Source: Hyphococcus sp. | GTDB lineage: Bacteria > Pseudomonadota > Alphaproteobacteria > Caulobacterales > Parvularculaceae | Assembly (NCBI GenBank): GCA_021776335.1 | Contig: JAJFGB010000001.1 | Coordinates: 301,431 to 365,430, forward strand | DNA: 64,000 nt | Direction: 5' to 3' | In this document: positions 1 to 64,000 of the stretch, in pieces | Position numbering within the stretch: position 1 is the stretch's first letter | Layout: every line of letters begins with the position of its first letter | Made by a program: the position numbers and the translations under genes | The notes under the pieces: model-generated | What the model was told of the DNA's origin: nothing | Database searches by the model: none | The model's input: only the letters and a program-made list of their open reading frames with translations

Positions 1-2563
1 AACAGCAGCAGCAAGCTTTTTCAACGCGCATGATGTATTCGTTGCATTGAATGAGTCGCGCAGCGAAGCAATGTCGCTGCAAGCGATCGGGTCGATTTAC
101 CGCGATGCTGAATCATATGATCAAGCGCTGGAATATTATGAGCGCGCGGCGGAGGTTTATTCGGATGACAGGTCTCTCGATCTTTCTTCGTTCAACAATC
201 AGGCCAATATTTTAAAGGAGCTCGGTCGGTTCCAAAAATCGAGAGGTCTTTATAGCGAAGCGCTGAAGATTGCCGTAGCAATCGACAGCAACGTCCTTCG
301 CGCACGCATTTTAACGAATGTGGCTGATATGGAAGTGCTGGCGGGAAACTATCAGTATGCTGAAGACACGGCCGCTAAAGCGCTGGCGTTGCTCGAGGGA
401 GAAGACGGAACCGAGTGGGGCCGCTTTGTGTTTGGTGTCCAGGCCCACGCGAAGCTAAAACAAAACGACTTTGAAGCCGCGGAAATGCTTATCCGTAATG
501 CATTTGAAGGTGTTGAAGTCGCACATACCTCTCTTTCCTATGAAGAGATGCATGACGTCGCTTATCAGGTTTACCTGGAGCGCGGGAATTATGAGGAAGC
601 AGTTGAGCATCACCAGAGCTTCAAGCGTCTGTCAGATGACGCGAAAAAAGTTTCGTCATCTGCCAACCTTGCTCTCCTCGGCGCACGCTTTCAGACCGCA
701 GAACACAGGCTCAACATAGAGCGGCTGGAAAATGATAAGCTGCATCAGGATATGTTGCTTGAGGAAGCCTATCGGCAGCACGCTATACAGATAGCTGTTA
801 TTGCTTTTGGCGGCGTCATAGTGCTCTTCTTCTTCATTGCCGCTGTCAGCACGCGTCGGAACCGCAACCACATCACCGGCATTAATGACCAGTTGAGTGA
901 AACCGTTGAGCGATTGAACGACGAGATCAAGCAGCGAGAGATTTTTCAACGCGATCTTGTTGTCGCAAAAGATGAAGCCGAACAAGCTAGCCGAATGAAA
1001 TCAACATTCCTGGCGACCATGAGCCATGAGCTCCGGACACCAATGAATGGAATACTCGGTTTCAGCAAGCTGCTGCAAACAAGTAACCTGACCGGTGAAC
1101 AGCGTGAGCAGCTCCAGGTTATCGAACAGTCGGGCGAATCGCTGCTGGTATTGATCAATGATATCCTTGACCTTTCCCAACTCGAGTCGGGCAAGTTGAG
1201 GCTCACAAAATCGCCATTTGATCTGCGCAATACAATTGAAGGCGCCGCTAAGCTCCTGCAGGCGAAGGCGCAGGAAAAAGATCTTACGCTTGCGGTTTAT
1301 GTGGACCCGGGGCTTCCGACTATTGTCAACGGCGATAGCGGCCGCGTTCGCCAGATAGCGGTTAATTTGTTGGGCAACGCCGTCAAGTTTACCGAGAAGG
1401 GCAGTATTGCGGCATTTGTTTCTGCCGGAGAGTGTGAGGACGAGATTAGAATTTCCGTCACCGACTCCGGTATTGGTATTCCGGATGATAAAGTTGACGG
1501 CCTTTTCGAGCGCTTTTTTCAGGTCGATGGGTCGAGTTGCCGCAAATTCGACGGTAGTGGCCTCGGTTTGGCTATTTGTAAGGAGCTCGCTGATGAGATG
1601 AACGGCGAGATCGGCGTCAATACCGTTCCTGGCGAAGGCAGTGAGTTCTGGATTACTGTTCCGCTTCCTGAAGTGCATGATGTGGCTGCCCTTAGACATA
1701 GCGGTACTGAACGGTTTGGCGAGGCGAAACCTGTTGTTGTTGTCAGTGACGAGAGAATTCAACAAAAAATATTTGCAGCTTTGCTGCCGACAATGAACCT
1801 AGAACCAATAATTGTGGATGATGGTAAATCTGCCATCGAAGCGCTTGGCATGATGAAGAAAAATGGAACGCTTGCTGAGGCCGTGATCGTTAGTGACAAA
1901 CTGCGTGACATGTGCGCTGAAGACCTCAGTAAGCATATCAGGCGCAACGCATTATGTGATGACGCGAAACTTGTTCTCAATACTGCAAGACCGGTTTTTC
2001 CAGACGTGTTGGCGTCGATGGGTTTCGACCAGCATATCGACCAGCCGATCACAGCAGATACAATTTTTGCAAATTTGAGACCGGCTACGGAGCAGGCGTC
2101 TGTATCAAAGGAAATTACAAGATCGTCTGAACCCGTATGCGAGGTCGTCTCGCTTGCGCGGCGTTCCTCGGTTGCAACTGTCCTCGTCGTCGATGACAAT
2201 TCGACCAACAGACTGTTGATGTCAAAAGTACTGGCGTCAGTTAATGTCAATGTGGAGATTGCGACCAATGGCGCCGAAGCTGTCAAAGCTGTCCGGGATA
2301 ACCAATTCGATATGATCTTTATGGACGTTCATATGCCGGTCATGGACGGCATAGAAGCGACGAAGCGTATCAGGCGGATTGCGGGACCGTGTGCGTCGAC
2401 GCCGATTATAGCGCTGACGGCATTGGCGATGCCGGGAGATCAGGCAAAATTCCTTGAGGCCGGCATGGATGACTATATGGCAAAGCCTATCGATATTGCC
2501 GCGCTGCGCTCTAAGGTTCAGGCGATTATGAATCAGCGGCGTAATTCAGCAGTTGGCGCGTGA
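1..2563 (+). CDS. TPR-repeat hybrid sensor histidine kinase/response regulator (5' partial)
   Basis: Frame is open back to the window edge. TPR-like helices, one TM (IAVIAFGGVIVLFFFIAAV), H-box FLATMSHELRTPMNG, HATPase N/G boxes, a degenerate REC and a canonical REC (DMIFMDVHMPVMDG). Confidence 0.93.
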   Translation, partial: TAAASFFNAHDVFVALNESRSEAMSLQAIGSIYRDAESYDQALEYYERAAEVYSDDRSLDLSSFNNQANILKELGRFQKSRGLYSEALKIAVAIDSNVLRARILTNVADMEVLAGNYQYAEDTAAKALALLEGEDGTEWGRFVFGVQAHAKLKQNDFEAAEMLIRNAFEGVEVAHTSLSYEEMHDVAYQVYLERGNYEEAVEHHQSFKRLSDDAKKVSSSANLALLGARFQTAEHRLNIERLENDKLHQDMLLEEAYRQHAIQIAVIAFGGVIVLFFFIAAVSTRRNRNHITGINDQLSETVERLNDEIKQREIFQRDLVVAKDEAEQASRMKSTFLATMSHELRTPMNGILGFSKLLQTSNLTGEQREQLQVIEQSGESLLVLINDILDLSQLESGKLRLTKSPFDLRNTIEGAAKLLQAKAQEKDLTLAVYVDPGLPTIVNGDSGRVRQIAVNLLGNAVKFTEKGSIAAFVSAGECEDEIRISVTDSGIGIPDDKVDGLFERFFQVDGSSCRKFDGSGLGLAICKELADEMNGEIGVNTVPGEGSEFWITVPLPEVHDVAALRHSGTERFGEAKPVVVVSDERIQQKIFAALLPTMNLEPIIVDDGKSAIEALGMMKKNGTLAEAVIVSDKLRDMCAEDLSKHIRRNALCDDAKLVLNTARPVFPDVLASMGFDQHIDQPITADTIFANLRPATEQASVSKEITRSSEPVCEVVSLARRSSVATVLVVDDNSTNRLLMSKVLASVNVNVEIATNGAEAVKAVRDNQFDMIFMDVHMPVMDGIEATKRIRRIAGPCASTPIIALTALAMPGDQAKFLEAGMDDYMAKPIDIAALRSKVQAIMNQRRNSAVGA

Positions 2564-2626
2564 AAATGCTGAAGTGCCGGGATGACGATATGGCCGTCAT
2601 TCGTCTGGACGCCGGCCTTTCGTAAA

Positions 2627-4135
2627 TCATTCACCGTCACGCTCTGCGCTTCGTGCCGACAGGTCTTCGCGCGCAACTGCGTTGCCCGCGACAATGACAA
2701 GATTGATCGTGTCATAGGCGGCCACATTTTCTAACGGGCTTTCCGCCAGCAATAAAAGATCAGCGCGTTTTCCGATCTCGATGGTTCCTATTTCATTTTC
2801 CAGGCCAAAAAACTGCGCATTTTCGATGGTCGCGGTGCGAAAGAGTTTTTGCGGCGAGACGCCTGCGGCAACCCAGTTATTCATTTCCAGGCGGCCATTG
2901 AGGCCCGGCGGATTGGCAAAGGTCGGATCGCTCGGCGTGTCGCTGCCGAAGATCAATGCGCCGTTGTTTTCCGCAAGAAATGAGAGTGTGGCGGTAACGC
3001 GGGCGATCGCATTAGCATCGAGATCTTTCCAGCGCCCTTCTTCGAGCAGTTCCGTAATGTAAGGGTTTTCCGCCATGCGTTTGCGCCACCACTGGCCGTC
3101 TTCGGTTGCATACCAGTCGATAAGGCTCTGGGGCAGCACGTCGCGCAAAGCCGGGTTTCTCAAATAGTCCGGATTGTGCAAATCCCGCTCGCCATAGAGA
3201 ACCTGAATTGTCGGTTGTGTCGCGATATCACGCTCGTTGATAATATTTAAAACATTGATGACCTCAGGGTTTAAAGTGGTGGTGGAGCGATCATTCCACG
3301 TCCACATGCCGTGCGCGAAGGCGTCAACGCCCGCGTCGATGCCGAATTGCTGTGCGGTTTGTTTATTGGCATGCAGCAACACCGGAATGCCCGCTTCATG
3401 CGCAAATGAAATAAGCTCGCGGATGATGTCTACCGTCGGAACCGGCAAATCTCCGCGCCCGCCAAAGCCGCGCTCGAAATGTGTTTTGACGCAAATTGCG
3501 CCATCGGCCCGCATTTTCGTGACGACAGCTTCAGGAGAGTGCTCTGTGGGATCAGCGTGTTCAGGAAATTCATCGGCGCGGCTTTCATCATAAAGAAAAT
3601 ACGGCATTATTTTATAGCGGGCGGGCTTCGGCATAAAGCTCATGGGATAACCGTCAAACACCGGCGCGGCGCCGCAAAAATGGGCCTGAGGTCGAATGTC
3701 CCGGCGATTCCAACGGGCGATGTAGTCAGGCGTCGCGTTCAAATCGATGACTGTCGTAAAGCCATGATAAAGATAACTGCGCGGAATTTGCTGCTTGGCG
3801 TCGCGGGCAATTTTTTGGTTTGCCTGCTCATGCTGGTATGTCATTCCCGGAATCTCGCTCAGATGCGTATGAGCATCGATCAGTCCGGGTGTCAGATAAC
3901 GCCCACCGCCATCAATCACCTTTAGGGATGCGCTGCCGTCGTTGGGAATATCTGGTGCGATGGCGACAATACGCCCATCACGGATCAGGATGTCGGTCGC
4001 TGTCGATGGTTCCTGGCGCTCCGGCGATATGATGATGACATTGTGAATCAAGAGATCATCGGTTGGAGCAGGACCCAGGGAGGCGGAACATCCCGCGGCA
4101 GCGGTGAGGCAGATTACGGTCATCAGGCGGTGCAT
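2627..4135 (-). CDS. Amidohydrolase family protein, probable lipoprotein
   Basis: PGLIDAHTHL metal-binding HxH, GSD motif, C-terminal GTIEIGKRADLLLL; N-terminal lipobox-like AAGC. Confidence 0.88.
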   Translation of the reverse strand: MHRLMTVICLTAAAGCSASLGPAPTDDLLIHNVIIISPERQEPSTATDILIRDGRIVAIAPDIPNDGSASLKVIDGGGRYLTPGLIDAHTHLSEIPGMTYQHEQANQKIARDAKQQIPRSYLYHGFTTVIDLNATPDYIARWNRRDIRPQAHFCGAAPVFDGYPMSFMPKPARYKIMPYFLYDESRADEFPEHADPTEHSPEAVVTKMRADGAICVKTHFERGFGGRGDLPVPTVDIIRELISFAHEAGIPVLLHANKQTAQQFGIDAGVDAFAHGMWTWNDRSTTTLNPEVINVLNIINERDIATQPTIQVLYGERDLHNPDYLRNPALRDVLPQSLIDWYATEDGQWWRKRMAENPYITELLEEGRWKDLDANAIARVTATLSFLAENNGALIFGSDTPSDPTFANPPGLNGRLEMNNWVAAGVSPQKLFRTATIENAQFFGLENEIGTIEIGKRADLLLLAESPLENVAAYDTINLVIVAGNAVAREDLSARSAERDGE

Positions 4136-4263
4136 CGAATCGAACTCCTTAAAACAGGTCGCCGCAATCTGGCTGAGTTCACATCAAATACGACCGAAAA
4201 CATGTTTTCGGTCGCGATTTTTAGTGCTTGGTTCGTCGGGCCGAGATTTGATACAAGCGGCGA

Positions 4264-5313
4264 ATGAAATCGCTCATACAATATCTCGGCTATGCGACCT
4301 CATTTGGCTGTCTCCTCTTCGCGGCGCATCTTTTTGCTGCGCGGCCGGCTAACCGGACGCCGTCACTGTTGCTGGCGGCGCTCTTTTTAGTCTTTGCCGC
4401 GCAACCTGTGCTTTTGAGCATGCTTTTGGAGGTTGGAAGGCCGAGTTTTGCGGCCGTCGCCCGGCCGTCCCTGGCCATGACCATCGGGCCGCTTATGCTG
4501 TTATATTTCATGAGCGCCGCTGACCCGGTTTTTCGGTTGCGGTGGCGTGAGGGGCTGCATTTCGTGCCGGCTTTTTTCGTTGCTTTCGAAATGACCAGTT
4601 ATAATTTCTGGATTGATATAGATCTTGCGATCATCACAAGCTTTACCGCCTATGCGATCGCTCTATGGCTGCGGGTGCGACGCGGCGCTCAGCAATTTAA
4701 CCATCTGGGTGAGGGACGGCGCGATGCGTTTCGCGTGTTGTTGGCTGGCGCAGCGCTTTTGTCTGCATCGCTCGCTGGTGAAATGATTATCGTCGCGGAC
4801 TTTTTGCGCAATGGCGCGTTGTCAAATTCAGTTCCGTTGACGCTTGCGTTGGTTTTTGACCTTGCTGTGATCGGTGTCGCAATCCTTGCTGCTATGCAGC
4901 GGCCTTCGCCATTCGACTGGCTCTATCAATTTGGCGCGGCGTTGACGGGTGGTGAGCGGTCGTCAATGAGTGATGTCGACTGTCGAACCTGCATCGATAA
5001 TTTTGAAACACTGGTCGAAAAACATAACCTCTTCAGCGAAGAGGGCCTGGGATTAAACGCTGTGGCGAAACGCCTTGGCGTGCCGGCCCGGCGCCTCTCT
5101 GAAGCGATCAACCGGATTTATGGCGAAAGTTTTTCCCGGCGTATGAACCGTTGGCGGGTCGAAGAGGCTAAGCGGCTGTTACGAGATCATCCGGAGACGC
5201 CGATCACGAATGTGATGTTTGACGCGGGTTTCAGGACGAAATCGAGTTTCAACAGGGAGTTTCGTATGATTGAGGGCGTCTCGCCCACGGAATATCGAAA
5301 TGCGCTTTCGTAA
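4264..5313 (+). CDS. Membrane-anchored AraC-family transcriptional regulator
   Basis: Several N-terminal TM segments; C-terminal AraC HTH (ITNVMFDAGFRTKSSFNREFRMIEGVSPTEYR); divergent from the amidohydrolase. Confidence 0.9.
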   Translation: MKSLIQYLGYATSFGCLLFAAHLFAARPANRTPSLLLAALFLVFAAQPVLLSMLLEVGRPSFAAVARPSLAMTIGPLMLLYFMSAADPVFRLRWREGLHFVPAFFVAFEMTSYNFWIDIDLAIITSFTAYAIALWLRVRRGAQQFNHLGEGRRDAFRVLLAGAALLSASLAGEMIIVADFLRNGALSNSVPLTLALVFDLAVIGVAILAAMQRPSPFDWLYQFGAALTGGERSSMSDVDCRTCIDNFETLVEKHNLFSEEGLGLNAVAKRLGVPARRLSEAINRIYGESFSRRMNRWRVEEAKRLLRDHPETPITNVMFDAGFRTKSSFNREFRMIEGVSPTEYRNALS

Positions 5314-5379
5314 AGCTGATCTGGTTTGTTAAAACGTTTGGCTATTGTTGTGCGCTACAACTGCCCCACAGGTATTAAC

Positions 5380-5823
5380 ATGACAAGCTTTCGCGAAATG
5401 ACTGCCGCCGATATGCCGCAAGTTTTCGATGTACGGCTCGCGACTACCGAGAATGCTGTCACCATAGAACGGCTAGAAGAAAAAGGCGTGACCCCGGCAT
5501 CGCTTGCGGCGGCAATTGAGGCTTCCGCGAAAGGCTGGGTGTGTGAGGAAGATGACAAGATCGTCGGCTTTGCCATGGGCGACAGCAAGAGCGGCGAAGT
5601 AACAGTTCTTGCGTTGCTACCCCGTTGCGAAGGCCGCGGCATTGGCAAGCAATTATTGCTCATGGTTCAGGACTGGCTCTTTGCATCAGGCCATGAGGAA
5701 ATCTGGCTTGTAACATCGCCCGACCCGGTTTTTCGCGCTTATGGTTTTTATCAGGCGCTTGGCTGGCGACCGACTGGTGAGATTATTGACGGCGATGAGA
5801 AGTTCGTGTTGCGGCGTCTGTAA
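5380..5823 (+). CDS. GNAT family N-acetyltransferase
   Basis: Acetyl-CoA motif EGRGIGKQLL and AYGFYQALGW; ATG 5380 chosen as the likely start. Confidence 0.88.
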   Translation: MTSFREMTAADMPQVFDVRLATTENAVTIERLEEKGVTPASLAAAIEASAKGWVCEEDDKIVGFAMGDSKSGEVTVLALLPRCEGRGIGKQLLLMVQDWLFASGHEEIWLVTSPDPVFRAYGFYQALGWRPTGEIIDGDEKFVLRRL

Positions 5824-5835
5824 GAAAACTTCGCG

Positions 5836-6177
5836 CTATCGTGCATCGACGGTTTCGCGTTCCATCTCCTTTTTCATTTTATCAAGCATGTTGACGGCCT
5901 CGGCAGCGTAAGCGCCGATCCATCGGTCATGAATACCCTTGATAGGAATGGCGTTTAAATAATTCCAGCGTTGCCGGCCAGCGCGCCTGGCGATAATCAG
6001 GCCAGCCTCTTCAAGCACGTCGAGATGTTGCATCACGCTGCAGCGGCCGAGGTCGGCAAAGCACGCGCAAAGCTCGCTCGTGGTTTGCGGATTATTGCGC
6101 AAAGCATCCATTAAATCCCGGCGGATTGAGGAGGCGAGCGCCTTGAATATCTTGTCATCTTGAACGCGATTTGACAT
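5836..6177 (-). CDS. ArsR/SmtB-family transcriptional regulator
   Basis: IFKALASSIRRDLM...VMQHLDVLEEAGLI...RQRWNYLN winged-helix signature. Confidence 0.88.
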   Translation of the reverse strand: MSNRVQDDKIFKALASSIRRDLMDALRNNPQTTSELCACFADLGRCSVMQHLDVLEEAGLIIARRAGRQRWNYLNAIPIKGIHDRWIGAYAAEAVNMLDKMKKEMERETVDAR

Positions 6178-6198
6178 GTTATAAAAATATAACATAAT
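6171..6198 (+). promoter_or_regulatory. Perfect 8-4-8 inverted repeat overlapping a sigma70-like promoter (likely ArsR operator)
   Basis: ATGTTATA-AAAA-TATAACAT at 6176-6195; TTGACA 6171-6176 and CATAAT 6193-6198 (16 bp spacer), between the divergent ArsR and SRPBCC genes. Confidence 0.7.
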
Positions 6199-6220
6199 AT
6201 GAAATAATGCAAGGAGGCAG

Positions 6221-6685
6221 ATGATGGAATTGAAATTTGAGGTTAGCGCCCGCATCAACCGGCCGGTCGAAGAAGTCTTTGAAGGCATCGTCAATCCGGA
6301 AAAACTCTCCGGCTACTTCACCACTGGCGGCGCCAGCGCCCGGCTGGAAACCGGCGCGACGGTGCAATGGGCTTTTCATGATCATCCGGACGCCTTTCCG
6401 GTAAAAATCGTCGAAGTCACAAAGAACCGGCGCATCATCCTTGAATGGGAAGCCGATGACGCGGGCAAGGACGGCGAGGCCGTCTATAACACCACCGTCA
6501 CCATGCGTTTTGAAGCGCTCGAAGGCGGTCGCACGCTGATTTCAATTGCGGAAGAAGGCTGGCGCAAAACTGACGCTGGTCAAAAAGCGTCCTACAACAA
6601 CTGCATGGGTTGGTCACAAATGCTGTGTGCGATGAAAGCCTATCTCGAACATGGCATCAATTTGCGCGAAGGGATGTATAAATAG
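6221..6685 (+). CDS. SRPBCC (AHSA1/START-like) domain protein
   Basis: ARINRPVEEVFEGIVNPEKLSGYF start and C-terminal GWSQMLCAMKAYLE helix typical of AHSA1-like proteins. Confidence 0.88.
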   Translation: MMELKFEVSARINRPVEEVFEGIVNPEKLSGYFTTGGASARLETGATVQWAFHDHPDAFPVKIVEVTKNRRIILEWEADDAGKDGEAVYNTTVTMRFEALEGGRTLISIAEEGWRKTDAGQKASYNNCMGWSQMLCAMKAYLEHGINLREGMYK

Positions 6686-6821
6686 GGTGTTGCCACCCGT
6701 CGATTCGACGCCATGACAAAATCATTTTGACCGATTTCGTTTGCGCACATGATGCGCTTCCAGGCGCACTTGGTACGTATGCAGAGGGCATTCATATAAG
6801 TTTTAGATAACGTTCAAATAT

Positions 6822-6850
6822 CTGTCATCGATCTGCAAAGAAGCTGTCAT
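6822..6850 (+). promoter_or_regulatory. Pho box (PhoB site), three 11-bp-period units
   Basis: CTGTCAT at 6822, CTGCAAA at 6833 and CTGTCAT at 6844, upstream of porin-pstSCAB-phoU. Confidence 0.85.
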
Positions 6851-6917
6851 CGAATGTCGCCAGATAGCCCGTCATATTCAGCCGCCAATGGGGCGGGTGA
6901 AAATGCACGAGGGCAGA

Positions 6918-8147
6918 ATGACGACGAAACTGGGGATAGTAACAGCGGCGATCGCTGCGGTGGTGAGCACCGGGGCTGCCGGTGAAGAATCAGCTGGGCG
7001 CATTTCCAAATGGGACGCCGCGCCGGTGTTTAAGGGCGACGGCTGGGAGTTCAAAATTGGCGGCCGTGTGCAGCTGGATTACTCTATTGTCGATACCGAC
7101 ATTTCGGGCGCCAACTGGAATGCGGGAGAGCTTCGGCGGTTAAGGCTCGGGGTCGCTGGCAAATTCGGCGACAATTTCAAATACAAGGTGGAGCTCAACA
7201 CAAATTCCAGCGGCGATGTCAATCTTGAGGACGGCTATGTCCAGTGGACACCGACCGGCGGCGGCTGGAATGTGAAACTGGGGCAGTTCAAAACGCCAAA
7301 CTCGCTTGATGAGCAGACATCGTCACGCTTCATTTCCATCCTGGAACGCGCGGCGTTTACAGATGCATTTGGTTTTAACCGTCGGCTTGGCGTCAGCATC
7401 AATGCCAAGGGTGACAACTATACGCTGTCCGCCGGCATTTTCGGTGACAATGTTAATGTTGCAAACCAACAGGAAGGCTACGCACTGGCGGTGCGTGGTA
7501 CGCTGAACCCCGTCAAAAGCGATGATTTGCTGATCCATCTCGGCGCTTCGGTCCGGTATCGAAGTGTCGGCGATTCACAGGGCGATATCAGATACCGGCA
7601 GCGGCCAGTGTCGCATATTCCGGGGCGTATCATCAGCACCGGCTCCATTGCAGATTCAGATCTCTTTGTGGGCGCCGAAGCGGCGGCGATTTTTCAAAAT
7701 TTCTGGGCCGCTGGTGAATATGGCGTTACTTTTGCCGATTGTAGCGCAGCGGCGGCTTGTGCTGACCCAACGCTTCAGGGCGCTTATGGTGAAGTCGGCG
7801 TCATTGTCGGCGGTAAGCGGGGTTACAAGGGCGGAAAGTTTAATCGCCCTAAAGTTAACAATCCCGTCACCAAGGGCGGCATGGGCGCGCTCGCTTTCAT
7901 TGCTCGTTTCGACACCATCGATCTCTCCGACAGCGGCGTTAATGGCGGCAGTTATAATTCCTACACGCTGGGCGCCGATTGGTGGGCGACAAAATATACG
8001 CGGCTTGGCGTCAATCTCTTCAAAGCCGATGCTGATCTGGGTTCATCAACTTCCGGCCTCGATTCAAGTTTTGCAGCGCTCGTCACTGGCGGCGTGCTTA
8101 TGGAAGACGTCACTGGCGTCATGTTTCGCGCACAGTTCGACTTTTAG
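6918..8147 (+). CDS. OprO/OprP-family phosphate-selective porin (copy 1)
   Basis: GGRVQLDY, ELRRLRLG, GQFKTP..LDEQTSSRF..ILER motifs; C-terminal QFDF; first gene after the Pho box. Start is uncertain (6888/6903/6918). Confidence 0.9.
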   Translation: MTTKLGIVTAAIAAVVSTGAAGEESAGRISKWDAAPVFKGDGWEFKIGGRVQLDYSIVDTDISGANWNAGELRRLRLGVAGKFGDNFKYKVELNTNSSGDVNLEDGYVQWTPTGGGWNVKLGQFKTPNSLDEQTSSRFISILERAAFTDAFGFNRRLGVSINAKGDNYTLSAGIFGDNVNVANQQEGYALAVRGTLNPVKSDDLLIHLGASVRYRSVGDSQGDIRYRQRPVSHIPGRIISTGSIADSDLFVGAEAAAIFQNFWAAGEYGVTFADCSAAAACADPTLQGAYGEVGVIVGGKRGYKGGKFNRPKVNNPVTKGGMGALAFIARFDTIDLSDSGVNGGSYNSYTLGADWWATKYTRLGVNLFKADADLGSSTSGLDSSFAALVTGGVLMEDVTGVMFRAQFDF

Positions 8148-8182
8148 TCGCTACTCCAAAAAAACCAATAAGGACAAAGACC

Positions 8183-9256
8183 ATGAAACTGAAATCACTA
8201 TTAGCGAGCGTAATCGGCGTGCTCTTTGCCTTCGGCTGCGGCTCTGAAGATGCGCAAGTATCGGCGCCCATAGCGACAGCGGAAGCGGCCGACGAAATCC
8301 GGATTGTCGGATCATCCACCGTCTATCCGTTTTCCACAAAAGTCGCCCAGGAATATAAGAATAAAACTGGCCAAAGCGTAGTTGTAGAATCAACCGGGTC
8401 AGGCGGCGGCCATAAACTCTTTTGCGAGGGTGCTGGCGCCGATACGGCCGATGTAACGAACTCCTCGCGGCGGCAAAAGAAAAGCGAGTTTGATAAATGC
8501 GGCGCCAACGGCGTCCAGGAAATCGTTGAAGTGAAAATCGGCTTTGACGGCATTGTCGTGGCAAATGCCCTCGACAGCGTTGAAATCGACCTCACATTGA
8601 AGCAAATCTACCAGGCCTTCGCGAAACGGGTTCCGATCAGCGACAGCAACTGCACCTTGCATGACAATCCATACGAGAAATGGTCAGACATTGACGCAAC
8701 TCTTCCTGGCACGGCGATTGAAGCCTTCGGCCCGCCGCCAACGTCGGGCACCCGTGACGCCTTTGTGGAAATCGCCATGGAAGGCGGCGCCAAACAAGTC
8801 GCTTGTCTCGCTGCCTTGCGCAAAGAAGACAAAAAAGCTTTTGCAACAATTGCCCACACGCTGCGTGAAGACGGGAAATGGATTGACGCTGGCGAAAACG
8901 ACAACGCTATTGTCCAAACATTGACCAACACGCCAAGCGCCGTGGGCGTCTTTGGTTATTCTTTCCTCGACCAAAATGCGGACATGATTAAGGGCGCGCT
9001 GGTCGGCGGCGTTGAGCCGACCTTCGAAAATATTGCGGACGGCTACTATCCGATTTCACGCTCGCTCTACTTTTATCTGAAAGCTGACAATGTGGCTGTC
9101 ACCAATGGTCTGAAGGGATATGCGCTGGAATTTACATCCGACGAAGCATCAGGCCCTGGCGGTTATCTTGAGGAGATCGGTCTTGTGCCCTTACCCGATG
9201 ATGAACGCGCACGATACCGCGCAGCGATCGAAAATATGACTGGCTACAGTCAATAG
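8183..9256 (+). CDS. pstS: Phosphate ABC transporter substrate-binding protein
   Basis: IVGSSTVYPF, ESTGSGGG, GPPPTSGTRDAF motifs; lipobox FAFGC. Confidence 0.95.
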   Translation: MKLKSLLASVIGVLFAFGCGSEDAQVSAPIATAEAADEIRIVGSSTVYPFSTKVAQEYKNKTGQSVVVESTGSGGGHKLFCEGAGADTADVTNSSRRQKKSEFDKCGANGVQEIVEVKIGFDGIVVANALDSVEIDLTLKQIYQAFAKRVPISDSNCTLHDNPYEKWSDIDATLPGTAIEAFGPPPTSGTRDAFVEIAMEGGAKQVACLAALRKEDKKAFATIAHTLREDGKWIDAGENDNAIVQTLTNTPSAVGVFGYSFLDQNADMIKGALVGGVEPTFENIADGYYPISRSLYFYLKADNVAVTNGLKGYALEFTSDEASGPGGYLEEIGLVPLPDDERARYRAAIENMTGYSQ

Positions 9257-9282
9257 GTCAGCGCTGAAAAGCGCAATGGAAC

Positions 9283-9314
9283 AAAGGGAAGGCGGCATCA
9301 TGCTGCCTTCCTTT
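9283..9314 (+). other. Intergenic stem-loop between pstS and pstC
   Basis: AAAGGGAAGGCGGCA-TCA-TGCTGCCTTCCTTT inverted repeat; probably stabilises pstS mRNA or attenuates transcription (inference). Confidence 0.7.
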
Positions 9315-9348
9315 AGTCGTTAGAAGAGACAGAGAGCAGTCTGAAGAC

Positions 9349-10569
9349 ATGATTTTAGAGATATTCCTGTTGATCGCGGTTTCCTCACTCGGCGCCTTTT
9401 TCTTCGGAAAGCATCTGGCGCAGTCACGCCTGGCTTTGGCGCCGGTCGGCGGGTTGTCGGACCGCGCCCATTCCTTGCCGGGCTATCATGGATATTTCGC
9501 CGCCTGGCTCGTGGGTCTTGCGGGTTTTGCCGTTGCTGCTTTGGGATTGGCCTATCCGAAGCTTTTTAACGGGGGCTTGTTATTGGCGCTGTTTGTTGCA
9601 GCGGTTGGCGGCGGCTTTGCCTTTAGCTACCGGCAGATCGGCGCCGGCTTTCGCGCGCGTATTCAGGTCGAGCGATTTGTTAAAGGCGCGCTCCTGTTAT
9701 GCTCGGGCGTTGCGGTGCTCACCACTTTTGGGATTGTTTTCTCATTGGTTTTTGAAAGCTTGCGGTTTTTTGAGCAGGTGCCGTTGCTGGATTTTCTGAC
9801 CGGGTTGCAATGGTCGCCGCAAACAGCGTTGCGCGAAGATCAGGCGGGCCAGTCGGGCGCCTTCGGCGCCGTGCCTATTTTTACGGGTACATTTATGATC
9901 ACGGCGGTTGCGATGTTCGTTGCTGCGCCGATCGGTTTGCTAATTGCGATTTATCTTTCCGAATATGCGACAAAGCGCACACGCGCCATCGTCAAACCCT
10001 TTGTTGAAATTCTCGCCGGTGTTCCAACCGTTGTTTACGGTTTCTTTGCGCTTCTAACCGTCGGTCCCGCGATTAGGGGGTTTGCGGAAGGGTTTGGCTT
10101 TTCGGTGCCCACCCAAAGCGCCATCGCGGCAGGATCGGTGATGGGTGTGATGATTATCCCCTTCATCTCTTCACTGTCAGACGATGTCATCAACGCTGTA
10201 CCACAGACCTTAAGGGACGGTTCCTACGCGCTGGGCGCGACAAAATCCGAGACCATGACCAATGTCATTTTTCCGGCGGCGTTGCCGGGGATCATCGGCG
10301 CGCTTCTTTTAGGCGTGAGCCGCGCGATTGGCGAAACCATGATTGTGGTGATGGCGGCGGGGCGCGCCGCTAACCTGACAGGTAATCCGTTTGAAGCGGT
10401 CACCACAGTGACGGTACAGATTGTGTCGCTGCTGACCGGCGATCAGGAGTTTGATAGCGCAAAAACTCTTGCGGCGTTTGCTTTGGGCCTGGTCCTCTTT
10501 GTCCTCACGCTTGTCCTCAACGTTATTGCGTTGCTGATCGTTCGAAAATATCGTGAAAGGTACGAATAG
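9349..10569 (+). CDS. pstC: Phosphate ABC transporter permease
   Basis: EILAGVPTVVYGFFAL, GSYALGATKSET, SRAIGETMIV motifs. Confidence 0.96.
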   Translation: MILEIFLLIAVSSLGAFFFGKHLAQSRLALAPVGGLSDRAHSLPGYHGYFAAWLVGLAGFAVAALGLAYPKLFNGGLLLALFVAAVGGGFAFSYRQIGAGFRARIQVERFVKGALLLCSGVAVLTTFGIVFSLVFESLRFFEQVPLLDFLTGLQWSPQTALREDQAGQSGAFGAVPIFTGTFMITAVAMFVAAPIGLLIAIYLSEYATKRTRAIVKPFVEILAGVPTVVYGFFALLTVGPAIRGFAEGFGFSVPTQSAIAAGSVMGVMIIPFISSLSDDVINAVPQTLRDGSYALGATKSETMTNVIFPAALPGIIGALLLGVSRAIGETMIVVMAAGRAANLTGNPFEAVTTVTVQIVSLLTGDQEFDSAKTLAAFALGLVLFVLTLVLNVIALLIVRKYRERYE

Positions 10570-10570
10570 G

Positions 10571-11866
10571 ATGTCCGCTTTCGAGTCCATTCATCAATCG
10601 GATCGCGCCGTAAAACGCATGACGAGGCGGCGTGGACAGGAACTGCGGTTTCGCCTGTTCGGTCTCGGTGCCGTCATTGCGGCAATGGTCGTCCTAGCGT
10701 GGCTGACCATAAGTCTTGTTGGCACAGGCTACACGGCGTTTTACCAGCACCACATGACGCTGGAGGTTTTTCTGGACGAAGCTGTCCTTGATCCGACCGG
10801 CGAGCGCAACGCGGAAAATTTACGGAAAGCCAACTTTCGCAAGATTATTCAAGAGGCGATCTATGCGCGCTTTCCTGAGGTCAGTGAGCGCCGTCAAAAA
10901 AGTGCATTGTTCAAGATTGTCTCTGCGTCTGGCGCGACCAATCAGGTGCGCCAAATGGCTTACGCCAATCCCGCGCTCGTTGGGCGGACATTGACGCTTT
11001 CTGTCCCGACATCTGATGACGTTGATCAGCTTCTGAAGGGGTATATCGATCGGGATGCTCCAGAAAAGCGCCGGAAAATATCCAATCAGCAGATTGTCTG
11101 GGTGGATGCGCTAAAGGCGACCGGTGAAATTAAATCGCAATTCAATTGGACCTTTTTTACCGGCGTTGACAGCCGGGACCCCGAACTTGCCGGCATCGCC
11201 GGCGCGGTGGTTGGCTCATTGATGGCGCTTGCCGTCGCCTTTGTTGTTTCAGTCCCGGCTGGTGTCGGCGCTGCTGTCTATCTTGAGGAGTTCGCGCCGC
11301 AAAACCGGTTTACGGATTTTATCGAAATCAACATCAACAACCTCGCCGCCGTGCCGTCGATTGTTTTCGGCCTTCTGGGGCTTGCAGTGTTCCTGAACTT
11401 TTTCGGGATGCCCCGCTCTGCGCCGCTGGTCGGCGGGCTGGTGCTGGCGCTGATGACCCTGCCGACAGTGATCATTGCGACGCGCGCTGCACTGCGCTCG
11501 GTCTCGCCATCAATCATCGACGGCGCCCTTAGTCTTGGGGCCTCCCATACGCAGGCCGTCTTTCATCACAAGGTTCCGCTGGCGGCGCCGGGCATATTGA
11601 CCGGCTCAATCATCGGCATGGCGCAGGCTCTCGGTGAAACGGCGCCGCTGTTGATGATCGGCATGGTGGCGTTTGTTACGGAAATTCCGTCAGGCCTTAC
11701 CGAACCCGCGTCGGCTCTGCCGGTGCAAATTTTTCTATGGTCAGACAGCGCAGAGCGCGCCTGGGCGGAGCGCACATCGGCAGCGATTATCGTTTTGTTG
11801 ATGGTGCTCGTGACGATGAATGCACTGGCAATATTTCTTCGAACGCGATTGGAGCGCAGATGGTGA
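10571..11866 (+). CDS. pstA: Phosphate ABC transporter permease
   Basis: [28 protein letters not shown] motifs. Confidence 0.96.
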
Positions 11867-12726
11867 TGGCGGAAACAAATGTAGTTCGGGCGGACGGAAT
11901 TTTTCAACCGGTTCTGCCGAAAGGGGATGTAGTTGATATGGCAAAGAAACGGCGGGAGCCGGACGCTGAAAAGGCGAAATTTGCGTGCCGCGATGTCAGG
12001 GTTTTTTATGGCGCCAGTGAAGCGCTCCACGGCATTGATATGGAGATCGCCAATAGCGGCGTTACGGCGCTGATCGGTCCGTCGGGTTGCGGCAAATCAA
12101 CATTCCTGCGTGTCTTTAACCGAATGAATGACACCATTCCCAATGCGCGAGTGACCGGCGACATATTGATGGATGGAGAAGACATCTACGGCAAGAAAGT
12201 TGACCCCGTTTTGTTACGCGCACGCGTCGGCATGGTCTTTCAAAAGCCAAATCCATTTCCAAAATCAATCTATGACAATGTGGCCTATGGGCCGCGCATT
12301 CACGGTCTCGCGGTTAGTAACAGCGAGCTCGACTATATTGTTGAGAAAAGCCTGAAGCGGGCAGGGCTGTGGGACGAGGTCAAAGACCGCCTGAAAGAAT
12401 CGGGAACGGGCCTTTCCGGCGGTCAGCAACAGCGCCTGGTGATAGCGCGCGCCATTGCCGTCAGTCCTGAAGTGATTTTGATGGACGAACCGGCATCTGC
12501 CCTTGACCCCATTGCAACGGCAAAGCTGGAAGAGTTGATTGACGAGCTAAAAGAGAAATACTGCATTCTCATCGTCACGCATTCTATGGCGCAGGCGGCG
12601 CGCGTTTCCCAGAGGACGGCGTTTTTTCACCTTGGCGATCTTGTTGAATATGATGACACGCAATCGATCTTCACCAACCCGAAAGACCAACGCACACAGG
12701 ATTACATTACCGGCCGCACCGGTTGA
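11866..12726 (+). CDS. pstB: Phosphate ABC transporter ATP-binding protein
   Basis: Walker [38 protein letters not shown]; TGATG overlap with pstA. Confidence 0.97.
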
Positions 12727-12746
12727 GGTAAGATACGGAGGAAATC

Positions 12747-13451
12747 ATGAAAGAACATATTGTTACATCCTATAATGATGTCATGTCGGATCTATCCGGC
12801 GAGCTGTCTCGTATGGGTGGCCTGGTGCGCAAACAACTGATCGGGGCGCTGAAGGCGCTGGAGACCCGCGACGCCGATCTCGCAAGGCGCATTCGGAAAA
12901 ATGACAAACAGGTAGACGCCATCAATGATGATATTGAAGAGCGCGTCATGAACATATTGGCGCTGCGTCAGCCGGTTGCGGTTGATTTGCGTGAAACCAT
13001 TGCTGCGTTGAAAATAGCGCGGGAGCTGGAGCGCATCGGCGACCTGGCAAGGAATACCGCAAAACGAACAAAGGTTATCCTTGATGATGAGCCGATCGAC
13101 GGCATGGAAGAAATCCTCAAAATGGGCCGCGTCGCCGTTAAGATCGTTGAAGATGTTGTCGCTGCCTATGAGCAGCGCGACGTTGAAAAAGCGATTGCGG
13201 TTTGGAACGCTGACGAAGAGATCGATGAATATTGCAACACGGTCTTTACGCAGTTGCTGTCGGGCATGATGGTGGACAACTCGAATATCAACGCTTGCAG
13301 TCAGATGACCTTTGTTTCAAAGAATCTTGAGCGTGTCGGCGATCATGCGACAAATATTGCTGAGTCGATCCATTATGTGCTGACCGGTGAAAAAATCGAC
13401 GAGCGACGGCCTAAAAGCGATAAGACCAGCTCCACAATCGTTCAGATTTAG
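12747..13451 (+). CDS. phoU: Phosphate signalling complex protein PhoU
   Basis: LALRQPVAVDLR, ELERIGDLA, LERVGDHATNIAE motifs. Confidence 0.97.
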   Translation: MKEHIVTSYNDVMSDLSGELSRMGGLVRKQLIGALKALETRDADLARRIRKNDKQVDAINDDIEERVMNILALRQPVAVDLRETIAALKIARELERIGDLARNTAKRTKVILDDEPIDGMEEILKMGRVAVKIVEDVVAAYEQRDVEKAIAVWNADEEIDEYCNTVFTQLLSGMMVDNSNINACSQMTFVSKNLERVGDHATNIAESIHYVLTGEKIDERRPKSDKTSSTIVQI

Positions 13452-13520
13452 CGCGCCGGACAGCGTCGCTATTCAGGCGGTTTTCGGCCCGCAGCCGAGA
13501 AATGGCGGCCTTGAACCGGA

Positions 13521-13538
13521 CCTTCATCGTTCTGTCAT
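13521..13538 (+). promoter_or_regulatory. Pho box upstream of porin copy 2
   Basis: CCTTCAT-CGTT-CTGTCAT (11-bp period). Confidence 0.7.
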
Positions 13539-13595
13539 CAAACGGCGTCATTGAGCGTATCTTGTTCGGCAACGGCTGGGTGGGGCCGGTTTCAA

Positions 13596-14831
13596 ATGAT
13601 CAAGATGATGACGAGACTGGGGATGGTAGCAGGGGCGACCGCAACGGTGTTGGGCGCCGGTGCTGCCGGTGCAGAATCAACCGGGCCGGATTTCCGGTGG
13701 AATCCTGCGCCGGTTTTCACGGGCGATGACTGGGAAGCCAAAATCATTGGCCGGGTTCAGTTCGACTATGCATTAGTTGATGCAGACATATCGGGCGCCA
13801 ATTGGAATGAGGGCGAGTTACGCGGATTGCGGCTTGGGGTCTCCGGCAATTATGGTGATAATGTCAAATACAAACTCGAGCTCAATACGAATTCGAGCGG
13901 CGATGTTAGTTTTCTAGGCGATGTTCGATGGGCGCCGACAGGCGGCGCCTGGTATTTCAAAGCCGGCCAGTCCAAGACGCCAAATTCTCTCGATGAACAA
14001 ACGTCATCGCGCTTCATTTCAACGCTTGAACGCGCGGCCTTTACAGACGCCTTTGAATTTAATCGCCGTCTCGGCGTCAGCCTGAATGCCAAAGGCGAAC
14101 AATACACGCTTTCTGCAGGCGCCTATGGAGACAGCATCAACGCGCTCAGCCAAGAGGATGGTTTTGCTGTGGCGGCGCGCGCCACGGTCAATCCGATTGA
14201 AAATGACGATGGGTTAATTCATCTCGGCGTCTCGATGCGCTATCGCGGCATTGGCGACGGGCAAAGCGACTTACGTTATCGTCAACGCCCGTTCTCGCAC
14301 ATTCCGGGACGTATCATCAGCACCGGCGCTATTGCTAATGCCGATTTCTTTGTCGGTGCAGAGGCGGCGGCGATCTACAAAAGCTTCTGGGCGGCTGGCG
14401 AATATGGCGTCACGTTTGCAGAATGCAGCGCGGCGGCTGCTTGTGCCGATCCAACCTTACAAGGCGCCTATGGCGAAGCGGGCATTTTCCTCGGCGGCAG
14501 AAAAACCTACAGAGATGGAAAGTATGATCGCCCGATTGTTGATAACCCAATCACCGAAGGCGGCATGGGCGCGCTCGCTTTCGTTGCCCGGTTCGATACC
14601 ATCGACCTTTCCGACAGCGGCGTGAATGGCGGCAGCTACACTTCTTATATTCTGGGCGCCGACTGGTGGGCGACAAAATACACGCGGCTTGGCGTCAATC
14701 TCTTCAAGGTTGATGCCGATCTGGGCTCATCAACCTCAGGTCTCGATACCAATTTTGCAGCGCTCGTTTCTGGCGGCACGCTCATGGAAGACGTCACCGG
14801 CGTCATTGCGCGCGCGCAGCTCGATTTTTAG
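13596..14831 (+). CDS. OprO/OprP-family phosphate-selective porin (copy 2)
   Basis: Clear paralogue of 6918-8147 at protein and DNA level; ends QLDF. Confidence 0.9.
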   Translation: MIKMMTRLGMVAGATATVLGAGAAGAESTGPDFRWNPAPVFTGDDWEAKIIGRVQFDYALVDADISGANWNEGELRGLRLGVSGNYGDNVKYKLELNTNSSGDVSFLGDVRWAPTGGAWYFKAGQSKTPNSLDEQTSSRFISTLERAAFTDAFEFNRRLGVSLNAKGEQYTLSAGAYGDSINALSQEDGFAVAARATVNPIENDDGLIHLGVSMRYRGIGDGQSDLRYRQRPFSHIPGRIISTGAIANADFFVGAEAAAIYKSFWAAGEYGVTFAECSAAAACADPTLQGAYGEAGIFLGGRKTYRDGKYDRPIVDNPITEGGMGALAFVARFDTIDLSDSGVNGGSYTSYILGADWWATKYTRLGVNLFKVDADLGSSTSGLDTNFAALVSGGTLMEDVTGVIARAQLDF

Positions 14832-14838
14832 ACGGCGC

Positions 14839-15510
14839 TCACGCTTTCTCATACCATTTCGTAAAGAGAACGCGGATCATCCAGAACAGCATCAAGAAAA
14901 GAATGATTGGCTCTGGTGCGGACAGAATGCCCGTTTCACGAATGACCTCCGGAAACGCTTTGGCGCCGGGTCCTGTAAAGAGCGAGCCGGCGGCAATGAA
15001 ATAGGCAAAGCACATCCGCCAAAGGTGGCGCGCAATGCGCTGGCGGCCGGCGACGCCGCGGCGAACCAGCACGCTGACGTCGAACGCGGCGGCAAGCAGG
15101 GCCAGCCCGGCGAAGAAATAATAAGGTTCGGCGGAAAATCCGTCCTTTGAGCCGGCCTCGCTATTTGCGGCCTCAAGACCAAAAAACAGGCCGCCGGCAG
15201 CGACACCCAACGCAACAAGAAGCATCGCAAATTCCAGCGCGCCAATTGTGTTTTCCTTACGTTTGACGGTCGTCCAGGCGGTCACCACCAGATAACAAGT
15301 GAAGACGCCCACAAGGACAGAAATCATCATCGGCAGGGTGATCGCCATATAGGCGCCGGCCATCGCCATCGCGAGCATCGAGACCAGAAAAACATTGCCG
15401 GCGCCACGGTGCAACGGGGACCCCTTGCGCACCGTCAGCGCGGTTGCGCCGCTGACCACAGCAATTGTTCCGGTAATCACATGCAGCATTATTATTGGCG
15501 ACATGGCCAT
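14839..15510 (-). CDS. DUF2306-like membrane protein
   Basis: LHVITG..RKGSPLHRGAG and RIARHLWRMC motifs; several TMs; AGGAGG RBS upstream. Confidence 0.75.
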   Translation of the reverse strand: MAMSPIIMLHVITGTIAVVSGATALTVRKGSPLHRGAGNVFLVSMLAMAMAGAYMAITLPMMISVLVGVFTCYLVVTAWTTVKRKENTIGALEFAMLLVALGVAAGGLFFGLEAANSEAGSKDGFSAEPYYFFAGLALLAAAFDVSVLVRRGVAGRQRIARHLWRMCFAYFIAAGSLFTGPGAKAFPEVIRETGILSAPEPIILFLMLFWMIRVLFTKWYEKA

Positions 15511-15735
15511 TCTTTTTGATCCTCCTGATGGGGTGTTGAATGCATAAGTCTACGCCTTGCGGAACCGCCGGTCGCCCGAATGTGCCGGTGCGGACACATA
15601 TTCTGTCTCTCCCTGACGGAGAGGACATGACAGGTTGCCAGCCTGTTGGCCCAAGCTCTTGAGTTGGGTGTTGTCATCGAATGGCGGTTTCACATAGGTA
15701 ACGGGCGGGTAAGCTTGGATATTGGGAGGCATCGC

Positions 15736-16953
15736 GTGAGAGATATTGCAGGTCTTGCACTGGTCATGGCGACGCTCGGCCAGGTCGGTCTTTGCACGTC
15801 AGTCTTGCTGGCGCGCGCGCCTCGGACACGAGCCTATCTGCCCCTTGCAGTTTTTTTTATCGCGAGCGGCGTGATCAGCGCGGGCCCGGCTGTGGCGACG
15901 TTCCTGCCGGCATTGGAAACCCATTTTATCGCTGCGACCCTGCCAGCCTATCTGCTGCTTGGCCCGATGCTGTGGCTTTATGTGGAAGGGCTGACATCTG
16001 AAACCCCATGGCGATTTCAGCAGCGCCATATCAGGCATGTTGTGCTGTTTGGGTTGGGGCTTTTCGCCATGGCGCTCACGATCAGCCTGTCGCTGGAGCA
16101 CCGCACACAGATTTTCATTGAAGGCGTTGAGGTTAAAACTGCCTTTGCATCCGGATTAATGATCTATCTCTTTTTGCTGATCCTCGGATGGGTCGCGCAG
16201 TCCGGTTATTATCTGATCCGGGTTTTTCACCGACTCTCAACCTACCGTCAGCGGTTGAAAGATTTGTTCGCGAGCAATGATCAACGCGAGCTCCAGTGGC
16301 TCACCTCGCTGGTCATCGTCATTGGCGGCGTCTGGCTTTTGTCATTCGCGATGGTCGTTTCGGATAATTTTTTCGCGCATCCTCTTCTCAGCCATCGGGC
16401 CGGCGCCATGATGTCTCTTGTTCTCGTCTGGTCGCTGGGGCTCTGGGGTTTGCGGCAAAAGCCGGGGTTCGAAGGACGCTATCTTGATGATGCGCCGTCA
16501 CCCCAATCATCCGCGCCATTGGAAACGCCTGTGGCTGATGCGGCGCCGGATAACGAACCTGATGCATCGGACCAGAAATATCAGCACTCAGCGTTGGGTG
16601 ATGAACAATCGCGCCGCATCGCCGGAAAAATTGACGCCGCCATGAGCCGGGATGAGCTCTATCTTGACCCGGCGCTGTCATTGCACCGGCTGGCCGCCCA
16701 TATCGCCGTGTCGCCAAATTATATCTCGCAGACATTGAACGAAACGATTGGCGCAAGCTTTTTTGACTATGTGAACCAAAAGCGGATCGAGGCCGCAAAA
16801 CCGCAAGTCATTTCGGGGGAGGCGACAATCCTCGCCGTTGCGTTGAATGTGGGCTTTAATGCGCGCTCTTCTTTTTATAAAGCCTTCAAGCGCGAGACCG
16901 GACAAACCCCGAGTGAATATAGAATGACGCATGGCGCTCAACAAAATGCGTAA
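15736..16953 (+). CDS. Membrane-anchored AraC-family transcriptional regulator
   Basis: About seven TMs, then LYLDPALSL..SFFDYVNQKRIEAA..GFNARSSFYKAFKRETGQTPSEYR; GTG 15736 follows a GGGAGG RBS. Confidence 0.9.
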   Translation: MRDIAGLALVMATLGQVGLCTSVLLARAPRTRAYLPLAVFFIASGVISAGPAVATFLPALETHFIAATLPAYLLLGPMLWLYVEGLTSETPWRFQQRHIRHVVLFGLGLFAMALTISLSLEHRTQIFIEGVEVKTAFASGLMIYLFLLILGWVAQSGYYLIRVFHRLSTYRQRLKDLFASNDQRELQWLTSLVIVIGGVWLLSFAMVVSDNFFAHPLLSHRAGAMMSLVLVWSLGLWGLRQKPGFEGRYLDDAPSPQSSAPLETPVADAAPDNEPDASDQKYQHSALGDEQSRRIAGKIDAAMSRDELYLDPALSLHRLAAHIAVSPNYISQTLNETIGASFFDYVNQKRIEAAKPQVISGEATILAVALNVGFNARSSFYKAFKRETGQTPSEYRMTHGAQQNA

Positions 16954-17109
16954 GGCACTGGCGACCTTTACGGGGTTTCTTCTGTTCCGGCGACCTGTTC
17001 CTTCTCTGCAGCACAGGCAGTATCTTGAACGTTCATCGCGCCCGATTACCCCTTTTTTAAGAGGTTTTGGGGATACTTTTCGCCGCATTTCAGAGGGGTA
17101 GGCGGTGAT

Positions 17110-17790
17110 ATGGCGGTGTTCGGTAAGAGGGGTAATGGGCAGGGGAGCGCAGCATATGCCGCGACACCTGCCGCCGGTTCAGCACATATGTGTGATGCGC
17201 ATTATGCGCCATCGCAATATGAAGAAGCCTATAATTCAGGCGCCGATCTCGATGGACAAAGCAACCCGGGACAACGCACCGAATATCGCATTGCGCGCAA
17301 TTGGACGGATCTCGCCTTTGGGGGCGTCATTATTTGGTCTGTCGGCTACTTTCTCTCGCAACCGTTGGGCCCCGAGGGCTGGGACATAACGAGCATATTC
17401 ATCAGATCCTTTCTCGTTCTTGCGTTCATCGGCGGACTTTCCATGGCGCTTGATACGGTGACGGGTAAAGCCAAGCTGGTGCTGGATGATACTGGCATGA
17501 AGACTGAAAGCATCATCGGCAACAAACATATGAGATGGGAAGACATTGGCAAATTTCAGCTGATGAGCATCAATTATAACAAGATGGTCTTTGCTGATCG
17601 CCGCAAAGAGGCCAGGGGCTCGTCATCAAAACGCATCGTTATTCCCGTTAAAGCATTCAAATCGCAGTCAATGGAATTTGCGCATTTCATGGCCAAGCAT
17701 CGGCCTGATTTATTTCCTTATGTGCCGGCAATCATGAAAAAAGTCGGCGCGAAAAAGCTGGTGAAAAAATTCATCGAGAATAATCAATAG
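17110..17790 (+). CDS. Hypothetical two-TM membrane protein with PH-like C-terminal domain
   Basis: Two TMs followed by KLVLDDTGM...MRWEDI (bacterial PH-like pattern); N-terminus MAVFGKRG. Confidence 0.6.
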   Translation: MAVFGKRGNGQGSAAYAATPAAGSAHMCDAHYAPSQYEEAYNSGADLDGQSNPGQRTEYRIARNWTDLAFGGVIIWSVGYFLSQPLGPEGWDITSIFIRSFLVLAFIGGLSMALDTVTGKAKLVLDDTGMKTESIIGNKHMRWEDIGKFQLMSINYNKMVFADRRKEARGSSSKRIVIPVKAFKSQSMEFAHFMAKHRPDLFPYVPAIMKKVGAKKLVKKFIENNQ

Positions 17791-17870
17791 CACTCTGCCT
17801 GTTGCAGCTCCTTGCCGGGAGGGGGCTCCAAGTGGTTTCAGAAAAACGACTGAAATAACCGGATAATCGG

Positions 17871-18851
17871 CTACTCAACTGGATATGGACCAGCTGTAAA
17901 GCTTGCCTCGTGATATCCCTTGACGCCAACCGCATTCGCGAGATCACTAAGCGGAGATCCACCCGAATGGACTCTCGCAAGTACGGATTTGAAATCGTGG
18001 AGGGGACGCCATCCCAGGTCTTCTCGAGCTTTCTTGTTCACATAGACCCGGTCGATTGATTGATACATTGACCAGTTCATTTGAGCGAAGTCATTGTCGA
18101 ATTTGACATAGCGACGCACCACCGCTGCAGCATCGTTGCGAAGCTGTGAAAGATCATTTTCGCAAAAGGGTGTTGTTGCGCTGATGATGTAGCGGCCGAA
18201 ACCGATATCGCTCGCTCGTTGTGCGGCGGTCAAATGAGCGGAGACAACATCTTCAAGATCGACGCGGCGATGAAGGAATTCATTTACCTGTGCATTTTCC
18301 GTACTGAACGCAGATCGCATCGCGGCGCTGTCTTGTTCCTCGGGAAAGAACCGGGAAGTTCTAAGAACGATGCACGGCAACTTGTCTTTTCTATGGGCAA
18401 GCCAGCATAAATCTTCCGCCGCCAGTTTCGTTGCACCGTAGATATTTTTCGATCGCGGGATGGCTTCCTCTGTGATCCAGGCCGCGGCGGCGCCGGGCGG
18501 CGGCGTGAGCGCTTCGCCGAACGCGCTGGTCGTGCTCGTAAAAACGAATGCTGAGACGCCGACATCTCGAGCCGCTTCGAGCAGATTCAGCGTGCCCGTA
18601 ATATTGGTGTCGATAAAGTCCTGGCGGGAATGGGTCGCGACATGTGGTTTATGCAGTGTCGCCGTGTGGAGGACCACAGACACGCCTTCCATAGGGATGT
18701 TGACAAAATCACTGTCGGCGATTGAGCCCACATGATCAGTGAAAGCGCCGGGTTTCACGTCAATCGAAACGACGCCAGCTGCCTGGTTTCGCAGGACGCG
18801 AACAAGCGCTTCGCCAAGATGCCCCGAACTTCCTGTCACCAAATATTTCAT
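17871..18851 (-). CDS. NAD-dependent epimerase/dehydratase (extended SDR)
   Basis: LVTGSSGHLG, FTSTT and YGATK catalytic motifs. Confidence 0.88.
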   Translation of the reverse strand: MKYLVTGSSGHLGEALVRVLRNQAAGVVSIDVKPGAFTDHVGSIADSDFVNIPMEGVSVVLHTATLHKPHVATHSRQDFIDTNITGTLNLLEAARDVGVSAFVFTSTTSAFGEALTPPPGAAAAWITEEAIPRSKNIYGATKLAAEDLCWLAHRKDKLPCIVLRTSRFFPEEQDSAAMRSAFSTENAQVNEFLHRRVDLEDVVSAHLTAAQRASDIGFGRYIISATTPFCENDLSQLRNDAAAVVRRYVKFDNDFAQMNWSMYQSIDRVYVNKKAREDLGWRPLHDFKSVLARVHSGGSPLSDLANAVGVKGYHEASFTAGPYPVE

Positions 18852-18953
18852 GGGCTATTCATGCAGCGGTTTTGAGCCAGTGACAATTCCACGCTTTGGA
18901 ATGTGTACACATGCGTTGCGTATAAGTGATCGACCGGTGTTGTTGGGGTCGAA

Positions 18954-21149
18954 CTATTCGCCCGGCGCATATGTTTTCACTGCGCGCTGTTCAACATCGT
19001 CTTTGTAATAGGCGACGTCTTTGAACGCGCGATCAACATAACGCTGCGCCTGATCATCGAAATGCGGCGAGGCGGGGTCGCCGCTCTGGCCGCCGGCAAG
19101 GAGCGTCTTCGCGCGCACTTTGTCGCCAAACTCAACGACAGCGACGAAACTGTTACCACGATAGCCATAGATGCGTTTCGTATTCGGATGACTGCGCGCG
19201 CCATAGGCGGCGAGCGCGCCCCAGCGGCCGGAAGCCAAATCAACGGGCAGGCTCGGTGCCGCATCGTCAAACCCGGCGTCGATTTCACCAGTGAGGCGCT
19301 GGAACCGGTTAACCTCATCCCATCGCGTATTCCATGCACCAAAATCGGCGTCGAGTTGCGCAATGGTTGAAACGAATGTGCTCAACAATAAGGCCGGCGC
19401 TGCGTCTTCGCCAAAATAGATGATCCGCGCCGTGCGGTTGGCGCCCTTTAGATCAGGAATTGCGCGGGACGCCTCGAGACTATTCATGGCGTAGAAATGC
19501 GCGAGGGTCATCGCGACGGACTCAGCCGAGACGCGACGGTCCCAGTTGCGCAAGGTTTCAATGGCTTCAGCAACATCGGGTTCAGTCGAACCAATTGTGT
19601 CATAGGCTTCGATCAGGCGCGGGAGCAGCACCTCAAAACCCGGCAGATGCGGATCATAGGCAAGGTCGATCAGCCCATCGAGGGTCAGATCATCGGCGTT
19701 CGTCAACATGTTTACCGCATGAATGCCGCGAAAATTATCGGCTTCCGGCGCCATGTAGCGTGGATAATCTTCGGGTTTCGGACTGAACTCGGCAGCGGAT
19801 GTGAACGGTGTCGAATTGGCGTTCTGGATCCAGCCATTGGCGGGGTTCAGAACCGTGATCATTTCGTCGACGTCATGCAGGCCCTGCCAGTCCGTTGCGG
19901 GATCGGCGCCGTCCACGGGGTTGGAATAATCAAATTGCGGATCTCGGCGCGGCATGAAATTGCCGTGATAATACGCAATGTTGCCGCTTGAATCCGCAAA
20001 GACCGTATTATTCGATGAGTTGGTGCGGATATCCATCATCTCGCGGAATTCGTCATGATCTTTCATTTTTGTACGGATGAATGACTGACGAAGGGCGTTT
20101 ACCGGGTCCCAGTTTATTTTGGTCGCGACCCATTTGCCGTCCTCCATATGGGTGATCGGACCATGATGCGTGTGATACATCGGGAAGCTGCGCTCACGCA
20201 TATCATCACCGTCTTTGTAGGAGAGGGTGACCTCGGAGACTTCAACAGCGCGTTTCTCGTCGCCATAGGTGTAAAAGAGTTCGCCGTCCTCTTCGAAGAC
20301 ATCCTCGACAAACTGATCGATGAAGTCGGCATAGGTGGAGGTGTGCATCCAGCCCGTATGTTCATTAAAGCCCTGATAGACAAAGAACTGGCCCCAGGTG
20401 ACAGCGCCATAGGCGTTAAGCCCTTCCTCGCTAACCACATGAACTTCGCCTCTGAAATAGAAACTCGTATGGGGATTGATCAGCAACATCGCATCGCCGG
20501 ACGCGGTCAGGTCGCCGGAAATCGCAAATCCGTTTGACCCGCCGGGCTCGCTATTATCGGCAACGCGGCGCGGCGCTTCGCGCGGCGCACCATCGCCATA
20601 AAACGCAGCGATGCCGCCAAGGGGGATCTGTTCAATGTCGCCGCCAATGGAGCCTTCTGAAAAGAACATCGGCATCCAGGGTTCGAAGCGCGTCAGCAAA
20701 TCCGGCGTGACCTCAGGGTGTGTCGCGAGATAATAATTTAGGCCATCCGCATACGCGTTGCATAAATCCTTGATCCATTGCGGGGCGCTGTCATAGGCCG
20801 CTTTTGCTTCATCGACGGTCATATAAAGCCGGGCGCGTAAGTCGCTGATCAACGCCTCTTCTCCCTGGACCTCCGCCAACCGGCCAGTCGCCCAGATATA
20901 GTTGCGTTCGATACGCGGGAAATCATCTTCGGCTTGCGCATAGAGCAGACCGAAAACCGCATCTGCATCGGTTGCCCCATAGATATGTGGCACGCCAAAA
21001 TCGTCGCGGATAATGGTGATCGTTTCGGCGCGCGCGGCAAGCCGATCGAGTTCGGCCGTCGTTACAACAGGCGTTTCGGATGTGCATCCGGAGAGAATCA
21101 AAATTCCAATGATTGCAGCGATTTTCGCGGCTGATTTATAAAGCTTCAC
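18954..21149 (-). CDS. Penicillin acylase family (Ntn-hydrolase) amidase
   Basis: IIRDDFGVPHIYG, beta-chain N-terminal nucleophile GSNGFAIS..LLINPH, lipoprotein-like signal (ILSGC); GTG start at 21149. Confidence 0.92.
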   Translation of the reverse strand: MKLYKSAAKIAAIIGILILSGCTSETPVVTTAELDRLAARAETITIIRDDFGVPHIYGATDADAVFGLLYAQAEDDFPRIERNYIWATGRLAEVQGEEALISDLRARLYMTVDEAKAAYDSAPQWIKDLCNAYADGLNYYLATHPEVTPDLLTRFEPWMPMFFSEGSIGGDIEQIPLGGIAAFYGDGAPREAPRRVADNSEPGGSNGFAISGDLTASGDAMLLINPHTSFYFRGEVHVVSEEGLNAYGAVTWGQFFVYQGFNEHTGWMHTSTYADFIDQFVEDVFEEDGELFYTYGDEKRAVEVSEVTLSYKDGDDMRERSFPMYHTHHGPITHMEDGKWVATKINWDPVNALRQSFIRTKMKDHDEFREMMDIRTNSSNNTVFADSSGNIAYYHGNFMPRRDPQFDYSNPVDGADPATDWQGLHDVDEMITVLNPANGWIQNANSTPFTSAAEFSPKPEDYPRYMAPEADNFRGIHAVNMLTNADDLTLDGLIDLAYDPHLPGFEVLLPRLIEAYDTIGSTEPDVAEAIETLRNWDRRVSAESVAMTLAHFYAMNSLEASRAIPDLKGANRTARIIYFGEDAAPALLLSTFVSTIAQLDADFGAWNTRWDEVNRFQRLTGEIDAGFDDAAPSLPVDLASGRWGALAAYGARSHPNTKRIYGYRGNSFVAVVEFGDKVRAKTLLAGGQSGDPASPHFDDQAQRYVDRAFKDVAYYKDDVEQRAVKTYAPGE

Positions 21150-21464
21150 GGCTAGCCCCCATCTGTTCTGTCTGCCATGTCCCGACGTCAATTCGAAAAC
21201 AATCGAATAGTGGCGCCGGCAAAATGTGCTCTTCCGGCAACAAAGGCAAAGTGTCCTTTTTCGGTAACAGTTGATACCTCTTTCGTCGACCTGAGCATCA
21301 ATTAAATCTTTATATTTCAATGTCTTGCGTTTTTTGCATTGAGTTCGACTAATTTCGAATTTGAACTTATCCACCAACTTTGACCGTCTAGTGAGGCAGT
21401 AAATCGCGGGAGAGCGATTTGCGTGAACATAAAGCACTAATTTCAGCATTCCGGGAGGGGAATC

Positions 21465-24400
21465 ATGGATAAACTACGTCGAAATTTGCTGGGCTTTTCG
21501 TCCCTTGTGGCGATTGCGCCCTTATTCGCAGCCGGGCCGGCGATGGCTCAATCCGACACTACCGAGGCCAGGGATACGGTTGTCGTGACGGGATCACGGA
21601 TCCCGCGTCCCGATCTTGAGGGAAACAGCCCGATTCAGGTGATTGATGGAGCCGAATTTCAGCTCACCACCAGAATGGAAGTTGACGAACTGCTCAATCA
21701 CGTACCTGCCATTAGCGTCCCCAATGGCGCGACCACCAACTCCGAGGGTAATGGCCGGGCAGCAATTGCTCTGCGAAATCTTGGTACATCGAGAACGCTG
21801 GTGTTGATCAACGGCCGCCGGGTCGTGGGTTCGTCTACAAGTGGTACTGTTGATATCAATGCTATCTCGCCCGGCCTGATCGACAGGATCGATGTGGTCA
21901 CCGGCGGCGCCTCCGCGGTTTATGGTTCGGACGCAATGGCGGGTGTTGTTAACTTCATCACCAAAACAGACTTTGAGGGTTTTTCGGTGAACGGTCAGTA
22001 CGGCGTTACCGAGAGAGGCGACGGCGATCGCTACGGCGTGAATGTCACCATGGGCATGAACTCCGCCGATGGTCGCGGCAACATTATCGTCAATGGCGGT
22101 TACCTGAAACGCAAAAGAATTCTTGCCGGCGACCGCCCCTTCAGTGCGTTCGCGCTGGATGAATCCGATAGCACTTCTTCTTGTGGCAATAATGCTACCG
22201 GTCCGGGTGCGGAACTGGGCCTTGCCACAACGCCGCCTTGTTTTCGAATTGGCGGCAGCTCCAGAATTCCGGGCACGCTGATGCGGTTGAGAGGGACGCC
22301 TGAGGATCTGGCCGGCAACCCGACCAGGGCTACCGATGCGAGCGGCACGTCCATTTCAAGCGGCCGTTTAACTTTCAACGAAGATGGCAGTGTTCGCGCG
22401 CATGAAAGTACGGACGCGTTTAATTTCAACCCATTCGTCAATCTTCTGCTGCCGCTGGAACGCTTCACGATGAGCACCCTTGGCCAGTATGAAGTTACGG
22501 ACAACATCACCTTTTTTGCCGAAGGCATGTTCACAAATTCTGTGCTTGACTGGCAGCAGGCGCCATTCGCCGCCGACGGCGAAGACCGGCCCGGAGATAC
22601 TGATCTGGATGTGCAGGTCAGCATCAACAGCCCATTCATCGATCCAGCAACGCAGGCATTTCTGGCCGGATGGGATGATGGCGGTATTGGCGCAGGTCCC
22701 GATGGCATTCTTGGTACAGGCGATGACACAAGCACCGGGACCCGAGACCTTGTTGCCGGCGATAATATTGTCGTCGCCAGACAGTTTCGTCGCCGCCCGC
22801 TTGAAGCGGGGCCGAGGATTCATGAAAACCGGCGCAACACCTATCGCTTTGTCGCTGGATTTAGAGGCGACATTGGCGAAAATATGAATTGGGAAGCTTA
22901 CTATAATTACGGCAAGCATGAGCGCGTTGTTCGTAATCTCAACCAGTTCAGTGAAACCAGGTTCAGACAGGGTGTTCTCCTGAATGCCGCTGGAGACGCG
23001 TGCGCTGATACGAGTAATGGTTGTATACCGATCAACTTCTTCGGGCCAAACTCAATGTCCGCCGATCAGATCGATTACCTCCGCTTCGAGGCCAACGATC
23101 ATTCAGGCTTAACGCAACAACAGGCTGGCGCTACACTTGGCGGGCAGTTCCCGGGGTTATCTGCTGGACCCATCGGGTATTCTGTCGGATTTGAATGGCG
23201 CTCTGAATCAGCTTTCTTCGAGCCTGATTTTGCCTCAGTTGACCTGCAGGCAAGTCAACCAATCAATGGCGCCTATTCAGTGAAGGAACTCTTTGGTGAA
23301 GTGAATATCCCGGTTCTGTCCGGTCATCGGTTCGCGGAATATGTTGGTATCGAAGGCGGCCTGCGCGTCTCGGATTATAACAACAACGCCGGGACCGTCG
23401 TCACCTACAAAGCCGGCGGCGAATGGCGTCCGGTTGAAGACCTTAAAATACGTGGTTTGTTTCAGCATGCCACGCGTGCGCCGAATATCAACGAGCTGTT
23501 TGCTCCGGAGCGGGGTAATGCAGCTGAAGCAACTGATATGTGTCAGGACACGCCGGGCTCACAACGCGCTACAAATGCGGCGATTGATGCATTTTGTGTC
23601 GCTGAGGGCGTTCCGGTCGGTTACGTTCAGGACCAGAACCAGATCAATATCCGGATAGCTGGTAACCCGAATCTGCAGTCAGAGACTTCCAATACCTGGA
23701 CTGCGGGTTTTGTGTACACGCCTGAATCCCTTTCGGGTCTTCAGATCTCGGCGGATTACTATTCCATCACGATCAGTGACGGGATCAGCACGTTTGGTGG
23801 CGGATTGACGGGAACTTTTGCCGCCTGCTCCGCCAACCCGGTAGCGGGTAACGAGTTCTGTGATGCGCTGGTTCGCAATATCGACGGTGATATCGATAGT
23901 TTCTTCACGCTTCTGCCAAATTCGAATGCGGCCATCATCAGCACAAGCGGGATTGATATGAACGTGACTTACGCAGTTGAGTTGCCAAATGCGCTTGGCG
24001 ATCTGGTGCTGCGTGCGAATGGCACATATGTGATCGACGACATCTTTGCCGCCTCTGAATTCGTTGAGGAAAATGATTGTGCCGGCCTCGTGTCGACGCG
24101 CGGTCTTTGTGGTGAAGGTGTTCCGCATTTCCAGGCGGTCACTGATCTCACGCATAGATGGAAGGATCTAACCACCCGGTTGCGTTATCGGTATGTCGGC
24201 GGCGTGGGCAGCGAATTGGTTGCATTCGATGCGGCCAACGGTCTCGATCGACAGGATGCGTTCACCACTGTCGGCGCTGAACATTATTTTGACCTGTTCT
24301 TTGGATATCAGATCAACGATAATTTCACCGCAAACGTAACGGTTCGTAATCTGTTTGATAACGATCCGCCGCTGATCGGTGATGCGGGCGGCGAGCCGAA

Positions 24401-24467
24401 TATCGACTCGCAGTTGCACGACCCTTTAGGTCGCCGCTTCACATTCGCAATACGCGCCGAATTCTAA
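21465..24467 (+). CDS. TonB-dependent receptor
   Basis: Signal peptide, TonB box DTVVVTGSRI, plug RTLVLINGRR..IDVVTGGASAVYGSDA, C-terminal IRAEF. Confidence 0.95.
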   Translation: MDKLRRNLLGFSSLVAIAPLFAAGPAMAQSDTTEARDTVVVTGSRIPRPDLEGNSPIQVIDGAEFQLTTRMEVDELLNHVPAISVPNGATTNSEGNGRAAIALRNLGTSRTLVLINGRRVVGSSTSGTVDINAISPGLIDRIDVVTGGASAVYGSDAMAGVVNFITKTDFEGFSVNGQYGVTERGDGDRYGVNVTMGMNSADGRGNIIVNGGYLKRKRILAGDRPFSAFALDESDSTSSCGNNATGPGAELGLATTPPCFRIGGSSRIPGTLMRLRGTPEDLAGNPTRATDASGTSISSGRLTFNEDGSVRAHESTDAFNFNPFVNLLLPLERFTMSTLGQYEVTDNITFFAEGMFTNSVLDWQQAPFAADGEDRPGDTDLDVQVSINSPFIDPATQAFLAGWDDGGIGAGPDGILGTGDDTSTGTRDLVAGDNIVVARQFRRRPLEAGPRIHENRRNTYRFVAGFRGDIGENMNWEAYYNYGKHERVVRNLNQFSETRFRQGVLLNAAGDACADTSNGCIPINFFGPNSMSADQIDYLRFEANDHSGLTQQQAGATLGGQFPGLSAGPIGYSVGFEWRSESAFFEPDFASVDLQASQPINGAYSVKELFGEVNIPVLSGHRFAEYVGIEGGLRVSDYNNNAGTVVTYKAGGEWRPVEDLKIRGLFQHATRAPNINELFAPERGNAAEATDMCQDTPGSQRATNAAIDAFCVAEGVPVGYVQDQNQINIRIAGNPNLQSETSNTWTAGFVYTPESLSGLQISADYYSITISDGISTFGGGLTGTFAACSANPVAGNEFCDALVRNIDGDIDSFFTLLPNSNAAIISTSGIDMNVTYAVELPNALGDLVLRANGTYVIDDIFAASEFVEENDCAGLVSTRGLCGEGVPHFQAVTDLTHRWKDLTTRLRYRYVGGVGSELVAFDAANGLDRQDAFTTVGAEHYFDLFFGYQINDNFTANVTVRNLFDNDPPLIGDAGGEPNIDSQLHDPLGRRFTFAIRAEF

Positions 24468-24495
24468 CAATCGGCGCAACAAAACTATCCCTCTT

Positions 24496-24532
24496 GGCGG
24501 CGGGCTGCGTATCAGCCCGCCGTCTTTTTTTT
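24496..24532 (+). terminator. Rho-independent terminator
   Basis: GGCGGCGGGCTG-CGTAT-CAGCCCGCCGTC followed by T8. Confidence 0.88.
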
Positions 24533-24613
24533 GCGCAGATAATGACTTTGCGGTGAATGTTGCCGAGTCTCCGATGAAGATCAGCGCAGTCGGCCGCCAA
24601 TGTGCCGGGCGCC

Positions 24614-24662
24614 TTGACAGTCGTGTTTACGCGTGTAATCAATACTGATTACAGGTGTAAAC
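24614..24662 (+). promoter_or_regulatory. Double BlaI/MecI/CopY-type operator with -35 TTGACA
   Basis: GTTTACGCGTGTAATC (24625-24640) and GATTACAGGTGTAAAC (24647-24662), each TACA-NN-TGTA-like and inverted relative to each other; TTGACA at 24614. Confidence 0.8.
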
Positions 24663-24664
24663 AC

Positions 24665-25033
24665 ATGAAAATCTCTGACGCTGAATGCATTATCATGGAA
24701 GTCTTGTGGCGATCCGGTGAGGCAACCGCGGATCAAATTGTAGGCGCGTTAAATTCCGAACAAGATTGGAAGCCGGCCACTGTCAAAACACTCCTAAACC
24801 GGCTTTTGACAAAAGGGGCCATCACAGCCCGGCAAAATGGCAGACGATATATTTATACGGCATCCACTTTGCGCACTGAATATGTTTATGAGCACAGCCG
24901 CGGATTGATCAACCGTTTTTTCAATGGGCGCGTTGCGCCGCTGGTCAGTCAGTTTTCAGAACAAGAGGCTTTGACGCGTGAAGATATCATCGAGCTAAAA
25001 CGCTTGGTTGAAAGGCTAGAAGATGAAAGCTGA
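24665..25033 (+). CDS. BlaI/MecI/CopY family transcriptional repressor
   Basis: ISDAECIIMEVLW..WKPATVKTLLNRLLTKGAI..FFNGRVAPLVSQF. Confidence 0.93.
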   Translation: MKISDAECIIMEVLWRSGEATADQIVGALNSEQDWKPATVKTLLNRLLTKGAITARQNGRRYIYTASTLRTEYVYEHSRGLINRFFNGRVAPLVSQFSEQEALTREDIIELKRLVERLEDES

Positions 25034-27026
25034 GATATTTCATCTTCTCACTGAAACAAATCTAGTCGCCACACTGGCAATTGCCTTTCTGATTTGTATA
25101 CGGCCTTTGTTTCGTCGCTATTTTGGGGCGCAGTCCGCCTATAAATTATGGGCAATTTTGCCTGTTTCCCTGATTGCCGCCTTGCTTCCGGCCCGTAGGA
25201 GTGTCGATCCGGCGTCAGGTGGACGAGATGATCTGGAGGTCGTTGCTAATGCCTTTGCGGGAAAATTCCACCACGATGAATTTGGGGCAAGTATCGGTAG
25301 TGGAGAAAATCTTCGCCTTGCAGAAGGCGCAGCAGCTAATGACGTGCACGGGGCAACTGTCGAAACGGTGGGCAACCAGGTTGGGTTCTCAGTCGTAAAC
25401 CCCGATATGATTTTTCTGGTTTGGGGAATGGGCGTCATTGTTAGCTTGTGTGTTTTGGTCTGGCGGCAGAGTGCTTACATAAAGAGCCTTGGAACAGCGA
25501 CGCCTGAAATACTACATGGTGTTGCAATATGGCGGAGCGAGCGCATAGATGTTGGTCCTGCAGTTTCCGGTATAATTCGACCGCGAATAATTATACCTTT
25601 TGATTTCGAAAATTGGTTTGCAGAACGTGAACAAAAGCTCGTTCTGGCTCATGAGAAAGCCCATCTGGCGGCCGGTGATATATATACGAATTTGTATATC
25701 GCATTCATGCAGTGTTTCTTTTGGTTCAATCCGCTCATTTACATCGCCGCCAGAAATATACGCAACGACCAGGAGCTTGCGTGTGATGCAACAGTCATTG
25801 ACCAATTTCCAAACTTAAGACGTCAATATGCCGAAACATTGCTCGCTTCCCAAACTGTCGGCCGCTCCATTCCAGTCGGCTGTATGTGGCCTTCCGCATC
25901 GAAGAGAACGCTCAGGAATCGCATTGCAAACTTGCCAGATGGGCGCTTCAGCATTCGCAAAAGAAAGCTGGGCATAGCTGCAGCCTTGGTGCTTGGTGTT
26001 GCCAGTGGCGCCGCGGCTTGGGCTTCACAGCCGCCGGTTCGTATTGACCGGTTGGGTCTCCTGAGCTTTGAGGTGGAGGCAATTAGGATTGAAAATTTGG
26101 CGGCGAACCTGATCTTTATCGCTGAAGATCGCGATGATGTTGAAGTATCGTTCGATGAGAATTCAAAGCTACCAAGGCCTGCGATCAGCGATGAGAATAA
26201 CGGTCTCTTGATTGACGGCGGCCTGGCGCTGAAAAACAAATCATGCAGTGATTTTTATGATGAAAACGGACGGATTCTTGTTCTGAATGAACGCCCGGTT
26301 CGCAGCGAAGAACTACCAAAAATCATAATCAGGGCTCCGCGCGATGTCGATATTGCAATTCAGGGAATTGTTCGTTCTCAAATCACGGGCGCCTCAGGCG
26401 CGAGGGTTGAAAGCAACAGTTGTGAAGAGACTTCCATACGGCAAGCGGGCGGCGCACTCGCTGTCTATCTATTGAATGACGGCGATGTCGACATTGATCT
26501 GGTTGACGCTCCACTTGATGCGCATCTGTACGGATTTGGCAATATGAACATTGCCGGCGGACGTAGCGCCAGGCTTGAACTGAATGGAGCAGGCATCATG
26601 AATGTTGGTGAATTTTCGGGCGCCGTGAAGGCGCGACTTAACGGAACGGGCAATATCAACATTGTTGGCATTGGATCGGACGCAGATTTAGGTCTGACAA
26701 ATTCCGGAAACATAAATGTTGAAACTATCGAGGGAAATATCATTGCGCGCAGTCGAGGAGAGGGTTCGATGATGATCAATTCGTTGCGTGGACAAAATGC
26801 TGAATATCAGCTTGGCGGGGCAGGGGATATCGTGACACGCCAAGCGAATGTGGAAAAGCTGGTTGCCGTATCGTCCCACAGCGGAGAGTTATATTTCGAA
26901 GGAACTGCAAAGACCGTAGAGGCGTCTTTCATTTCCAGCGACGCTAACATTTATGTCGCTCACGCTGGCCAAATCCGAACAAATAAAATGGATTCCTCAA
27001 ATGGAAAAGTGATTATTTCAAACTGA
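25023..27026 (+). CDS. M56 (BlaR1-type) metallopeptidase with C-terminal GIN/DUF2807-like beta-helical domain
   Basis: LAHEKAH zinc motif, FWFNPL, DQELACD; C-terminal repeats of the type L.G.G.I.V typical of GIN domains. Confidence 0.85.
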   Translation: MKAEIFHLLTETNLVATLAIAFLICIRPLFRRYFGAQSAYKLWAILPVSLIAALLPARRSVDPASGGRDDLEVVANAFAGKFHHDEFGASIGSGENLRLAEGAAANDVHGATVETVGNQVGFSVVNPDMIFLVWGMGVIVSLCVLVWRQSAYIKSLGTATPEILHGVAIWRSERIDVGPAVSGIIRPRIIIPFDFENWFAEREQKLVLAHEKAHLAAGDIYTNLYIAFMQCFFWFNPLIYIAARNIRNDQELACDATVIDQFPNLRRQYAETLLASQTVGRSIPVGCMWPSASKRTLRNRIANLPDGRFSIRKRKLGIAAALVLGVASGAAAWASQPPVRIDRLGLLSFEVEAIRIENLAANLIFIAEDRDDVEVSFDENSKLPRPAISDENNGLLIDGGLALKNKSCSDFYDENGRILVLNERPVRSEELPKIIIRAPRDVDIAIQGIVRSQITGASGARVESNSCEETSIRQAGGALAVYLLNDGDVDIDLVDAPLDAHLYGFGNMNIAGGRSARLELNGAGIMNVGEFSGAVKARLNGTGNINIVGIGSDADLGLTNSGNINVETIEGNIIARSRGEGSMMINSLRGQNAEYQLGGAGDIVTRQANVEKLVAVSSHSGELYFEGTAKTVEASFISSDANIYVAHAGQIRTNKMDSSNGKVIISN

Positions 27027-27115
27027 CGCAATGTAGCCGGTTTGTTGTGCGCGAGCCATTCGATTGAAAAAAGTAACAGTGTAACCCTGCAACGATACAG
27101 AAAAATAGGTGTGCT

Positions 27116-28519
27116 ATGCGTGAGTTAGGCGTAATGTTATTGACTATCATTTTCCTGAATGTCGCAATAACGCTTCCTGCGAGCGCAATCTCGCGCGAGG
27201 TTGCCAATAGGGAAGTGCTGCAAGCTGTCGAATTCTTAAAGAGTCAACATCCAGACCCCTATTGGCATACGTCACAGGATAAATTCAATTTTGTTGTAAA
27301 CAGCGTTTTGAATGCAGAAGGCGAGCTCAGTGCTGCGGAACACTATTTCAACCTGGCTGAAATCTATGGAATGGTTTTTGATACGCATACACAGCTTTAT
27401 CCCTCCCTAGAGGAGCCCATAGTAGAAAGAACATATCCAATACGTGTCAGGTTATTTTCGGAAGGGTTGTTCGTTGTCGCTGCGGATGATCCATACCGTG
27501 ATCTTGTCGGCAAACGAATTGTCGAAATCGGAGGGCGCAAAACTGAAGGGGTAATAAATACCCTCACGAAGCATTCGTTTTCGGAAAACCACTACCGGAA
27601 ACGCGTATTTGCGGAGATGTTTTTCTATTGGCCGGAAATGTACAAAGTTTTCGGATTTTCGGAACTGGATGGGTCGGTACAGCTTATTATAGAGGACGTA
27701 AATGGCGCTCAGAGCCCTGCGGCGCTGACGCAAACTCAGGCGGTGAGTTTCGCTAAACGTTTTCGAGAAGATTATACAGCAACTGGCACAGATCCTATTC
27801 CGGATGGCTGGACAAGCCTTACGGATATCTTCGAGTTTTCTCCGCCTTTATACCTAAGGAATTTGGATAAGAATTATTCATACTCATATCTCGCCGATGA
27901 AAAAACAATGTACGTCCAGATTAACAGGCCTGACAATCAATCACCAACTGACACGGCCTTAGACTTCAATCTTGAATGGTTTCAGGTTCTTCGGAATTCT
28001 GATGTGGAGCGTTTCATTTTGGACATTCGAAATAATCCCGGCGGGTGGATAAATGTCGCTGACCCAATCCCGACTTTGTTGTCGGCGTACCGGTTGGATG
28101 ATCAAAATCTTCGTACATATGTTGTTTTGGTTGGAACGGATTCTGTTTCAGCCGCCTCTATCGCTGCGGCAAAAATGGAATATGAGCTGTCCTCCACAAT
28201 TACGATAGGTCAGCCAACGGGGTCTGGTCCAAACCTGTTCTTAAATTCGAGCGAAATGATGTTGCCGCATTCGAAGATTGAACTTGAGGTGTCGACGGCG
28301 GTAATGCCATTTCGGTCTGTTGACGACCGTATGTTTATCGCACCGGATATATGGGTTCCGTATTCATTTTTTGACTACATTTCCGGGAAAGACCCCGTGT
28401 TGGACGCCGCCCTGGCCGTAACAGGGGAGGTGCGTGATGGATTTCATGCCGATCGTTTGCCGATGCAAGGCTGGACGCGCAAAAGTCAAAATGTGGCTGT
28501 TCCCAGGTTGCACCGATGA
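27116..28519 (+). CDS. S41-family (tail-specific protease-like) peptidase, exported
   Basis: Signal peptide; FILDIRNNPGG, SVSAAS, IGQPTGSGPN, IAPDI motifs. Confidence 0.75.
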   Translation: MRELGVMLLTIIFLNVAITLPASAISREVANREVLQAVEFLKSQHPDPYWHTSQDKFNFVVNSVLNAEGELSAAEHYFNLAEIYGMVFDTHTQLYPSLEEPIVERTYPIRVRLFSEGLFVVAADDPYRDLVGKRIVEIGGRKTEGVINTLTKHSFSENHYRKRVFAEMFFYWPEMYKVFGFSELDGSVQLIIEDVNGAQSPAALTQTQAVSFAKRFREDYTATGTDPIPDGWTSLTDIFEFSPPLYLRNLDKNYSYSYLADEKTMYVQINRPDNQSPTDTALDFNLEWFQVLRNSDVERFILDIRNNPGGWINVADPIPTLLSAYRLDDQNLRTYVVLVGTDSVSAASIAAAKMEYELSSTITIGQPTGSGPNLFLNSSEMMLPHSKIELEVSTAVMPFRSVDDRMFIAPDIWVPYSFFDYISGKDPVLDAALAVTGEVRDGFHADRLPMQGWTRKSQNVAVPRLHR

Positions 28520-28622
28520 CAAGCAGAACCGATGCGCTTGCCTCAAACGCAATCAGTTGGATTAAGCTTAGCTGACCGCGCCTGGTTTCAGGCTCCAGGG
28601 ACAGCGTTGGTTGATTGATGCG

Positions 28623-31040
28623 CTAATCACTAGTCACGGCGTCTTCCGGTTTCACATAGCGGTCAAACCATTCGATCATTTCAGCAAGTGTGTGCAGCAC
28701 AGACTCGCGCCCGCGATAACCGTGACTTTCATGGGGCAACATCACAAGCTTTGCGCGGCCGCCATTACCTTTGATTGCCGCAAACATGCGTTCTGATTGC
28801 TGAGGGTGCGTGCCGGAATTATTATCATTAGCGCCATGAGTCATCAGCATCGGCTCGTCAATTTTATGCGCCGCGGTAAACGGGCTGAGGCGGTAATAGC
28901 TTTCCGGCGCTTCCCAATAGGTGCGACGTTCAGATTGAAAACCGAAAGGGGTGAGGGTGCGGTTATAGGCGCCCGACCTTGCGATGCCAGCCCGAAAGAG
29001 ATCACTATTGGCCAGAAGGTGCGCGGTCATAAAGGCGCCGTAACTATGGCCGCCGACGCCAACGCGTTTACCGTCGCCAAACCCGCGCCGCACGGTTTCA
29101 TCAATCGCGGCTTCGGCGGATGCGACGATCTGTTCGATGAACGTGTTATTGACGGTATCGGGGTCGGCGCCGACTACCGGCATCGCTGTGCTGCTCATCA
29201 CCGCATAGCCTTGAGTCAAAAAGAATAATTGGCTGTAACGACTGATGCGCGTGAAGCGATATTTCGACGTGCGCACCTGTCCGGCGGTTGCAGCGTCGCT
29301 ATATTCATATGGGTAAGCCCAGATAACGACCGGCAGTTTGTCGCCCTCTTTATATCCTTTCGGCAGATAAAGCGTCGCCGAAAGGTCTATGCCGTCTTTG
29401 CGTTTATAGGTGATGACCTCGCGGTGAATGCCGGTGAGTTCCGGATGCGGGTCAGGAAAATCCGTCACCATCCGCGCATTGTCGCCTTCATGCAGGCGAT
29501 AATTGCCGGGTGTTTTCGGGTCTTCATAATAGGTGACAAAGGCGCCGTCGCCCGCCGCCAGACCAACAATGCGTTCATAGTTTTCGCCGGAATTACGCCA
29601 TAGCTCAGTTGTTTCAAGGGTTTCAAGATCGAGGCTGCGTAAGAACGGGCGATAGCCATCGGGCGATGCGCCGTCGCCCTTAAGAAAGATATGTCCGTCT
29701 TCAACGCGCGCGACGAATTTACCGGATTTTGTACGCGTTGTCAGCGGCTCGCCCGGGTCCGCATATTCATCGCGAAAATTTCGAAATTCCAGAATCTTTG
29801 GCGTTGCGCCGTCTAAATCGATTAATTGTCGGCGAATCTCACGCGTATCGCGATCATAGTCCGTTACAATCAGCGAACTTGAATCTTGAATGCCATCGAC
29901 CTCCCGGTAGCGATCTTCAAGACGAAAGATCTCGCGCGCTTCGCCGGCAAAGGGCGCGGCAAGCACCATGAGCTTGTCGCGAAATGCCGCCTCTGTTTTC
30001 GGATTGCCGCCGTCAAGCGCTTCCGCCCATAGCAGCAGGTTCGGTTCTGTCGGATGCCATCGGACATTGCGGCGTCCGGTGACGACGCCGTTCACCGGAA
30101 GGTTATCCGCAAGGGGCTGGTTTGCGACAGTCGCAGCAATCTTCCCCGTTGGCGTCCAGATTTCGCTTCTTTGCCCAAAACGGTACCAGGGCACCTGATA
30201 GGAAAAGGGCTTTTCCAGGTTTTTGACAAGGAGATATTGCCCGTCCGGCGATGAAGACGCGGATATATAAAGGCCTGGCTGGCCAATTTTACGTTTTCTG
30301 CTGCCTTTTACATCGACGGTCACGATTTGCGATGTTGCGAGCCATTCAAACATCACTTCATCATGGGGGTCTTTCAGCAAATCCCGATAGGTTCGGGTTT
30401 GTGCTTTCTCGCCGCCAGTCGCGTCAGAAACCGCAGGCCCGCGCGGCGTCAATGACCGGACGGGGCGGGGGCCGCGCTTATCAGGCACAGTAAAAACAAG
30501 CAGTCGCCCATCGGGCAGCCAGCGCGACGCGCGGAAGATCGGGTTGACGCCGTTTCTGATAACGGGCTTTGCTGTCGCTTTTTCAACGTCAAGCACCCAC
30601 AGGCCGACACTGCGTTCGCCCGTCATTGTAAATGAAACATAGCGCCCATCCGCCGACCAGCTGACCTGATCGATGTCGGCGTTTTTGGGTAATGCAATCG
30701 GCGTGAGGGCGTCTGATGCAAGATTTTTGAGAGCAAGTCCGATGGTGCCGCGCGGTTGATGCCGGTCATTGGTCGCTGCATCGAGACGCAACCCGGCGAG
30801 CTTTTCCATCGGCTTTGCAATCTCAGCCACCGGCGGCAGGCTTTCGCGAATACTTAATAGCAAGTTTTGACCGTCAGGGGAGACGCTCACCCGTGGGCTC
30901 GGCGCACGGAGCACAATGTCGGTGATTTCCTGCGGCGGCTCTTTGTAGCCTTCTGCGGAAGCAGGTGCGAAAAGGCCAGCAAGCAATGACAATACTGCAG
31001 TGAGACAAATATTGCCGCCAAATGAACGTATCGATTTCAT
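28623..31040 (-). CDS. S9 prolyl oligopeptidase family peptidase (glutamyl endopeptidase-like)
   Basis: GGHSYGAF nucleophile elbow, ARSGAYNRTLTPFGFQ, DNNSGT and HESHGY triad motifs; signal peptide. Confidence 0.9.
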   Translation of the reverse strand: MKSIRSFGGNICLTAVLSLLAGLFAPASAEGYKEPPQEITDIVLRAPSPRVSVSPDGQNLLLSIRESLPPVAEIAKPMEKLAGLRLDAATNDRHQPRGTIGLALKNLASDALTPIALPKNADIDQVSWSADGRYVSFTMTGERSVGLWVLDVEKATAKPVIRNGVNPIFRASRWLPDGRLLVFTVPDKRGPRPVRSLTPRGPAVSDATGGEKAQTRTYRDLLKDPHDEVMFEWLATSQIVTVDVKGSRKRKIGQPGLYISASSSPDGQYLLVKNLEKPFSYQVPWYRFGQRSEIWTPTGKIAATVANQPLADNLPVNGVVTGRRNVRWHPTEPNLLLWAEALDGGNPKTEAAFRDKLMVLAAPFAGEAREIFRLEDRYREVDGIQDSSSLIVTDYDRDTREIRRQLIDLDGATPKILEFRNFRDEYADPGEPLTTRTKSGKFVARVEDGHIFLKGDGASPDGYRPFLRSLDLETLETTELWRNSGENYERIVGLAAGDGAFVTYYEDPKTPGNYRLHEGDNARMVTDFPDPHPELTGIHREVITYKRKDGIDLSATLYLPKGYKEGDKLPVVIWAYPYEYSDAATAGQVRTSKYRFTRISRYSQLFFLTQGYAVMSSTAMPVVGADPDTVNNTFIEQIVASAEAAIDETVRRGFGDGKRVGVGGHSYGAFMTAHLLANSDLFRAGIARSGAYNRTLTPFGFQSERRTYWEAPESYYRLSPFTAAHKIDEPMLMTHGANDNNSGTHPQQSERMFAAIKGNGGRAKLVMLPHESHGYRGRESVLHTLAEMIEWFDRYVKPEDAVTSD

Positions 31041-31127
31041 TGCGTGAAGCCTTCTGCCTGTTTCAGCTGTTGAAACTATCAACAATATTGTTGTCGATGG
31101 CAAATAGAGCGGTGCGCTGGAACAGAG

Positions 31128-31697
31128 TCAGGCGGAAATGGTTTCCGCGTGCGCTTTTATCAACATTAGATCCATTCGGCGCGCTCTTTTCATCAGCAAT
31201 TCGTGATATGACCGCGCAAATTTCCCCAAACCATTTTTATAGACAGTGGTCTCCGCGAGGCTAACGCGGCAACCGTCGTTTTCGGGAATTATCCGATAAT
31301 GACCAGTCGACTCCTCCACACCGCCAAATGGTTGATCGCTCTCGATGATCGATCTGACAGCGATCTCACTGTCCGGTGAGTAAGTTTCGACAAAGAGAAT
31401 AAATAGAACCCCGGGCACTCTATGGTTATGAATTTCATAGCGCCTTTCCTGCGGCGCTCCCTGACTGACCGTGGAGCCGCGCGAGAATTCATGAAAGTCC
31501 GGCGAAGCGGGATCAAGCACGCGAAATATTTCGGGCTGCGATGCGCGTATGAATATATCGCTATCGTAATCGGTTGCCGGCGCGTCACTGCCATGCGCGG
31601 CCGTCTTCGGCGAATAGAATGGCGCCCCGAGCGCTGCGATGATCGGCGCCGTCCATTCAACTAATGAAATGCGTGCACTGGATAAAATCATACCCAA
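31128..31697 (-). CDS. Hypothetical protein, SRPBCC-like fold
   Basis: IFIRASQPEIFRVL start of domain and C-terminal amphipathic helix; weak. Confidence 0.5.
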   Translation of the reverse strand: MGMILSSARISLVEWTAPIIAALGAPFYSPKTAAHGSDAPATDYDSDIFIRASQPEIFRVLDPASPDFHEFSRGSTVSQGAPQERRYEIHNHRVPGVLFILFVETYSPDSEIAVRSIIESDQPFGGVEESTGHYRIIPENDGCRVSLAETTVYKNGLGKFARSYHELLMKRARRMDLMLIKAHAETISA

Positions 31698-31882
31698 AAA
31701 TGATATCTTGCAAATATTGTGCTTTCACTAACCTTTCACCTCTGCCCTATCCACGGCGGGCGCCAAACACGCCTGAACATTTCGCGCAAATTCACCGAAG
31801 GCTTTTCGCCAACATTGTCGAAATTGGCCTTGCGCCAACGTGCCCAAAAACCTCAATTGCTGGCGCGTCGCCGCCCGCTCTG

Positions 31883-32039
31883 ACGCATTATGCAATGGGC
31901 GCCATTGCAATCTGCAACTAAATCCGAGTTGCTTAATAAAGTTTTTACACCATATGCGCTAACTGTTGACGCTAACATATTGAATTATAACAAATTTTCA
32001 ATTTGCAACGCAGGCGGCGTTTAATGGCGCGCAAAATGA
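31883..32039 (+). promoter_or_regulatory. Sigma54-type promoter P1: LuxO-type enhancer pair, IHF-like site, -24/-12
   Basis: ACGCA-TTA-TGCAA 31883-31895; TTGCA-ATC-TGCAA 31905-31917; IHF-like ATTCAATATGTTA (minus strand, 31973-31985); TGGCGCG-CAAA-ATGA 32025-32039. Confidence 0.65.
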
Positions 32040-32071
32040 AACGGTCCTTAGCCAGTGGGTTGAGGAACGTT

Positions 32072-34909
32072 ATGCAACAGACGGTCAAAAGCGACGGCGA
32101 TCAGCAAAGGTCCTCAAGCGCCCAGATGTTGCGCGCAGGCCTGGGCGAGGCGCAGGAAGATCTTGGTCATCTTGCCCGTGTTGCGGCACAAGCACTGTCG
32201 GCGCCAAGCACATTCATAGCGTTGCTCGAAGACGATATTTTGCATTATGGCGCGCAGCACGGTGACGACGATCAAGACAACGATCGTGACAAGAAAATCT
32301 GCCAACGTATCCTTGGCGAGAATGATTTGTTTATCGTTTCAGACGCAACAACAAATACAGAGTTCTCATCCATTCTGGGACTTTCGAAACCGAACACCCG
32401 GTTCATTGCCGGCGCACCCATCGTCGGTGAAGACGGCTGCCGCGTTGGCGCAGTATGCGTTCTCGACACTGTGGTAAGGCCTGATCTAACCCCACAAAAG
32501 CTCAACGTTCTGTATTCCGTCGCCAAGCTTGCAGGGGAAGCGATGAGCAAGCGAAGCCTTAAGCAAAAAGGTGAGACAGCTTTTGCAATTCTGCAAAAAG
32601 CGCAAAAGCTAAGTCGAATTGCCCATTTCGTTTTTGACCCTGTTGGGTTCAAAACCATCAGTATTTCAAAGTCGCTTGGCATTTTTTATGATGGCGACGG
32701 TGAAACCGAGCGCGGCCTTGATTTTGGTGAATTTGTTGATCGCTTGCATCCAGACGATTCTGATCTTGTGCAGCACGCAATCGGAGAGGGCGTTAAGGGC
32801 GGGGCCGCAATCAATATCAAATTTCGTGTTGAATCGCACAAGGGCGCCTATCGAAATATCTGGTTGAATGCTGAGCCGCTTCAACTCGACAATTCGGCAG
32901 CTGCGCCATGGATCGGCATCATGCAGGACGTCACCGATCAGGTTCGAAAAGAACAAGACCTTAAGGAAAATATTGCATTTCGGCGCGCGGCGACCGACAC
33001 GGCGTTGGATTGCGTTATCACAATTGATGCAAGTGGAAAAATCAAGGCGTTCAACCCGGCCGCGGAGCAAATCTTTGGGTATGCAAGGCAAGATGTTGTC
33101 GGCGCTCCCCTGGCAGAAATAATAATCCCTGAAGAACTGCGCGGCGCCCATCTCGCCGGTATCAAGCGGTACCTTGAAACCGGAGAGCATAATGTGCTCG
33201 GCAAGCGCATTGAAGTTGAGGCTATTACAAAGTCCGGCGCCCGTTTGCCAATTGAATTGGCGATCACACCATTCGAGGTGAATGGCGAGAAACATTTTAC
33301 AGCATATCTGAGGGACATATCTGAACGTAAAGCTGCAGCAGTTGAGATCGAGGAATCGGCTGCTTGCCTCAAAACGGCGAAGGAAGAAGCTGAAGCAGCC
33401 AACGCCGCGAAGTCTGATTTCCTCGCGACGATCAGCCACGAAATACGCACGCCGTTAAACGGCATCATAGGCGGCCTCAGTCTCATTAAGGACGAGCTTG
33501 ATCGAACCGATCACCGAAGTCATGCCGAAGTTGCATATAACTCGGCGGAGACGTTACTGGTGTTGATCAATGACATACTAGATTTGTCAAAAATTGAAGC
33601 CGGAAAGCTGGAAATTGAAAACACGAATTTTGATCTTTATGAATGCATCAGAAGTGCGGCTGATCTTTTTAAAGCGAATGCGGATGAAAAAGGGCTTGAG
33701 TTTGCTGTTGAGATTCCGAACGATCTAACCCGATGGCGCGTTGGCGATTCGGGACGGATTCGCCAGGTACTTTTGAATTTTATCTCCAACGCTATCAAGT
33801 TTACCGATGCTGGAGGTGTTGTTCTGTCCGTATCAGAAATCAACAATGAACAAGTCGTGTTGAGCGTTGCCGATACAGGGATCGGCATCCAATCAAAATA
33901 TCAAGACAAGTTATTTACCAGCTTCCAACAGGTCGATGCATCATACAAGCGCCGGTTTTCCGGCAGCGGCCTTGGCCTCGCAATTTCCAGGCAACTTGCG
34001 GAGTTGATGGGCGGTGACATTCGTTTTTCAAGCGTAGAAAGCAAAGGGAGTACCTTTTCCATGACCCTTCCCCTTAAAATAGGCGCCGCTCAGGAAACAC
34101 CATACGCGCAGGAAATAGAGCCCGACCGGTTGAGGGGCAATATTCTCATCGCCGAAGACAGCGCAACCAACGCGCTGGTGGCGCGGGCGCTCCTTCGCTT
34201 GAAAGGCGCAAAAGTCGATCACGTTTCCAACGGCGCTGAAGCTGTGGCGGCCTGCCGCGTGCGGCCTTACGATTTGATTCTCATGGATCTGGCAATGCCG
34301 GAGATGGATGGCTTTGAAGCCACGCGGGAAATTCGCAGCTCCAACACCGCGAACAAGGAGACGCCAATTGTGGCGCTTACGGCCAATGTTTCGGAGGACG
34401 ATCGCAAGGAATGCATGAATGTCGGGATGAATGATCTCGTCGCGAAACCAATTAATCGACGGCAGTTTCTGAATACGGTCGCCGACTGGCTTGGGAATGA
34501 CGAAATCTGTGGGTCAGAAGAGGAGGCGGATTTCGATTCAATTACTGTCTTCGATCCAAACCGATTTGAGACTGAATGGCGTGACCTTCCGCTTTCGGCG
34601 CAGTTTGAAATCATCACGGTCTTTATGGACGAAACGAAAGCCCGACAGATGAAGATTGCGCGCGCGATGCTTAAACAGGACTGGCGCATAGCTGAAAATG
34701 AGGCGCACGCGCTCAAGAGTTCGGCCGGCAATATTGGCGCTGAACGCCTGCATCTGCTGGCCAAACGGATTGAAGCGCATTTGAAAGCAAGTGAACGAGA
34801 CGCTGCCGCGGCGCTCATTCTGCGCGTACCTGGCGTCTGTTCGGATACGATTGACAGTATCGAAAAGCAGCACGCCAGAATTGGCGAGAAGGCAAAGTCA
34901 AATGGGTAA
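32072..34909 (+). CDS. Cytoplasmic hybrid histidine kinase GAF-PAS-PAS-HisKA-HATPase-REC-Hpt
   Basis: GAF (RFIAGAPIV..GAVCVLD), PAS (RLHPDD), FixL-like PAS (FNPAAEQIFGY..AHLAGIKRYLETGE), FLATISHEIRTPLNG, DLILMDLAMPEMDG, Hpt AHALKSSAGNIGA; no TM; GAGGAA RBS before ATG 32072. Confidence 0.93.
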   Translation: MQQTVKSDGDQQRSSSAQMLRAGLGEAQEDLGHLARVAAQALSAPSTFIALLEDDILHYGAQHGDDDQDNDRDKKICQRILGENDLFIVSDATTNTEFSSILGLSKPNTRFIAGAPIVGEDGCRVGAVCVLDTVVRPDLTPQKLNVLYSVAKLAGEAMSKRSLKQKGETAFAILQKAQKLSRIAHFVFDPVGFKTISISKSLGIFYDGDGETERGLDFGEFVDRLHPDDSDLVQHAIGEGVKGGAAINIKFRVESHKGAYRNIWLNAEPLQLDNSAAAPWIGIMQDVTDQVRKEQDLKENIAFRRAATDTALDCVITIDASGKIKAFNPAAEQIFGYARQDVVGAPLAEIIIPEELRGAHLAGIKRYLETGEHNVLGKRIEVEAITKSGARLPIELAITPFEVNGEKHFTAYLRDISERKAAAVEIEESAACLKTAKEEAEAANAAKSDFLATISHEIRTPLNGIIGGLSLIKDELDRTDHRSHAEVAYNSAETLLVLINDILDLSKIEAGKLEIENTNFDLYECIRSAADLFKANADEKGLEFAVEIPNDLTRWRVGDSGRIRQVLLNFISNAIKFTDAGGVVLSVSEINNEQVVLSVADTGIGIQSKYQDKLFTSFQQVDASYKRRFSGSGLGLAISRQLAELMGGDIRFSSVESKGSTFSMTLPLKIGAAQETPYAQEIEPDRLRGNILIAEDSATNALVARALLRLKGAKVDHVSNGAEAVAACRVRPYDLILMDLAMPEMDGFEATREIRSSNTANKETPIVALTANVSEDDRKECMNVGMNDLVAKPINRRQFLNTVADWLGNDEICGSEEEADFDSITVFDPNRFETEWRDLPLSAQFEIITVFMDETKARQMKIARAMLKQDWRIAENEAHALKSSAGNIGAERLHLLAKRIEAHLKASERDAAAALILRVPGVCSDTIDSIEKQHARIGEKAKSNG

Positions 34910-36317
34910 ACCGAAGGCAAAAGTCCTCGTTGTTGAAGACAGCCCGTCACTCGCTCGTACATATACGGCCCAGCTTGAACACAGCGGATATGAAACAAGC
35001 ATCGCTGATACGGGCGCCAAGGCGCGCGCGATTGTCCAGGAGTTTGACTGTGTTCTGCTCGACCTTGGGCTTCCTGACGAAGACGGACTTGACATTTTAA
35101 CGGATTGGAACGCGGCGGAGCGGCCCGTGATCGTGATTACCGGGAATGGATCGATCAACACTGCCGTTGATGCAATGCAGTGCGGCGCCGTCGACTTTCT
35201 CGTCAAGCCTTTCCAGAGTGAACGGCTGATCACAACCGTTGCCAACGCAATTGAGAAAAGTCGCTTAAGCCAAATAGTGAATACATATGAAAGCAAGATC
35301 GACCGAAAATCATTTGGCGGTTTCGTCGGCGACACACTTGAAATGCAGGCGGTTTATCAAACATTGGAAAGCGCTGCGAGCAGCAAAGCGACCGCTTTCA
35401 TCATTGGTGAGAGCGGCGTTGGTAAGGAACTTGCGGCGCGCGCGGTACATGATTACAGCCCCCGTGCGGGTAAGCCATTTGTGGCGCTCAATTGCGGCGC
35501 GATTCCGCGAGATCTGCTTGAGAGCGAGTTATTCGGACATATCAAGGGCGCATTTACAGGCGCTACGTCGGATCGGGAGGGGGCGGCGGCGCGCGCGAAT
35601 GGCGGCACATTGTTTCTGGATGAAATCACCGAGATGGATATCTCGCTGCAACCAAAGCTTCTGCGTTTTCTGCAGCTTGGCAGTTTTCAAAAAGTCGGTG
35701 GCGACAAAACGATCGAAACTGACATTCGAATTGTGGCGGCGACAAATAGAACGCCCCTTGAATGTGTGCGTTTGGGTTTATTGCGAGAGGATCTCTATTA
35801 TCGGTTGAATGTGTTGCCGATTGAGTTGCCGCCTCTCCGGGACCACGCTGGAGATATCGCAAAGATCGCGTCTGAATTCCTGGTCGAATATGCCAATGAA
35901 GAGGGGAAGAATTTCTCGGAGTTCACAAACACGGCAATCGAAGCGCTTCAACAACATGACTGGCCAGGCAATGTTCGGGAACTACAAAATGTCATCAGAC
36001 AAATCGTTGTCCTGAATGATGGCCCTGTCGTGCAGCCGTCCATGGTGATATCGTTGTTAATGGACAAGGTATCGACGGCAGGACGCCTGTTACCAGCAGC
36101 AACGGATATTGAGCCCATAAGCAGCGCATCGGCTGGGTTTTCAAATCGCGAGTTTGAACTGAAACCACTTTGGCAGATCGAGCTTGACGCGATTGACGAC
36201 GCGATAGCGCGTTGTGACGGAAATATTCAAAAAGCCTCCCGATTGTTGGACATCAGTCCATCGACAATCTACCGCAAACGCGAGCGCGCCAGAGGGCGAT
36301 CTTCTGACGTTGCGTGA
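34902..36317 (+). CDS. LuxO-like sigma54-dependent response regulator (REC-AAA+-Fis HTH)
   Basis: LLDLGLPD receiver, ESAASSKA, GESGVGKE, ESELFGHIKGAFTGA, WPGNVRELQN, PLWQIE..AI..CDGNI..LDISPSTIYRK; overlaps the kinase stop codon. Confidence 0.93.
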   Translation: MGKPKAKVLVVEDSPSLARTYTAQLEHSGYETSIADTGAKARAIVQEFDCVLLDLGLPDEDGLDILTDWNAAERPVIVITGNGSINTAVDAMQCGAVDFLVKPFQSERLITTVANAIEKSRLSQIVNTYESKIDRKSFGGFVGDTLEMQAVYQTLESAASSKATAFIIGESGVGKELAARAVHDYSPRAGKPFVALNCGAIPRDLLESELFGHIKGAFTGATSDREGAAARANGGTLFLDEITEMDISLQPKLLRFLQLGSFQKVGGDKTIETDIRIVAATNRTPLECVRLGLLREDLYYRLNVLPIELPPLRDHAGDIAKIASEFLVEYANEEGKNFSEFTNTAIEALQQHDWPGNVRELQNVIRQIVVLNDGPVVQPSMVISLLMDKVSTAGRLLPAATDIEPISSASAGFSNREFELKPLWQIELDAIDDAIARCDGNIQKASRLLDISPSTIYRKRERARGRSSDVA

Positions 36318-36350
36318 CATAAGCTAACACTCTCTGACAACACTCGAATC

Positions 36351-36383
36351 GCGCGCCTCCTGGTGAGGCTGCGCGCTTTTTTT
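36351..36383 (+). terminator. Rho-independent terminator after the activator gene
   Basis: GCGCGCCTC-CTGGT-GAGGC(T)GCGC stem followed by T7. Confidence 0.75.
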
Positions 36384-36412
36384 GGCAGTGCTAACGACAT
36401 TTGCACCGTGTA

Positions 36413-36545
36413 CTGCAAATTGCATCGGTTGCGTTGCATATTGCTTCGCCTGCCATGGCTGCAACGGCTGTTATGCAATCGCTGCAACCATAACCGATTG
36501 ATCTAATTGTATATATTTCCGTTCGCGTAATGGCTCGGTCTTTGA
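36413..36545 (+). promoter_or_regulatory. Sigma54-type promoter P2 upstream of sqdB
   Basis: CTGCA-AAT-TGCAT 36413-36425; TTGCA-TAT-TGCTT 36434-36446; IHF-like GATCAATCGGTTA (minus strand, 36491-36503); TGGCTCG-GTCT-TTGA 36531-36545. Confidence 0.7.
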
Positions 36546-36611
36546 GTGTCTTTGCGCATTGGAAGCGCCGCCATCGGATGCTGCGCACAGTTTGGAACAG
36601 GAGTATCATTC

Positions 36612-37823
36612 GTGGAAAAGAAAATTGTTATCCTCGGCGGAGATGGATTTTGCGGCTGGCCTACAGCGCTCCATCTTTCAGCTAAAGACTATAACGTCAC
36701 CATTGTTGACAATCTTTCGAGGCGCTTGATTGACGTTGAGCTCGGCGCTTCAAGCTTGACGCCGATCAAGTCGACCGAACGGCGGCTCGAGGCCTGGACG
36801 CGCATTACCGGCCGGCAGATTAACTTCGAGAAAATCGACGCTGCAAAAGACTATGAAGCGCTGAAGTCGCTGCTCAATCGTGTACGTCCCGATACAGTCA
36901 TTCATTTCGCAGAGCAGCGCGCAGCGCCCTATTCGATGAAAAGCGCCACCCACAAGACCTACACTGTAGATAATAATATCGGTGCGACACACAACTTGCT
37001 GTCAATTCTCTCTGAACTCGAACTGGATACTCATGTCGTTCATCTGGGGACCATGGGTGTTTATGGTTATGATGATGCTGGTCTCGAGATTCCGGAAGGG
37101 TATTTACCAGTTCAGATAAAAACTGAAACCGGCGAATTTATTTCCCGAGAAGTGCTTTACCCGACAGATCCCGGCAGCGTCTATCATATGACGAAGTCCA
37201 TGGATCAGCTTCTTTTTCAGTTTTACGCCAAGAATGACGGCATTCGCGTCACAGATCTTCACCAGGGCATCGTTTGGGGGACGCAGACCGAAGAAACACG
37301 GCTGTCGGAATCACTGATTAATCGATTTGACTATGACGGCGATTACGGCACGGTCCTGAACCGTTTTTTGATGCAAGCTGCAGTCGGTCATCCGCTTACC
37401 GTACACGGCACCGGAGGCCAAACACGTGCCTTCATCCATATACAAGACACCGTTCGGTGTATTGCGCTTGCGGTGGAAAACCCGCCGGCGCGCGGCGCGC
37501 GCGTAAAAATTCTCAATCAAATAACCGAATGCCATCGCGTTCGCGATCTGGCGAGCATTGTTTCGAAGGTGACAGGTGCGAAGGTCGCGTTTGTCGATAA
37601 TCCACGTAAAGAAGCCGATGAGAATGATCTGCGCGTTTCAAATGCCACCTTCATCGACCTCGGACTGAAACCAACCACCCTTGAAAATGGATTGCTTGCG
37701 GAAACCATGGATATCGCCGTGAAGTACGCGCTGCGCCACGATCCCGCAATGATCCCTTGCGTTTCCACCTGGACCTCAACGCAGCGCCCTGGCGAAGTTA
37801 AAGAACGCCAAGCGATCGCTTAA
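36612..37823 (+). CDS. sqdB: UDP-sulfoquinovose synthase
   Basis: GGDGFCGWPTALHLS, HFAEQRAAPYSMKS, LGTMGVYG, YHMTKSMD, RFDYDGDYGTVLNRF, HGTGGQTRAFIHI, all diagnostic of alphaproteobacterial SqdB; AGGAG RBS before GTG 36612. Confidence 0.95.
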   Translation: MEKKIVILGGDGFCGWPTALHLSAKDYNVTIVDNLSRRLIDVELGASSLTPIKSTERRLEAWTRITGRQINFEKIDAAKDYEALKSLLNRVRPDTVIHFAEQRAAPYSMKSATHKTYTVDNNIGATHNLLSILSELELDTHVVHLGTMGVYGYDDAGLEIPEGYLPVQIKTETGEFISREVLYPTDPGSVYHMTKSMDQLLFQFYAKNDGIRVTDLHQGIVWGTQTEETRLSESLINRFDYDGDYGTVLNRFLMQAAVGHPLTVHGTGGQTRAFIHIQDTVRCIALAVENPPARGARVKILNQITECHRVRDLASIVSKVTGAKVAFVDNPRKEADENDLRVSNATFIDLGLKPTTLENGLLAETMDIAVKYALRHDPAMIPCVSTWTSTQRPGEVKERQAIA

Positions 37824-37844
37824 GGAAAACGGAGGTTTATCACC

Positions 37845-39569
37845 ATGCGTCTCATGATCATTGGCATAACCGCACTTGGATTAGCGGCTCTTGCCATGAT
37901 CATTGCGGATGGCCGGCTGTTTAACTCGCTCGGCTTCGCCTCCCTTTGGGGGGGCGATGTCCGGCAAGTGCGGTTTGCTAATGATGCATGGGCGCCGAGG
38001 CAAAAGCGCGACACAATTGTGATCCCGGTGGCGCATGGACAATGGAAGACGATGTCGGGTTTTCCGTCCTATGCGTCCTTTGTGTTCCCGCTGACACAAC
38101 ACACGCAGATTGAGGCGGGCGCCTTTGTTCTGGAATTTTCATTGCAGCTACCCTCGTCGGGTGGCGGCGCGATGCGGGTGATGATCAACAATGAAAAACG
38201 GGCGGAGCTGCTATTTGAACGGGATCGGACGCGTTACCGAATAACTGTTGAACTGACGGATGCGGATTTAAAAAAAGGGGAGCTGTTTGTAGCGCTGTCG
38301 GCGGACGGATATGGGGCCGGTGGGGAATGTCCCGATGATCGTTCGCGGATCGCGATCATCGAAATCAAGCCGAACACCAGGGTCGAGTTGCGTCTGGCGG
38401 CGCCAATCAGTCACCCGGCAGATGCGGCAATACTGGCTGGCGATCCGATCCGTTTGTTGATGTCGGACGATAATATGCAGCTGCATCGCGAACGAACACT
38501 CGCCCTCGCGCTGAGGCTTGAACAAAAAGGCAGACGGGTTGAATTCGTGGCAAAGGACGCAGTTCGCAACCGGATTTCTATTCGCATCGACCCGAAAACC
38601 AACAAACCACGATTTGACCGTCGCATGAATGAAGTCGTCATGTCTGGACCTCGCGATGCCGCTTTGCTGCGCCCAGCCAATGTCAGCTCGAGCGCCGGCC
38701 CAAATTTCGGCAAGGACGATATTTTGTATGTTGAAGCGCTTGGTGCGGCTGTTCATACGCGCCAGTTTCGCCGCGAAATAAAATGGCGGATCGACTTTGA
38801 CCTAAAGGACATGCCTGACGGTGCGGCGCCGACACAGCTAAACCTGAAGCTTTTTCGTTCAGCCCTGGGCGAAGATCATGCAGGCCTTTTGTCGATCAGC
38901 TTTAATGGCGGTTTGCTTCATAGTGCGAGCAACATCGGGATTTCTAATCCGCTCAGTAAAAAAATCACTCTTCCGCAGAGTGAAATGCGGCTTGAAAATG
39001 CGCTTGAGATTTCAATCCTCACCAACGAAGACCGCATAGGTATTTGCAACCCAGGTCGCGACGCTTTTGCTCAATTATTAAAACCGACAGCGCTTACGCG
39101 ATTTCGGCCCCCTCAGGATATGCGTGCGGAGTCATTGCCTCATCGACTTAGACGGATCGGGCATGTGCAGATCTCAGCGCCTTTCGGGATGCAGAGCTCA
39201 GCCTATCGGGAGAGCATATCGCTTCTGGCGCGCATCACGCCGCCCACAATTAAACTGACAAGCAGCGAAAGACTGGTGCAAGGGCCGACAGTCCGAGCGA
39301 CGATTATTCCACTGCAAGAATTTCGCACTGAGATCGGCAAGTATCTACCACCGCCCGCCGCAATAAGAGCGGCAGGCGGTGATTACAGGCCTGATCAGGC
39401 GCCAATCATATGGGTTGGTGTGGATGCGAGCGCATTGGGATTTGCGGATCCGGCGCAGCAATATGCGCGATTAACGCGGGCATCTGCGAACAAGATTTTG
39501 AATTCAGATCGCAACGGCGTTGCAATCATCTTTGAGCTTCCGGCTATTGACGAGATAGGCGCGTCATGA
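37845..39569 (+). CDS. BcsB-like periplasmic polysaccharide co-polymerase subunit
   Basis: N-terminal hydrophobic anchor; two repeats resembling BcsB carbohydrate-binding modules (F.FPL..F.LEFS..MRVMINN..C.DD..IEIKPNTRVEL and IDFDL..LNLKL..LSISFNGGLL..LP..EN.LEI..C..AQLL). Confidence 0.6.
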   Translation: MRLMIIGITALGLAALAMIIADGRLFNSLGFASLWGGDVRQVRFANDAWAPRQKRDTIVIPVAHGQWKTMSGFPSYASFVFPLTQHTQIEAGAFVLEFSLQLPSSGGGAMRVMINNEKRAELLFERDRTRYRITVELTDADLKKGELFVALSADGYGAGGECPDDRSRIAIIEIKPNTRVELRLAAPISHPADAAILAGDPIRLLMSDDNMQLHRERTLALALRLEQKGRRVEFVAKDAVRNRISIRIDPKTNKPRFDRRMNEVVMSGPRDAALLRPANVSSSAGPNFGKDDILYVEALGAAVHTRQFRREIKWRIDFDLKDMPDGAAPTQLNLKLFRSALGEDHAGLLSISFNGGLLHSASNIGISNPLSKKITLPQSEMRLENALEISILTNEDRIGICNPGRDAFAQLLKPTALTRFRPPQDMRAESLPHRLRRIGHVQISAPFGMQSSAYRESISLLARITPPTIKLTSSERLVQGPTVRATIIPLQEFRTEIGKYLPPPAAIRAAGGDYRPDQAPIIWVGVDASALGFADPAQQYARLTRASANKILNSDRNGVAIIFELPAIDEIGAS

Positions 39570-42325
39570 CCGATGCCGTTGCAACGGAAACAAGGTCTCA
39601 AAATGAATTTCTTTGCGTTGACAGCGCACCGAAACAATATGCCTCTTTAATCCCGATATGGCGTGCGCCGGCGGCGTGTGCGCTATTTCTGGTTATTGGT
39701 TTCGCAGCGATATTTATCGTCAACCAGATCCCATTCCTGAATGCCGCTTTCCCTGATGATGATTTTATCTTCTCGCCATATACAGGCAGCCATTCCATAC
39801 CCATCCGGCTGTTTATTGTCACCTTCAGTGCATCGTTTTGCTGCTTCTGCAATGGCGACCTCAAAAACAAAACCCTGCTGTTTGCCGATATCGTGTTCAC
39901 CTATGCGCTCTACTGCGCGGTGTTCGACCTCATCAACATTATTGTTTATGAGACGTTGCAGGTTCGATATCAGCTAAGCTTCATTGAGATCGTTAGCGGA
40001 TTACTCGGTTTTTGGGTTTTCTCATTGAAACTCCTCCGGCGCGGGCGCATGCCGCCAAAGATTGAAGTCCCTTACAAGCCACAGCGAACATTTTCAACGA
40101 TCGTTCGGCTCGTGGGCGGCGCTGTCGCGGCCGGATTATTTTCGTTTTGGATCGCATCGCTTGATTTGGCGATTGTTCAGGACCTTCGAAATTTTGCACT
40201 GCTGGGCGGGATTGGTCCTGGCGTATTTCTCTTTTTGCCAGTGTTGTTTCTAATCTGGTTTGTTTTAGCGACCTATGACCGGCTGACCATGAAAGTGGGC
40301 GACTTTACGCCTCCGCTGACATTTGTTGTTCCTGCCCACAACGAAGAATACATCATCGCTGATACAATCTTCGCGATGGATGAGGCTGCCTGTAATTACA
40401 ACGGCAATGTGATCATTCTCATCATGAATAACAATTCCGACGACCGAACAAGTGAGGTCGCCGAGGCTGCGCTGGCAAAATGCAAGGCGGCGACAGGAAA
40501 AGTGATCGACGTCCCGAAGCCAGGAAAATCGAATGCGCTAAACGCAGGTCTTGCTGCAGCCGAAACCGAATTTTTCGTGCGCGTTGACGCCGATACATTG
40601 ATTGCGCCGGATTCAATCCACCGCGCCATGCGATATTTCTATGACCCTAAAGTCGGCGTGGTCGGCGGATTGCCTATACCGCCAGGCGGGGCGCTTTTCG
40701 ACAATGCGCGATTCCTCGAGGTGATTGTAAAACACGGTTATTACTCGGTTGCGCTCGGTGCGATCAATGGCGTTGTTGGCGTGCCGGGCATGTTAGCGCT
40801 CTATCGCACCGAGCTCCCAAGGCAGCTTGGTGGATTTGTTGAAGGCATGAACGGTGAGGACACCGACATGTCGTTGCGCATCGGCGAGATGGGATATGAG
40901 GTCGTCGTTGATCCAAAGGTGACCTACATCTCCGAAGTGCCTGCGAGTTACAAGCATATGCGTGAACAACGCATGCGCTGGTTCCGCTCAATCTATCATA
41001 TCTCAAGCAGGAATGGGGATTATCTCGACCGGTCATGGCTGACGATCAGGGGAAAGATTATTTTACCCTATATGCTCGTCAATTCAGCTCGCCGCGCCAT
41101 GCTCACCCCGCTCGTTATGTTTGGCGCCATCGAATATGTGACCAGTTTTAATTCAGCGAACACACTGGAGTGGCAAGCGATCTTAGCGGTGCTCATCGGG
41201 GCGCCAGCAATTGTTGCGGTTTTTGCTTCGCTGATAAACGGCTATCCGAAAGGCATTCTGGCGCTTCCAGATTATTTGGTGTTTCGCGCGATCCGCGCTT
41301 ACCTGACGTTAGAATCGCTTCTCAGCATTATCATTGCGCCGGACCCGGAAACCGTTGCGCGCGCGCAAGTAGTGCGACGTAAAAGGAAGGTATGGATTGC
41401 TCGCGCCCGGGCGGGGTTCGCCGGCGCTGTGCTTTCTGTTGCCGCTATCTTTAACGCGAACGCGAACGATCCAGGCCTTTTAGTTGAGGCGACAATGGGC
41501 GCTCAACGGCAGGGCCTGATCGTCGAGGAAGATGACGTCAAGGCGAGCGGCCTTGCCGTTGGCGTCTTTGCTGACGCATCACTGATTTATGACCAAAGGC
41601 TCAGAAAAAAGGACTTCGTGAAGGTTAAAAGTAACCTGAGGAAGGATATTTATCCGGATCGCTCTGGGTTAGACACGATACACTATCGTGGTGAGCTGCA
41701 ATATCGGCGACAATTGAGTAAAAAATGCAGTTGCTGGTTACAAGCGACAATGCGCTACGACCAAAAAAAACGCGATGGTGAGTTTCTCTTTCGACGGGAG
41801 GCGGCGCAAGTTAAGCTGTGGCGCCGGCACAACAAACAACATAACGGGTTCATACAGCTGGGTGCGAGCAACCTTGACTACAACGACGCACGCCTCGCAG
41901 GGTTTGATCAGCGAAGATACAGAATAGATGTTGGCCATCAATGGCGGCCGGCAGACTCACGGCTTCGATTGAATGGGGTGATCTTTGCGGAACACTCCGA
42001 TGCTGACGCGGCTCGGTTTGATTTTCAATCTCTTGGCGCACAGTTACGCGCAGAGAGGCAATTTGCTAGCTCAGCGACGAAAATGCATGTTGCGCTGTTT
42101 TGGCGTGAACGTCGCTATGAAGGTGTATTCAGTCGAGATTTTCCAATGTCGCGGAGCGATAGGGCGCTAAGAGCGTCGGTCGGCCTTTCACATCCAGTCA
42201 GGAAAAGACTTACCGTGACGGGGGCATTGGGCTGGGAACAAAATCGCTCCAATATTCCCATTCGGCGGCATCAGGGCTTAACGTTTCGGATCACGCTTAG
42301 CGCCAAATTGCCGATCCTGGATTGA
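39566..42325 (+). CDS. Processive GT2 polysaccharide synthase fused to an outer-membrane beta-barrel
   Basis: About six N-terminal TMs; VPAHNEE, KSNALNAG, DADT, GEDTD and QRMRW (D,D,D,QxxRW); further TMs; internal signal-peptide-like segment; C-terminal region of about 290 aa with amphipathic beta-strand pattern. ATGA overlap with the upstream gene. Confidence 0.85.
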   Translation: MTDAVATETRSQNEFLCVDSAPKQYASLIPIWRAPAACALFLVIGFAAIFIVNQIPFLNAAFPDDDFIFSPYTGSHSIPIRLFIVTFSASFCCFCNGDLKNKTLLFADIVFTYALYCAVFDLINIIVYETLQVRYQLSFIEIVSGLLGFWVFSLKLLRRGRMPPKIEVPYKPQRTFSTIVRLVGGAVAAGLFSFWIASLDLAIVQDLRNFALLGGIGPGVFLFLPVLFLIWFVLATYDRLTMKVGDFTPPLTFVVPAHNEEYIIADTIFAMDEAACNYNGNVIILIMNNNSDDRTSEVAEAALAKCKAATGKVIDVPKPGKSNALNAGLAAAETEFFVRVDADTLIAPDSIHRAMRYFYDPKVGVVGGLPIPPGGALFDNARFLEVIVKHGYYSVALGAINGVVGVPGMLALYRTELPRQLGGFVEGMNGEDTDMSLRIGEMGYEVVVDPKVTYISEVPASYKHMREQRMRWFRSIYHISSRNGDYLDRSWLTIRGKIILPYMLVNSARRAMLTPLVMFGAIEYVTSFNSANTLEWQAILAVLIGAPAIVAVFASLINGYPKGILALPDYLVFRAIRAYLTLESLLSIIIAPDPETVARAQVVRRKRKVWIARARAGFAGAVLSVAAIFNANANDPGLLVEATMGAQRQGLIVEEDDVKASGLAVGVFADASLIYDQRLRKKDFVKVKSNLRKDIYPDRSGLDTIHYRGELQYRRQLSKKCSCWLQATMRYDQKKRDGEFLFRREAAQVKLWRRHNKQHNGFIQLGASNLDYNDARLAGFDQRRYRIDVGHQWRPADSRLRLNGVIFAEHSDADAARFDFQSLGAQLRAERQFASSATKMHVALFWRERRYEGVFSRDFPMSRSDRALRASVGLSHPVRKRLTVTGALGWEQNRSNIPIRRHQGLTFRITLSAKLPILD

Positions 42326-42336
42326 TTAACGCAATG

Positions 42337-42486
42337 CCTCAAATTGCGCGCATTCTCTCACATTGCTCTTGCATATTGCGGCAGTTAGCCGGCCATCAAA
42401 ACTCGTGAACCGAACACTGCGCCAATATATTGTTTTTGCTTACTCTTTTGCGACCGCGGGGCTGCGCAGGATGGCCTGGCTTTTGA
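42337..42486 (+). promoter_or_regulatory. Sigma54-type promoter P3 upstream of GT2-cysH
   Basis: CCTCA-AAT-TGCGC 42337-42349; TTGCA-TAT-TGCGG 42369-42381 (11-mer TTGCATATTGC identical to P2); IHF-like AAACAATATATTG (minus strand, 42423-42435); TGGCCTG-GCTT-TTGA 42472-42486. Confidence 0.65.
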
Positions 42487-42514
42487 AGCTCTTGAGGGGA
42501 GAGAAAGGTCGAAC

Positions 42515-43447
42515 ATGCCAGATAAAATGCAAAAACGAAAAGGCGGCCGTTTTGGTTTCCGCAATATACGACCGCGGGCGCGATCATGCTCAGCATACGA
42601 CGTCAGTGTGATCATTCCTTATCATAACGCATCGCGGACAATCCGCCGCGCGGTCGCCTCCATTGTTTTTCAACGTCACGTCAGATGCGAGATTGTTATT
42701 ATCAATGACGGCTCGTCTCTTGAAGAGACCGCGAAGCTGTCGTCGCTTCGTGGAAAGCGGAATATTCGCGTTGTTGATGTGCTTCATCGCGGCGCTGCCG
42801 CTGCACGCAATTTGGGCGCAGAGCTCACCCGGTCCGCCGTCATCGCTTTCCTTGATGCGGATGATGAGATTCCCGCACGCGCGTTTACCAGAAAGATCAA
42901 GAAATTAAACAGCAATCCGGATATCGGCCTCGTTTTTGGACGAACGCGCATTTGCGTTAATACACAAAAACCGACTGATGAAATTACGCCATTTCAGTCT
43001 TCGCTTACACTTGAGGAAGTGCTCGGTTCATTTCCCGTGCTGACAGCGTCAAATATGCTTGTTCGCCGAGCGGCGTTTGAGGATATCGGAGGCTTCGACG
43101 AAGGATTACGTGACGCCAGCGATCAAGAGTGGACTGCTCGGCTTTGCTCGCATGAAAAATGGGACGCTGCCGGCGTTAAAAGCGTGACGGTCCGGAAATT
43201 TGTCGGCCGTTCGTCGCTCTGGGCGAATCCTGATGCGATGGAACAGGCGTGGCGCCAGGTTCTCGCTTCACATATGGCAAAGGGAAACCAACTGGAGGAC
43301 GGGGAAGCGGCGCGAATTTCGGACCTGTTTTATCAGCGCCTCGCCAGTTACGCCGGGCGCTATGTCAATGTCCATAACAAATCGCGCTTCTTTGAACTGA
43401 TCCAAATCTGGAGGGGGCAGCGTGATGCAATTGCATACAGCTCATAG
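42515..43447 (+). CDS. Soluble GT2 glycosyltransferase
   Basis: VSVIIPYHNA, IVIINDGSS, GAAAARNLG, IAFLDADD, GGFDEGL..SD. Confidence 0.9.
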   Translation: MPDKMQKRKGGRFGFRNIRPRARSCSAYDVSVIIPYHNASRTIRRAVASIVFQRHVRCEIVIINDGSSLEETAKLSSLRGKRNIRVVDVLHRGAAAARNLGAELTRSAVIAFLDADDEIPARAFTRKIKKLNSNPDIGLVFGRTRICVNTQKPTDEITPFQSSLTLEEVLGSFPVLTASNMLVRRAAFEDIGGFDEGLRDASDQEWTARLCSHEKWDAAGVKSVTVRKFVGRSSLWANPDAMEQAWRQVLASHMAKGNQLEDGEAARISDLFYQRLASYAGRYVNVHNKSRFFELIQIWRGQRDAIAYSS

Positions 43448-44144
43448 TCCGTCGGGTTTTCATGCGGCGCAACCGATTGTTGATTTGCTGAATGTTGAGC
43501 ACGAAAATGTGCGCGCAGAATGCATTCTCCGAAATGCCCTTGATCTTTTCAGCGGCGAAATCGTTCTGGTGTCATCTTTCGGGGCCGATGCGGCTGTGCT
43601 CCTTCATATGCTCGCAGAATTTGACAAGGATATACCAGTCATTTTCCTGGATACCGGACGTCACTTTGAAAAAACACTTCACTACCGCCAGACCCTGGCG
43701 CACCAGCTCGGCCTTCGCAATGTTCGATCGTCTCTCCCGAATCGACTTGCACTGGCCGAGCTGGACCCGGACGGCAGCCTGCATCAGCTGGACCCAGACG
43801 CGTGTTGCGCCATTCGAAAAAAGGCCGTCTTGAAAAGCGCATTATCGCCATTCAGCGCATGGATATCGGGCCGAAAACGTTACCAGACGGCGGCCCGGCA
43901 AAATATCCGCATATTCGAGTGCGACAATGAAATGCGTATCAAACTAAGCCCTCTTGCTGATTGGTCAGAGCAAGATATTGAGCACTACTATGAAGCGCAC
44001 AAATTGCCGCGACATCCGCTATGGGCGGAAGGCTATCGGTCGATCGGATGCGCGCCATGCACGTCGCCAACCATTCAGGGAGAAGATGCACGCGATGGCC
44101 GCTGGAGCGCCCGCGGCAAAACTGAATGCGGAATTCATTTGTGA
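43425..44144 (+). CDS. cysH: APS/PAPS reductase, Fe-S (APS-reductase) type
   Basis: SSFGADAAVLLHM, FLDTGRHF, CCAIRK, SIGCAPCT, RDGRW, KTECGIH; overlaps the GT2 stop. Confidence 0.93.
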   Translation: MQLHTAHSPSGFHAAQPIVDLLNVEHENVRAECILRNALDLFSGEIVLVSSFGADAAVLLHMLAEFDKDIPVIFLDTGRHFEKTLHYRQTLAHQLGLRNVRSSLPNRLALAELDPDGSLHQLDPDACCAIRKKAVLKSALSPFSAWISGRKRYQTAARQNIRIFECDNEMRIKLSPLADWSEQDIEHYYEAHKLPRHPLWAEGYRSIGCAPCTSPTIQGEDARDGRWSARGKTECGIHL

Positions 44145-44211
44145 AACTGCTCGATATTGGCAATCTGCTGGTCAATTGATTTGATCACACTGTTGGCGCT
44201 TTACGCCGATC

Positions 44212-45246
44212 TCACTCAAACATTTCGCGCAAATTCACCGAAGATTTTTCGCCGACGCTGTCGAAATTTTCGGTGAGCCAGGTGTCGGCGATATCGCGGC
44301 CTTTGTTTTTTAACTCGGTCAGGAAAGCCCAATCCGTGCGGAATTTGCTGGCGATATCAATATCGGCGATCGCTCTGTCGGAACGGATTGAATGGATGCG
44401 GATATCGCGCAGGCGGTCGCGATATTCATCTTTGAGCCAACCATCATCGAGCAGTTTGTGGACAAAACTGATCGCGCGCAATTCGCGCATCAAGGACGAG
44501 TTAAAGCTGATTTCGTTGACACGGTTCATAATTTCCGGCGCCGTTGTCGGCACCTCTTCGCGTTCAATGGGGTTTACATGAACAATAACAACATCGGATG
44601 CTTCGGCTTCGTAGAAGAACGGAAACAAGACCGGATTGCCCATATAGCCGCCATCCCAGAAATGTTCACCGTCAACTTCGACAGCCTTGAATAAAAACGG
44701 CAGGCAGGCGGAGGCGCAAACAACATCGGTAGAGATGTCCTTGCAATTGAACACATGGACTTTGCCGCTTTTGACATTGGTCGCAGCAATGAAAAGTCTT
44801 GTGGTCGTGCAGTGCCGTAAGGCGTCAAAATCGATGCAGTCATCGAGAATATCGCGCAAAGGATTAATGTCGAACGGATTGAACTGATAGGGCGAAAGCG
44901 CGCGCGTCATGACGTCGAAGGCCTGAAAGGAAAGGGCGCTGATCATATCGGCAGCGCCAGGGATCATGGGAAAGAAATCGCTGCGCACAGGGCTATAAAG
45001 TTTGCCCGCATCGCTGACCCGGCGCCACAAAAGCTCCAGGGTTTCGCGGGCGCCGGTTTTGCCGCCGTTGAAAAGTCCGTAAGCCACAGCCGTTGCATTC
45101 AGGGCGCCGGCACTGCACCCGGAAATCGCATCAATTTCGATGCGCGGATCTTCAAGCAGCCGGTCGGCAACGCCCCAGGTGACAGCGCCATGGGAACCAC
45201 CGCCCTGAAAAGCGAGATTGATTTTTTTGGTGACAGTCTCCACCAT
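44212..45246 (-). CDS. Patatin-like phospholipase/esterase
   Basis: FQGGGSHG, SGCSAG (GxSxG), WDGGYMGNP; TAATG coupling to bdhA. Confidence 0.92.
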   Translation of the reverse strand: MVETVTKKINLAFQGGGSHGAVTWGVADRLLEDPRIEIDAISGCSAGALNATAVAYGLFNGGKTGARETLELLWRRVSDAGKLYSPVRSDFFPMIPGAADMISALSFQAFDVMTRALSPYQFNPFDINPLRDILDDCIDFDALRHCTTTRLFIAATNVKSGKVHVFNCKDISTDVVCASACLPFLFKAVEVDGEHFWDGGYMGNPVLFPFFYEAEASDVVIVHVNPIEREEVPTTAPEIMNRVNEISFNSSLMRELRAISFVHKLLDDGWLKDEYRDRLRDIRIHSIRSDRAIADIDIASKFRTDWAFLTELKNKGRDIADTWLTENFDSVGEKSSVNLREMFE

Positions 45247-46040
45247 TATTGGGCGACCCAGCCGCCATCAATCTGATGTGCGGCGCCAGTAATTTGCGCT
45301 GCGTTGTCGGAACACAAAAAGACGGCGAGGGCGCCGATCTGTTCCACGGTCACAAATTGTTTTGTCGGTTGGGCATGAAGGAGAACGTTGGCGACAACTT
45401 CTTCTTCGCTGATGCCGCGCGCTTTTGCGGTGTCGGGGATTTGTTTTTCGACCAAAGGCGTTTTCACATAGCCGGGGCAAATCGCATTGCAGGTGACGCC
45501 ATGTTCGGCGCCTTCCAGGGCGATGGTTTTGGTGAAACCGACAATACCGTGCTTCGCCGCAACATAGGCCGACTTGAAAGGTGAGGCGACAAGGCCGTGA
45601 GCTGAGGCCACATTGATGATGCGCCCATGTTTGCGCTCTTTCATGGCGCCGAATACGGCTTTGGTTGTATGAAACGCTGACGACAGGTTGATTGCGATGA
45701 TCGCGTCCCATTTGGCGTCGGGAAATTCCTCAACGGGTGAGACATGCTGAATGCCCGCATTATTGACCAGCACATCAATATGGCCGAACGCGCTGCGCGC
45801 TTCTTCGACAAGTCCGCGGATTTCCTCGGGCTTGGTCATGTCCGCACCATTATAATGAACGCTGACGCCGTGATCGCTCTCGAGCCCGGCGCGGATCGCC
45901 TCAATCTCGTCAGCATCGCCAAAGCCGTTGAGCATCACATTCCAGCCCTCAGCGGCAAACGCCGTCGCAATCCCGAGCCCGATGCCCGAGGTGGAGCCGG
46001 TGACGATTGCGCTAAGCGGGGCGTTGGCGTGCTGGGACAT
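45246..46040 (-). CDS. bdhA: 3-hydroxybutyrate dehydrogenase
   Basis: TGSTSGIG, NNAGIQHVSPVEEFP..KW, SAHGLVASPFKSAYVAAKHG, CPGYVKTPLV. Confidence 0.94.
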   Translation of the reverse strand: MSQHANAPLSAIVTGSTSGIGLGIATAFAAEGWNVMLNGFGDADEIEAIRAGLESDHGVSVHYNGADMTKPEEIRGLVEEARSAFGHIDVLVNNAGIQHVSPVEEFPDAKWDAIIAINLSSAFHTTKAVFGAMKERKHGRIINVASAHGLVASPFKSAYVAAKHGIVGFTKTIALEGAEHGVTCNAICPGYVKTPLVEKQIPDTAKARGISEEEVVANVLLHAQPTKQFVTVEQIGALAVFLCSDNAAQITGAAHQIDGGWVAQ

Positions 46041-46277
46041 GGGCGAAATCCTTCGTGAGCTGTCGTGTTTCGGGGCTTTGGCCGGTTATTGGGCCGGTAA
46101 TGGCGCACCCTATTTGTTGCGCTGCACAAGAGCAACTCACGGGGGTGAGAGGGAGGGGCGCTGTTTGAAGCGGGCGAAACACAATCTTGCTTTTGCGCTG
46201 GCCTCTGACGCGTATATCAATTCTGGAGCGTGGCGCTGGCGACCTCTTGAATGCTGCGAAAACAAAGAGAGCTTGTT

Positions 46278-46736
46278 ATGCGACGGCGAAATCTTTGGAT
46301 TGCGATTGTAGCAGCTGTTGTTGGCGCCGGCATAATCGGCTTGGCGGGTCCTTCACTGTATTGGGGGGTTGTGTTTTGGGACGCTAATCGCGAGGCCGAG
46401 GCGGAGATGGGTCCCCATGTGCGCGAACTTCGTGATGAGATTCAAGAAAACGTAACAACCGGGCGATGGGGCGAACGCGTTTCGATCGAACCAAAACTGA
46501 TTGTAGAAAGCCTGGAGCGAGGCGCTGCTGAAGCGAAATTGCAGGACTTAAAATTCGAAAAGCCGGACGAGACCTTTCGACAACCTTCGCCACCGATCGT
46601 AAAGAATGTCGAGACCTACAGACAATTCCTTGGCGGGTTGCCATGCAACACGGAATTACAGCTGTATTTACGATTCGACAAAGACGATCGCCTTATCGAG
46701 GCAAGCGGCGCGATATTTGAAGCCGGATGCCTGTAG
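46278..46736 (+). CDS. Hypothetical exported/membrane-anchored protein
   Basis: Basic N-terminus plus hydrophobic segment; no recognised motif. Confidence 0.55.
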   Translation: MRRRNLWIAIVAAVVGAGIIGLAGPSLYWGVVFWDANREAEAEMGPHVRELRDEIQENVTTGRWGERVSIEPKLIVESLERGAAEAKLQDLKFEKPDETFRQPSPPIVKNVETYRQFLGGLPCNTELQLYLRFDKDDRLIEASGAIFEAGCL

Positions 46737-46843
46737 TTTGGGCGCCTATTGAGCGTCCCTTACGCCCCCTCAAATAAAACTGCGTTGAATTAAAGCGTTG
46801 TGCTACCTACGTTCCGCTGCTGACAATTGAACGGAACCAATCA

Positions 46844-47722
46844 ATGACTGATGCAACAGCCTACACGCCGCCGAAAATATGGAAATGGGACGCTGAAAAT
46901 GGCGGCGCTTTTGCCAATATTAACCGGCCCATCGCAGGCGCAACCCATGAAAAAGTACTGCCGGTGGGCAAGCATCCGCTTCAGCTCTATTCCCTCGCGA
47001 CGCCCAACGGCGTGAAGATCACCATCATGCTGGAGGAGTTACTGGCGCGCGGATTTTCAGGCGCTGAATATGACGCCCATTTGATCAGGATTGGCGATGG
47101 CGACCAGTTCAGCAGTGGTTTTGTCGGTGTGAATCCGAACTCAAAAATTCCGGCGCTGATGGATCATTCGACAATAGCGCCGACACGCGTTTTTGAATCA
47201 GGCGCGATCCTTCTCTATCTTGCGGAAAAGTTCGGCGCCTTTCTGCCGTCTGAGTCTAATAATCGAACGGAATGTCTTTCTTGGTTGTTTTGGCTGATGG
47301 GCAGTGCGCCTTATCTCGGCGGCGGCTTTGGTCATTTCTATAGCTATGCGCCGGAGAAATTTGAGTATCCGATTAATCGTTTTGCCATGGAGGTCAAACG
47401 CCAGCTTGATGTGCTCGACCGTCGTCTGGCGGATAATCAATATATCAGCGGCGCCGATTATACGATCGCCGATATGGCGATCTGGCCGTGGTACGCTGGC
47501 GTTGTCTTGAACAAGGTTTATGAAGCCGCAGAGTTCCTGCAGACCCATGAATACAAACACCTCAATCGATGGGTGCAGGAAGTTGCAGAACGGGACGCGG
47601 TCAAACGCGGACGTATGGTGAACCGAACCTGGGGCCCGCTCGAAGAGCAACTCCATGAACGCCATGATGCGAGCGACTTTACTGAAAGAACGCAGGACAA
47701 ACTGGCGCCGGAAGAGGCATAA
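46844..47722 (+). CDS. yghU: Glutathione-dependent disulfide-bond oxidoreductase
   Basis: YTPPKIWKW, LPVGKHPLQLYSLATPNG.K, VNPNSKIPAL, LHERHDASDF. Confidence 0.93.
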   Translation: MTDATAYTPPKIWKWDAENGGAFANINRPIAGATHEKVLPVGKHPLQLYSLATPNGVKITIMLEELLARGFSGAEYDAHLIRIGDGDQFSSGFVGVNPNSKIPALMDHSTIAPTRVFESGAILLYLAEKFGAFLPSESNNRTECLSWLFWLMGSAPYLGGGFGHFYSYAPEKFEYPINRFAMEVKRQLDVLDRRLADNQYISGADYTIADMAIWPWYAGVVLNKVYEAAEFLQTHEYKHLNRWVQEVAERDAVKRGRMVNRTWGPLEEQLHERHDASDFTERTQDKLAPEEA

Positions 47723-47757
47723 CAAACGAAGCCTGTTACCTATTCACCGGAGACGTC

Positions 47758-48300
47758 ATGGACATTCGCATCGTAACGCCTGCGGATAGCGCGTCTGTTG
47801 CGGAGATCTATGCACCCATCGTCCGTGATAGTTTTATCTCATTTGAGCGCGAGCCGCCTGACGCCCAGGAAATTGCGGAGAGAATTGAAAAGACGCTGAT
47901 CAGCCACCCGTGGCTGGTGGCGGAGGAGGGGGAGGCTGTCCTCGGCTATGCATATGCAAACCAACACCGAACGCGTCACGCCTATCAGTGGTCCTGCGAC
48001 GTCAGCGTCTATGTGCGCGAGAAGGCGCAAAGGCGTGGTATTGGGCGGCGTCTTTATGAGCGCCTCTTTACACTCTTAAAACAACAGGGTTTTGGAAAAG
48101 CCTATGCGGGGATAGCACTGCCAAACCCTGGCAGTGTTCACTTGCACGAAAGCGTTGGCTTTGAACCGGTCGGCATATATCGTGGTGTTGGGTTTAAAAA
48201 AGGCTCATGGCGCGACGTTGGATGGTGGGCGCGTCCCATACAAGACCTCGGCGTCGAACCCGCCAGCCCGATATTGTTTCGCAATTGCCCGAAAGCGTGA
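47758..48300 (+). CDS. GNAT N-acetyltransferase (phosphinothricin/ArsN1-like)
   Basis: ISFEREPP, HPWLVAE, YQWSCDVSVYV, AGIALPNPGSVHLHESVGF, WRDVGWW. Confidence 0.88.
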   Translation: MDIRIVTPADSASVAEIYAPIVRDSFISFEREPPDAQEIAERIEKTLISHPWLVAEEGEAVLGYAYANQHRTRHAYQWSCDVSVYVREKAQRRGIGRRLYERLFTLLKQQGFGKAYAGIALPNPGSVHLHESVGFEPVGIYRGVGFKKGSWRDVGWWARPIQDLGVEPASPILFRNCPKA

Positions 48301-48365
48301 GATGCGGTTGACCGTGACAGTATAATGGGCGGGGAAGCGCCCATAAGATTTCGGAAGCACAACCA

Positions 48366-48587
48366 ATGAGCGAACCGCCTTTTACGCCAATATTGCTATC
48401 CACAATTACGTGTCCCGAATGCGGCCATGCTTGCCTTGATACGATGCCGACCGATGCCTGCCAGTATTTTTACGACTGCAAGGGGTGTGGCGCCGTATTG
48501 AAACCTGAGGCGGGCGACTGCTGTGTTTATTGTTCATATGGCGACGTGAAATGCCCGCCAATTCAATCCGGTGATTGTTGTTCTTGA
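48366..48587 (+). CDS. GDCCVxC domain-containing small Cys-rich protein
   Basis: ITCPECGH..MPTDACQYFYDCKGCG..LKP..GDCCVYCSYG..KCPPIQ. Confidence 0.88.
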   Translation: MSEPPFTPILLSTITCPECGHACLDTMPTDACQYFYDCKGCGAVLKPEAGDCCVYCSYGDVKCPPIQSGDCCS

Positions 48588-48647
48588 ATGAAGTTGGAGG
48601 ATCTGTTTTCGTCGGCGTCAGCACGACATTCAGCTGGCATAAAGTTT

Positions 48648-49286
48648 CTAAGCCGCCAGCAGGCCGTCTATGGCAACACGCACCAAATCATCCGGTGACG
48701 ACCACGGATAGCCGCTGATGGTGATGTGGTTATGGGCAATGCCGTGCAGCACACAGATAAGGAGATCGAGCTTCAGTTTTAACTGATCCTGATCGAGACC
48801 GTGTTTGCTGGCATTCGACAAAGCGTCGCCGAAAATCATAAAGCGCGCGATGATATCGGGATTATCCAGGAAAATACTGACTTCCGGTTGGGTAACGCCT
48901 TCCGCCATAAAAACCAGGCGATAGTGATCGGTGTGCTGCAGCCAATATTGTACATAGGCCGTTGAAAGTGTCGTCAGATATTTGGCGGGGTCTTTTTCCG
49001 GGTGCAGCGCATCAAGCGCACGGAACAAGTCATCGAATACGCTTCCCCATAGGGTCTGCAGCACGTCTAACTTGCCGCCGTAATAATTATAAAGCGTCAT
49101 CGGCGTACAGCCGATCTCTTGCGCCAACCGTCTCATAGAGATTTCTGCATAGCCCTCTTCGTTAAAAAGCTGCTGGGCGGTTTTCGCGATCAGCGCTTTC
49201 ATCTCCTCTTTTTTTGCGTCGGACATGGCGGGCCGTCCTCTGCGCGGGGCCTTGGCGCCCGTTTTCTTAGACATTGCCGGGTTCAT
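48648..49286 (-). CDS. TetR/AcrR family regulator
   Basis: AQQLFNEEGYAEISMRRLAQEIGCTPMTLYNYY. Confidence 0.92.
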   Translation of the reverse strand: MNPAMSKKTGAKAPRRGRPAMSDAKKEEMKALIAKTAQQLFNEEGYAEISMRRLAQEIGCTPMTLYNYYGGKLDVLQTLWGSVFDDLFRALDALHPEKDPAKYLTTLSTAYVQYWLQHTDHYRLVFMAEGVTQPEVSIFLDNPDIIARFMIFGDALSNASKHGLDQDQLKLKLDLLICVLHGIAHNHITISGYPWSSPDDLVRVAIDGLLAA

Positions 49287-49311
49287 TTCTCCCGTCCTTA
49301 AAAGGCGGGGT

Positions 49312-49348
49312 TTGACATCATTGAGCTATTTAAATATACGCGTATAAT
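49312..49348 (+). promoter_or_regulatory. Probable TetR operator/promoter
   Basis: Perfect 12-bp palindrome TATACGCGTATA 49335-49346, starting 17 bp after TTGACA 49312-49317. Confidence 0.6.
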
Positions 49349-49352
49349 ATAT

Positions 49353-49805
49353 ATGGAGTTCCCCATGGGTTTCAAGCTGTTTTTCTTTGTTCTGATCATG
49401 GCGCCGACCTCAGTATTCGCCGCGGCCCATGACGTTTATGGGCTCTGGCTGACCGAGGCGAGGGACGGGCATGTGGAGATCAGTGACGCCGGAGACGGCA
49501 CACCGATTGGCACGCTGGTCTGGGTCGATCCGCAATCGACGGACACGCAACAAGACGCGAGAAATCTTGATGAAGCGCTTCGCTCGCGACCGCTGGTTGG
49601 CGTTCCCATCGTCTGGGGTTTCGTTAAAGGAAAATCCGGTTGGCGGCGGGGCCATATTTATAATCCGGAAGATGGCAAGACCTTCAGGTCAAGTATGGCG
49701 TTACAGGATGACGGCTCTTTAAAGGTCAAAGGCTGCCTCGGGCCCTTCTGCAGAACAAATTTTTGGACGCCGGTTCGCTCGTCCAGCAAAGGCGGGCAGC
49801 AATGA
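49353..49805 (+). CDS. DUF2147 domain protein
   Basis: GLWLTE, WRRGHIYNPEDGKTF, LKVKGCLGPFCRTNFW. Confidence 0.88.
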   Translation: MEFPMGFKLFFFVLIMAPTSVFAAAHDVYGLWLTEARDGHVEISDAGDGTPIGTLVWVDPQSTDTQQDARNLDEALRSRPLVGVPIVWGFVKGKSGWRRGHIYNPEDGKTFRSSMALQDDGSLKVKGCLGPFCRTNFWTPVRSSSKGGQQ

Positions 49806-50224
49806 TCGATATTATTTTAAGGGTAATCCTTGCACTGACCGGCGCTGCGATTATCTGGCTCGGGTTGAATGTCGCTCTTGGCGGCATTGTAACGCTTGGA
49901 TGGCAAGGGCCGATTGATTTTCTGGAGGTAACTGATCGCGCCGCATTTGCCGCTCAGGATAGTCATGTGCGTTTTCTCGGCGGCGTGTGGCTTGGGGCAG
50001 GGCTGTTCATGCTGGCAGGAAGTATCTTCCTGAAGCAATTGCGCGGCGTTTTGATGGCAATCATCGCCATGATTGTTGTCGGCGGGCTTGCGCGGATAGC
50101 AGCAAATGATCCTGGCCTGCTTCTTGGGCCCCAGATTGCGCCCTCTTTACTCGCAGAGCTTATCCTTTTCCTCGCCCTCGGTTTGTGGATTCATCGTATT
50201 GCAGGAAAGTCAGATAATGCTTGA
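49802..50224 (+). CDS. DUF4345-like membrane protein
   Basis: DSHVRFLGGVWLG, GGLAR; ATGA overlap with the upstream gene. Confidence 0.8.
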   Translation: MIDIILRVILALTGAAIIWLGLNVALGGIVTLGWQGPIDFLEVTDRAAFAAQDSHVRFLGGVWLGAGLFMLAGSIFLKQLRGVLMAIIAMIVVGGLARIAANDPGLLLGPQIAPSLLAELILFLALGLWIHRIAGKSDNA

Positions 50225-50651
50225 ATGGCTCGGCCCCTTATCGACGATTATCATCGGACTCTATGCCGGCAGTCTCCTGACGGAAGGCGCAATCCTTGTA
50301 CCTTACTGGCGAAAAATGCCGGCGGAGGAATTTTTCAGATTGCACAAAGATGTCGGGCCGAGCTTGTTTCGCTATTTTGCACCGCTGACTTCTGCTGCGG
50401 TTGTTCTCGCCGTGCTGGTGGCGGTTTTGGCGCCCGACGGCATGATGCTGCGCTGGATCGCCGCTGCCCTATGCCTCTCAGCGCTGGGTATTTTCTTTTT
50501 ATACTTTCAAAAGGCGAATGCCGGTTTTGCAAATCACAGCCTTTCAAGCGACGCGCTAAAAATTGAGCTGGGCCGGTGGGCTGCGTGGCATCATTTAAGG
50601 ACGGTCCTCATCATCGGCGCCTTTGGTTGCTCTACATTCGCAGGTATGTGA
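50217..50651 (+). CDS. DUF1772/anthrone oxygenase-like membrane protein
   Basis: GLYAG..LVPYWR..N..RWAAWHHLRT. Confidence 0.72.
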   Translation: MLEWLGPLSTIIIGLYAGSLLTEGAILVPYWRKMPAEEFFRLHKDVGPSLFRYFAPLTSAAVVLAVLVAVLAPDGMMLRWIAAALCLSALGIFFLYFQKANAGFANHSLSSDALKIELGRWAAWHHLRTVLIIGAFGCSTFAGM

Positions 50652-50677
50652 CGCTGTCTCCGCATCTCATTCAGCCA

Positions 50678-51139
50678 TCATAAATTCGGCTTGATGATGA
50701 TCTTTGACAACGGCCGGCCGGGATCGCTCTTTTCGATGAGGCCGACTTTCAACTGCCGTTTTGTTTCTGCGTCCAGTATCTTAATCGCGGGCTTTTTTTG
50801 TCTTTCATATTTGTCGCCCCATTGCGCCAGCGCCAGCAAAGCAAGGCCCAGCTCTTTGCCTGCGATTGTCAGGACATATGCATAACGGGTTCTGGCGCCT
50901 TCTTCGCGATAGGGTTCGCGCTCTAATATGCCGTGCTCCACAAGCCGCTTCAGTCGTGACGTCAGCACCGAACGTGGAATATTGATGTCATCGCGAATAT
51001 CGTCATAACGCTTCACGCCGTAAAACACCTCCCGGATGATCAAGAGCGACCATCGATCTCCGATGATGTCGGCGGCGGCGACGGTTCCGCATTGATCCAG
51101 CGGAATGGGCGAACGGATGCGTCTATCTGAGTTTGACAT
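50678..51139 (-). CDS. HxlR-family winged-helix regulator
   Basis: CGTVAAADIIGDRWSLLIIRE..LTSRLKRLV..YVLT..GKEL. Confidence 0.9.
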   Translation of the reverse strand: MSNSDRRIRSPIPLDQCGTVAAADIIGDRWSLLIIREVFYGVKRYDDIRDDINIPRSVLTSRLKRLVEHGILEREPYREEGARTRYAYVLTIAGKELGLALLALAQWGDKYERQKKPAIKILDAETKRQLKVGLIEKSDPGRPLSKIIIKPNL

Positions 51140-51190
51140 TCGGTTTCAGCTATCCTATCAGAAGCTAAGTTCGAAATAAGGTATCAGCTT

Positions 51191-51577
51191 ATGACCCTAT
51201 TGGCACTCTTATTTTCTGTCAAAATCGCGGTGACCCTTCCATTTGTCGCATTGCCGTTTTTGTTCATGCAAAAGGCGCGGCTGGGCGCGGTGATGTCGGT
51301 TGACGCGCATAAAACGACGTTTTTTCGTCTCTATGGCGTTGCCATGATAGCGCTGCTCACCGGTTATGGCGGGGGCATCTGGCTGCTCTTCAACAACATC
51401 TTTCCTTGGGGTGTCCTGATGATGGGCGTTGTCTCCAATGGCGGCGCATCTTTTATACTTTTCAAAACAGGGGCGGCGTCCCGCAACAAATTTCTCACCG
51501 GGTTTTTTATCGCTGTGACGCTGGGTTTGCTTATCGCCGCCGCGCGCCCCGATCTCGCGATCATCAAAATCTTTTAG
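51191..51577 (+). CDS. Hypothetical four-TM membrane protein
   Basis: Hydrophobic profile; divergent from the HxlR gene. Confidence 0.6.
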   Translation: MTLLALLFSVKIAVTLPFVALPFLFMQKARLGAVMSVDAHKTTFFRLYGVAMIALLTGYGGGIWLLFNNIFPWGVLMMGVVSNGGASFILFKTGAASRNKFLTGFFIAVTLGLLIAAARPDLAIIKIF

Positions 51578-51642
51578 CGCGAGCGGCCATTGATTTCGGC
51601 TGAGCAGCGGTCATTTGAAACCTTGAACAGGAGAATCATTCG

Positions 51643-52455
51643 ATGCCAACACGCGATATGAACAAAGATGACCGGCTTGAGGATTTCACACAACGCGACA
51701 TCACGCTGGATGGCGTGACCAAGGTCGTGCATGTGATGGGCTCGGGACCGGCCGTGATCGTGATGACAGAGATGCCGGGGATCAGCCCTCATGTTGCGCG
51801 TTTTGCGCGCTGGGTTCGCGATGCCGGCTTTACGGTTTATATGCCTTCGCTGTTTGGCAGGGACGGCGCCGTAGCGCTTGTGGAAGACGGCGTGAGGGTC
51901 TTTCAGCGGGCATGTGTCAGCGCTGAGTTTCGCGCGCTTGAGGCAAACAGCTCGAGCCCCGTCACCCAATGGCTTCGCGCACTCGCGCGTCTCGCCCATG
52001 AGGAATGCGGCGGACCGGGCGTCGGCGCTATTGGCATGTGCTTTACGGGAAACTTCGCCCTGTCGATGATGCTGGAGCCGTCAGTTCTCGCGCCGGTTCT
52101 GTCACAACCATCGCTTCCCCTGAATGACCCGGGCGGTCTGGAAATCGCACCCGATGAAATCGCGGCGGTGCGCGAGCGGCTGGAGCGGGAAGACCTTACG
52201 GTTCTCGCCTATCGCTTTGAAGGGGACAAGTTCTGTATGGCGCAACGCTTTGCTGCTTATGAGCAAGCACTTGGTGATCGGTTTGAGGGCAACGTGTTGC
52301 CCGACGAAGCGGCGAACGCCGATGTGCCGCCTTTCTTCGCGCCCCATGGCCCCCATAGTGTTGTGACGGCGCACCTCATCAATGAAGAGGGCCAACCAAC
52401 GATCGCTGCGCGCGATGAAATCCTGTCTTTCTTTCAGCGCCGTCTTGCGACTTAG
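51643..52455 (+). CDS. Dienelactone hydrolase family protein
   Basis: EMPGISP, GAIGMCFTG nucleophile Cys, D.FC, HSVVT. Confidence 0.88.
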   Translation: MPTRDMNKDDRLEDFTQRDITLDGVTKVVHVMGSGPAVIVMTEMPGISPHVARFARWVRDAGFTVYMPSLFGRDGAVALVEDGVRVFQRACVSAEFRALEANSSSPVTQWLRALARLAHEECGGPGVGAIGMCFTGNFALSMMLEPSVLAPVLSQPSLPLNDPGGLEIAPDEIAAVRERLEREDLTVLAYRFEGDKFCMAQRFAAYEQALGDRFEGNVLPDEAANADVPPFFAPHGPHSVVTAHLINEEGQPTIAARDEILSFFQRRLAT

Positions 52456-52508
52456 CAGCTATGGCGGATAGCGACCGTCACAAGCTCAAGGAGTTTCACG
52501 GAGTCTGA

Positions 52509-53471
52509 TCACGGTAAGACATCGATGACAACAATCCCGACCTTTTGTTCGGTTCCAACATAGCGATAGGCGTCTGCGATCTCTTGCAGCGGATATCTTC
52601 GGTCGATCACGGCATTGAATTCGCCAGCGTCGATGCGGGCTTTGATGAAATCAACAACAGTCCGGCTGCTTTCAGGCATCGGGAACACGACCCGTCCATT
52701 GCCGGTGATCGACGACCACAATGGCAGAAAAATGTTTTGCCAGTATGGTCCGAGATCGGTGGCGGCGAAAACGCCATCGGGTTTTAAGAGCGGGCGGCAT
52801 TTGAAAAAAGTGGTTTTCCCGACGGCGTCAAAAACAAAATCGAACTGTTCGCCGATTTTGGTAAAATCTTCGACGGTATAGTCAATGATACGATCAGCGC
52901 CGAGGCGTTTTGCAAGGTCAAGATGGGGCGTTGAAACAACTGCGGTCACTTCGGCGCCATAAGATTTCGAAAGCTGTACCGCCGATGTGCCGATAGCGCC
53001 GGAGGCGCCGTAGATCAGAATTTTATGGCCTGGTCCGATTTTGAATTTTTTCAAATTCGTATCCGCATACCATGCACCTTCACAGACGACGACATCGCCA
53101 AAATCCTTGCCTGCCGGCATGGCTGTGATCGGCCCGCCTTCCGGGACACACACATATTCAGCATGGGCGCCAAAGCCGTCCGGCGTCAGGCCAAAAACGC
53201 GATCTCCCGGTGAAAATCTGGTGCAGCCTGACCCGACGGCGTCGATGGTCCCGGCGAAATCCAGACCGAGGATTGTTTTCTTCGGCCGCCATAGGCCGGT
53301 GACAAGCCGCATAAAAAACGGATGCGCTTTCAGCGCGCAGCTATCGGTGCGGCCGACCGTCGTTGCGTGGATTTTGACCCGGACTTCACCACTTTTCGGT
53401 TCTGGTTTGGGCGTCTCGCGGATGTCGAGCACATCCGGCGATCCGTATCGTGTGTTGATGGCTGCCTTCAT
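52509..53471 (-). CDS. NAD(P)-dependent alcohol dehydrogenase / quinone oxidoreductase (MDR family)
   Basis: YGSPDVL, LGLDFAG, GAHAEYVCV, YGASGAIG, VIDRRYPL. Confidence 0.88.
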   Translation of the reverse strand: MKAAINTRYGSPDVLDIRETPKPEPKSGEVRVKIHATTVGRTDSCALKAHPFFMRLVTGLWRPKKTILGLDFAGTIDAVGSGCTRFSPGDRVFGLTPDGFGAHAEYVCVPEGGPITAMPAGKDFGDVVVCEGAWYADTNLKKFKIGPGHKILIYGASGAIGTSAVQLSKSYGAEVTAVVSTPHLDLAKRLGADRIIDYTVEDFTKIGEQFDFVFDAVGKTTFFKCRPLLKPDGVFAATDLGPYWQNIFLPLWSSITGNGRVVFPMPESSRTVVDFIKARIDAGEFNAVIDRRYPLQEIADAYRYVGTEQKVGIVVIDVLP

Positions 53472-53489
53472 CGCTTCACAGACATAAGA

Positions 53490-53888
53490 TTAACCGGATT
53501 TGCTGAGGTTAAAAAGAAACGGGATCGGCCAGAGCATTAAAAACAAATTTGGAATCCACCATGTCACATCAAAATCTTGCACAATCAACCAATAGCTGAT
53601 GGCCATCAGCCCTGCGCATGTGGTCAAAGTCATCGACACCGCCGCCCAGATCTTCCAGGCGGGATTACCGCGTCGTTCAAGACGCAGGGCCCAAAGTCCG
53701 GTGAACGACAACAGCAAATCCAGCGGGAGGAACGACCAGTTCCAGGCCATAACCCGCGGATCATGGTAGTCTTTAAAAAGCCACTCTCCGGGAAGGGCGA
53801 TGATCGACAGCGCCATGAGTGCGGTGATGCTCCAATAAAGCAGCATACCGATATCGGTGGCGAGCATGAGAAAGCGTCTGATCATCAA
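53490..53888 (-). CDS. YvaD/DUF5360-like membrane protein
   Basis: TDIGMLLYW, WNWSFLPLDL, CAGLMAISYW, WWIPNL. Confidence 0.75.
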   Translation of the reverse strand: MMIRRFLMLATDIGMLLYWSITALMALSIIALPGEWLFKDYHDPRVMAWNWSFLPLDLLLSFTGLWALRLERRGNPAWKIWAAVSMTLTTCAGLMAISYWLIVQDFDVTWWIPNLFLMLWPIPFLFNLSKSG

Positions 53889-53948
53889 GAGAACGTATTG
53901 ACGTTTTCCGTCGATGTCACGAAACCGATATCGGGCAGTGCGTGAAAT

Positions 53949-55118
53949 TTATTCCGCTGAGCCGCCTTCGAGGAGGGTTTCCATCATTTCCTCAGCAAAT
54001 ATTTTAGCGGAAGTTCTAATTAACGTGCGATCCGTATGATCCCCGAGCTCGTAGGTGATGCCCGGCGCGCCGAAGCGGCCAAAGATATAGTTTTTTGACG
54101 TCGCGAGGTCGGAATGCGGTCGTAACGCGTGTTCATATTCGTAACCTTTGAGACGCTCATTAGCGCCAGCGAACCAGTTTAAAGTAAAGCCCGGTGGATT
54201 CGTCACTTCATCATTGGACTGCGTATAAAAAACGTTTCTGTTCGTTGAATGAAAATCGAGCATCAATCTGAATTGGCTGTTCTCGTCAGCGTCGATATCA
54301 TCTAGGAGCTTTTTGACCGCCTGTGTTTCGGGCTGGGTGAATGGGCCCCAGTCGCGATTAAGATCAACGCCGTTCATATTGTGCCGCCAGTGACCATTGG
54401 CGACACCGTCAGGGTTCATCAAAGGCACAGCGATGATATGAAACCGTGCTCTGAATTTTTGGGCAAGCGCGGTATCGCCAAAAACTGTCTCGAGAAATGG
54501 CAGCATTGCAAAGGCGCCTGTAAGCTCCGGCGGGTGCTGACGTCCAACAAAAAGCACAAATTCTTTTTCGGGGCCCTGGGTCTGGGGCGCGCTCATGAGG
54601 GCTCTGATAGGACGGCCCTCAACGGATTCGCCGATGGTTTGGAGGTTGAGATTGGCTTTTTCAGCAATGTTGCCTGACCAGTTTTCGTAACCGCCGGTTA
54701 AAAGCAGTTCCTGCCCGGCAATGATGAACGGGTCCGTCTCCATTGCGAGGCGCATCGTGACCCGCTTACCGCGCCGCCTTTCGCGAATACGATTTGGATC
54801 GATCGGGCGCCAATTCCTGACGTCGCTGCTGCGCTTGGGCCAGTAGCGGTGCTTGGCGTCGGAATAGCGTATGATGATTTTGAGATCGCCCGTCTGTTTT
54901 GGAGTGACGCGAAATGCGTACCAGGGGCTTGGATTGATGGGTTTGTTTTCAGGATCAATTCTGACAATGAAATTTTTGCGCGTTGCTTCGCATGATGACA
55001 TCCGGGCGCCTTCAAAGTCAGCGTCGAGAATGGCCAGGGCGTTTTCACATTTTTCATCTTCTTGCGCATGCGCGGCAAACCCTGCGAACGCGAAAAAAAG
55101 CAATAGCAATATGCGCAT
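53949..55118 (-). CDS. M14 zinc carboxypeptidase, exported
   Basis: Signal peptide; GRQHPPE, NPDG, DLNRDW, DFHST, TYELG. Confidence 0.9.
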   Translation of the reverse strand: MRILLLLFFAFAGFAAHAQEDEKCENALAILDADFEGARMSSCEATRKNFIVRIDPENKPINPSPWYAFRVTPKQTGDLKIIIRYSDAKHRYWPKRSSDVRNWRPIDPNRIRERRRGKRVTMRLAMETDPFIIAGQELLLTGGYENWSGNIAEKANLNLQTIGESVEGRPIRALMSAPQTQGPEKEFVLFVGRQHPPELTGAFAMLPFLETVFGDTALAQKFRARFHIIAVPLMNPDGVANGHWRHNMNGVDLNRDWGPFTQPETQAVKKLLDDIDADENSQFRLMLDFHSTNRNVFYTQSNDEVTNPPGFTLNWFAGANERLKGYEYEHALRPHSDLATSKNYIFGRFGAPGITYELGDHTDRTLIRTSAKIFAEEMMETLLEGGSAE

Positions 55119-55182
55119 AATCTATACGCCTTTCCGAACGTTAGGCGATTAACTGACTTCGTGATCTCTTGAACGCAACAAC

Positions 55183-55216
55183 AAAAAGGGCGGCCGATTT
55201 CCCGGCCGCCCTTTTT
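55183..55216. terminator. Rho-independent terminator (A/T tails on both sides) downstream of the TBDR
   Basis: AAAAAGGGCGGCCG-ATTTCC-CGGCCGCCCTTTTT. Confidence 0.88.
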
Positions 55217-55227
55217 GGTACTCGTCA

Positions 55228-58200
55228 CTAGAACTCTTTACGGATGCTGCCATACCAGTAGCGTCCGCGGCTCGAATGCAGTTCTTCGTAAAAGCCTGTA
55301 GCAAACTCATCCGCAAATGGCGGTCCCTGGTCTGTCAAATTGCGAACGCCGAAGCGCAGTCTTGTATTGGACGCAACGCCTGCGTTCTCGATCGTGTACT
55401 GGGCGTATAGGTTGATGGAGTACCAGTCATCGACACGGAATATCTCTCCGCCTGGTCCAGTGACAGACGTATCGACAACAGGGCCGACATACCGTCCGAA
55501 CACGCCGGCGCCGAACGGGCCGTTTCTAAAGCGTATCCCCGCTGAACCGCGCCATTTTGGCCGGCCATTTTGTTCAACGAGTGAATCCTGACCCGGAACA
55601 TCGACGGCGCTGTCAATTATTCCGGCGTTAACCGCCGCCAGCAACGCGGCGCCGTCTGCAGACGGATCCTGGAAGAAATTCAACAAGTGCGCCGCGTTTG
55701 CGGAGAAGTGGAATTCGCCGATGCTTGTATCAAGATCGTAGAACAAGCCGAAATCCAGGCCTTCCGCCTGGCGTGGGTTAAGATTGGTATAATCGTCAAC
55801 CACTTCCAGGATATCACCGGCTGGCGTTAATCCGGCCGCCGTAAACAATGCGACCGCCGCAGCATCAGGCGTGTCGCGTATAACATTCGGGTTTGAACTT
55901 CCCTGTACGCGCAAAAGATAGTCAAGCGAGATCTGATTTTGATCGCTGAAAATGCCAACAACATCTGTTTGCTTAATTTTCCAGTAATCGACGGTTAACG
56001 TCAAACCGGAGCCTTGCGGCTGGAAGACGGCGCCAAGAGAAAAGTTCTGATTGCTCTCAGGCATCAGGTTTGGTCCGCCGCCGCGAACACTTTCGACAGA
56101 GTTGCCGTCGCAATCGCCAGTATTAAAAGCTGTCATATTGGCGCGTGCTGTCGCCTCGCAAACGACCCAGTCTTCGCGGCCTCCATTAACCCGTCGAATG
56201 CCATTGGCATTGATTTGCTCGAGGTTCGGCGCCCGGAATCCACGAGCGTAAGCGCCGCGAATTTGCAGCCATGACGCTGGATACCAGGAAATGGCGACTT
56301 TCGGCTTCAGCACTTCGCCAACATCTGTAAAGCTTTCAAAGCGCGCTGCCAATTGCAGGTCGAGACTCTCAACCAGAGGGATATTCATCTCGGGGCTTAT
56401 GACTGGAACAGCAGTTTCAACAAACGCCGAGTAAACGGTCCGGGCGCCGCTCGTATCCGGCGTTGGACTGGTGCCCATCACGTCGCTGCCATTCGTTACG
56501 CCAGTGACAAGGTCAGTAAATGTAATCGTTCCGTCGAGGCGGTCATCCCTGTCGTCAAGAAAACTTTCGCGCCGTGCTTCCAAACCAAAAGCGACTCCGA
56601 GGCCGCCCGCTGGAAGCTCCATGAAGTCAGCATTGGAGAACTTCATGTCGGCGAGCAGCAAGGTGGTTTTGCTCCGGCGCGACACGTCAACGATAAAGCT
56701 GTCGATCGTCGCTTGTGAATTAATCCCCGCATTTGGCGCGTTGGTATCAAGGGGATCACCACCAATAAACGGGTTATATGCATCCGGTGTCGAAAGTGCG
56801 AGGGATTGCTGAAACAGCGTATTGCTGATTCTGTTTGTAACGCTTTCGGTCGTCGCCTCGGAGTACAACACCGCGCTGTCGACGTCCCAGCCGCCAGCGA
56901 TTTCACCGCGAATGCCGCCTAAAATCCGGACACTGTCATTGTCGACATTGATGTTGCGCTGACCTGTATCGATCGGTCGCAAGTCGCGAATTTGCAGGTC
57001 GTCACCAAACACATTGTGAAAATTCGACAGGGGAACGACAATTCGATTGCTTGACAGCATTTGCGCTGTTTCGCGACGGCGGAAGAAGCTTGAGCGGTAA
57101 TATGAGGCTTCCGCAAAGAGCTCCAGATCATTATTGAGGTCATGATTGAGGAAGATAAATCCATTACCGCGTTTCGTATCGCCAATGAGATCGCGGTAGC
57201 GGGCGCGGTCCAGCCGCAACGCCGTATCAATCGATCCGCCATTATCGGCGCATACGCCATTGGGTAACGCCACGAGGCATCCGGACAAAGTGTCCGGCTG
57301 AATATGGAAATCATCATCGCCAATCGCTGCAATGGATCCGTTAAGGGCCCGGAATTCGCCAAAGGGCGTCTGGGTTGATAGATTCCTTAACTGCGTATCG
57401 CCTTCAAAGGGCGTGCCGACGAAGAAATCGCGCAAATCTTCTGTGGAGGAGTTGATGAGATCTGTCGCTGGCATGCCATTGCGGTTGAGAAAATTGCCGA
57501 AGAAAGAAATATTGGTCCGACCATCGTTGAACGTATGGCCCGCTTCGATCGTCGCCTTCAGCTCATCAAGGCTGGTGCCTTCGCTTGCGCCATATTGAAC
57601 GGAGCCAATCAGTCCTTCGAAATCGCTCTTGAGAACCGTATTGATAACACCCGCAACAGCATCAGTGCCGTAAAGCGCCGCCGCGCCGTCTCGCAGCACT
57701 TCGATCCTTGAAATTCCGGTTACCGGTATCGCGTTTGAATTGACCGAATTCACGGGCACCAGATTTTCGACCTGGGTGCCGGGGTGCAACACCATCCGGC
57801 GGCCGTTGAGGAGGACAAGCGTATTGCCCGTGCCAATAGCCCTAAGATTAATCGAGGAGATATCACCCTGGGCGCCATTGACGCCTGTGAAGCCAATGCC
57901 ATTGAACGTTGCCTGACCAATCTGCGGGATTGACGCGAGCAATTCATCGCCGCTGACCGCTCCGGTCAACTCAATAGCCTCTTGGTCTAAAACCGTTACC
58001 GGCAAGGCGCCCGCGATATTGGAGCCCTTAATCTGCGAGCCTATGACAACGATTACATCCTGGTTTTCACTAGCTGGTGTGGTGTCCTGTGCGATCGCCG
58101 CGGTTGCCGCCAATGTCGACAGTGCAGACGTTAAAAAAAATCTTGATCGTTTCACGGGTCTATCCCCTCCTGACAGGTTTTCAATTTTGCGGGGCGATAC

Positions 58201-58506
58201 GGTGATCACCCCGTTTTCAGTCAGGCCGCCTTGCAGGCTGGTGCCCTCAAACATCTCTTCGAGAGCCCGCCGCAGGGTGAAATCACCCTTTAGCGGTTTG
58301 GAATTTATCGCCGTAACATCTTCAGTTTGAAACAGGACAGATCGTCGATGCGCACGCGCAAGCGATTTTACTGCGTCCTCTGCGTTCTGCGCAGGAATAT
58401 TGAGCGACTTGACTGCTTGTTCCGCGCTTCGTGCTGTCGCGCCGTTCGGAAAAAAGAGCCCACCCAATATCGCTACAAGAATCGCGCATCGAATTACCAA
58501 TCGCAT
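55228..58506 (-). CDS. TonB-dependent receptor with N-terminal STN signalling domain
   Basis: LNIPAQ..LARAH..LKGDFT..ALEEMFEGTSL (STN), TonB box DVIVVIGSQI, NTLVLLNGRR, C-terminal IRKEF. Start is uncertain (58506-58539). Confidence 0.92.
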   Translation of the reverse strand: MRLVIRCAILVAILGGLFFPNGATARSAEQAVKSLNIPAQNAEDAVKSLARAHRRSVLFQTEDVTAINSKPLKGDFTLRRALEEMFEGTSLQGGLTENGVITVSPRKIENLSGGDRPVKRSRFFLTSALSTLAATAAIAQDTTPASENQDVIVVIGSQIKGSNIAGALPVTVLDQEAIELTGAVSGDELLASIPQIGQATFNGIGFTGVNGAQGDISSINLRAIGTGNTLVLLNGRRMVLHPGTQVENLVPVNSVNSNAIPVTGISRIEVLRDGAAALYGTDAVAGVINTVLKSDFEGLIGSVQYGASEGTSLDELKATIEAGHTFNDGRTNISFFGNFLNRNGMPATDLINSSTEDLRDFFVGTPFEGDTQLRNLSTQTPFGEFRALNGSIAAIGDDDFHIQPDTLSGCLVALPNGVCADNGGSIDTALRLDRARYRDLIGDTKRGNGFIFLNHDLNNDLELFAEASYYRSSFFRRRETAQMLSSNRIVVPLSNFHNVFGDDLQIRDLRPIDTGQRNINVDNDSVRILGGIRGEIAGGWDVDSAVLYSEATTESVTNRISNTLFQQSLALSTPDAYNPFIGGDPLDTNAPNAGINSQATIDSFIVDVSRRSKTTLLLADMKFSNADFMELPAGGLGVAFGLEARRESFLDDRDDRLDGTITFTDLVTGVTNGSDVMGTSPTPDTSGARTVYSAFVETAVPVISPEMNIPLVESLDLQLAARFESFTDVGEVLKPKVAISWYPASWLQIRGAYARGFRAPNLEQINANGIRRVNGGREDWVVCEATARANMTAFNTGDCDGNSVESVRGGGPNLMPESNQNFSLGAVFQPQGSGLTLTVDYWKIKQTDVVGIFSDQNQISLDYLLRVQGSSNPNVIRDTPDAAAVALFTAAGLTPAGDILEVVDDYTNLNPRQAEGLDFGLFYDLDTSIGEFHFSANAAHLLNFFQDPSADGAALLAAVNAGIIDSAVDVPGQDSLVEQNGRPKWRGSAGIRFRNGPFGAGVFGRYVGPVVDTSVTGPGGEIFRVDDWYSINLYAQYTIENAGVASNTRLRFGVRNLTDQGPPFADEFATGFYEELHSSRGRYWYGSIRKEF

Positions 58507-58695
58507 CCTGTTCAAACCCAACGTCATGGCGATCGTCATCGCGTAGCGAGACGGCCATGTTAACCCGTGCGAATGGCAGCGCAAATCCGCCAGTGCACCG
58601 ATTATATTCCCGGCTTTGGGGTCCAGGTGTTGCTGAACTGCATCATTGCTGCAGTGCAATGAAATGGGGGAGGGTGTTGAAATCAATGCGCAAGA

Positions 58696-59784
58696 TCAGG
58701 TGTTTTCGGCCTTGCGCAGCAAAATACGGTCATCGCCGGCGTGTTCAACAGCAATGCCGAGGCCTTCAAGTGCTTCAAGCAATTGGTCCACATCACCGGT
58801 GCGAAACATGCCGCCAAATTTCAATGCTCTCAAATCAGCATCGACAATCTCTATCGTGACATTGTTATGGCGCGAAATCTCAGCAACGACTTCGTCAAGC
58901 GGCGTTTCGGAAAAATCAAATAACCCTTCGGTCCAGGATAGTTTTCGCTGGATTTCTCGCGTCTCTATGGTTGGCAAGTCCGGATTTGGATTACCCGCCG
59001 CTTCGATCGGTATTGTCTCTGAAGTCAGTGTTTGGCCCGCGCCGACGATCACGCCGCTCGTCGTGAGCGGTTCTGGCATCGATGTCGCGATCGATGAGGG
59101 CTGCGCGGGCGCGCTCACCGTTTTCGATAGGATTGAAAACGCCACCTTCCCCTCAACAACGGCCAATTCAGTAATCCTGTCACGAAGGCGGACAACGAAA
59201 GATGTGCCAACGGCCTCAGAAACAGTCTCACCCGAATAGACGATGAATGGCCGGTCAGGATTGCTTGCGACATCAAACAGGGCCTCACCGCTGATGAGGC
59301 GAACGCTTCGTGTGCGTTGCCTGAAATCAACTTCTATTTCACTATCAGTATTGAGTTTAATAATCGAACCGTCAGCCAATTCTATTGTCTGTATTTCGCC
59401 CACGGCTGTTCGGTAGTGTACCGGCGATTGAGGCGTGGGCGAGAGAACAAAAATCGAGACAATCAGCGCAAAAATTGCCGCCAAACCGCCGGCCGCCGCA
59501 AATGCTGGCGCTCCCAAAGCGCTGCGCCAGCGCGGCTTTCTCAATTCATTGTCGAGAGCCGCCGCCTTGGCCAAGGGCTCAGCCATCTCGGTTAAAATAC
59601 TCAACTGACCGGAAAGCGCGGCGATCTCTTTTATTTCTCTTGCATGCTGCGGGCTGCGTCCCATCCATTCCTGGAGCGCTGCGATATCTGAACCAGACAA
59701 ATCACCGGACTCTATCTGCGCAACCCAGGCGCAGGCCTCGTTTGTGATTTCACTGGATGATCCAATATCAATTCGTTCAGACAT
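58696..59784 (-). CDS. fecR: FecR family anti-sigma factor
   Basis: EACAWVAQI, YRTAVGE..LADGS..LNTDS, GEALFDVA, VGTSF, LSWTEG. Confidence 0.92.
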   Translation of the reverse strand: MSERIDIGSSSEITNEACAWVAQIESGDLSGSDIAALQEWMGRSPQHAREIKEIAALSGQLSILTEMAEPLAKAAALDNELRKPRWRSALGAPAFAAAGGLAAIFALIVSIFVLSPTPQSPVHYRTAVGEIQTIELADGSIIKLNTDSEIEVDFRQRTRSVRLISGEALFDVASNPDRPFIVYSGETVSEAVGTSFVVRLRDRITELAVVEGKVAFSILSKTVSAPAQPSSIATSMPEPLTTSGVIVGAGQTLTSETIPIEAAGNPNPDLPTIETREIQRKLSWTEGLFDFSETPLDEVVAEISRHNNVTIEIVDADLRALKFGGMFRTGDVDQLLEALEGLGIAVEHAGDDRILLRKAENT

Positions 59785-59794
59785 CTATCTTCTC

Positions 59795-60388
59795 TTACTC
59801 ACTACTCGTTCGGCTTTGGAGGCCAAGGACGCTGGTATCACCGGCGTCACTGTCCGACGAAAGCGCGCGCAACATCATCTCGCGACTGCGTCGAAGCCCA
59901 AGCGCCACGTGCTTTTCCACGGTGCTCACGGCTATATCCAGCTTTTGCGCAATCTCTTTGTGAGAGGCGCCATAGACATTCTTCAGCACAAAAACCTTCT
60001 GGCACTGGGGCGGCAGCGTCGACACAGCCTCCCAGAAAACTTGCATCCTGTGACGCCCGTCGACCACGTCATCAACAGGCGGCTCATCTGATACGTAGGT
60101 TTCCAGCGAAAAATCATCTAGTACGTCGAGGGTCATTTTTGACCGACGTTCCAATTCTGACCGGGCAATATTTTTGGCGATGCCCACCAGAAACCGGCGC
60201 GGTTCCCTGATTTCGGTGCGTTTTTCCGCTTCGAGCGCCCTTAAAATCGTCTCTTGTGTGATGTCGGCGATATCAAGCTGATGCAGCGAATAACGGCGCA
60301 CAACGCTGGCAATCAACCCTTTATTGGCCTGGAATACGCCAAAGATGCGGGATTCACGGGATTCCTGATCTGGTCTGACTTTGGCCAT
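59795..60388 (-). CDS. ECF RNA polymerase sigma factor (FecI-like)
   Basis: DIADITQET, LPPQCQKVFVL..GASHKEIA..L.IAVSTVEKHV; immediately upstream of fecR. Confidence 0.92.
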   Translation of the reverse strand: MAKVRPDQESRESRIFGVFQANKGLIASVVRRYSLHQLDIADITQETILRALEAEKRTEIREPRRFLVGIAKNIARSELERRSKMTLDVLDDFSLETYVSDEPPVDDVVDGRHRMQVFWEAVSTLPPQCQKVFVLKNVYGASHKEIAQKLDIAVSTVEKHVALGLRRSREMMLRALSSDSDAGDTSVLGLQSRTSSE

Positions 60389-60419
60389 TCTGAATTAACT
60401 CTATCCGGCAAGCGCGGGT

Positions 60420-61496
60420 TCAGAATGCCGATGTCGGCACGGATTTGCAATCGACCAGCGGCGCATCTCTGGTGAGTGCACAAAACATCAATGTCGCTTT
60501 TTCATCGCCATGCTGAAGCTCCAAAACGCGTTTGAACTCGGCGAGTTTTGATCGCGTATCGAGAACCGCTGCGCTGACCGAACGCTCAAAGTTATTGTTG
60601 ATGGCGCCGCGTCCGGCTTTGCCGGGGCCGATCAACCCGATGCCTGGATATTCAGTGGCGTCGTTATCGGCGTCAGGGTCAACGACGCCTTTGTCCTTGT
60701 TTAGAAACATGTGCTTTACACGATGATGGCGCTGACCGGCTGCGTCTTTGTATTTGCAATTACGGCTCTCAAACACGCCCTCATAACAACCGGTGATAAG
60801 GCCATCGGGAAACGGATCAGTTGAATTTGGCATGTGAAGCCAGGGCGCCGGCGCATTCTTACTTAATCCTGGCGGATTATCCGGTGACGTTGTCGATGCT
60901 GTGTCGGCAATATCAGTCCAGTTGGAGTGTGAGTAAAAATCCTGAACCGCGTGCAGCATGATCCCGATATGTGTCAGCGTTCTGCATTTTGCGCTGTTTT
61001 TCTTTTTAGGGTTTCTGATGCATTTTTTTGAAATCTCTGTTTGGCCCGTGTGTAGATTTCCATTGGCGTCCAACATATCCGCGGCGGCGGATATCGCGGC
61101 GTTAAAATTTTCCTCCATCCAGTCGCGGCACTCAATAATGATGGCGCGGGCCTCGCCCGACGTGATGACGTCGCCCTCTTTGTTACGTCCGTAATCGGGG
61201 ACATCAAGATAATCACCGCCATCGCAATGGGCTGAGGCCTGTCCCACCAACTTTTTCGTTGGAATGTCGGCAAAGCCAACGCCGCCGAATGTACCTTTCT
61301 TGCCAGCAAGCTCATCGAGCGTCTTTGCCTGAAAACAATTGATTGTGGAGGCGGCGGGATCGCAGGCGAGGGCGCGCCGCGTGATGCGCTCATGTTCCGC
61401 GTCTTGTCCAAGCGCGTGCACAGTACCGTATGCTTGTGCATGCGTGCAAAAACCAAAGCTTAGTGTGAGTATCATTGCCAGATTGAGCGCGCGCAT
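60420..61496 (-). CDS. Secreted protein with HxxQDFYSHSNW motif (zinc phospholipase C/HET-C-like; CinY-like)
   Basis: Signal peptide; EHERITRRAL, HCDGGD, LHAVQDFYSHSNW. The resemblance to actinobacterial CinY is from memory. Confidence 0.6.
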   Translation of the reverse strand: MRALNLAMILTLSFGFCTHAQAYGTVHALGQDAEHERITRRALACDPAASTINCFQAKTLDELAGKKGTFGGVGFADIPTKKLVGQASAHCDGGDYLDVPDYGRNKEGDVITSGEARAIIIECRDWMEENFNAAISAAADMLDANGNLHTGQTEISKKCIRNPKKKNSAKCRTLTHIGIMLHAVQDFYSHSNWTDIADTASTTSPDNPPGLSKNAPAPWLHMPNSTDPFPDGLITGCYEGVFESRNCKYKDAAGQRHHRVKHMFLNKDKGVVDPDADNDATEYPGIGLIGPGKAGRGAINNNFERSVSAAVLDTRSKLAEFKRVLELQHGDEKATLMFCALTRDAPLVDCKSVPTSAF

Positions 61497-61525
61497 GAGT
61501 TTTTCCAGTTGAGTTTCGAGATCTG

Positions 61526-62158
61526 TCAGCTGTTTTCTTTCCAGCCATCATCGGAATGCGTGCCGTCGCAAAAGGGCTTATTTTTCGACTTGCCGCAGCG
61601 ACAAAGCACATATTTTTGTTCCGATTGTCCTTCGGCCCAGTGATCTGCTCTCATGGCGATATTTTTCACACGGAGCGGGCCATCGCGTTCAACCGCGATA
61701 GCGGCATCACTGTCGGCGAGGGTTTGGGCTTCTTCTCCCGGCAGGCTGTAACGCAGCGCGCCCGACGGGCAGGCTTCAACTACGTCTTTTACCTGCGCCG
61801 CCGTTCCGGCGTTGGGCTGCACCCAGGGTTTTTGCTTCGGATTGAAGATCGGCAGGGCGCGCGCACCGCATTCGCCGGCATGGGAACATAAGAGTTTGTT
61901 GTAGTAGACCGTCGCTTCCTTGCCCTCGTAGGAATAGATGCGGTCGCGCGATGAAACGTCCGCGCCAGCGCTGTCAAAACCGATTTTCTGATGCGATCCG
62001 TCACAAAAGGGTTTGTTCTTGGAGGCGCCGCATCGGCAAAGCGCCATCACGGGTTTGGTTTCCCCTCGTGATCCGTCTGCGAGGCGAAAAGAGCTGAGAT
62101 TTTTGACGACCAGCGGGCCATTGTTGCGTTGTTGGATAGTCGGTTTGTCTTCACTCAT
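61526..62158 (-). CDS. CDGSH iron-sulfur domain protein (two CDGSH domains plus a central Fer4_19-like domain)
   Basis: LCRCGASKNKPFCDGSH, CSHAGEC..CPSGAL, LCRCGKSKNKPFCDGTH. Confidence 0.92.
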   Translation of the reverse strand: MSEDKPTIQQRNNGPLVVKNLSSFRLADGSRGETKPVMALCRCGASKNKPFCDGSHQKIGFDSAGADVSSRDRIYSYEGKEATVYYNKLLCSHAGECGARALPIFNPKQKPWVQPNAGTAAQVKDVVEACPSGALRYSLPGEEAQTLADSDAAIAVERDGPLRVKNIAMRADHWAEGQSEQKYVLCRCGKSKNKPFCDGTHSDDGWKENS

Positions 62159-62306
62159 GAAGGCCTCCAATGCCGGGAACGTATCGTTTCGTTGAGGTAG
62201 CTGAAAACCGGACTAAACACCATGCCGGTTGAGTTGGCGCCTGAATCTCAAATTTCCGGGCTGGTCAATGTTGCAACCAGCCATCATGGAAGTTACGGCT
62301 GCAAAC

Positions 62307-62846
62307 ATGGAAATGCCCGACCTTCAGCCAATGCTTACCGGCTCCAATGTGATTGTGCGCCCAGTGTGCAAGGCGGACTGGCCGGGAATGTTTGCCGCGG
62401 CGGCGGACCCGGCAATCTGGGCCGGTCACCCGGCCCGTGACCGCTACACTGAACCGGTGTTTCGCACATTCTTTGAGGGTGCGATCGCGAGCGAAGCGGC
62501 GTTTGCGATTGTCGATCGGCGCGACGGTAAAATCATCGGCTCGAGCCGTTATCATGGGTTTGACGAGACAGCGCGCGAGATTGAAATTGGCTGGACGTTT
62601 CTGGCGCGCGACTATTGGGGCGGCAGCATCAATCATGAAGTCAAACATCTGATGCTTGAGCATGCTTTCAGTTTTGCCGATCGGGTTGTTTTCTGGATCG
62701 GCAAAGACAATCTGCGCTCGCAGCGTGCGACTGCAAAAATTGGCGGCGTAAAGCGCGAGGGAATTCTGCGACGATTACCTCGAGACAACACCACGACATA
62801 TGTGGTGTTCGACATTACGAAGAGTGAATATTGCAAATCTCGCTAA
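62307..62846 (+). CDS. RimJ/RimL-type GNAT N-acetyltransferase
   Basis: IIGSSRY, EIEIGWTFL..YWGG, NLRSQRA..KIGG. Confidence 0.85.
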   Translation: MEMPDLQPMLTGSNVIVRPVCKADWPGMFAAAADPAIWAGHPARDRYTEPVFRTFFEGAIASEAAFAIVDRRDGKIIGSSRYHGFDETAREIEIGWTFLARDYWGGSINHEVKHLMLEHAFSFADRVVFWIGKDNLRSQRATAKIGGVKREGILRRLPRDNTTTYVVFDITKSEYCKSR

Positions 62847-62883
62847 AGGGTGCGAGCGGCAAGATTTGCAATGCGCGCAACGT

Positions 62884-63726
62884 CTATTTTGGCGGCGCCT
62901 GACGTACGCCGTCCCACATGATGGGGTTGGATTGGGCTTCATATTTGACGACATAGGGAATGCCGTCACCGGGTGTCACCGCAATATGATAGATGCCGCC
63001 GGCGCCAGCGGCGCCGGGCTCATAGATGTCACCGCTGCCAAGATCGATCCACTCCGCTTCAACCGCCCAGACATCGATATCTTCGCCAAGCGGTGTTTCC
63101 ATTGTCTCGCGTCCGATCACACGGATAGTCAGGTGATGGACGCCCTTAAAAATATAGGTCGCGGTCGGAAAGCTCGACCAATAACCCTCTTCCAAAGGCA
63201 TGGCCGCGATAGCGATACCGGCAATCCAGCCATCGAACACCGGCATCGGTAGCGGCGCATTGAACGGCTCTTTGGCGCCATCATTATTGATCATTTCGCC
63301 GGTAAGGCCCTCGGGCCCGACGACTGTGCTAACTTCCTTAAAGGGTAAATTTGGTGAATCGATGTGGAACTTTCTTGCCCAGGAAAGAGACCGCAAATCG
63401 GCTCTCGATAAGGTCCGCGTTTCTGTTGCGACCTTGACGGGTTCGCCATCCTTTAACTGATACATGATTTGGATGTGCTTCCAGGTTGCATCATCCACGG
63501 CTTCCAGTGTTTCTTCAAACACGCCGTTCGGTGAATTCCATTTTGCGTTATAGGGTTTGATCACATCGGCGTTCACCTCGACCGCGCCAACCGGGGTTGT
63601 ATAGGCGATAAGCCGCTCGCTGACATATCGGGGGTCTTCCGGTTCAGCGGCATTTGTTCCCGTTAAAAACAGACTGCACGCTACGCACGCCATCGCCGTG
63701 CGGGCGATATTTTGTCCTAAATCCAT
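62884..63726 (-). CDS. Hypothetical exported protein (possibly DUF3108-like)
   Basis: Signal peptide ending TNA; beta-rich pattern; LPxxEGY-like and VWAVE segments. Family call is weak. Confidence 0.5.
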   Translation of the reverse strand: MDLGQNIARTAMACVACSLFLTGTNAAEPEDPRYVSERLIAYTTPVGAVEVNADVIKPYNAKWNSPNGVFEETLEAVDDATWKHIQIMYQLKDGEPVKVATETRTLSRADLRSLSWARKFHIDSPNLPFKEVSTVVGPEGLTGEMINNDGAKEPFNAPLPMPVFDGWIAGIAIAAMPLEEGYWSSFPTATYIFKGVHHLTIRVIGRETMETPLGEDIDVWAVEAEWIDLGSGDIYEPGAAGAGGIYHIAVTPGDGIPYVVKYEAQSNPIMWDGVRQAPPK

Positions 63727-63813
63727 GAATTGGGTTCCTTCGCAAGATGCTGAAAAAACCCTGTGGAGTTTGCGGACGATCCGCAAATGATGTGATCTCA
63801 AAAAAGCTGAATA

Positions 63814-63833
63814 AAAATCAACGCGTTGATTTT
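63814..63833. promoter_or_regulatory. Perfect 20-bp palindrome matching the IHF consensus on both strands
   Basis: AAAATCAACGCGTTGATTTT contains AATCAA-CGCG-TTG (WATCAANNNNTTR). Confidence 0.45.
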
Positions 63834-64000
63834 ATTTTCTTTTTTCAATCAAGAGACTTGTGGTGCGGCCAGCTTCGCTCTCTTTATAGGCGGCAAATCG
63901 CGGGTCGACCTGATAAAACAGGACATAGGATTCCCCGCCACGGGCGGCGCCTTCCAGCCATGCGGTTGTTTCGGCAAAATTCCCGCATTGGGCGTAGAAC
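63832..64000 (-). CDS. 3' end of a CDS running off the window (TPR/TolB-like C-terminus?)
   Basis: Minus-strand frame FYAQCG..AWLE.A..Y.VDPRF..KRK* ending with TAA at 63832. Confidence 0.5.
   Translation of the reverse strand, partial: FYAQCGNFAETTAWLEGAARGGESYVLFYQVDPRFAAYKESEAGRTTSLLIEKRK

Follow-up and report, generated by a model that had tools for sequence, protein, structure and literature searches.

A candidate gene cluster for an exported sulfoquinovose-containing glycan in Hyphococcus sp.

Sulfoquinovose (SQ) is 6-deoxy-6-sulfo-glucose. Its output is on the gigatonne scale, and it is known from the sulfolipid SQDG and from N-glycans of archaea (PMC13436972, PMC4388408). Here we ask whether a gene cluster in Hyphococcus sp. 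points to a further carrier, a glycan built and exported by a bacterium. The cluster lies at 32.0-44.1 kb of the window, i.e. the whole stretch of 64,000 nucleotides that was analysed. The source genome is a metagenome-assembled genome (MAG) from a biofilm metagenome, and the runs containing the sequence are exclusively DNA runs from biofilm metagenome, with no RNA runs among them. The first-pass annotation had proposed that UDP-SQ is directed into a secreted glycan. This reading is supported by our analysis, in which the gene content suggests that SQ enters the polymer. Gene neighbourhood, homology and predicted folds together indicate that the cluster probably encodes a synthase-dependent pathway, self-contained and gained by horizontal transfer, whose product would be an exported SQ-containing glycan. 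In the full-text literature we found neither a bacterial SQ polysaccharide nor a paper on sqdB with a BcsB-like synthase.

The cluster consists of seven genes, which are all present on the + strand at the coordinates previously given: kinase, activator, sqdB, BcsB-like gene (ORF4), GT2-barrel fusion, soluble GT2 and cysH. The overlapping stop and start codons claimed for them exist at the kinase/activator, ORF4/GT2 and GT2/cysH junctions, but a gap of 21 nt lies between sqdB and ORF4. The probable starts were revised to ATG 32072 (or 32024) for the kinase, ATG 34902 for the activator and GTG 36612 for sqdB. A divergent upstream ORF (31128-31697) was dismissed as a member of the system because it shows no conservation with its counterpart in locus L005.

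Conservation of the neighbours of sqdB in other genomes had been set beforehand as a test that could refute the proposal. The cluster recurs in four other, independent metagenomic lineages (L005/L006, L007, L008/L009 and L011) with unrelated flanks, and the proposal therefore stands. In L011 the soluble GT2 gene is missing, and the L008/L009 contigs stop inside the synthase gene.

Extra copies of sqdB and cysH

The sqdB gene (36612..37823, + strand) encodes a UDP-sulfoquinovose synthase homologue of 403 aa, assigned by homology and active site. The protein matches Arabidopsis SQD1 (1qrr) with an E value of 1e-97 over 385 residues and retains the SQD1 catalytic residues T145, Y182, H183, K186 and R101 (motifs GTMG, YHMTK and EQRAAPYSM). 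Against the NCBIfam equivalog NF041015 it scores 330 bits, below the cut-off of 575. Its identity is 64-66% to the SqdB proteins encoded at the sqdB-sqdD (sqdBDC-type) loci of S. meliloti (66%) and Marinovum and at the sqdB-GT4 locus of Microbulbifer. In the phylogeny, SqdBs linked to a synthase group in a clade of their own (support 97/94), separate from those of the sqdBDC and sqdB-GT4 types. We infer from these sequence features that the cluster SqdB makes UDP-SQ from UDP-glucose and sulfite.

Whether the genome holds a separate sqdB had been left to be checked. A second copy does exist, with 63% identity to the cluster SqdB, located beside rmlBDA and orthologous to the single sqdB copy in 38 of 41 congeners. 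The rmlBDA-linked gene is the housekeeping copy and the cluster gene an extra one. A search of the genome for the GT8 enzyme SqdD (PF01501) found none.

The last gene, cysH (43422..44144, + strand), is likewise an extra copy and encodes an Fe-S-type APS reductase predicted to produce sulfite, as judged from NCBIfam and motifs. The protein belongs to the PAPS_reduct fold, scores 253.7 bits against NF002537, above the cut-off of 154, and carries the motifs CC...CxxC and ECGIH; the alignment shows no variation at C128, C129, C210, C213 and ECGIH. The housekeeping cysH sits elsewhere in the genome, in a cysG-cysI-DUF934-cysH operon, and no sulfite reductase is linked to the cluster copy. Within this enzyme class, the likely role of the cluster CysH would be to provide SqdB with sulfite from APS. 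Because the genome keeps housekeeping copies of both genes, the sqdB and cysH of the cluster appear dedicated to it. A dedicated CysH that is predicted to be co-regulated with sqdB ties the pathway to sulfite chemistry, an argument that does not extend to the simpler loci described below.

Upstream of cysH, the gene at 42515..43447 (+ strand) encodes a soluble GT-A (GT2) glycosyltransferase according to Pfam/NCBIfam. We consider it accessory and dispensable, since the orthologous L011 cluster does without it.

Predicted synthase, partner and barrel

The first-pass assignments of a BcsB-like protein, a processive GT2 and an outer-membrane barrel were borne out by the predicted folds. ORF4 (37845..39569, + strand) is predicted to have an N-terminal TM helix followed by two pairs of a jelly-roll and a flavodoxin-like domain. 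It had no match in Pfam, while some of its homologues gave faint PF03170 matches. The 22 best PDB matches of its AF2 model (pLDDT 70.7) were all BcsB (E 4e-16 to 1e-12), though with a TM-score of only ~0.27, and BcsB was the only protein matched below E 1e-12. The membrane anchor of ORF4 is the N-terminal helix, whereas that of BcsB is C-terminal.

The next gene encodes a protein of 919 aa in three parts. Residues 1-601 (39566..41368, + strand) constitute a processive membrane GT2 by motifs and predicted fold, with six N-terminal TM helices, a GT-A domain at 250-480 and further TM helices C-terminal to it. The motifs VDADT, GEDTD and QRMRW (468-472) are present, and the model (pLDDT 81) matches hyaluronan, cellulose (BcsA) and chitin synthases. 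The nearest NCBIfam model is the PNAG synthase, a weak match, and matches to Glyco_transf_21 are weak as well. The predicted fold of the enzyme is that of a processive synthase, and UDP-SQ is its presumed substrate. No PilZ domain was matched by Pfam in the protein; its C-terminus is a beta-barrel instead.

This C-terminal part (residues 634-919; 41465..42325, + strand) is a predicted outer-membrane beta-barrel domain, with 14 beta strands modelled between residues 638 and 917 at block pLDDT values of mostly 80-96. It has no TPR and matches other outer-membrane barrel families only weakly; a profile of the barrel family found no significant match among PDB sequences. Free-standing homologues exist, one of them in L016 directly 3′ of unfused sqdB, BcsB-like and GT2 genes. 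In the fusion, the barrel is preceded by an internal signal-peptide-like linker (residues 602-633; 41369..41464, + strand), which is kept in the fused orthologues and consists of RRKRK...RAR, the hydrophobic stretch AGFAGAVLSVAAIF and then NANA. In L016, where the barrel has a gene of its own, the N-terminal signal peptide of the barrel protein is the counterpart of this linker. A separate internal translation start for the barrel was rejected, as the linker holds no in-frame start with a Shine-Dalgarno sequence. The joining of an inner-membrane synthase to its own outer-membrane barrel via an internal signal peptide is unusual.

From these parts the following pathway can be proposed. The extra CysH would reduce APS to sulfite, which the extra SqdB would join to UDP-glucose, yielding UDP-SQ. 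The 919-aa GT2 would then build a chain from UDP-SQ, either alone or in alternation with a common UDP-sugar, and move it across the membrane via a channel of its own, in the manner of cellulose and hyaluronan synthases. As SQ has no O6, the linkages must use O2, O3 or O4. In the periplasm the BcsB-like protein would take up the chain, and the C-terminal 14-stranded barrel, either freed by signal peptidase at A-N-A or left tethered, would carry it through the outer membrane. The soluble GT2 may add a primer or side sugar.

Candidate regulators and promoters

The first two genes encode a putative phosphorelay. The kinase (32072..34909, + strand) is, by Pfam and PDB matches, a cytoplasmic hybrid histidine kinase with the architecture GAF-PAS-(haem-type PAS)-HisKA-HATPase-REC-Hpt. 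For the PAS domain adjoining HisKA, the 13 best PDB matches all come from haem domains of FixL or DosP (E 5e-18 to 1e-12), and a His aligned with the FixL proximal His is conserved, by which homology the domain qualifies as a predicted haem PAS. The kinase shares 41% identity over 498 aa with its counterpart next to the sqdB locus of Tateyamaria. As a cytoplasmic FixL-type haem-PAS sensor, it would probably respond to O2 or another gas. The activator (34902..36317, + strand) is a LuxO/NtrC-like sigma-54-dependent response regulator with REC, Sigma54_activat (AAA+) and HTH_8 domains (Pfam, NCBIfam). Its best NCBIfam model is Vibrio LuxO (NF041946), with an identical domain architecture and a score of 523 bits that does not reach the 800-bit cut-off; the NtrC model gives 367 bits. 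The genome contains rpoN.

The shared promoter motif noted at first pass corresponds to TGGC-N7-(T/A)TGA boxes at 32025, 36531 and 42472, which are conserved across homologous loci. In the kinase-activator control region (31883..32071, + strand), a cluster of TGCAA/TTGCA half-sites includes a perfect TTGCAATCTGCAA at 31905-31917; the sigma-54-like box TGGCGCGCAAAATGA at 32025-32039, also found in L008, is followed by GAGGA and the ATG at 32072. The sqdB promoter region (36401..36545, + strand) again combines a half-site cluster, with the palindrome TGCAAATTGCA at 36414-36424, and a sigma-54-like box, TGGCTCGGTCTTTGA at 36531-36545, and is kept in L005, L007 and L008. Between activator gene and sqdB promoter lies a terminator-like GC hairpin followed by U7 (36351..36383, + strand; about -17 to -18 kcal/mol), the folding z-score of which is not significant. 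The third box, TGGCCTGGCTTTTGA, is located 5′ of the GT2-cysH unit (42472..42486, + strand) and kept in L005 and L007. Conserved boxes and half-site clusters in front of sqdB and of GT2-cysH point to co-regulation of the two units.

Sigma-54 promoters are defined by GG at -24 and GC at -12 with a spacing of 10 nt. TGGC and the spacing were constant in all nine boxes examined across four loci, with GA in place of the usual GC as the -12 element; given this deviation, the sigma-54 dependence of the boxes is not certain. The half-sites reach a density of ~24 per kb 5′ of the kinase gene and of sqdB, compared with 2.6 per kb window-wide, and among all 300-bp stretches of the window these two rank highest. 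The LuxO box TTGCA-N3-TGCAA (≤2 mismatches) was not enriched across the window (39 found versus 50 expected), and the significance of the half-site signal is confined to local clustering. We propose that the FixL-type haem-PAS kinase would phosphorylate the LuxO-like activator through its own REC-Hpt relay, and that the activator may drive three sigma-54-type promoters from which the cluster is expressed.

Distribution, alternatives and known systems

Beyond the complete cluster, a trio of sqdB, BcsB-like and GT2 genes is linked in Rhodobacterales and Stappiaceae. There the whole unit is the trio, and the synthase is therefore the only linked user of UDP-SQ. Among ten further BcsB-like loci, sqdB is directly upstream in eight, and in a ninth it is convergent and downstream, on the other side of the GT2 gene; it is adjacent at every locus with readable flanks. 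In Tateyamaria, the sqdB of the trio is the sole sqdB of the genome. The cluster was missing from all 60 relatives examined, and an even sample of 400 Alphaproteobacteria yielded one extra BcsB-like match, a weak one (E 1.8e-22) with sqdB upstream. The family is distributed patchily rather than class-wide. The system also occurs beyond this locus, and within the broader family the cluster studied here represents its most elaborate version. The genes downstream of Rhodobacterales trios were considered as barrel genes and rejected, as they encode Sel1/PG-binding or RTX proteins and not barrel homologues. Since most trios are without a linked outer-membrane component, export past the periplasm does not appear to be general.

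These data have to be weighed against other explanations. The backbone could be an ordinary glycan, e.g. a glucan, with SQ present only as a primer or minor decoration that a different transferase (here the soluble GT2) introduces, or placed on a lipid anchor. The donor sugar cannot be read from a GT2 sequence, and an ordinary sugar could be what the synthase polymerises; its closest NCBIfam match, a weak one, is PNAG synthase. In addition, a second GT2 gene is predicted to be co-transcribed with cysH in this cluster. Nevertheless, we regard such a backbone as unlikely, because the linkage between sqdB and the synthase persists in L011 and in all Rhodobacterales trios examined, all of which lack the soluble GT2, and because no other linked enzyme in such loci could use UDP-SQ. 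A GT2 with a periplasmic beta-sandwich partner is also the layout of OpgH/OpgG. The product might accordingly be a sulfonated oligosaccharide or glycolipid that stays in the periplasm or membrane, like osmoregulated periplasmic glucans, for which the Glyco_transf_21 matches and the trios devoid of an outer-membrane component could be cited. This appears quite unlikely in view of the dedicated barrel, which is fused to the synthase in this lineage and translationally coupled with it in L016, of the BcsB fold match of ORF4, and of QRMRW and a channel-forming fold, which are features of processive polymer synthases.

It is very improbable that sqdB and cysH serve SQDG synthesis beside an unrelated polysaccharide synthase, or that the product of this SqdB clade is another compound. 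In favour of such readings, SqdB is known classically from SQDG synthesis, and the genome search gave no GT8 SqdD. However, a separate sqdB occurs genus-wide while the relatives lack the cluster, the synthase linkage persists across orders and gene orders with a distinct SqdB clade, and none of the synthase-linked loci examined contains a GT4 or GT8 of the SQDG type; an SQDG role for the cluster sqdB was rejected on linkage and phylogeny. The catalytic and substrate residues, being those of SQD1, speak against a different product.

We therefore favour the exported SQ-containing glycan. In a more specific form, which we put forward tentatively, the product may be a true sulfoquinovan of marine/biofilm alphaproteobacteria, with a backbone made wholly or alternately of SQ from UDP-SQ by a BcsA-like synthase, and in this lineage with a private APS-to-sulfite supply, a cleaved-off barrel and an O2-sensing FixL-like kinase switch. 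If true, a bacterial SQ polymer would be new polysaccharide chemistry, with a C-S sulfonate that would be permanently charged and sulfatase-resistant, and a new class of strongly acidic biopolymer. The marine sulfur cycle would then include a pool of C-sulfonated carbon that has gone unrecognised, sulfonate cycling would gain a new source and sink, and sulfoquinovosidases would have a new substrate. The proposed control of a matrix polymer by a FixL-like to LuxO-like sigma-54 relay would be unusual. Trio-bearing strains are in culture (Tateyamaria sp. SN6-1 and Ruegeria sp. AU67), which makes the question directly testable.

The putative relay resembles the Vibrio LuxQ-LuxU-LuxO phosphorelay in its hybrid kinase, Hpt, sigma-54 activator and upstream TTGCA/TGCAA half-sites. 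It differs in the fusion of Hpt and kinase, in its predicted sensor, a haem PAS of the FixL type in the cytoplasm, in an activator score below the LuxO cut-off and in a -12 element that reads GA. Moreover, Vibrio LuxO targets Qrr sRNAs, whereas the targets here would be biosynthetic operons.

On the biosynthetic side, several features recall BcsA-BcsB(-BcsC): a processive GT2 integrated in the membrane and carrying D, DxD, ED and QxxRW motifs, a periplasmic partner with predicted jelly-roll and flavodoxin-like pairs, a dedicated predicted outer-membrane barrel and the translational coupling of partner and synthase genes. Unlike BcsA-BcsB, it has no PilZ or c-di-GMP module, and the partner is anchored N-terminally. 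BcsC is a TPR protein with a 16-stranded porin, whereas here the synthase itself carries a small barrel domain of 14 strands. The Bcs donor is UDP-glucose, while genes for a UDP-SQ synthase and an APS reductase in linkage with the synthase gene imply that the donor is sulfonated. With class I HAS and Alg8/Alg44/AlgE the cluster would share the principle that one synthase-type GT2 both polymerises an anionic chain and translocates it, and HAS structures are among the best fold matches of the large GT2. In contrast to both, the charge would be a C-sulfonate rather than a carboxylate, and a BcsB-like partner is present; the cluster proteins have no homology to Alg44, AlgK or AlgE.

The SQDG pathway, with SqdB/SQD1 and either SqdD-SqdC, as in Rhodobacter and Sinorhizobium, or SqdX/SQD2, starts with the same enzyme and conserved active site. 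In the cluster, however, there is no linked GT8/GT4 lipid glycosyltransferase, SqdB belongs to a distinct clade, and the other sqdB is left for what is presumably the lipid function. Outside lipids, UDP-SQ has a single established use, that by archaea, in which the UDP-SQ synthase Agl3 serves the SQ-containing N-glycan of Sulfolobus (PMC4388408). There UDP-SQ goes into a surface glycan, as it would here, but in archaea this occurs through protein glycosylation by a lipid carrier and an oligosaccharyltransferase, whereas the cluster described here would direct it into a bacterial synthase-dependent polymer.

Gene content and control of the cluster

The cluster comprises seven genes, all reading on the + strand and spanning 32.0–44.1 kb of the window; the opposite strand of this region holds no sizeable ORF with independent support. 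Using Pfam and NCBIfam models, they were identified as genes for a hybrid histidine kinase (GAF, PAS, PAS, HisKA, HATPase, REC, Hpt), an activator (REC, sigma-54 AAA+, HTH_8), SqdB (an SDR of the SQD1/SqdB type), ORF4 (574 aa, matching no family), a large GT2 (919 aa), a small GT2 (310 aa) and CysH, which scored above the curated cut-off. Translation probably begins at ATG 32072 in the kinase gene (preceded by GAGGA; alternative 32024), at ATG 34902 in the activator gene and at GTG 36612 in sqdB (preceded by AGGAG), the last yielding 403 aa, equal to the orthologues. The genes overlap at the kinase/activator, ORF4/large GT2 and small GT2/cysH junctions, and a 21-nt gap lies between sqdB and ORF4. 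The flanks are unrelated, with two peptidase genes upstream (one on the same strand, one opposite) and patatin and SDR genes downstream, both opposite. Farther upstream, at 6888–14831, lies an equally unrelated pst-type ABC transporter region between two phosphate-selective porin O/P genes. The source genome is a biofilm MAG.

The activator was best matched by the Vibrio LuxO model (523 bits, below the 800-bit cut-off), with 367 bits for NtrC. Boxes with sigma-54 spacing, TGGC-N7-(T/A)TGA, are located 30–65 nt ahead of the start codons of the kinase, sqdB and small GT2 genes (32025–32039, 36531–36545 and 42472–42486), and the genome encodes rpoN. These boxes are kept in orthologous loci, with GA at –12 in nine of nine cases across four diverged loci (the window and the metagenomic loci L005, L007 and L008). 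GC is near-invariant in the –12 element of sigma-54 promoters; the GA could either stem from a sigma-54 variant specific to this lineage or mark weak promoters that are kept restrained before activation. Ahead of both the kinase gene and sqdB, TGCAA/TTGCA half-sites reach a density of ~24 per kb, versus 2.6 per kb overall, and they cluster likewise in L005, L007 and L008. Because a hairpin followed by U7 stands after the activator gene, the cluster can be read, from its sequence, as three transcription units. The PAS domain adjoining HisKA (32951–33358; kinase residues ~310–445) matches the haem domains of FixL and DosP (E 5e-18) and keeps the proximal His, pointing to a gas as the likely input, probably O2. 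The PAS-containing part shares 41% identity with the kinase encoded next to the Tateyamaria trio of sqdB, BcsB-like gene and GT2 synthase; in the Rhodobacterales trios, this kinase type is paired with a GerE-type regulator, not a sigma-54 activator.

Synthase, BcsB-like partner and fused barrel

The large GT2 contains the motifs VDADT, GEDTD and QRMRW. Its model (33 sequences, pLDDT 81) has a GT-A domain flanked by six TM helices on the N-terminal side and by others on the C-terminal side. It lacks a PilZ domain, and its fold matches those of PcManGT, hyaluronan synthases, BcsA and chitin synthases. The ORF4 model (12 homologues, pLDDT 70.7) shows an N-terminal helix and then two pairs of jelly-roll and alpha/beta domains. 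BcsB accounts for all of its 22 top PDB matches (E 4e-16 to 1e-12), with TM-scores of only ~0.27; in contrast to BcsB, its membrane anchor, the N-terminal helix, is at the opposite end.

In the large GT2, residues 602–633 are signal-peptide-like: RRKRK..RAR is followed by a hydrophobic stretch and then A-N-A. This linker is kept in fused orthologues, and no in-frame internal start was seen. Beyond it, 14 beta strands are predicted for residues 638–917, with pLDDT mostly 80–96 in this block. An exhaustive HMMER search yielded 51 relatives, mostly free-standing proteins of ~305–325 aa, with weak Pfam matches solely to outer-membrane barrel families. At the related locus L016, the barrel, with an ordinary signal peptide, has a gene of its own, which overlaps the stop codon of the gene for a 639-aa GT2; upstream lie a BcsB-like gene and sqdB, the readable part of which is 70% identical to the cluster SqdB. 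The fusion in the window is therefore the joined version of a coupled pair. As unfused Rhodobacterales synthases stop just short of the linker position and positive charges precede the hydrophobic stretch, the barrel is predicted to lie on the periplasmic side, where signal peptidase may cleave it off. A second, more distant fusion (L017:812–5318, 916 aa, 41% identity) differs by a longer linker and carries a signal-like segment of its own; its contig begins ~800 bp ahead of the BcsB-like gene.

Dedicated enzyme copies and linkage of sqdB to the synthase

SqdB can be aligned over its full length with Arabidopsis SQD1 (1qrr; E 1e-97), keeping T145, Y182, H183, K186 and R101, and shares 64–66% identity with the SqdB proteins encoded at the sqdB-sqdD (sqdBDC-type) loci of S. 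meliloti and Marinovum and at a Microbulbifer sqdB-GT4 locus. CysH, like its orthologues from other clusters, has the CC...CxxC ligands and ECGIH motif of Fe-S APS reductases. The first-pass annotation had raised the question of a separate sqdBDC in the genome; a second sqdB copy, 63% identical and common to congeners, terminates a rmlB-rmlD-rmlA row on the – strand (G000 C3:510487–511659; L004:8485–9660). A second cysH lies within cysG-GST-cysI-DUF934-cysH, and GT8 (SqdD) was not found in the source genome. The cluster was missing from the 36 congeners and 24 same-order genomes searched, and 38 of 41 congeners have a single sqdB, of the housekeeping type. The cluster sqdB and cysH are thus dedicated extra copies. 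In a maximum-likelihood tree, the synthase-linked SqdBs from the two orders group in a single clade (support 97/94), outside which lie the sqdBDC type and the housekeeping and sqdB-GT4 type. In Tateyamaria, the trio sqdB is the sole copy.

Only 12 relatives of ORF4 were detected among 5.8 billion proteins, on contigs bearing the same cluster with differing flanks. All seven genes are present in L005/L006 and L007; the L008/L009 contigs end inside the synthase. L011, from a Caulobacterales MAG, has the kinase, activator, sqdB, BcsB-like, GT2::barrel and cysH genes but not the small GT2, making cysH the steadier of the two. RTX calcium-binding repeat proteins are encoded directly after the L011 cluster (L011:12053–14449, 798 aa) and the Tateyamaria trio (L013:11873–13459, 528 aa); by analogy with alginate epimerases, which carry RTX modules, these proteins could be secreted and act on an anionic polymer as its partners or modifiers.

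The synthase part has 398 relatives at E ≤1e-3, query included; those of ~611 aa among the matches listed belong to Rhodobacterales or Stappiaceae wherever the source is named. Loci from Tateyamaria, Ruegeria and a Stappiaceae MAG encode a GerE-type regulator, an Oxidored_molyb-like protein, a hybrid kinase, SqdB, a BcsB-like protein homologous to ORF4 (27% identity, E 3e-29) and GT2. The small Oxidored_molyb-like protein (161–164 aa) directly precedes the kinase in all three (L013:3758–4243, L014:3924–4418 and L015:3919–4413), a suggestive placement of a sulfite-oxidase-family fold beside a sulfo-sugar pathway. The BcsB-like and GT2 pair occurred in 9 of the 201 genomes searched from the trio-bearing family, while 400 evenly drawn Alphaproteobacteria gave one weak match, also with the pair. 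Conservation of sqdB beside these genes, on which the original proposal depended, was borne out by the same cluster elsewhere and by these ten loci: sqdB is directly upstream of the BcsB-like gene in eight, and GT2 is downstream in all nine with a readable downstream flank. One exception has sqdB (64% identity) convergent, just past GT2; the other was read over its 1.5-kb flank only. The variant L040:8491–14425 (G562) comprises genes for a 390-aa beta-rich protein, a BcsB-like protein and a 618-aa GT2 with convergent sqdB, its gene order differing while the sqdB-synthase linkage is unchanged.

A proposed sulfoquinovose-containing glycan

The CysH of the cluster, of a sulfite-producing type, has no linked sulfite reductase, and its gene is predicted to be co-regulated with that of the UDP-sulfoquinovose (SQ) synthase. 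The extra cysH and sqdB stay linked, in different orders and gene orders, to a processive synthase and its BcsB-like partner, joined in the Hyphococcus cluster lineage by a predicted outer-membrane barrel; judged by gene neighbourhood, homology and predicted folds, this is most simply explained by a synthase-dependent glycan that contains SQ. Full-text literature searches found no bacterial SQ polysaccharide and no such synthase, and polysaccharides go unmentioned in a 2026 review of SQ cycling. SQ might decorate the glycan or form its backbone; the latter is favoured, because in the minimal trios the synthase is the only linked consumer of UDP-SQ. As SQ has no O6, such a backbone would differ from PNAG, a beta-1,6 chain of that kind being excluded for SQ-SQ linkages.

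Follow-up and report, generated by a model that had tools for sequence, protein, structure and literature searches.

A LuxO-like activator gene and three candidate sigma-54-type promoters with TTGCA-N3-TGCAA boxes in a sugar-polymer locus of Hyphococcus sp.

A sugar-polymer locus of Hyphococcus sp. comprises seven genes with three candidate promoters, P1, P2 and P3 (Table 1), and raises the question of whether these form one regulon that can be recognized from DNA. An earlier note on the 64,000-nucleotide stretch analysed here (the window) had proposed a LuxO-type/sigma-54 regulon, and the promoter elements that it placed in P1, P2 and P3 are all present there. The proposal is supported by the neighboring LuxO-family activator gene, the published LuxO site and the positions of the elements in orthologues, but the distal P3 box, the missing C at -12 and the overlap of the P1 core with an ATG count against parts of it. 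We consider it likely that the locus is a self-contained cassette under enhancer-dependent sigma-54 promoters. If so, a complete regulon of kinase, activator, three promoters and a sulfoquinovose-type glycan locus has been recovered from DNA alone. Since the architecture is textbook, the gain is one of scope and detail, not of principle.

Table 1. Features of the locus, with positions counted from the first nucleotide of the window; offsets are distances from the TGGC of the core.
Feature	Position	Strand	Remarks
P1 distal box ACGCATTATGCAA	31883-31895		2 mismatches; -142
P1 proximal box TTGCAATCTGCAA	31905-31917		perfect; -120
P1 IHF-like site ATTCAATATGTTA	31973-31985	-	1 mismatch; -52
P1 third, promoter-proximal box TTTCAATTTGCAA	31996-32008		1 mismatch; -29
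P1 candidate -24/-12 core TGGCGCGCAAAATGAA	32025-32040	+	overlaps in-frame ATG at 32024
Kinase start options	ATG 32072 or ATG 32024	+	SD GAGGA at 32062 for ATG 32072
Hybrid sensor kinase gene	32072-34909	+	GAF-PAS-PAS-HisKA-HATPase-REC-Hpt (Pfam)
LuxO-like sigma-54 activator gene	34902-36317	+	REC-AAA+-HTH_8, GAFTGA, helix LLDISPSTIYRK
Intrinsic terminator 3′ of activator gene	36351-36383	+	GC stem then T7
P2 distal box CTGCAAATTGCAT	36413-36425		2 mismatches, outer positions; -118
P2 proximal box TTGCATATTGCTT	36434-36446		2 mismatches; -97
Further TGCAA half-sites	36460-36488		possible third or fourth activator site
P2 IHF-like site GATCAATCGGTTA	36491-36503	-	1 mismatch; -40
P2 -24/-12-type core TGGCTCGGTCTTTGAG	36531-36546	+	GA at -12
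sqdB-like gene	36612-37823	+	GTG start; Pfam, NCBIfam
Gene for 574-aa protein of unknown function	37845-39569	+	Pfam, NCBIfam
GT2 synthase-like gene, 919 aa	39566-42325	+	Pfam, NCBIfam
P3 box TTGCATATTGCGG	42369-42381		2 mismatches; -103
P3 IHF-like site AAACAATATATTG	42423-42435	-	1 mismatch; -49
P3 -24/-12-type core TGGCCTGGCTTTTGAA	42472-42487	+	GA at -12
GT2 gene, 310 aa	42515-43447	+	Pfam, NCBIfam
cysH-type PAPS/APS reductase gene	43422-44144	+	Pfam, NCBIfam

Boxes were scored against TTGCA-N3-TGCAA, with mismatches counted over the 10 specified bases. The inverted repeat of a LuxO-type UAS is intact in the P1 proximal box, whose spacer is ATC and not W3, and the other boxes depart from it at one or two positions. 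Paired boxes with starts 22, 21 and 32 bp apart had been claimed for the three promoters. The pairs of P1 (22 bp) and P2 (21 bp) stand, but the proposed distal P3 partner at 42337 has five mismatches and is no credible match in this genome, where P3 has one exact half-site only, within the box at 42369. Two words said to be shared by P2 and P3, the 11-mer TTGCATATTGC and the 8-mer CAAATTGC, were found in each; the 11-mer, common to the P3 box and the P2 proximal box, occurs eight times genome-wide. The third P1 box is absent from the earlier note.

Boxes with two mismatches are common, with 39 in the window and 1868 in the genome, so lone P2 or P3 boxes mean little. Single-box matching was dropped for this reason, and cluster density and position in orthologues were used instead. 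When clusters of half-sites (TGCAA/TTGCA) are ranked across the 4.18 Mb genome, P2 comes first, with the densest cluster in the 120 bp from 36388, and P1 is joint second. Perfect boxes number three genome-wide, one of them in P1. The other two (contig C8, 356719 and 356757) were rejected as a fourth target, since the short stretch between HxlR-family regulator and cupin genes in which they are found has no TGGC core; their location suggests that use of the palindrome is probably not confined to LuxO-type proteins. A genome-wide scan for a box plus a core found no further sites of comparable quality outside the locus.

In eight orthologous marine-metagenome contigs, the genes that each contig covers come in the same order, and the activators encoded by complete genes are 73-82% identical. 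The boxes, IHF-like sites and cores recur at fixed positions in five to eight of these loci, in surrounding intergenic DNA that has diverged. The motif search in orthologous loci that had been suggested as a check finds the boxes kept near -142 and -120 at P1, -118 and -97 at P2 and approximately -103 at P3. At P1, all six orthologues have the distal box (-140 to -144; also found in L158 and L159), the proximal box (-118 to -122, perfect in four) and the third box (-28 or -29, perfect in L099 and L159). The P2 distal box is seen at -118 or -119 in L094, L099 and L101, and the proximal one at -94 to -98, with zero to two mismatches, in 6/6 orthologues with P2, while TGCAAT half-sites lie near the equivalents of 36460-36488 in L098, L099 and L101. 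The P3 box occurs at -102 to -105 in L094, L097 and L098, whereas in L099 the boxes are at -114 and -133. Because the same elements stand at the same positions in eight related loci, the regulon looks real. Among 36 other genomes of the genus, only one encodes a homologue of the activator (53% identity), and the sqdB glycan genes are missing there, so footprinting within the genus is not possible. A scan of metagenome contigs with the invariant P1 19-mer returned 38 matches, all due to chance, and zero new orthologues. A search of sequencing runs for DNA of the locus matched only the source biofilm DNA metagenome and no RNA run.

Each promoter also has a minus-strand site with one mismatch to the IHF consensus WATCAANNNNTTR, as had been claimed; in intergenic DNA, sites with at most one mismatch have a background of 0.12 per 100 bp. 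All three sites lie between enhancer and core, and the genome has both ihfA and ihfB, which score above their family cut-offs. The P2 site is kept with at most one mismatch at -39 or -40, on the same strand, in 7/7 loci (perfect in three). The P1 site is kept in three of six loci; L094 and L097 are perfect at -52/-53, and L096, L098 and L099 have no IHF-like match at this position. At P3 the site is kept in two of five loci, L098 being the only orthologue that matches (perfectly), and sequence support for the putative P3 site is weak.

The three cores all read TGGC-N8-TGA (TGGC-N7-TTGA at P2 and P3, TGGC-N7-ATGA at P1), and their GG lies 121 (P1), 98 (P2) and 104 bp (P3) past the start of the proximal box, which agrees with the 98-121 bp given before. 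The spacing from GG to -13/-12 is exactly 10 nt, that of sigma-54 promoters, at all three cores and is invariant in the orthologues; the P2 core TGGC-N7-TTGA is itself invariant in 7/7 loci. The genome has one copy of rpoN, and the activator has a sigma-54 interaction domain (Sigma54_activat, Pfam, 8.8e-64) with an intact GAFTGA motif and Walker motifs. A canonical element (TTGCW) has GC at -13/-12. The G at -13 is present in all three cores, but the base at -12 is A at P1-P3 and in every orthologue. The same genome's flagellar sigma-54 promoters retain GC at -12. Without this GC, the cores are best filed as working like sigma-54 promoters, not as canonical members. Experiments with P. putida sigma-54 in vitro recovered TTGAAT as the second -12 motif, reported to be functional (PMC11997794). 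The TTGCA of the third P1 box was ruled out as a -12 element because it has no GG 10 nt upstream. Scoring with a crude sigma-54 consensus was discarded as a discriminator, since the cores reach 14.9-15.2 of 19.4, approximately 10,000 genome sites score as high or higher and the cores are not separable from this background.

The P1 core overlaps a conserved in-frame ATG, and translation of the kinase may begin there instead. Five orthologues carry the 19 nt ATGGCGCGCAAAATGAAAC unchanged, L099 and L159 differ at one or two bases, and the ATG-GCG-CGC at the core is in frame with the kinase and invariant. It is possible, though we find it somewhat unlikely, that these nucleotides are the translation start (Met-Ala-Arg-Lys-Met-Lys), that the operon promoter lies further upstream and that the P1 boxes, chiefly the one at -29, mainly serve autorepression of the kind that LuxO exerts on luxO. 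The frame from this ATG is open in 8/8 orthologues, spanning 48 or 51 nt, and the intervening 16 codons contain synonymous-looking changes (GCC/GCA/GCG, GTT/GTC/GTA, TTG/CTG, AGG/CGG). Moreover, SD-like purines precede the ATG in several orthologues, among them an SD-like AGGGAG or GGGGAG 4-9 nt 5′ of it in L094 and L097, and gene callers took it as the start in four orthologous contigs. On the other hand, a hand count of variable sites gives 6/5/6 over the codon positions, which is no coding periodicity, and the first six codons have zero synonymous changes in five orthologues, for which coding constraint alone is insufficient. A strong SD (GAGGA) and ATG are kept 48 nt downstream, the shift of this downstream ATG by one codon in L099 fits a true start, and the genome's own protein record (945 aa) fits a start at 32072. 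No other promoter candidate was seen between the P1 IHF-like site and the ATG, and the spacing from the UAS and the IHF-like site to TGGC mirrors that of P2 and P3. We prefer to read P1 as a promoter.

P3 invites a different reservation. It may be decayed or minor in this genome, with a degenerate box that no longer recruits the activator and with GT2-cysH expressed mainly by read-through from P2, an explanation that we judge unlikely. In its favor, P3 has only its two-mismatch box with the one exact half-site, fails the genome-wide UAS-plus-core filter and is preceded by a 919-aa GT2 gene with no terminator seen at its 3′ end. Nevertheless, the P3 core TGGC-N7-TTGAA is unchanged across 5/5 loci, orthologues have good P3 boxes at the same offset, that of L098 being perfect, and the exact 11-mer is shared with P2. 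In L099 the P3-equivalent promoter sits directly 5′ of cysH. L094 and L096-L099 also have the sqdB-like, 574-aa and GT2 synthase-like genes in this order. Between the activator gene and P2 stands the terminator, whose fold of -19 kcal/mol has a z-score of only -1.55; in L094, L097 and L100 a similar hairpin with a T-run is likewise found 3′ of the activator gene. Lastly, it is very improbable that the boxes are operators of another regulator, the genes using sigma-70 promoters and TGGC...TTGA being coincidental, for although the -12 elements are non-canonical, the core scores are unremarkable and the same palindrome occurs by the HxlR-family regulator gene, all three sites keep TGGC and TTGA invariant at exact -24/-12 spacing in every orthologue despite variable spacers, the boxes are accompanied by an intact sigma-54 activator gene in all lineages examined and a sigma-70 scan of the P1-P3 regions gave one match only, weak (9 of 12) and on the opposite strand in P1.

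The activator had been described as LuxO-like, and LuxO is indeed both its best NCBIfam family (523 bits vs 367 for NtrC) and its best PDB match (5ep0). The ISPSTIYRK helix is invariant across 13 aligned relatives, two of which are annotated as LuxO by JGI. However, 523 bits is below the curated cut-off of 800 for membership in NF041946 (LuxO), and the activation of Qrr RNAs via a separate LuxU, which characterizes LuxO, has no counterpart in the window. Here Hpt forms part of the kinase itself, which leaves no distinct LuxU; neither Qrr nor any other Rfam family was matched in the window, and no Qrr or other known RNA was found 3′ of the boxes in six related loci. The activator is thus LuxO-like, yet not Vibrio LuxO itself.

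The statement that TTGCA-W3-TGCAA is the LuxO site at qrr promoters is borne out by the literature (PMC10328515, PMC10162802). The site is a 13-bp TTGCAWWWTGCAA in one to three copies, ~90-130 bp 5′ of the start (PMC10328515, PMC11443567, PMC10162802) and 89-131 bp 5′ of qrr starts (PMC11443567, PMC10162802). LuxO/qrr of Vibrionaceae and this locus both rely on a response-regulator-type sigma-54 activator, but the targets here are protein-coding glycan genes and not Qrr RNAs, the cores carry GA at -12, and the sensor looks cytoplasmic (GAF-PAS-PAS) and is not an autoinducer receptor. The closest functional analogue is SypG/syp of Vibrio fischeri. SypG is a LuxO paralogue, ~47% identical to LuxO in Aliivibrio salmonicida, which is fed by hybrid kinases and directly activates several sigma-54 promoters, every one with a separate enhancer, within a single polysaccharide locus, and it recognizes a site that overlaps those of LuxO (PMC10162802, citing Ray et al. 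2013). The motif published for SypG is TTCTCANNNTGMDWN, but the LuxO palindrome is the better fit for the boxes of this locus; the polysaccharide genes also differ, being sqdB, the GT2 synthase and cysH here, and the nearest relatives of the activator are mostly Alphaproteobacteria. The regulon thus seems to be a rather unexceptional version of known LuxO/SypG-type control.

We propose that the cytoplasmic hybrid kinase (GAF-PAS-PAS-HK-REC-Hpt) phosphorylates the LuxO-family enhancer-binding protein, which would then bind tandem TTGCA-N3-TGCAA boxes with a spacing of two helical turns. These boxes are centred ~115-160 bp 5′ of the predicted starts near 32051 (P1), 36557 (P2) and 42498 (P3). 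IHF would bend the DNA ~60-70 bp 5′ of the start, and the activator hexamer would remodel sigma-54 holoenzyme held at the TGGC-N7-(T/A)TGA cores. P2 is expected to drive the sqdB/unknown/GT2-synthase operon and P3 the GT2-cysH unit. P1 probably drives the kinase-activator operon, from which we infer positive autoregulation, and the conserved extra box just 5′ of its core may limit or repress it. The A in place of C at -12 probably makes for weak promoters that depend strongly on the activator and IHF. Tandem activator sites that share a face of the helix over 100 bp upstream, with an IHF bend before the core, are familiar from NtrC/glnAp2 and NifA/IHF/nifH, and low-affinity promoter-proximal sites limit output at glnAp2. 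These systems differ from the present locus in DNA-binding specificity, signal and -12 dinucleotide. The conserved -12 A provides a natural experiment on the role of the -12 element in setting the basal and the activated output of sigma-54 promoters.

In the literature searched, every characterised LuxO or LuxO homologue belongs to vibrios; if our reading is correct, LuxO DNA specificity is retained well beyond them. We tentatively raise the broader idea, toward which we lean less than not, that non-Vibrionaceae LuxO-family activators are a widespread uncharacterised class that directly activates polysaccharide loci, along with the operons of the cognate kinases, via TTGCA-N3-TGCAA, with a recurrent subset of tuned, low-basal target promoters bearing a conserved TTGA(A) at -12, and that the Qrr wiring of Vibrio is derived. 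Other loci also speak for our main reading of the cassette. Perfect boxes occur at 26 per Mb at the loci of the closest LuxO-like relatives vs 2.3 per Mb at those of other activators (~11-fold). In these relatives they stand ahead of canonical TGGCAC-N5-TTGC promoters that serve polysaccharide or kinase genes, at a distance of ~60-120 bp in distant LuxO-like loci, and LuxO-type boxes are followed by TTGA cores in Maricaulis, one genome of the same genus, Colwellia and Pseudoalteromonas luteoviolacea.

The finding covers seven genes, all in one orientation (31883-44144 of the window), with three candidate promoters, P1 before the hybrid kinase gene, P2 before the sqdB-like gene and P3 before the GT2-cysH pair. 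Each combines LuxO-type boxes (TTGCA-N3-TGCAA), an IHF-like site and a sigma-54-type -24/-12 core. The elements listed in the earlier note are present where it placed them, apart from a distal P3 box at 42337, which has five mismatches and does not stand here; the 11-mer and 8-mer claimed to be common to P2 and P3 were both found. Single boxes are weak evidence since boxes with two mismatches number 1868 genome-wide. P2, though, holds the most TGCAA/TTGCA half-sites (seven) of any 120-bp window in the whole 4.18 Mb assembly, P1 is tied second with six, and only three perfect boxes exist in the genome, one of them in P1. The density of IHF-like sites with at most one mismatch in intergenic DNA is 0.12 per 100 bp; that every one of the 70-90 bp gaps has such a site, on the same strand every time, is unlikely by chance.

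Features of the cassette, and sigma-54-type cores elsewhere
Feature	Position	Remarks
P1 distal box	31883	2 mismatches
P1 proximal box	31905	perfect
P1 third box	31996-32008	17 bp upstream of P1 TGGC; not in the earlier note
P2 boxes	36413 and 36434	2 mismatches each
P3 box	42369	2 mismatches
IHF-like sites	31973 (P1), 36491 (P2), 42423 (P3)	minus strand; one mismatch each
TGGC-N8-TGA cores	32025 (P1), 36531 (P2), 42472 (P3)	
Hybrid kinase gene	ORF from 32003, end 34909	GAF-PAS-PAS-HisKA-HATPase-REC-Hpt; likely start 32072 or 32024
Sigma-54 activator gene	34902-36317	overlaps kinase gene
GC-rich hairpin, then T7	36351-36383	3' of activator gene
sqdB-like gene	36612-37823	UDP-sulfoquinovose-synthase type; start GTG
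574-aa protein gene		without family match
919-aa GT2 synthase-like protein gene		
310-aa GT2 protein gene	42515-43447	
cysH-type reductase gene	43422-44144	
Canonical cores TGGCAC/TGGCCC-N5-TTGC	source genome contig C10, 181885, 347836, 348009	before flagellar genes
TTGA(A) cores, distant LuxO-like loci	L032 and L034, 11572; L028, ~11650; L031, 11551	
TTGA(A) cores, distant LuxO-like loci	L013, 5407; L010, 398	minus strand

Orthologous loci were retrieved by a search using the DNA-binding end of the activator; the activators of these loci are 73-82% identical to it across the whole protein. Each intergenic region was anchored at the T of TGGC and offsets were counted from there. At P1, boxes lie at -142±2 and -120±2 in all loci, the -120 box being perfect in most, and the third box lies at -28/-29 in all loci (perfect in two orthologues); the IHF-like site is found at -52/-53 in three of six, two of them perfect. 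At P2, a box at -94 to -98, an IHF-like site at -39/-40 of constant strand (three perfect) and the core TGGC-N7-TTGA recur in 7/7 loci, with a box at -118/-119 in 4/7. The P3 box is found at -102 to -105 in four of five loci, the copy in L098 being perfect, and the core TGGC-N7-TTGAA in all five. In ungapped alignments of the orthologous intergenic regions, conserved columns are nearly absent outside these islands. This pattern is a phylogenetic footprint of the classical kind and gives the finding its main support. One possible role of the third P1 box is that of a promoter-proximal "governor" or a site of autorepression, for which low-affinity NtrC sites at glnAp2 and LuxO autorepression are models.

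The P1 core, TGGCGCGC, lies within a 19-mer, ATGGCGCGCAAAATGAAAC, that shows no change in five orthologues and almost none in two others, and the ATG of this 19-mer (32024) is in frame with the kinase. The 19-mer could thus be conserved as the kinase start codon instead of a promoter core. In favour of a start codon, the frame is open across 48 or 51 nt, some orthologues have SD-like purines upstream and several substitutions look synonymous. Gene callers differ on kinase length (945 aa vs 950-962 aa), and ATG 32024 and ATG 32072 are both conserved. In favour of a promoter, ATG 32072, 48 nt downstream, is retained together with a strong SD (GAGGA), this downstream ATG is shifted by one codon in L099, the genome's own protein record begins at 32072, and variable sites lack codon periodicity (6/5/6 by hand count). 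Moreover, the P1 offsets parallel the ones at P2 and P3, and no alternative core candidate lies downstream of the P1 IHF-like site. On balance, the 19-mer is rather likely to be a promoter element.

The -12 dinucleotide is GA, not GC, at all three cores and in every orthologue. The organism's sigma-54 as such does not account for the A: there is a single rpoN in the genome, and its flagellar rod, FliK-like and FlgK-like genes lie behind canonical cores such as CTGGCACGTCGATTGCG. A similar arrangement is known from Caulobacter class III/IV flagellar promoters. Genome-wide, TGGC-N7-TTGA showed no enrichment in intergenic DNA. TTGA(A) cores 80-120 bp downstream of LuxO-type boxes were seen in Maricaulis, a same-genus genome, three Colwellia species and Pseudoalteromonas luteoviolacea, a tally of which chance could explain about half, and hint at a recurrent promoter subclass within LuxO-like regulons. 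When P. putida sigma-54 was assayed in vitro on random templates in a 2025 study, both TTGAAT and TTGCAT emerged as -12 motifs, the latter dominant only among the strongest templates (PMC11997794). Because of this TTGAAT motif and the TTGA(A) cores behind LuxO-type boxes elsewhere, a sigma-54 reading is reasonable despite the -12 A. Both ihfA and ihfB are present in the genome, and we infer that the cores would be weak promoters, heavily dependent on the activator and IHF.

The activator consists of REC, AAA+ with GAFTGA, and an HTH_8 domain ending in LLDISPSTIYRKRE. Its top NCBIfam model is Vibrio LuxO (523 bits, cut-off 800; NtrC 367), and its top solved relative is LuxO (5ep0), about 100 bits above NtrC1. 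The helix ISPSTIYRK is invariant in 13/13 aligned relatives, two of them annotated LuxO by JGI. The nearest named homologues (37-54% identical) come from Maricaulis, Kiloniella, Nisaea, Algimonas, Pseudovibrio, Oceanisphaera, Colwellia, Pseudoalteromonas and Oleiphilus. Perfect boxes number 26 per Mb in the loci of the closest relatives, 2.3 in those of less related activators and 0.7 in this genome. In the distant loci, clusters like TTGCAATTTGCAA lie ~60-120 bp upstream of canonical TGGCAC-N5-TTGC cores, and such promoters stand before polysaccharide genes (Pseudovibrio, Maricaulis) or the sensor's own operon (Maricaulis, Pseudomaricurvus). An Oleiphilus MAG (L037, 8264-9967) has H-NOX, histidine kinase and LuxO-like activator genes in one operon, preceded by two perfect boxes and the canonical core TGGCACGTGACATGCA, which looks like an autoregulated NO-sensing relay. 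Another genome of the same order (G042) has box clusters upstream of a kinase gene and a sugar-transferase gene, where a canonical core was sought and none was found.

The boxes here match the Vibrio cholerae LuxO sites ttgcaaaatgcaa and ttgcaatttgcaa (PMC10328515) and the V. fischeri motif TTGCAWWWTGCAA (PMC10162802), and their offsets are much like the 89-131 bp between LuxO sites and qrr starts (PMC11443567, PMC10162802). Despite this likeness to qrr promoters in site, spacing and activator family, the system is not Vibrio LuxO, because the activator scores below the family cut-off, there is no separate LuxU (the Hpt is part of the hybrid kinase) and no Qrr RNA was found in the window. In its proposed regulatory logic it resembles SypG, a LuxO paralogue that is fed by hybrid kinases and directly activates several sigma-54 promoters in the syp polysaccharide locus (PMC10162802). 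All characterised LuxO homologues in the literature searched are from Vibrionaceae. We regard the architecture as real and well supported, and as an apparent variant of an already known control type. The conserved -12 A and the ambiguity of P1 between promoter and start codon are most worth experiment.

A genome-wide search for TGGC-N7-WTG(A/C) cores with LuxO-type boxes 70-170 bp upstream returned P1 and P2, all other matches being poor and inside ORFs; P3 failed this filter because its boxes are degenerate in this genome. The genome's remaining two perfect boxes lie outside the window, at 356719-356769 of contig C8. They are 38 bp apart and form a larger inverted repeat between divergent HxlR-family regulator and cupin genes. 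With no core nearby they were rejected as part of the regulon and are probably an unrelated operator; given their setting, LuxO-type proteins are probably not the only ones to use the palindrome.

The cassette is absent in 35 of 36 other same-genus genomes. Its seven genes recur in identical order, but in differing neighbourhoods, on contigs of marine and biofilm metagenomes. Such scattered presence and unrelated neighbourhoods are consistent with transfer of the cassette as a unit along with its own regulators. Neighbours on these contigs include alginate-lyase/KDG-utilisation, MACPF or gyrB genes (L094, L096-L099). In L099 (13293-14219) the 310-aa GT2 gene is missing and a P3-type promoter stands directly before cysH, which suggests that P3 chiefly serves to drive the sulfite-supplying reductase.

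Follow-up and report, generated by a model that had tools for sequence, protein, structure and literature searches.

A conserved A in place of C at −12 of probable sigma-54 promoters in a LuxO-like polysaccharide cassette of Hyphococcus sp.

Three motifs of the sigma-54 type, all reading GA rather than GC at −12, precede the operons of a regulatory and polysaccharide cassette in Hyphococcus sp. Judging from position and conservation, we consider it likely that two of these motifs (sites 2 and 3), and probably also the remaining one (site 1), are genuine sigma-54 promoters, and that A(−12) is encoded in cis, is specific to this regulon and is under purifying selection; on our best reading, the GA variant travels with a mobile cassette. 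The analysis was conducted on a window of 64,000 nt (assembly GCA_021776335.1, contig JAJFGB010000001.1, positions 301,431–365,430). The GC at −12 varies less than almost any other feature of sigma-54 promoters, where it anchors the fork-junction structure that silences the polymerase until the ATPase acts, and its role has been studied mainly via laboratory mutants. A natural GA regulon that shares one cell with canonical sites for the same sigma factor would be a ready-made test of whether bacteria adjust leakiness, threshold or the insulation of activators from one another through the −12 base. Genome scans that demand GC at −12 would overlook the entire regulon.

The three motifs and the cassette that they precede

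The original prediction described three motifs with perfect GG-N10 spacing and GA at −12, and we confirmed all three on the + strand of the window: site 1 at 32025–32039 (TGGCGCG-CAAA-ATGA, TGGCGCGCAAAATGA), site 2 at 36531–36545 (TGGCTCG-GTCT-TTGA, TGGCTCGGTCTTTGA) and site 3 at 42472–42486 (TGGCCTG-GCTT-TTGA, TGGCCTGGCTTTTGA). At each site the GG at −24/−25 lies within a TGGC, which is invariant in the orthologues, and the G at −13 is preceded by T at the GG-N10 spacing. The TTG is likewise invariant in the orthologues of sites 2 and 3, while site 1 reads ATG. C at −12 is absent from all three sites, each of which has A. We assign site 1 as the probable core promoter of a kinase/activator operon, site 2 as the putative core promoter of an sqdB-like/BcsB-like/GT2 operon and site 3 as that of a GT2/cysH operon; both sigma-54 usage and the transcription start positions at these sites are predictions from the sequence.

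The first operon encodes a hybrid sensor histidine kinase with GAF-PAS-HisKA-HATPase-REC-Hpt architecture (32072..34909, or with its start at 32024, + strand) and a LuxO-like sigma-54 activator of the REC-AAA+-HTH_8 type with an intact GAFTGA motif (34902..36317, + strand). Sigma54_activat and HTH_8 domains were found in the activator. In the PDB it is closest to LuxO (5EP0, E=6.6e-120), and among families it scores best with NCBIfam LuxO (NF041946), at 522.9 bits where the cut-off is 800; the protein is LuxO-like and no LuxO equivalog. A terminator-like GC hairpin followed by U7 is located 3′ of the activator gene (36351..36383, + strand; MFE −19.6 kcal/mol, with a z-score of only −1.1), and a simple scan for terminators did not pick it up. 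The three-gene operon at 36612..42325 (+ strand) encodes a UDP-sulfoquinovose-synthase-like (sqdB-like) SDR (36612–37823), a BcsB-like protein (37845–39569) and a GT2 synthase of 919 aa (39566–42325), and its synteny is conserved in the orthologous loci. The GT2/cysH operon, also on the + strand, encodes a small GT2 (42515–43447) and a CysH-type (P)APS reductase (43422–44144). This gene content suggests that the product is probably a synthase-type exopolysaccharide, and sulfonated. Hybrid kinase, LuxO-like activator and polysaccharide genes form a self-contained cassette, which is rare and occurs in few lineages. We found 11 orthologous cassettes, with about 40–56% protein identity; a scan of GTDB genomes for orthologues yielded only two Caulobacterales MAG contigs, a JGI metagenome scan added none, and the cassette is missing from all 24 of the 24 congeneric genomes examined.

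The case for promoters rests on position and phylogenetic footprinting rather than on motif count. TGGC-N7-WTGA has 11 matches in the window against 6.69 ± 2.64 expected, a number reached by 7 of 100 shuffles; across the genome, the frequency of TGGC-N7-TTGA upstream of genes does not exceed that at other positions, and TGGC-N7-TTG[ACGT], broken down by location, is at or near background. Since the bare motif is enriched in neither the window nor the genome, its count alone is at chance level, and we rejected enrichment as evidence either way. In terms of position, each of the three sites is found 17–55 nt before the start of its operon and downstream of clustered LuxO-type boxes, and no sigma-70-type promoter was found in the three promoter regions (on the + strand in the case of the site 1 region).

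Clusters of TGCAA-N-TTGCA, the first enhancer motif that we used, failed to pick out the locus, and we replaced this motif by the LuxO box with its consensus TTGCA-N3-TGCAA (PMC3352281). LuxO-type boxes and an IHF-like site are present upstream of each of sites 1–3, in the same layout, with the box clusters 90–140 bp upstream of the core promoters; 7 of the 39 boxes in the window (≤2 mismatches) lie within about 540 nt near these sites. The distal boxes of the kinase operon (31883..31917, + strand), a putative enhancer, include TTGCAATCTGCAA at 31905–31917, a perfect TTGCA-N3-TGCAA and one of only three perfect boxes genome-wide, and equivalent distal clusters and perfect boxes are present in the orthologues. 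The two other perfect boxes, at C8:356719 and C8:356757, make up a palindromic operator between divergent genes that has no −24/−12 motif, and were judged unrelated. An IHF-like site on the − strand (TAACATATTGAAT, 31973..31985, 12/13 to YAANNNNTTGATW) precedes the TGGC of site 1 by 45 nt, and the same spacing, counted by hand, recurs in L003, L005, L006 and L008. It is followed by a proximal box (TTTCAATTTGCAA, 31996..32008, + strand, one mismatch), which is kept in 8/8 orthologous kinase upstream regions, takes the perfect form TTGCAATTTGCAA in the group of L009, L010 and L013 and is possibly an autoregulatory operator.

The candidate enhancer of the sqdB-like operon (36401..36489, + strand) contains three boxes with ≤2 mismatches; it is the densest TGCAA/TTGCA cluster of the genome, with 7 pentamers in 90 nt, and the only intergenic region genome-wide with at least five such pentamers. 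The adjacent IHF-like site (TAACCGATTGATC, 36491..36503, − strand) has AA and TG columns that are invariant in nine orthologues. Upstream of the GT2/cysH operon the boxes are weaker (42330..42381, + strand) and those of the orthologues are clearer, and an IHF-like site (CAATATATTGTTT, 42423..42435, − strand), the TG columns of which are invariant in seven promoters, is located 42 nt before the TGGC of site 3. Binding of IHF at the IHF-like sites is predicted from the consensus only.

Site 1 and the start of the kinase gene

The promoter status of site 1 is probable and not settled, because the kinase ORF has an in-frame ATG at 32024 that the motif overlaps; the site may be the first codons of the kinase gene, or a promoter, or both. 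It is conserved in eight orthologous loci, with the core being identical in five of them and TGGCACGCAAAATGA in three. A second kinase ATG, at 32072 and with the SD sequence GAGGAA, is conserved in the orthologues. The best-surviving alternative, which we regard as a serious but clearly less probable reading, is that site 1 is no promoter, that the codons for M-A-R-K-M by chance spell TGGCNCG-N4-ATGA, and that the operon has an unrecognised promoter upstream. The peptide M-A-R-K-M-K alone would indeed generate TGGCNCG...ATGA, and the 48 nt from the in-frame ATG at 32024 to the next ATG are free of gaps and stops across eight loci, with some synonymous-looking changes among them. In the closer orthologues the gene callers picked the ATG equivalent to 32024, and the site 1 spacer, CAAA, is invariant, whereas those of sites 2 and 3 are not. 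However, in the L009/L010/L013 group the first ATG lacks a Shine-Dalgarno sequence, the second has a perfect GAGGGA and it is the second that the callers picked, while in L006 the amino acids LR are changed to PG, yet the purine SD is kept. The 16 ‘codons’ between the two ATGs are more conserved than the following 12 and their codon usage is rare, with codons 2–16 from the ATG at 32024 falling in the bottom 3% of coding windows. Moreover, there is neither another GG-N10-G(C/A) nor a sigma-70 promoter between the enhancer/IHF-like site and the kinase gene, and the IHF-like site and TGGC are nearly as far apart as at site 3 (45 versus 42 nt). We prefer to read site 1 as a probable promoter.

Conservation at −12 and the sigma factor

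Across the orthologous promoter instances the base at −12 is A in 25 of 26, T in one and C in none, although these are not 26 independent events (about seven lineages), because a single ancestral cassette may have given rise to the orthologous loci. In the site 2 promoter, nine aligned orthologues, and also L016 and L018 (11 loci), keep TGGC, C(−21) and TTGA without exception, while spacer and flanks have diverged across the 11 cassettes. The seven instances of the site 3 promoter have invariant TGGC, G(−20), TTG and A(−11), with A at −12 in six (TTGA) and T in one (TTGT, in L013), so that the position tolerates some change. Because A(−12) is kept across related cassettes, it looks selected. 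The original prediction that GA reflects selection and not decay, against which a lack of GA conservation in orthologous promoters was to count, is supported: GA is conserved, and none of the 26 promoters has C even though spacers and flanks have diverged.

The shared ancestry of the cassettes would also fit real sigma-54 promoters in which GA is a tolerated founder state with no adaptive tuning, compensated by strong enhancers and IHF, and the drift of one promoter to TTGT indicates some tolerance. We consider such a founder state unlikely. Spacers and flanks have been randomised, yet A(−12) is kept in 11/11 and 6/7 instances, GC-rich lineages included, and the optimal C was never regained in about seven lineages and at two to three promoters. 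Two further reasons for A(−12), CcrM (GANTC) methylation and an overlapping sigma-70 −35 element, were rejected on inspection of the sequence.

We consider it highly improbable that none of the motifs is a sigma-54 promoter and that they are instead chance matches or sites of some other sigma factor or DNA-binding protein. The chance-level frequency of the bare motif points that way, as does the next-best intergenic GA-type match after site 2 (C11:74027), which we rejected as an ECF-type promoter (GAAC-N17-CGTA) before an ECF sigma gene; but the invariant columns are exactly the −24 and −12 contacts of sigma-54 at a fixed GG-N10, and the cassette encodes a GAFTGA activator, with the matching type of box upstream. 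When a PWM was built from the GA promoters, the genome-wide search returned no other convincing site. Among the GA-type candidates rejected, C3:391671 resembles site 1 and has no boxes, and nothing in the surroundings of C1:579952, C6:2587 and C3:457439 supports a promoter there.

Recognition of GA at −12 by a specialised paralogue of RpoN, as also proposed originally, or by an RpoN that is itself altered, has practically no probability and is effectively refuted for this genome: nothing was found in its favour, a single Sigma54_DBD match in a 99.5%-complete genome identifies one rpoN (C8:66214–66690), the HTH (..HESTVSRVT..) and RpoN box (ARRTVAKYRE) of which match E. coli sigma-54, and canonical TGGC-N7-TTGC sites are located upstream of flgF, flgK and fliK, the flgF site being conserved as TGGCAC-N5-TTGCG in five congeners. 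Since this single canonical RpoN also has TTGC flagellar sites, A(−12) is no sign of an unusual sigma factor, and the preferred reading remains that of sigma-54 promoters with a selected, cis-encoded A.

Possible effects of A(−12) and comparison with known systems

The canonical sigma-54 consensus is given as YTGGCACG-N4-TTGCW (Barrios et al. 1999, as quoted in PMC3352281 and PMC4551910). The window promoters share with canonical ones the TGGC at −24, the T-tract and G at −14/−13 and the GG-N10 spacing, as well as an enhancer about 90–140 bp upstream, an intervening IHF-like site and a cognate GAFTGA activator. In contrast, A replaces C at −12 in the three window promoters and in all orthologues but one, and site 1 also has A for the T at −15 (ATGA). 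C at −12 is found in 96% of sigma-54 promoters and holds basal transcription in check, and activator-bypass promoters are non-consensus at this position (PMC4551910). The idea of a tuned fork junction would agree with this published work on the −12 C. A literature search on ‘GG-N10-GA’ found no paper.

In the mechanism that we propose, the activator, once phosphorylated, would occupy the TTGCA-N3-TGCAA boxes 90–140 bp upstream and would be brought to the holoenzyme by an IHF-like bend, after which hydrolysis of ATP would open the promoter. The functional effect of A(−12) may, by extension from the −12 C work, lie in a weaker fork-junction lock (Region I/HTH), or a weaker closed complex, owing to the A:T pair. 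This could make activation strictly dependent on the cognate enhancer and IHF; alternatively, it could permit the slight activator-independent basal transcription that would be needed to start a self-activating operon. The cassette encodes a GAFTGA activator and has upstream activator boxes at its promoters; no sigma-70 promoter was detected for the kinase/activator operon, which appears to depend on its own product. A stronger version, which we regard as rather doubtful, is that A(−12) is a selected ‘loosened lock’, with basal activity seeding positive feedback and the cassette working with the RpoN of any host. If true, this would be a natural, regulon-wide tuning knob built on fork-junction silencing.

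Vibrio LuxO is the closest structure and family match of the activator, and the two systems have in common the TTGCA-N3-TGCAA boxes, including one near the gene of the regulator itself; the V. cholerae LuxO ChIP sites ttgcaatttgcaa and ttgcaaaatgcaa (PMC10328515) are comparable to the window boxes. Unlike the qrr promoters, which are described as consensus TTGCW (PMC3352281), the window promoters read TTGA or ATGA, and the predicted targets are protein-coding polysaccharide operons instead of Qrr small RNAs; in Rfam, neither Qrr nor any other family reaches the gathering score in the window. The activator also differs from Vibrio LuxO in scoring 523 bits, under the 800-bit NCBIfam LuxO equivalog cut-off, and the kinase is an all-in-one hybrid that includes an Hpt domain.

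Mutants of glnAp2 at −12 are said, from work of the Gralla laboratory, to bypass the activator. Such mutants and E. coli bypass promoters (PMC4551910) share with the window promoters the loss of the −12 C. Whereas the bypass variants are laboratory mutants or scattered promoters, the base in the window, known from sequence, is conserved regulon-wide and across diverged hosts. Among sigma-54 promoters, weak ones that depend on IHF, such as nifH, Pu and glnHp2, have a non-optimal −12 region and several activator sites, a combination with IHF that is classically tied to strict dependence on the cognate enhancer. The window promoters likewise combine a non-optimal −12 region with an IHF-like site and several putative activator sites, but in nifH, Pu and glnHp2 the GC is intact and the deviation is in the T-tract next to it, whereas in the window promoters it is the C itself that is replaced.

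Core motifs and the transcription units behind them

By inspecting the + strand we confirmed the three predicted GG-N10-GA motifs: site 1 (TGGCGCGCAAAATGA, 32025), site 2 (TGGCTCGGTCTTTGA, 36531) and site 3 (TGGCCTGGCTTTTGA, 42472). Taken alone, the bare motif is unremarkable: TGGC-N7-WTGA occurs 11 times in the window versus 6.7 expected, and upstream regions of genes show no excess of TGGC-N7-TTGA over the rest of the genome. Each site precedes one of three transcription units, which together form the cassette. The first encodes a hybrid GAF-PAS histidine kinase, which begins at 32024 or 32072 and ends at 34909, followed by an NtrC-class response regulator (34902-36317) with an intact GAFTGA motif, for which LuxO is both the top structural match (5EP0, E=6.6e-120) and the top NCBIfam match (523 bits, under the 800-bit equivalog cut-off). 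The second (36612-42325) encodes a UDP-sulfoquinovose-synthase-like (sqdB-like) SDR, a BcsB-like protein and a 919-aa GT2 synthase, and the third (42515-44144) a small GT2 and a CysH-type reductase. Between the activator gene and the sqdB-like operon there is a GC-rich hairpin with a U7 tail (36351-36383); it was not called by a simple terminator scan, and its folding z-score is unremarkable.

All three core motifs are preceded by TTGCA-N3-TGCAA boxes, the published LuxO box (PMC3352281, PMC10328515). Only three boxes in 4.18 Mb are perfect, among them the one at 31905; the TGCAA/TTGCA cluster at 36401-36489 is denser than any other genome-wide, and the three short upstream regions hold 7 of the window's 39 boxes (≤2 mismatches). 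At each site a candidate IHF site with 12/13 consensus matches lies between the boxes and the core, and none of the three regions yielded a sigma-70-type promoter in a simple + strand scan. Outside the window, two perfect LuxO-type boxes, TTGCATTTTGCAA and TTGCAAAATGCAA, together make up a 51-bp palindrome in the gap separating divergent genes (contig C8, 356719-356769); no -24/-12 motif lies near it, and it probably serves an unrelated repressor as operator.

Site 1 and the start of the kinase gene

Site 1 overlaps an ATG at 32024 (ATG1) that is in frame with the kinase, and could instead be kinase coding sequence, as the peptide M-A-R-K-M-K alone would spell the motif. The 48 nt up to the second ATG (ATG2, 32072) contain no gaps or stops in eight aligned loci, and ATG1 was picked by gene callers in the closer orthologues. 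However, in one group of orthologous loci (L009, L010 and L013) the Shine-Dalgarno is missing before ATG1 and GAGGGA precedes ATG2, which is the start that callers took, while in L006 residues LR are changed to PG with the purine run retained. Moreover, the 16 ‘codons’ are more conserved than the following 12, and their usage leans towards rare codons, with a score in the lowest 3% of coding windows. No alternative promoter was found between the enhancer/IHF-like site and the gene, and the IHF-like site is separated from TGGC by 45 nt at site 1, close to the 42 nt at site 3. We consider it probable that site 1 is a sigma-54 promoter; ATG1 may in addition be used for translation on a different transcript. 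The kinase start itself is ambiguous (32024-32074): ATG2 has a conserved GAGGAA Shine-Dalgarno, and callers differ between orthologues.

Conservation of the A at -12 and the sigma factor

Across nine aligned loci, the only invariant columns of the sqdB-like promoter are TGGC, C at -21, TTGA, four positions of the IHF-like site and one T between that site and the core; in the spacer and flanks the loci have diverged. Two loci beyond these nine likewise have TGGC-N7-TTGA. Among seven aligned promoters downstream of the big GT2, six have A at -12 and the seventh has T (TTGT, ahead of the reductase gene of L013). Two of the seven are extra promoters with TTGA, one in L013 before a gene for a 798-aa protein and one in L007 before a gene for a 250-aa protein; these L013 and L007 promoters, the TTGT one included, are at 11070-11090 and 11996-12010 (L013) and 6816-6830 (L007). 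At site 1, five loci have TGGCGCGCAAAATGA and the other three TGGCACGCAAAATGA. In total 26 promoter instances were compared, representing about seven lineages; the instances share ancestry and are not fully independent, and C at -12 occurs in none of them. In a published compilation C occupies this position in 96% of promoters (PMC4551910). Thus GA is conserved in the orthologous promoters, as the original prediction of selection anticipated. The A could be a merely tolerated founder state, but that it stays invariant amid saturated flanks speaks against this.

The specialised RpoN paralogue proposed to explain GA was not found, the 99.5%-complete genome having one rpoN. The sigma factor is not unusual: its HTH (HESTVSRVT) and RpoN box (ARRTVAKYRE) align with E. 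coli sigma-54. Canonical sites lie upstream of the flagellar genes flgF (TGGCACGTCGATTGCG), flgK (TGGCGCACCCATTGCA) and fliK (TGGCCCGCCGCTTGCG), and the flgF promoter, our positive control for footprinting, is TGGCAC-N5-TTGCG in five congeneric genomes. A genome scan with a weight matrix from the GA promoters revealed no other convincing site. Taken together, the single canonical rpoN, the canonical flagellar sites and the scan indicate that GA at -12 is specific to the cassette and encoded in cis.

The next intergenic match to the matrix was rejected as a GA-type site, being an ECF-type promoter. Two other sites lie outside the window. At C10:858687, a canonical sigma-54-like TGGCCCGTAACTTGCT is located 53 nt upstream of a gene for a PAPS_reduct-domain protein resembling CysD; if real, it would place sulfate activation under sigma-54 control in a genome with a putative sulfonated-polysaccharide cassette. 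At C3:391671, an 800-bp intergenic region without LuxO-type boxes contains TAATGGCGCGAAAAATGAATGA, close to site 1 (TAATGGCGCGCAAAATGAAACG).

Proposed mechanism and distribution of the cassette

The motif sequences, where they lie and how they are conserved are direct observations, as are the one rpoN and the canonical control sites. Building on these, we propose that E-sigma54 would bind the three cores and that the LuxO-like activator, at the boxes and with the help of IHF, would open the promoters. The consensus C at -12 helps to restrain basal transcription, activator-bypass promoters being non-consensus there (PMC4551910), and the fork junction forms directly downstream of GC (PMC5095919); an A:T pair at -12 could hence loosen this lock. 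A loosened lock would suit an operon that seemingly activates itself and has no other visible promoter. The poorer -12 element may also weaken closed-complex formation, in which case the cognate enhancer and IHF would become strictly required for activation, as is classically seen at weak promoters (nifH, Pu and glnHp2, for example). With six sigma-54 activators in the genome, this requirement would shield the cassette from the other five of the host. The two expectations are not mutually exclusive.

The working mode would be that of ordinary enhancer-dependent promoters and of the LuxO-qrr module, the cassette sites differing in one defining base; unlike in the LuxO-qrr module, the targets are polysaccharide operons, and an Rfam search of the window returned no match. 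Rare exceptions are known in which an individual sigma-54 promoter lacks GC. None of the papers searched contained the string ‘GG-N10-GA’, and we are not aware of any earlier account of a GA conserved phylogenetically across a whole regulon.

The BcsB-like protein family is very rare (13 clusters among 5.8 billion proteins), and the protein did not turn up in any of the 40 related genomes searched, which include 24 congeneric ones. The whole cassette is syntenic on metagenomic contigs and two Caulobacterales MAG contigs, the only orthologous loci with taxonomy, with BcsB-like protein identity of 39-56%. The cassette has the appearance of a rare accessory module that moves horizontally. The seven-gene cassette (31883-44144) is missing from the 24 congeneric genomes; in named genomes it was found only in the two MAGs, alongside a handful of metagenomic contigs. 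At one orthologous locus (L014) the genes for kinase and activator are encoded downstream, on the other strand.

Follow-up and report, generated by a model that had tools for sequence, protein, structure and literature searches.

Architecture of the locus

The window (the whole stretch of Hyphococcus sp. DNA analysed here, 64,000 nucleotides) contains on its forward strand a complete open reading frame of 919 aa (102.8 kDa; 39566..42325 in the open reading frame list, stop codon included). The frame runs without an interrupting stop and encodes, in this order, a processive GT2 synthase, a Sec-type signal-peptide-like segment and a 14-stranded OmpG/CymA-like beta-barrel. A sequence-only reading of this DNA had proposed such an arrangement, namely a membrane GT2 synthase joined through an intact internal signal peptide to an outer-membrane-type barrel, and it is borne out by Pfam, AlphaFold2 and the alignment of homologues.

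The surrounding genes, all on the forward strand, recur in homologous loci. Directly upstream of the synthase lies a gene for a 574-aa protein (37845..39569), whose stop overlaps the start of the fusion; profile searches returned no family match for it, and it is conserved at this position, always directly upstream of the synthase, in both fused and split loci. It is preceded by a gene for an SqdB-like NAD-dependent sugar-nucleotide enzyme (36546..37823), which scores 330 bits against the NCBIfam UDP-sulfoquinovose synthase model, below its cut-off of 575; as the SqdB-like gene adjoins the fusion in homologous loci, it is part of a conserved cassette. Downstream, a PAPS-reductase-family protein (43422..44144) is 50% identical to its counterpart in locus L010; it too belongs to the cassette, homologous loci having a PF01507 gene in the corresponding place.

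The synthase half begins with a membrane region (aa 1-245; 39566..40300) of about 6-7 predicted helices (H33-54 to H217-241 in the AlphaFold2 model), which has no Pfam match and contains two motifs, RSQNEF.CVDSAPK and FCCFCNG, that are invariant in the alignment of fused homologues. The GT2 catalytic domain follows (aa 246-490; 40301..41035), recognized by Pfam (Glyco_tranf_2_3 at 5.9e-23, plus other GT2 models, over a GT2 span of aa 249-540), by its motifs (DAD341, GED430, QRMRW468) and by Foldseek matches of the synthase to hyaluronan synthases, BcsA and PcManGT. Its relationship to HAS and BcsA puts this domain, QRMRW motif included, on the cytoplasmic side; its mean identity within the fused clade is 88%. 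The best NCBIfam model for the synthase is PgaC_IcaA, whose cut-off of 422 bits is far above the 81 bits scored here, and Pfam detected no PilZ/c-di-GMP module in it. Three C-terminal helices (aa 491-594; 41036..41347; H494-526, H530-557 and H561-586 in AlphaFold2), two of them transmembrane and one amphipathic (LPDYLVFRAIRAYLTLESLLSIII), complete the synthase; with a mean identity of 90%, they also terminate the split synthases described below. The order after the GT domain (two transmembrane helices, an amphipathic helix and then a segment of charge +7) gives a topology consistent with the export and cleavage proposed below.

The mature barrel (aa 634-919; 41465..42322) comprises 286 aa (33.1 kDa, pI 10.3, net charge +19). 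AlphaFold2 models it as 14 strands (pLDDT 93, pTM 0.82), and its top Foldseek matches are all outer-membrane barrels: CymA in first place (E = 1.5e-9), OmpG (TM-score 0.62/0.70), BcsC and the barrel of PgaA. Outer-membrane protein Pfam families are matched weakly by its relatives. On this evidence, the C-terminal domain is classed as an outer-membrane-type barrel. It shares strand number and overall fold with the monomeric sugar channels OmpG and CymA, but sequence identity to them is about 11%, with no family-level sequence match, and those are uptake channels encoded by ordinary stand-alone genes, unlike the fused barrel of the window. The barrel ends in ...AKLPILD and lacks the near-terminal aromatic residue present in its relatives.

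The junction and its internal signal peptide

Translation of the frame across the junction reads ...IIIAPDPETVARAQVV-RRKRKVWIARAR-AGFAGAVLSVAAIF-NANA|NDPGLLVE. A variable linker and basic n-region come first (aa 595-615, RRKRKVWIARAR, net charge +7; 41348..41410), the n-region proper of the internal signal peptide covering approximately aa 603-615 and the charge of +7 falling over its final 12 residues. The h-region follows (aa 616-629, AGFAGAVLSVAAIF, 14 residues; 41411..41452), modelled as a helix by AlphaFold2 (residues 2-28 of a 317-aa query), and then the c-region N-A-N-A (aa 630-633; 41453..41464). The predicted signal peptidase I cut falls after A633, between nucleotides 41464 and 41465 (A-N-A|N). 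Confidence of the full-length AlphaFold2 model is low over aa 615-635, and in the model of the 317-aa query pLDDT drops below 50 exactly at c-region residues 630-633. We called the signal peptide from rule-based features and from alignment to stand-alone homologues.

Conservation across the junction is uneven. Mean identity among fused homologues is about 20% in the linker and n-region, 39% in the h-region and 65% in the c-region, the best-conserved piece. Despite the divergence of the linker, a basic n-region (every fused homologue has a charge of +2 to +7), a 14-residue h-region and small -3/-1 residues (8/8 aligned fused homologues) persist throughout the fused clade. This pattern suggests that signal-peptide features, rather than sequence, are under selection at the junction. 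Moreover, the uncharged h plus c stretch measures 18-21 residues in fused proteins, as against 14-24 in stand-alone signal peptides, and the internal segment can be aligned to the signal peptides at the N-termini of stand-alone barrel relatives. As it is kept in kind in all eight aligned homologues, aligns with these signal peptides and matches their uncharged length, the segment is more than a chance resemblance, and the alignments show that the barrel has retained, in frame and now inside the chain, the Sec signal peptide that belongs to it (aa 603-633). The basic n-region, hydrophobic h-region, A-N-A site and in-frame GTG at 41372 reported from the letters alone are thus all seen in frame, and the same kind of segment recurs in the eight homologues. 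By the positive-inside rule, the internal signal peptide would be oriented N-in.

Fused and split relatives

The same fusion, 917-919 aa in length, occurs in at least nine independent assemblies from different projects and samples, including a Caulobacterales MAG, and the fused homologues lie in the same gene cassette. The seven other cluster representatives (917-919 aa) are 47-58% identical to the window's protein over aa 560-919. The fused clade is monophyletic (support 100/100), and fusion is also seen in at least one lineage further away (divergent fused forms P0032/L016 and P0010/P0011). Close homologues are fused and only more distant ones are split; homologues uniformly split with a normal ribosome-binding site, the outcome that the sequence-only reading had named as fatal to its proposal, is not what we find.

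Split relatives (L015/P0012, L042/P0014 and G289) have a homologous synthase (37-52% identity) and barrel (25-32%), with the same no-family protein of about 570 aa and an SqdB-like gene nearby, as at the fusion. In them, the barrel is a gene of its own, with its own start and an N-terminal signal peptide. In L015 and L042, this start shares 1-4 nt with the stop codon of the synthase (ATGA, TGATG), while barrel and synthase belong to different transcription units in G289. About 40 clusters of stand-alone barrels (300-330 aa) begin with signal peptides to which the internal one can be aligned; in its usual form, the barrel domain is thus a secreted protein in its own right. From these comparisons, the fusion appears to have joined two genes that were neighbours and translationally coupled within a synthase-dependent module for polysaccharide secretion.

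An error of assembly and the recent disappearance of a stop codon had been raised as alternatives; a sequencing error, or a stop loss that inactivates and leaves a pseudogene-like fusion, belongs with them. A single-nucleotide error could indeed fuse genes whose stop and start codons overlap as they do in the split relatives. This explanation is nevertheless extremely improbable for the window, and effectively refuted for the family, given the independent fused homologues of constant length, the divergence of their barrels (42-53% identical to the window's, and still intact) and purifying selection on both halves. The homologue evidence indicates that synthase and pore genes are genuinely fused in the 919-aa frame and that evolution has retained the fusion.

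The module resembles the Bcs cellulose, Pga PNAG, Pel and alginate systems in pairing an inner-membrane GT2 synthase bearing QxxRW with a dedicated outer-membrane export barrel. It differs from them in its SqdB-like and PAPS-reductase-like accessory genes and in having synthase and pore in one ORF; in addition, the pores of synthase-dependent exopolysaccharide systems have 16-18 strands, whereas that of the window has 14 and lacks a TPR periplasmic scaffold.

Fate of the fused chain

We infer that polyprotein cleavage fits these observations best, and assign a probability of about 0.6 to Sec export of the C-terminal domain followed by a predicted signal peptidase I cut, yielding the synthase (70 kDa) and the barrel (33 kDa), and by BAM insertion. 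This reading is preferred because the A-x-A-type site is conserved, the h-region is short and no conserved internal start exists; as the relatives keep the fusion, signal peptidase probably divides the protein into two. The genome encodes one signal peptidase I, plus BamA. Starting from two ancestral genes, for a processive inner-membrane GT2 synthase and a dedicated 14-stranded outer-membrane pore, the fused product would be handled as follows. The synthase would insert co-translationally, while the conserved amphipathic helix at its end, like the strongly basic linker, would remain cytoplasmic; the internal signal peptide would then insert N-in/C-out and initiate Sec translocation of the C-terminal 286 residues. 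After a cut behind A-N-A633, the barrel would pass to the periplasm and be folded into the outer membrane by BAM, while the signal peptide would stay on the synthase as an additional C-terminal transmembrane helix. If so, synthase and pore would be produced in equimolar amounts by one translation event and in the same place, in a putative 1:1 stoichiometry, and cleavage would be an unusual route to partners destined for two different membranes.

Internal initiation in the linker could instead yield an ordinary barrel precursor, with the full-length chain as a by-product or second isoform. The sole canonical candidate is the in-frame GTG at codon 603 (41372..41374, +), which has no Shine-Dalgarno (SD) sequence (duplex dG +1.5, 94th percentile). 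The earlier statement that no strong ribosome-binding site is seen holds for this GTG but needs amending just downstream, where an SD-like AAAGGAAGG (41382-41390; dG -9.3, top 1% of in-gene positions) precedes an out-of-frame ATG (41392) and, by 5 nt, an in-frame ATT (41396; whole element 41382..41398, +). ATT is a very poor initiator, and AAAGGAAGG is made up of the AAA/AGG/AAG codons for Lys and Arg of the n-region. A Met occurs somewhere in the n-region of five of the eight homologues and the ancestral split genes were translationally coupled, as internal initiation would have it; however, across fused homologues neither the SD-like motif nor any other internal start or ribosome-binding site is conserved in position, most candidate ATGs lack an SD (dG +1.2 to -1.7), and in L008 and L010 the stretch from the end of the synthase to the h-region contains no ATG, GTG or TTG. 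Every member moreover keeps the frame open through a linker of only 20% identity, and we regard internal initiation as unlikely, although some may occur in this genome, behind its SD-like motif.

It is likewise improbable that the chain stays whole, the segment acting as a permanent last transmembrane helix that keeps the barrel tethered on the periplasmic side of the inner membrane, for instance as a polymer-guiding vestibule. Internal hydrophobic segments of polytopic proteins usually remain transmembrane helices, the -3/-1 rule is necessary and not sufficient for cleavage, and processing of the fusion is a prediction. Against this, the first strand begins about 4 residues after A633 in the AlphaFold2 model, too short a tether for an uncleaved barrel to arrive at the outer membrane; the argument that one polypeptide cannot sit in both membranes unless cleaved, made before any homologue was consulted, holds. 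The stand-alone homologues are ordinary secreted outer-membrane-type barrels, and the genome has no second copy of the barrel that could serve as pore. A 14-residue h-region has the length of a signal peptide and not of an anchor, and a mere anchor would not need an A-x-A-type c-region better conserved than the rest of the junction. In principle, a short h-region favours cleavage over anchoring (PMC2120157).

That another protease makes the cut, or that it falls elsewhere than at A633|N634, is still more doubtful. The A633|N634 assignment is rule-based, and PMC4877109, in its account of the proteolytic processing of AcsAB, leaves a role for signal peptidase I undefined. Nevertheless, no feature of a Sec/signal peptidase I substrate is missing from the junction, which can also be aligned with genuine signal peptides in homologues, and the linker carries no other conserved motif.

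Signal peptidase cleavage of the fused chain, our preferred reading, has a parallel in FbcH of Bradyrhizobium japonicum, a cytochrome b-c1 precursor split at an internal signal sequence. In FbcH, as in the window's ORF, the frame of an alphaproteobacterial polytopic inner-membrane protein runs on into an internal signal sequence and then into another protein, for export; unlike those predicted here, both FbcH products stay in the inner-membrane bc1 complex, and family and function are unrelated. AcsAB, the BcsA-BcsB fusion of Gluconacetobacter/Komagataeibacter cellulose synthase, also unites a processive GT2 synthase with the next secretion subunit in one ORF, and is described in PMC4877109 as a single polypeptide processed into separate proteins, a step that is only predicted for the window's ORF. 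The synthase's partner in AcsAB is BcsB, which is periplasmic and anchored in the inner membrane, so that neither product leaves that membrane, whereas the barrel of the window must leave it. The sequence relationship between AcsAB and the window's ORF is confined to the GT2 core.

A single frame for a polysaccharide synthase and a β-barrel

The ORF at 39566-42325 (+ strand) runs through 919 aa as a single open frame, without interruption in the window. The sequence-only reading had described it as a synthase fused in frame to an outer-membrane barrel through an intact internal signal peptide, and this description is accurate. Residues 249-540 match three GT2 Pfam models, all above their cut-offs (Glyco_tranf_2_3, 5.9e-23; Glycos_transf_2, 1.4e-17; Glyco_trans_2_3, 2.2e-14), and the processive-synthase motifs DAD341, GED430 and QRMRW468 are present and invariant across a 13-sequence alignment. 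In a full-length AlphaFold2 model of moderate confidence (pLDDT 77), the GT domain lies between helices that precede residue 241 and helices that follow residue 494, the latter comprising two long helices (494-526 and 530-557) followed by a conserved amphipathic helix (561-586). Foldseek matches include the Xenopus and Chlorella-virus HAS, BcsA, PcManGT and the chitin synthase Chs1 (E = 1e-14 to 1e-8). The synthase half is thus a processive membrane-embedded GT2 polysaccharide synthase of the BcsA/HAS/PgaC/NodC type. It is not a PgaC orthologue, as it scores 81.5 bits against the PgaC/IcaA PNAG synthase equivalog TIGR03937, for which the cut-off is 422.3. Its N-terminal membrane region (39566-40300) is unusually long (245 aa), has no Pfam match, and carries two invariant motifs, RSQNEF.CVDSAPK (aa 10-23) and the Cys-rich FCCFCNG (aa 91-97).

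The last 317 residues were modelled from a 43-sequence alignment with very high confidence (pLDDT 93, pTM 0.82). In this model the signal-peptide segment is helical, N-A-N-A is disordered, and 14 antiparallel strands follow, whose faces alternate between apolar and polar (mean Kyte-Doolittle hydropathy +0.76 vs -1.52). Foldseek returned 343 matches at E<=0.001, the best 50 of which are all beta-barrel membrane proteins or engineered variants, among them CymA (1.5e-9), OmpG (TM 0.62/0.70), BcsC and the PgaA barrel. As modelled, the C-terminal half is an OmpG/CymA-like 14-stranded outer-membrane-type β-barrel. At the sequence level, this domain of the window has no Pfam match and belongs to no curated family; its sole NCBIfam match is EpsL (E = 0.0016, 17.5 bits, below the cut-off of 275), and a profile of the barrel domain retrieves only de novo designed transmembrane barrels among PDB sequences (E ~0.02). 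Relatives show weak matches to the families BBP2_2, OMP_b-brl, SlipAM and Omp85. The mature barrel (41465-42322) would comprise 286 residues (33.1 kDa, pI 10.3, net charge +19). Its putative C-terminal β-signal is atypical: relatives end in ...SFF, ...KLF, ...RFRF or ...DFDW, and the window barrel ends in ...SAKLPILD (42299-42322), with a Pro where close relatives carry a near-terminal Phe.

Fused and split relatives

A word-indexed search recovered seven further cluster representatives of 917-919 aa, which are 47-58% identical to the fusion over aa 560-919, and scanning genomes yielded one more fused copy, in a Caulobacterales MAG (L010). Translation is stop-free in all of these, nine fused members form one clade (support 100/100), and their loci share the same cassette, with flanks and source samples that differ. 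An assembly artefact or the recent loss of a stop codon, both considered in the sequence-only reading, are excluded for the family because the fusion has persisted while its members diverged deeply. Fused forms that lie further away are P0032/L016 (916 aa) and the truncated P0010/P0011. Two truncated homologues from public metagenomes, P0009 and P0011, end in CLLYTSPSPRD and GRASCRERV, peptides that we take to be translated sequencing adapter at contig ends and hence artefacts of the public protein collection.

Whether homologues are fused or split, a point raised before any database search, has a twofold answer: the close ones are fused, and the C-terminal domain, used as query in an exhaustive HMMER search, also detected ~40 clusters of stand-alone barrels (300-330 aa, 22-32% identical), whose ordinary N-terminal signal peptide can be aligned with the internal signal peptide position by position. 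For example, the split locus L015 encodes, in this order, the ~570-aa protein, a 639-aa synthase and the barrel, the ATG of the barrel overlapping the TGA of the synthase (ATGA); in L042, the overlap is TGATG. In genome G289 of the same class (L037, G289:C2:58000-71000), the barrel, SqdB-like and ~570-aa-protein genes share a strand and the synthase gene is divergent, a gene arrangement that indicates that the module functions with a separately transcribed pore. In one further contig, the barrel lies upstream of the synthase. Finally, Pontivivens insulae (L012) and a Hyphomicrobiales MAG (L013) carry a ~600-aa synthase (54% identity) and the upstream ~570-aa protein, and no barrel adjoins the synthase at either locus.

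From this distribution, two separate proteins represent the ancestral and common state and the fusion is derived. One small indel at the overlapping stop and start could create it. In the tree, the fused L016 groups with the split L015 (91/91) on long branches, such that the fusion may have a single or multiple origins. The barrel domain was detected in 0/40 same-genus and same-order genomes, and the locus looks accessory, as none of the 24 same-genus genomes carries the domain.

The junction and its proposed processing

Across the junction, the translated sequence is ...SLLSIIIAPDPETVARAQVV RRKRKVWIARAR AGFAGAVLSVAAIF NANA / NDPGLLVE, the predicted cut lying between NANA and NDPGLLVE. An in-frame GTG (41372, + strand) forms codon 603; a basic n-region, the last 12 residues of which have a net charge of +7, leads into a 14-residue h-region, AGFAGAVLSVAAIF (aa 616-629), and then into the c-region N-A-N-A (aa 630-633; 41453-41464), with the predicted cut between nt 41464 and 41465. 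All features of a Sec-type signal are therefore present (a positive n-region, an h-region of 7-15 residues, and positions -3 and -1 occupied by small uncharged residues, here A631 and A633), but internally, from residue ~603 of 919, instead of at the N-terminus of the precursor.

These features have been retained while the surrounding sequence diverged. Mean pairwise identity among eight aligned fused proteins is 90% in the last synthase helices, 20% in the linker and n-region, 39% in the h-region, 65% in the four-residue c-region and 43% in the mature barrel. The charge of the n-region is positive in every fused member (+2 to +7), and on average less so in stand-alone signal peptides (+0 to +3). 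The uncharged h plus c stretch spans 18-21 residues in every fused member (14-24 in stand-alone barrels), and small -3/-1 residues are found in 8/8 fused homologues (NANA, NAHA, NVNA, NAQA, VANA, NAAS).

Could the barrel instead be translated from a start of its own? We examined this stretch in each of the ten fused genes by codon alignment and by calculating the anti-SD duplex energy upstream of each candidate start, and found no conserved internal start or RBS: start codons are not conserved in position, most candidates lack an SD (dG +1.2 to -1.7), and the fused homologue L008 and the Caulobacterales copy L010 have no ATG, GTG or TTG between the synthase end and the h-region. Internal initiation is therefore not the conserved mechanism. 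It may at most make a minor contribution in the Hyphococcus genome, where an SD-like AAAGGAAGG (41382-41390; dG -9.3, in the top 1% of in-gene positions by anti-SD duplex) precedes an in-frame ATT (41396). The earlier remark that no strong RBS was seen thus holds for the canonical candidate, GTG 41372, which has no SD (dG +1.5), but not for the junction as a whole. Downstream of the SD-like motif there are only this ATT and an out-of-frame ATG (41392), and the motif itself is made up of codons for the Lys and Arg residues of the basic n-region. The out-of-frame ATG was also considered as a relic of an ancestral barrel start and rejected, as its frame encodes a 20-codon non-signal peptide and then stops.

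Alternatively, the h-region might act as a permanent anchor rather than as a cleaved signal peptide. An anchor has no need of a short h-region or of an A-x-A site, yet both have been kept, and a short h-region favours cleavage by signal peptidase, while a long one yields a signal anchor, as shown for the ER enzyme (PMC2120157). In addition, only ~4 residues separate A633 from the first strand in the barrel model, so short a spacer that the barrel of an uncleaved chain could not be inserted into the outer membrane.

The predicted topology is compatible with cleavage of the fusion protein. Homology with HAS and BcsA places both the GT domain and the QxxRW helix in the cytoplasm, and the two transmembrane helices that follow the GT domain would run in-out-in. 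The next helix, LPDYLVFRAIRAYLTLESLLSIII, is amphipathic with four charges and is the penultimate element in split synthases, which end 12-30 residues later. By the positive-inside rule, the +7 segment would be cytoplasmic and the h-region would therefore be oriented N-in/C-out, with A-N-A at the periplasmic face, where signal peptidase I requires its cleavage site to be. BamA and a single signal peptidase I are encoded in the genome, which contains no second copy of the barrel.

The most likely mechanism, to which we assign somewhat better than even odds, is Sec export followed by a signal peptidase I cut after A633 and BAM insertion. The whole chain would be inserted co-translationally, the internal signal peptide would open SecYEG to the C-terminal 286 residues, and, once cut after A633, the 33.1-kDa basic barrel would be passed to periplasmic chaperones and then to BAM, whereas the 69.8-kDa synthase would retain the signal peptide as an additional C-terminal transmembrane helix. 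The polyprotein interpretation proposed from the sequence alone is partly supported: the architecture and the exclusion of an artefact are solid, and cleavage is the best-supported hypothesis. We put at about one in two the probability of the complete reading, namely that the fusion is a natural polyprotein whose halves reside in two membranes, that signal peptidase I splits it at the internal signal peptide, and that this peptide is kept as the last transmembrane helix of the synthase, the pore being released beside the synthase, with possible 1:1 stoichiometry and spatial coupling, in an undescribed and possibly sulfoquinovose-containing polysaccharide system.

The cassette and related systems

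The fusion belongs to a cassette (34791-44144 in the window) that encodes, in order, a hybrid PAS histidine kinase, a sigma54 response regulator, an SqdB-like enzyme, a ~570-aa protein, the fusion and a PAPS-reductase-family protein, with a second, soluble GT2 as an optional member between the last two. The same order is found at L002, L004, L005 and L007-L010, with flanks that differ between loci. The SqdB-like enzyme scores 330 bits against UDP-sulfoquinovose synthase, below the cut-off of 575, and the gene content of the cassette suggests that its product is a sulfonated, sulfoquinovose-type polymer. The 574-aa protein (37845-39569, + strand), whose stop overlaps the start of the fusion, is always encoded directly before the synthase, whether the locus is fused or split. 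It has no match in Pfam, NCBIfam or PDB sequences, and we propose it as a candidate periplasmic co-polymerase, possibly of BcsB-like nature.

The Bradyrhizobium cytochrome b-c1 precursor FbcH is split at an internal signal sequence. The AcsAB protein of Gluconacetobacter, a synthase-BcsB fusion, is proteolytically processed (PMC4877109). These are the closest functional precedents, but both of their products remain at the inner membrane, whereas the second product expected from the present fusion is an outer-membrane-type barrel. Compared with Bcs, Pga, Pel and Alg, the module of the window has a smaller, 14-strand pore and different accessory genes. Canonical synthase-dependent EPS systems have a TPR-scaffolded porin and a c-di-GMP receptor (PilZ, PelD or PgaCD); there is no Pfam match to TPR or PilZ in the 919-aa ORF or its 574-aa neighbour, and in place of such elements the cassette is preceded by the hybrid kinase and sigma54 response regulator. 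Synthase-dependent secretion modules and polyproteins split at a signal peptide are already known, and what would be new is a polyprotein whose halves go to different membranes. We found no description of this architecture, of a sulfoquinovose exopolysaccharide synthase module or of an inner/outer-membrane fusion through an internal signal, which is absence of evidence within the literature searched.

Gram-negative envelope-spanning machines are normally built from separately translated inner- and outer-membrane subunits, and the fusion touches on the general question of how the stoichiometry and co-localisation of trans-envelope subunits are achieved. If the proposed processing is correct, signal peptidase I can serve as a polyprotein-processing enzyme in trans-envelope systems. 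Through comparison of its fused and split relatives, the family would also provide a simple genetic handle on how Sec export, BAM insertion and polymer secretion are coupled.

The 14-stranded barrels further constitute a family that lacks annotation. They are dedicated to a small synthase-dependent module, conserved but undescribed, which consists of the SqdB-like enzyme, the ~570-aa protein, the synthase, the pore and the PAPS-reductase-like enzyme. In the fused clade, every mature barrel is strongly basic (net +10 to +21; -18 to +21 among stand-alone relatives), which would fit a pore through which an anionic polymer passes.
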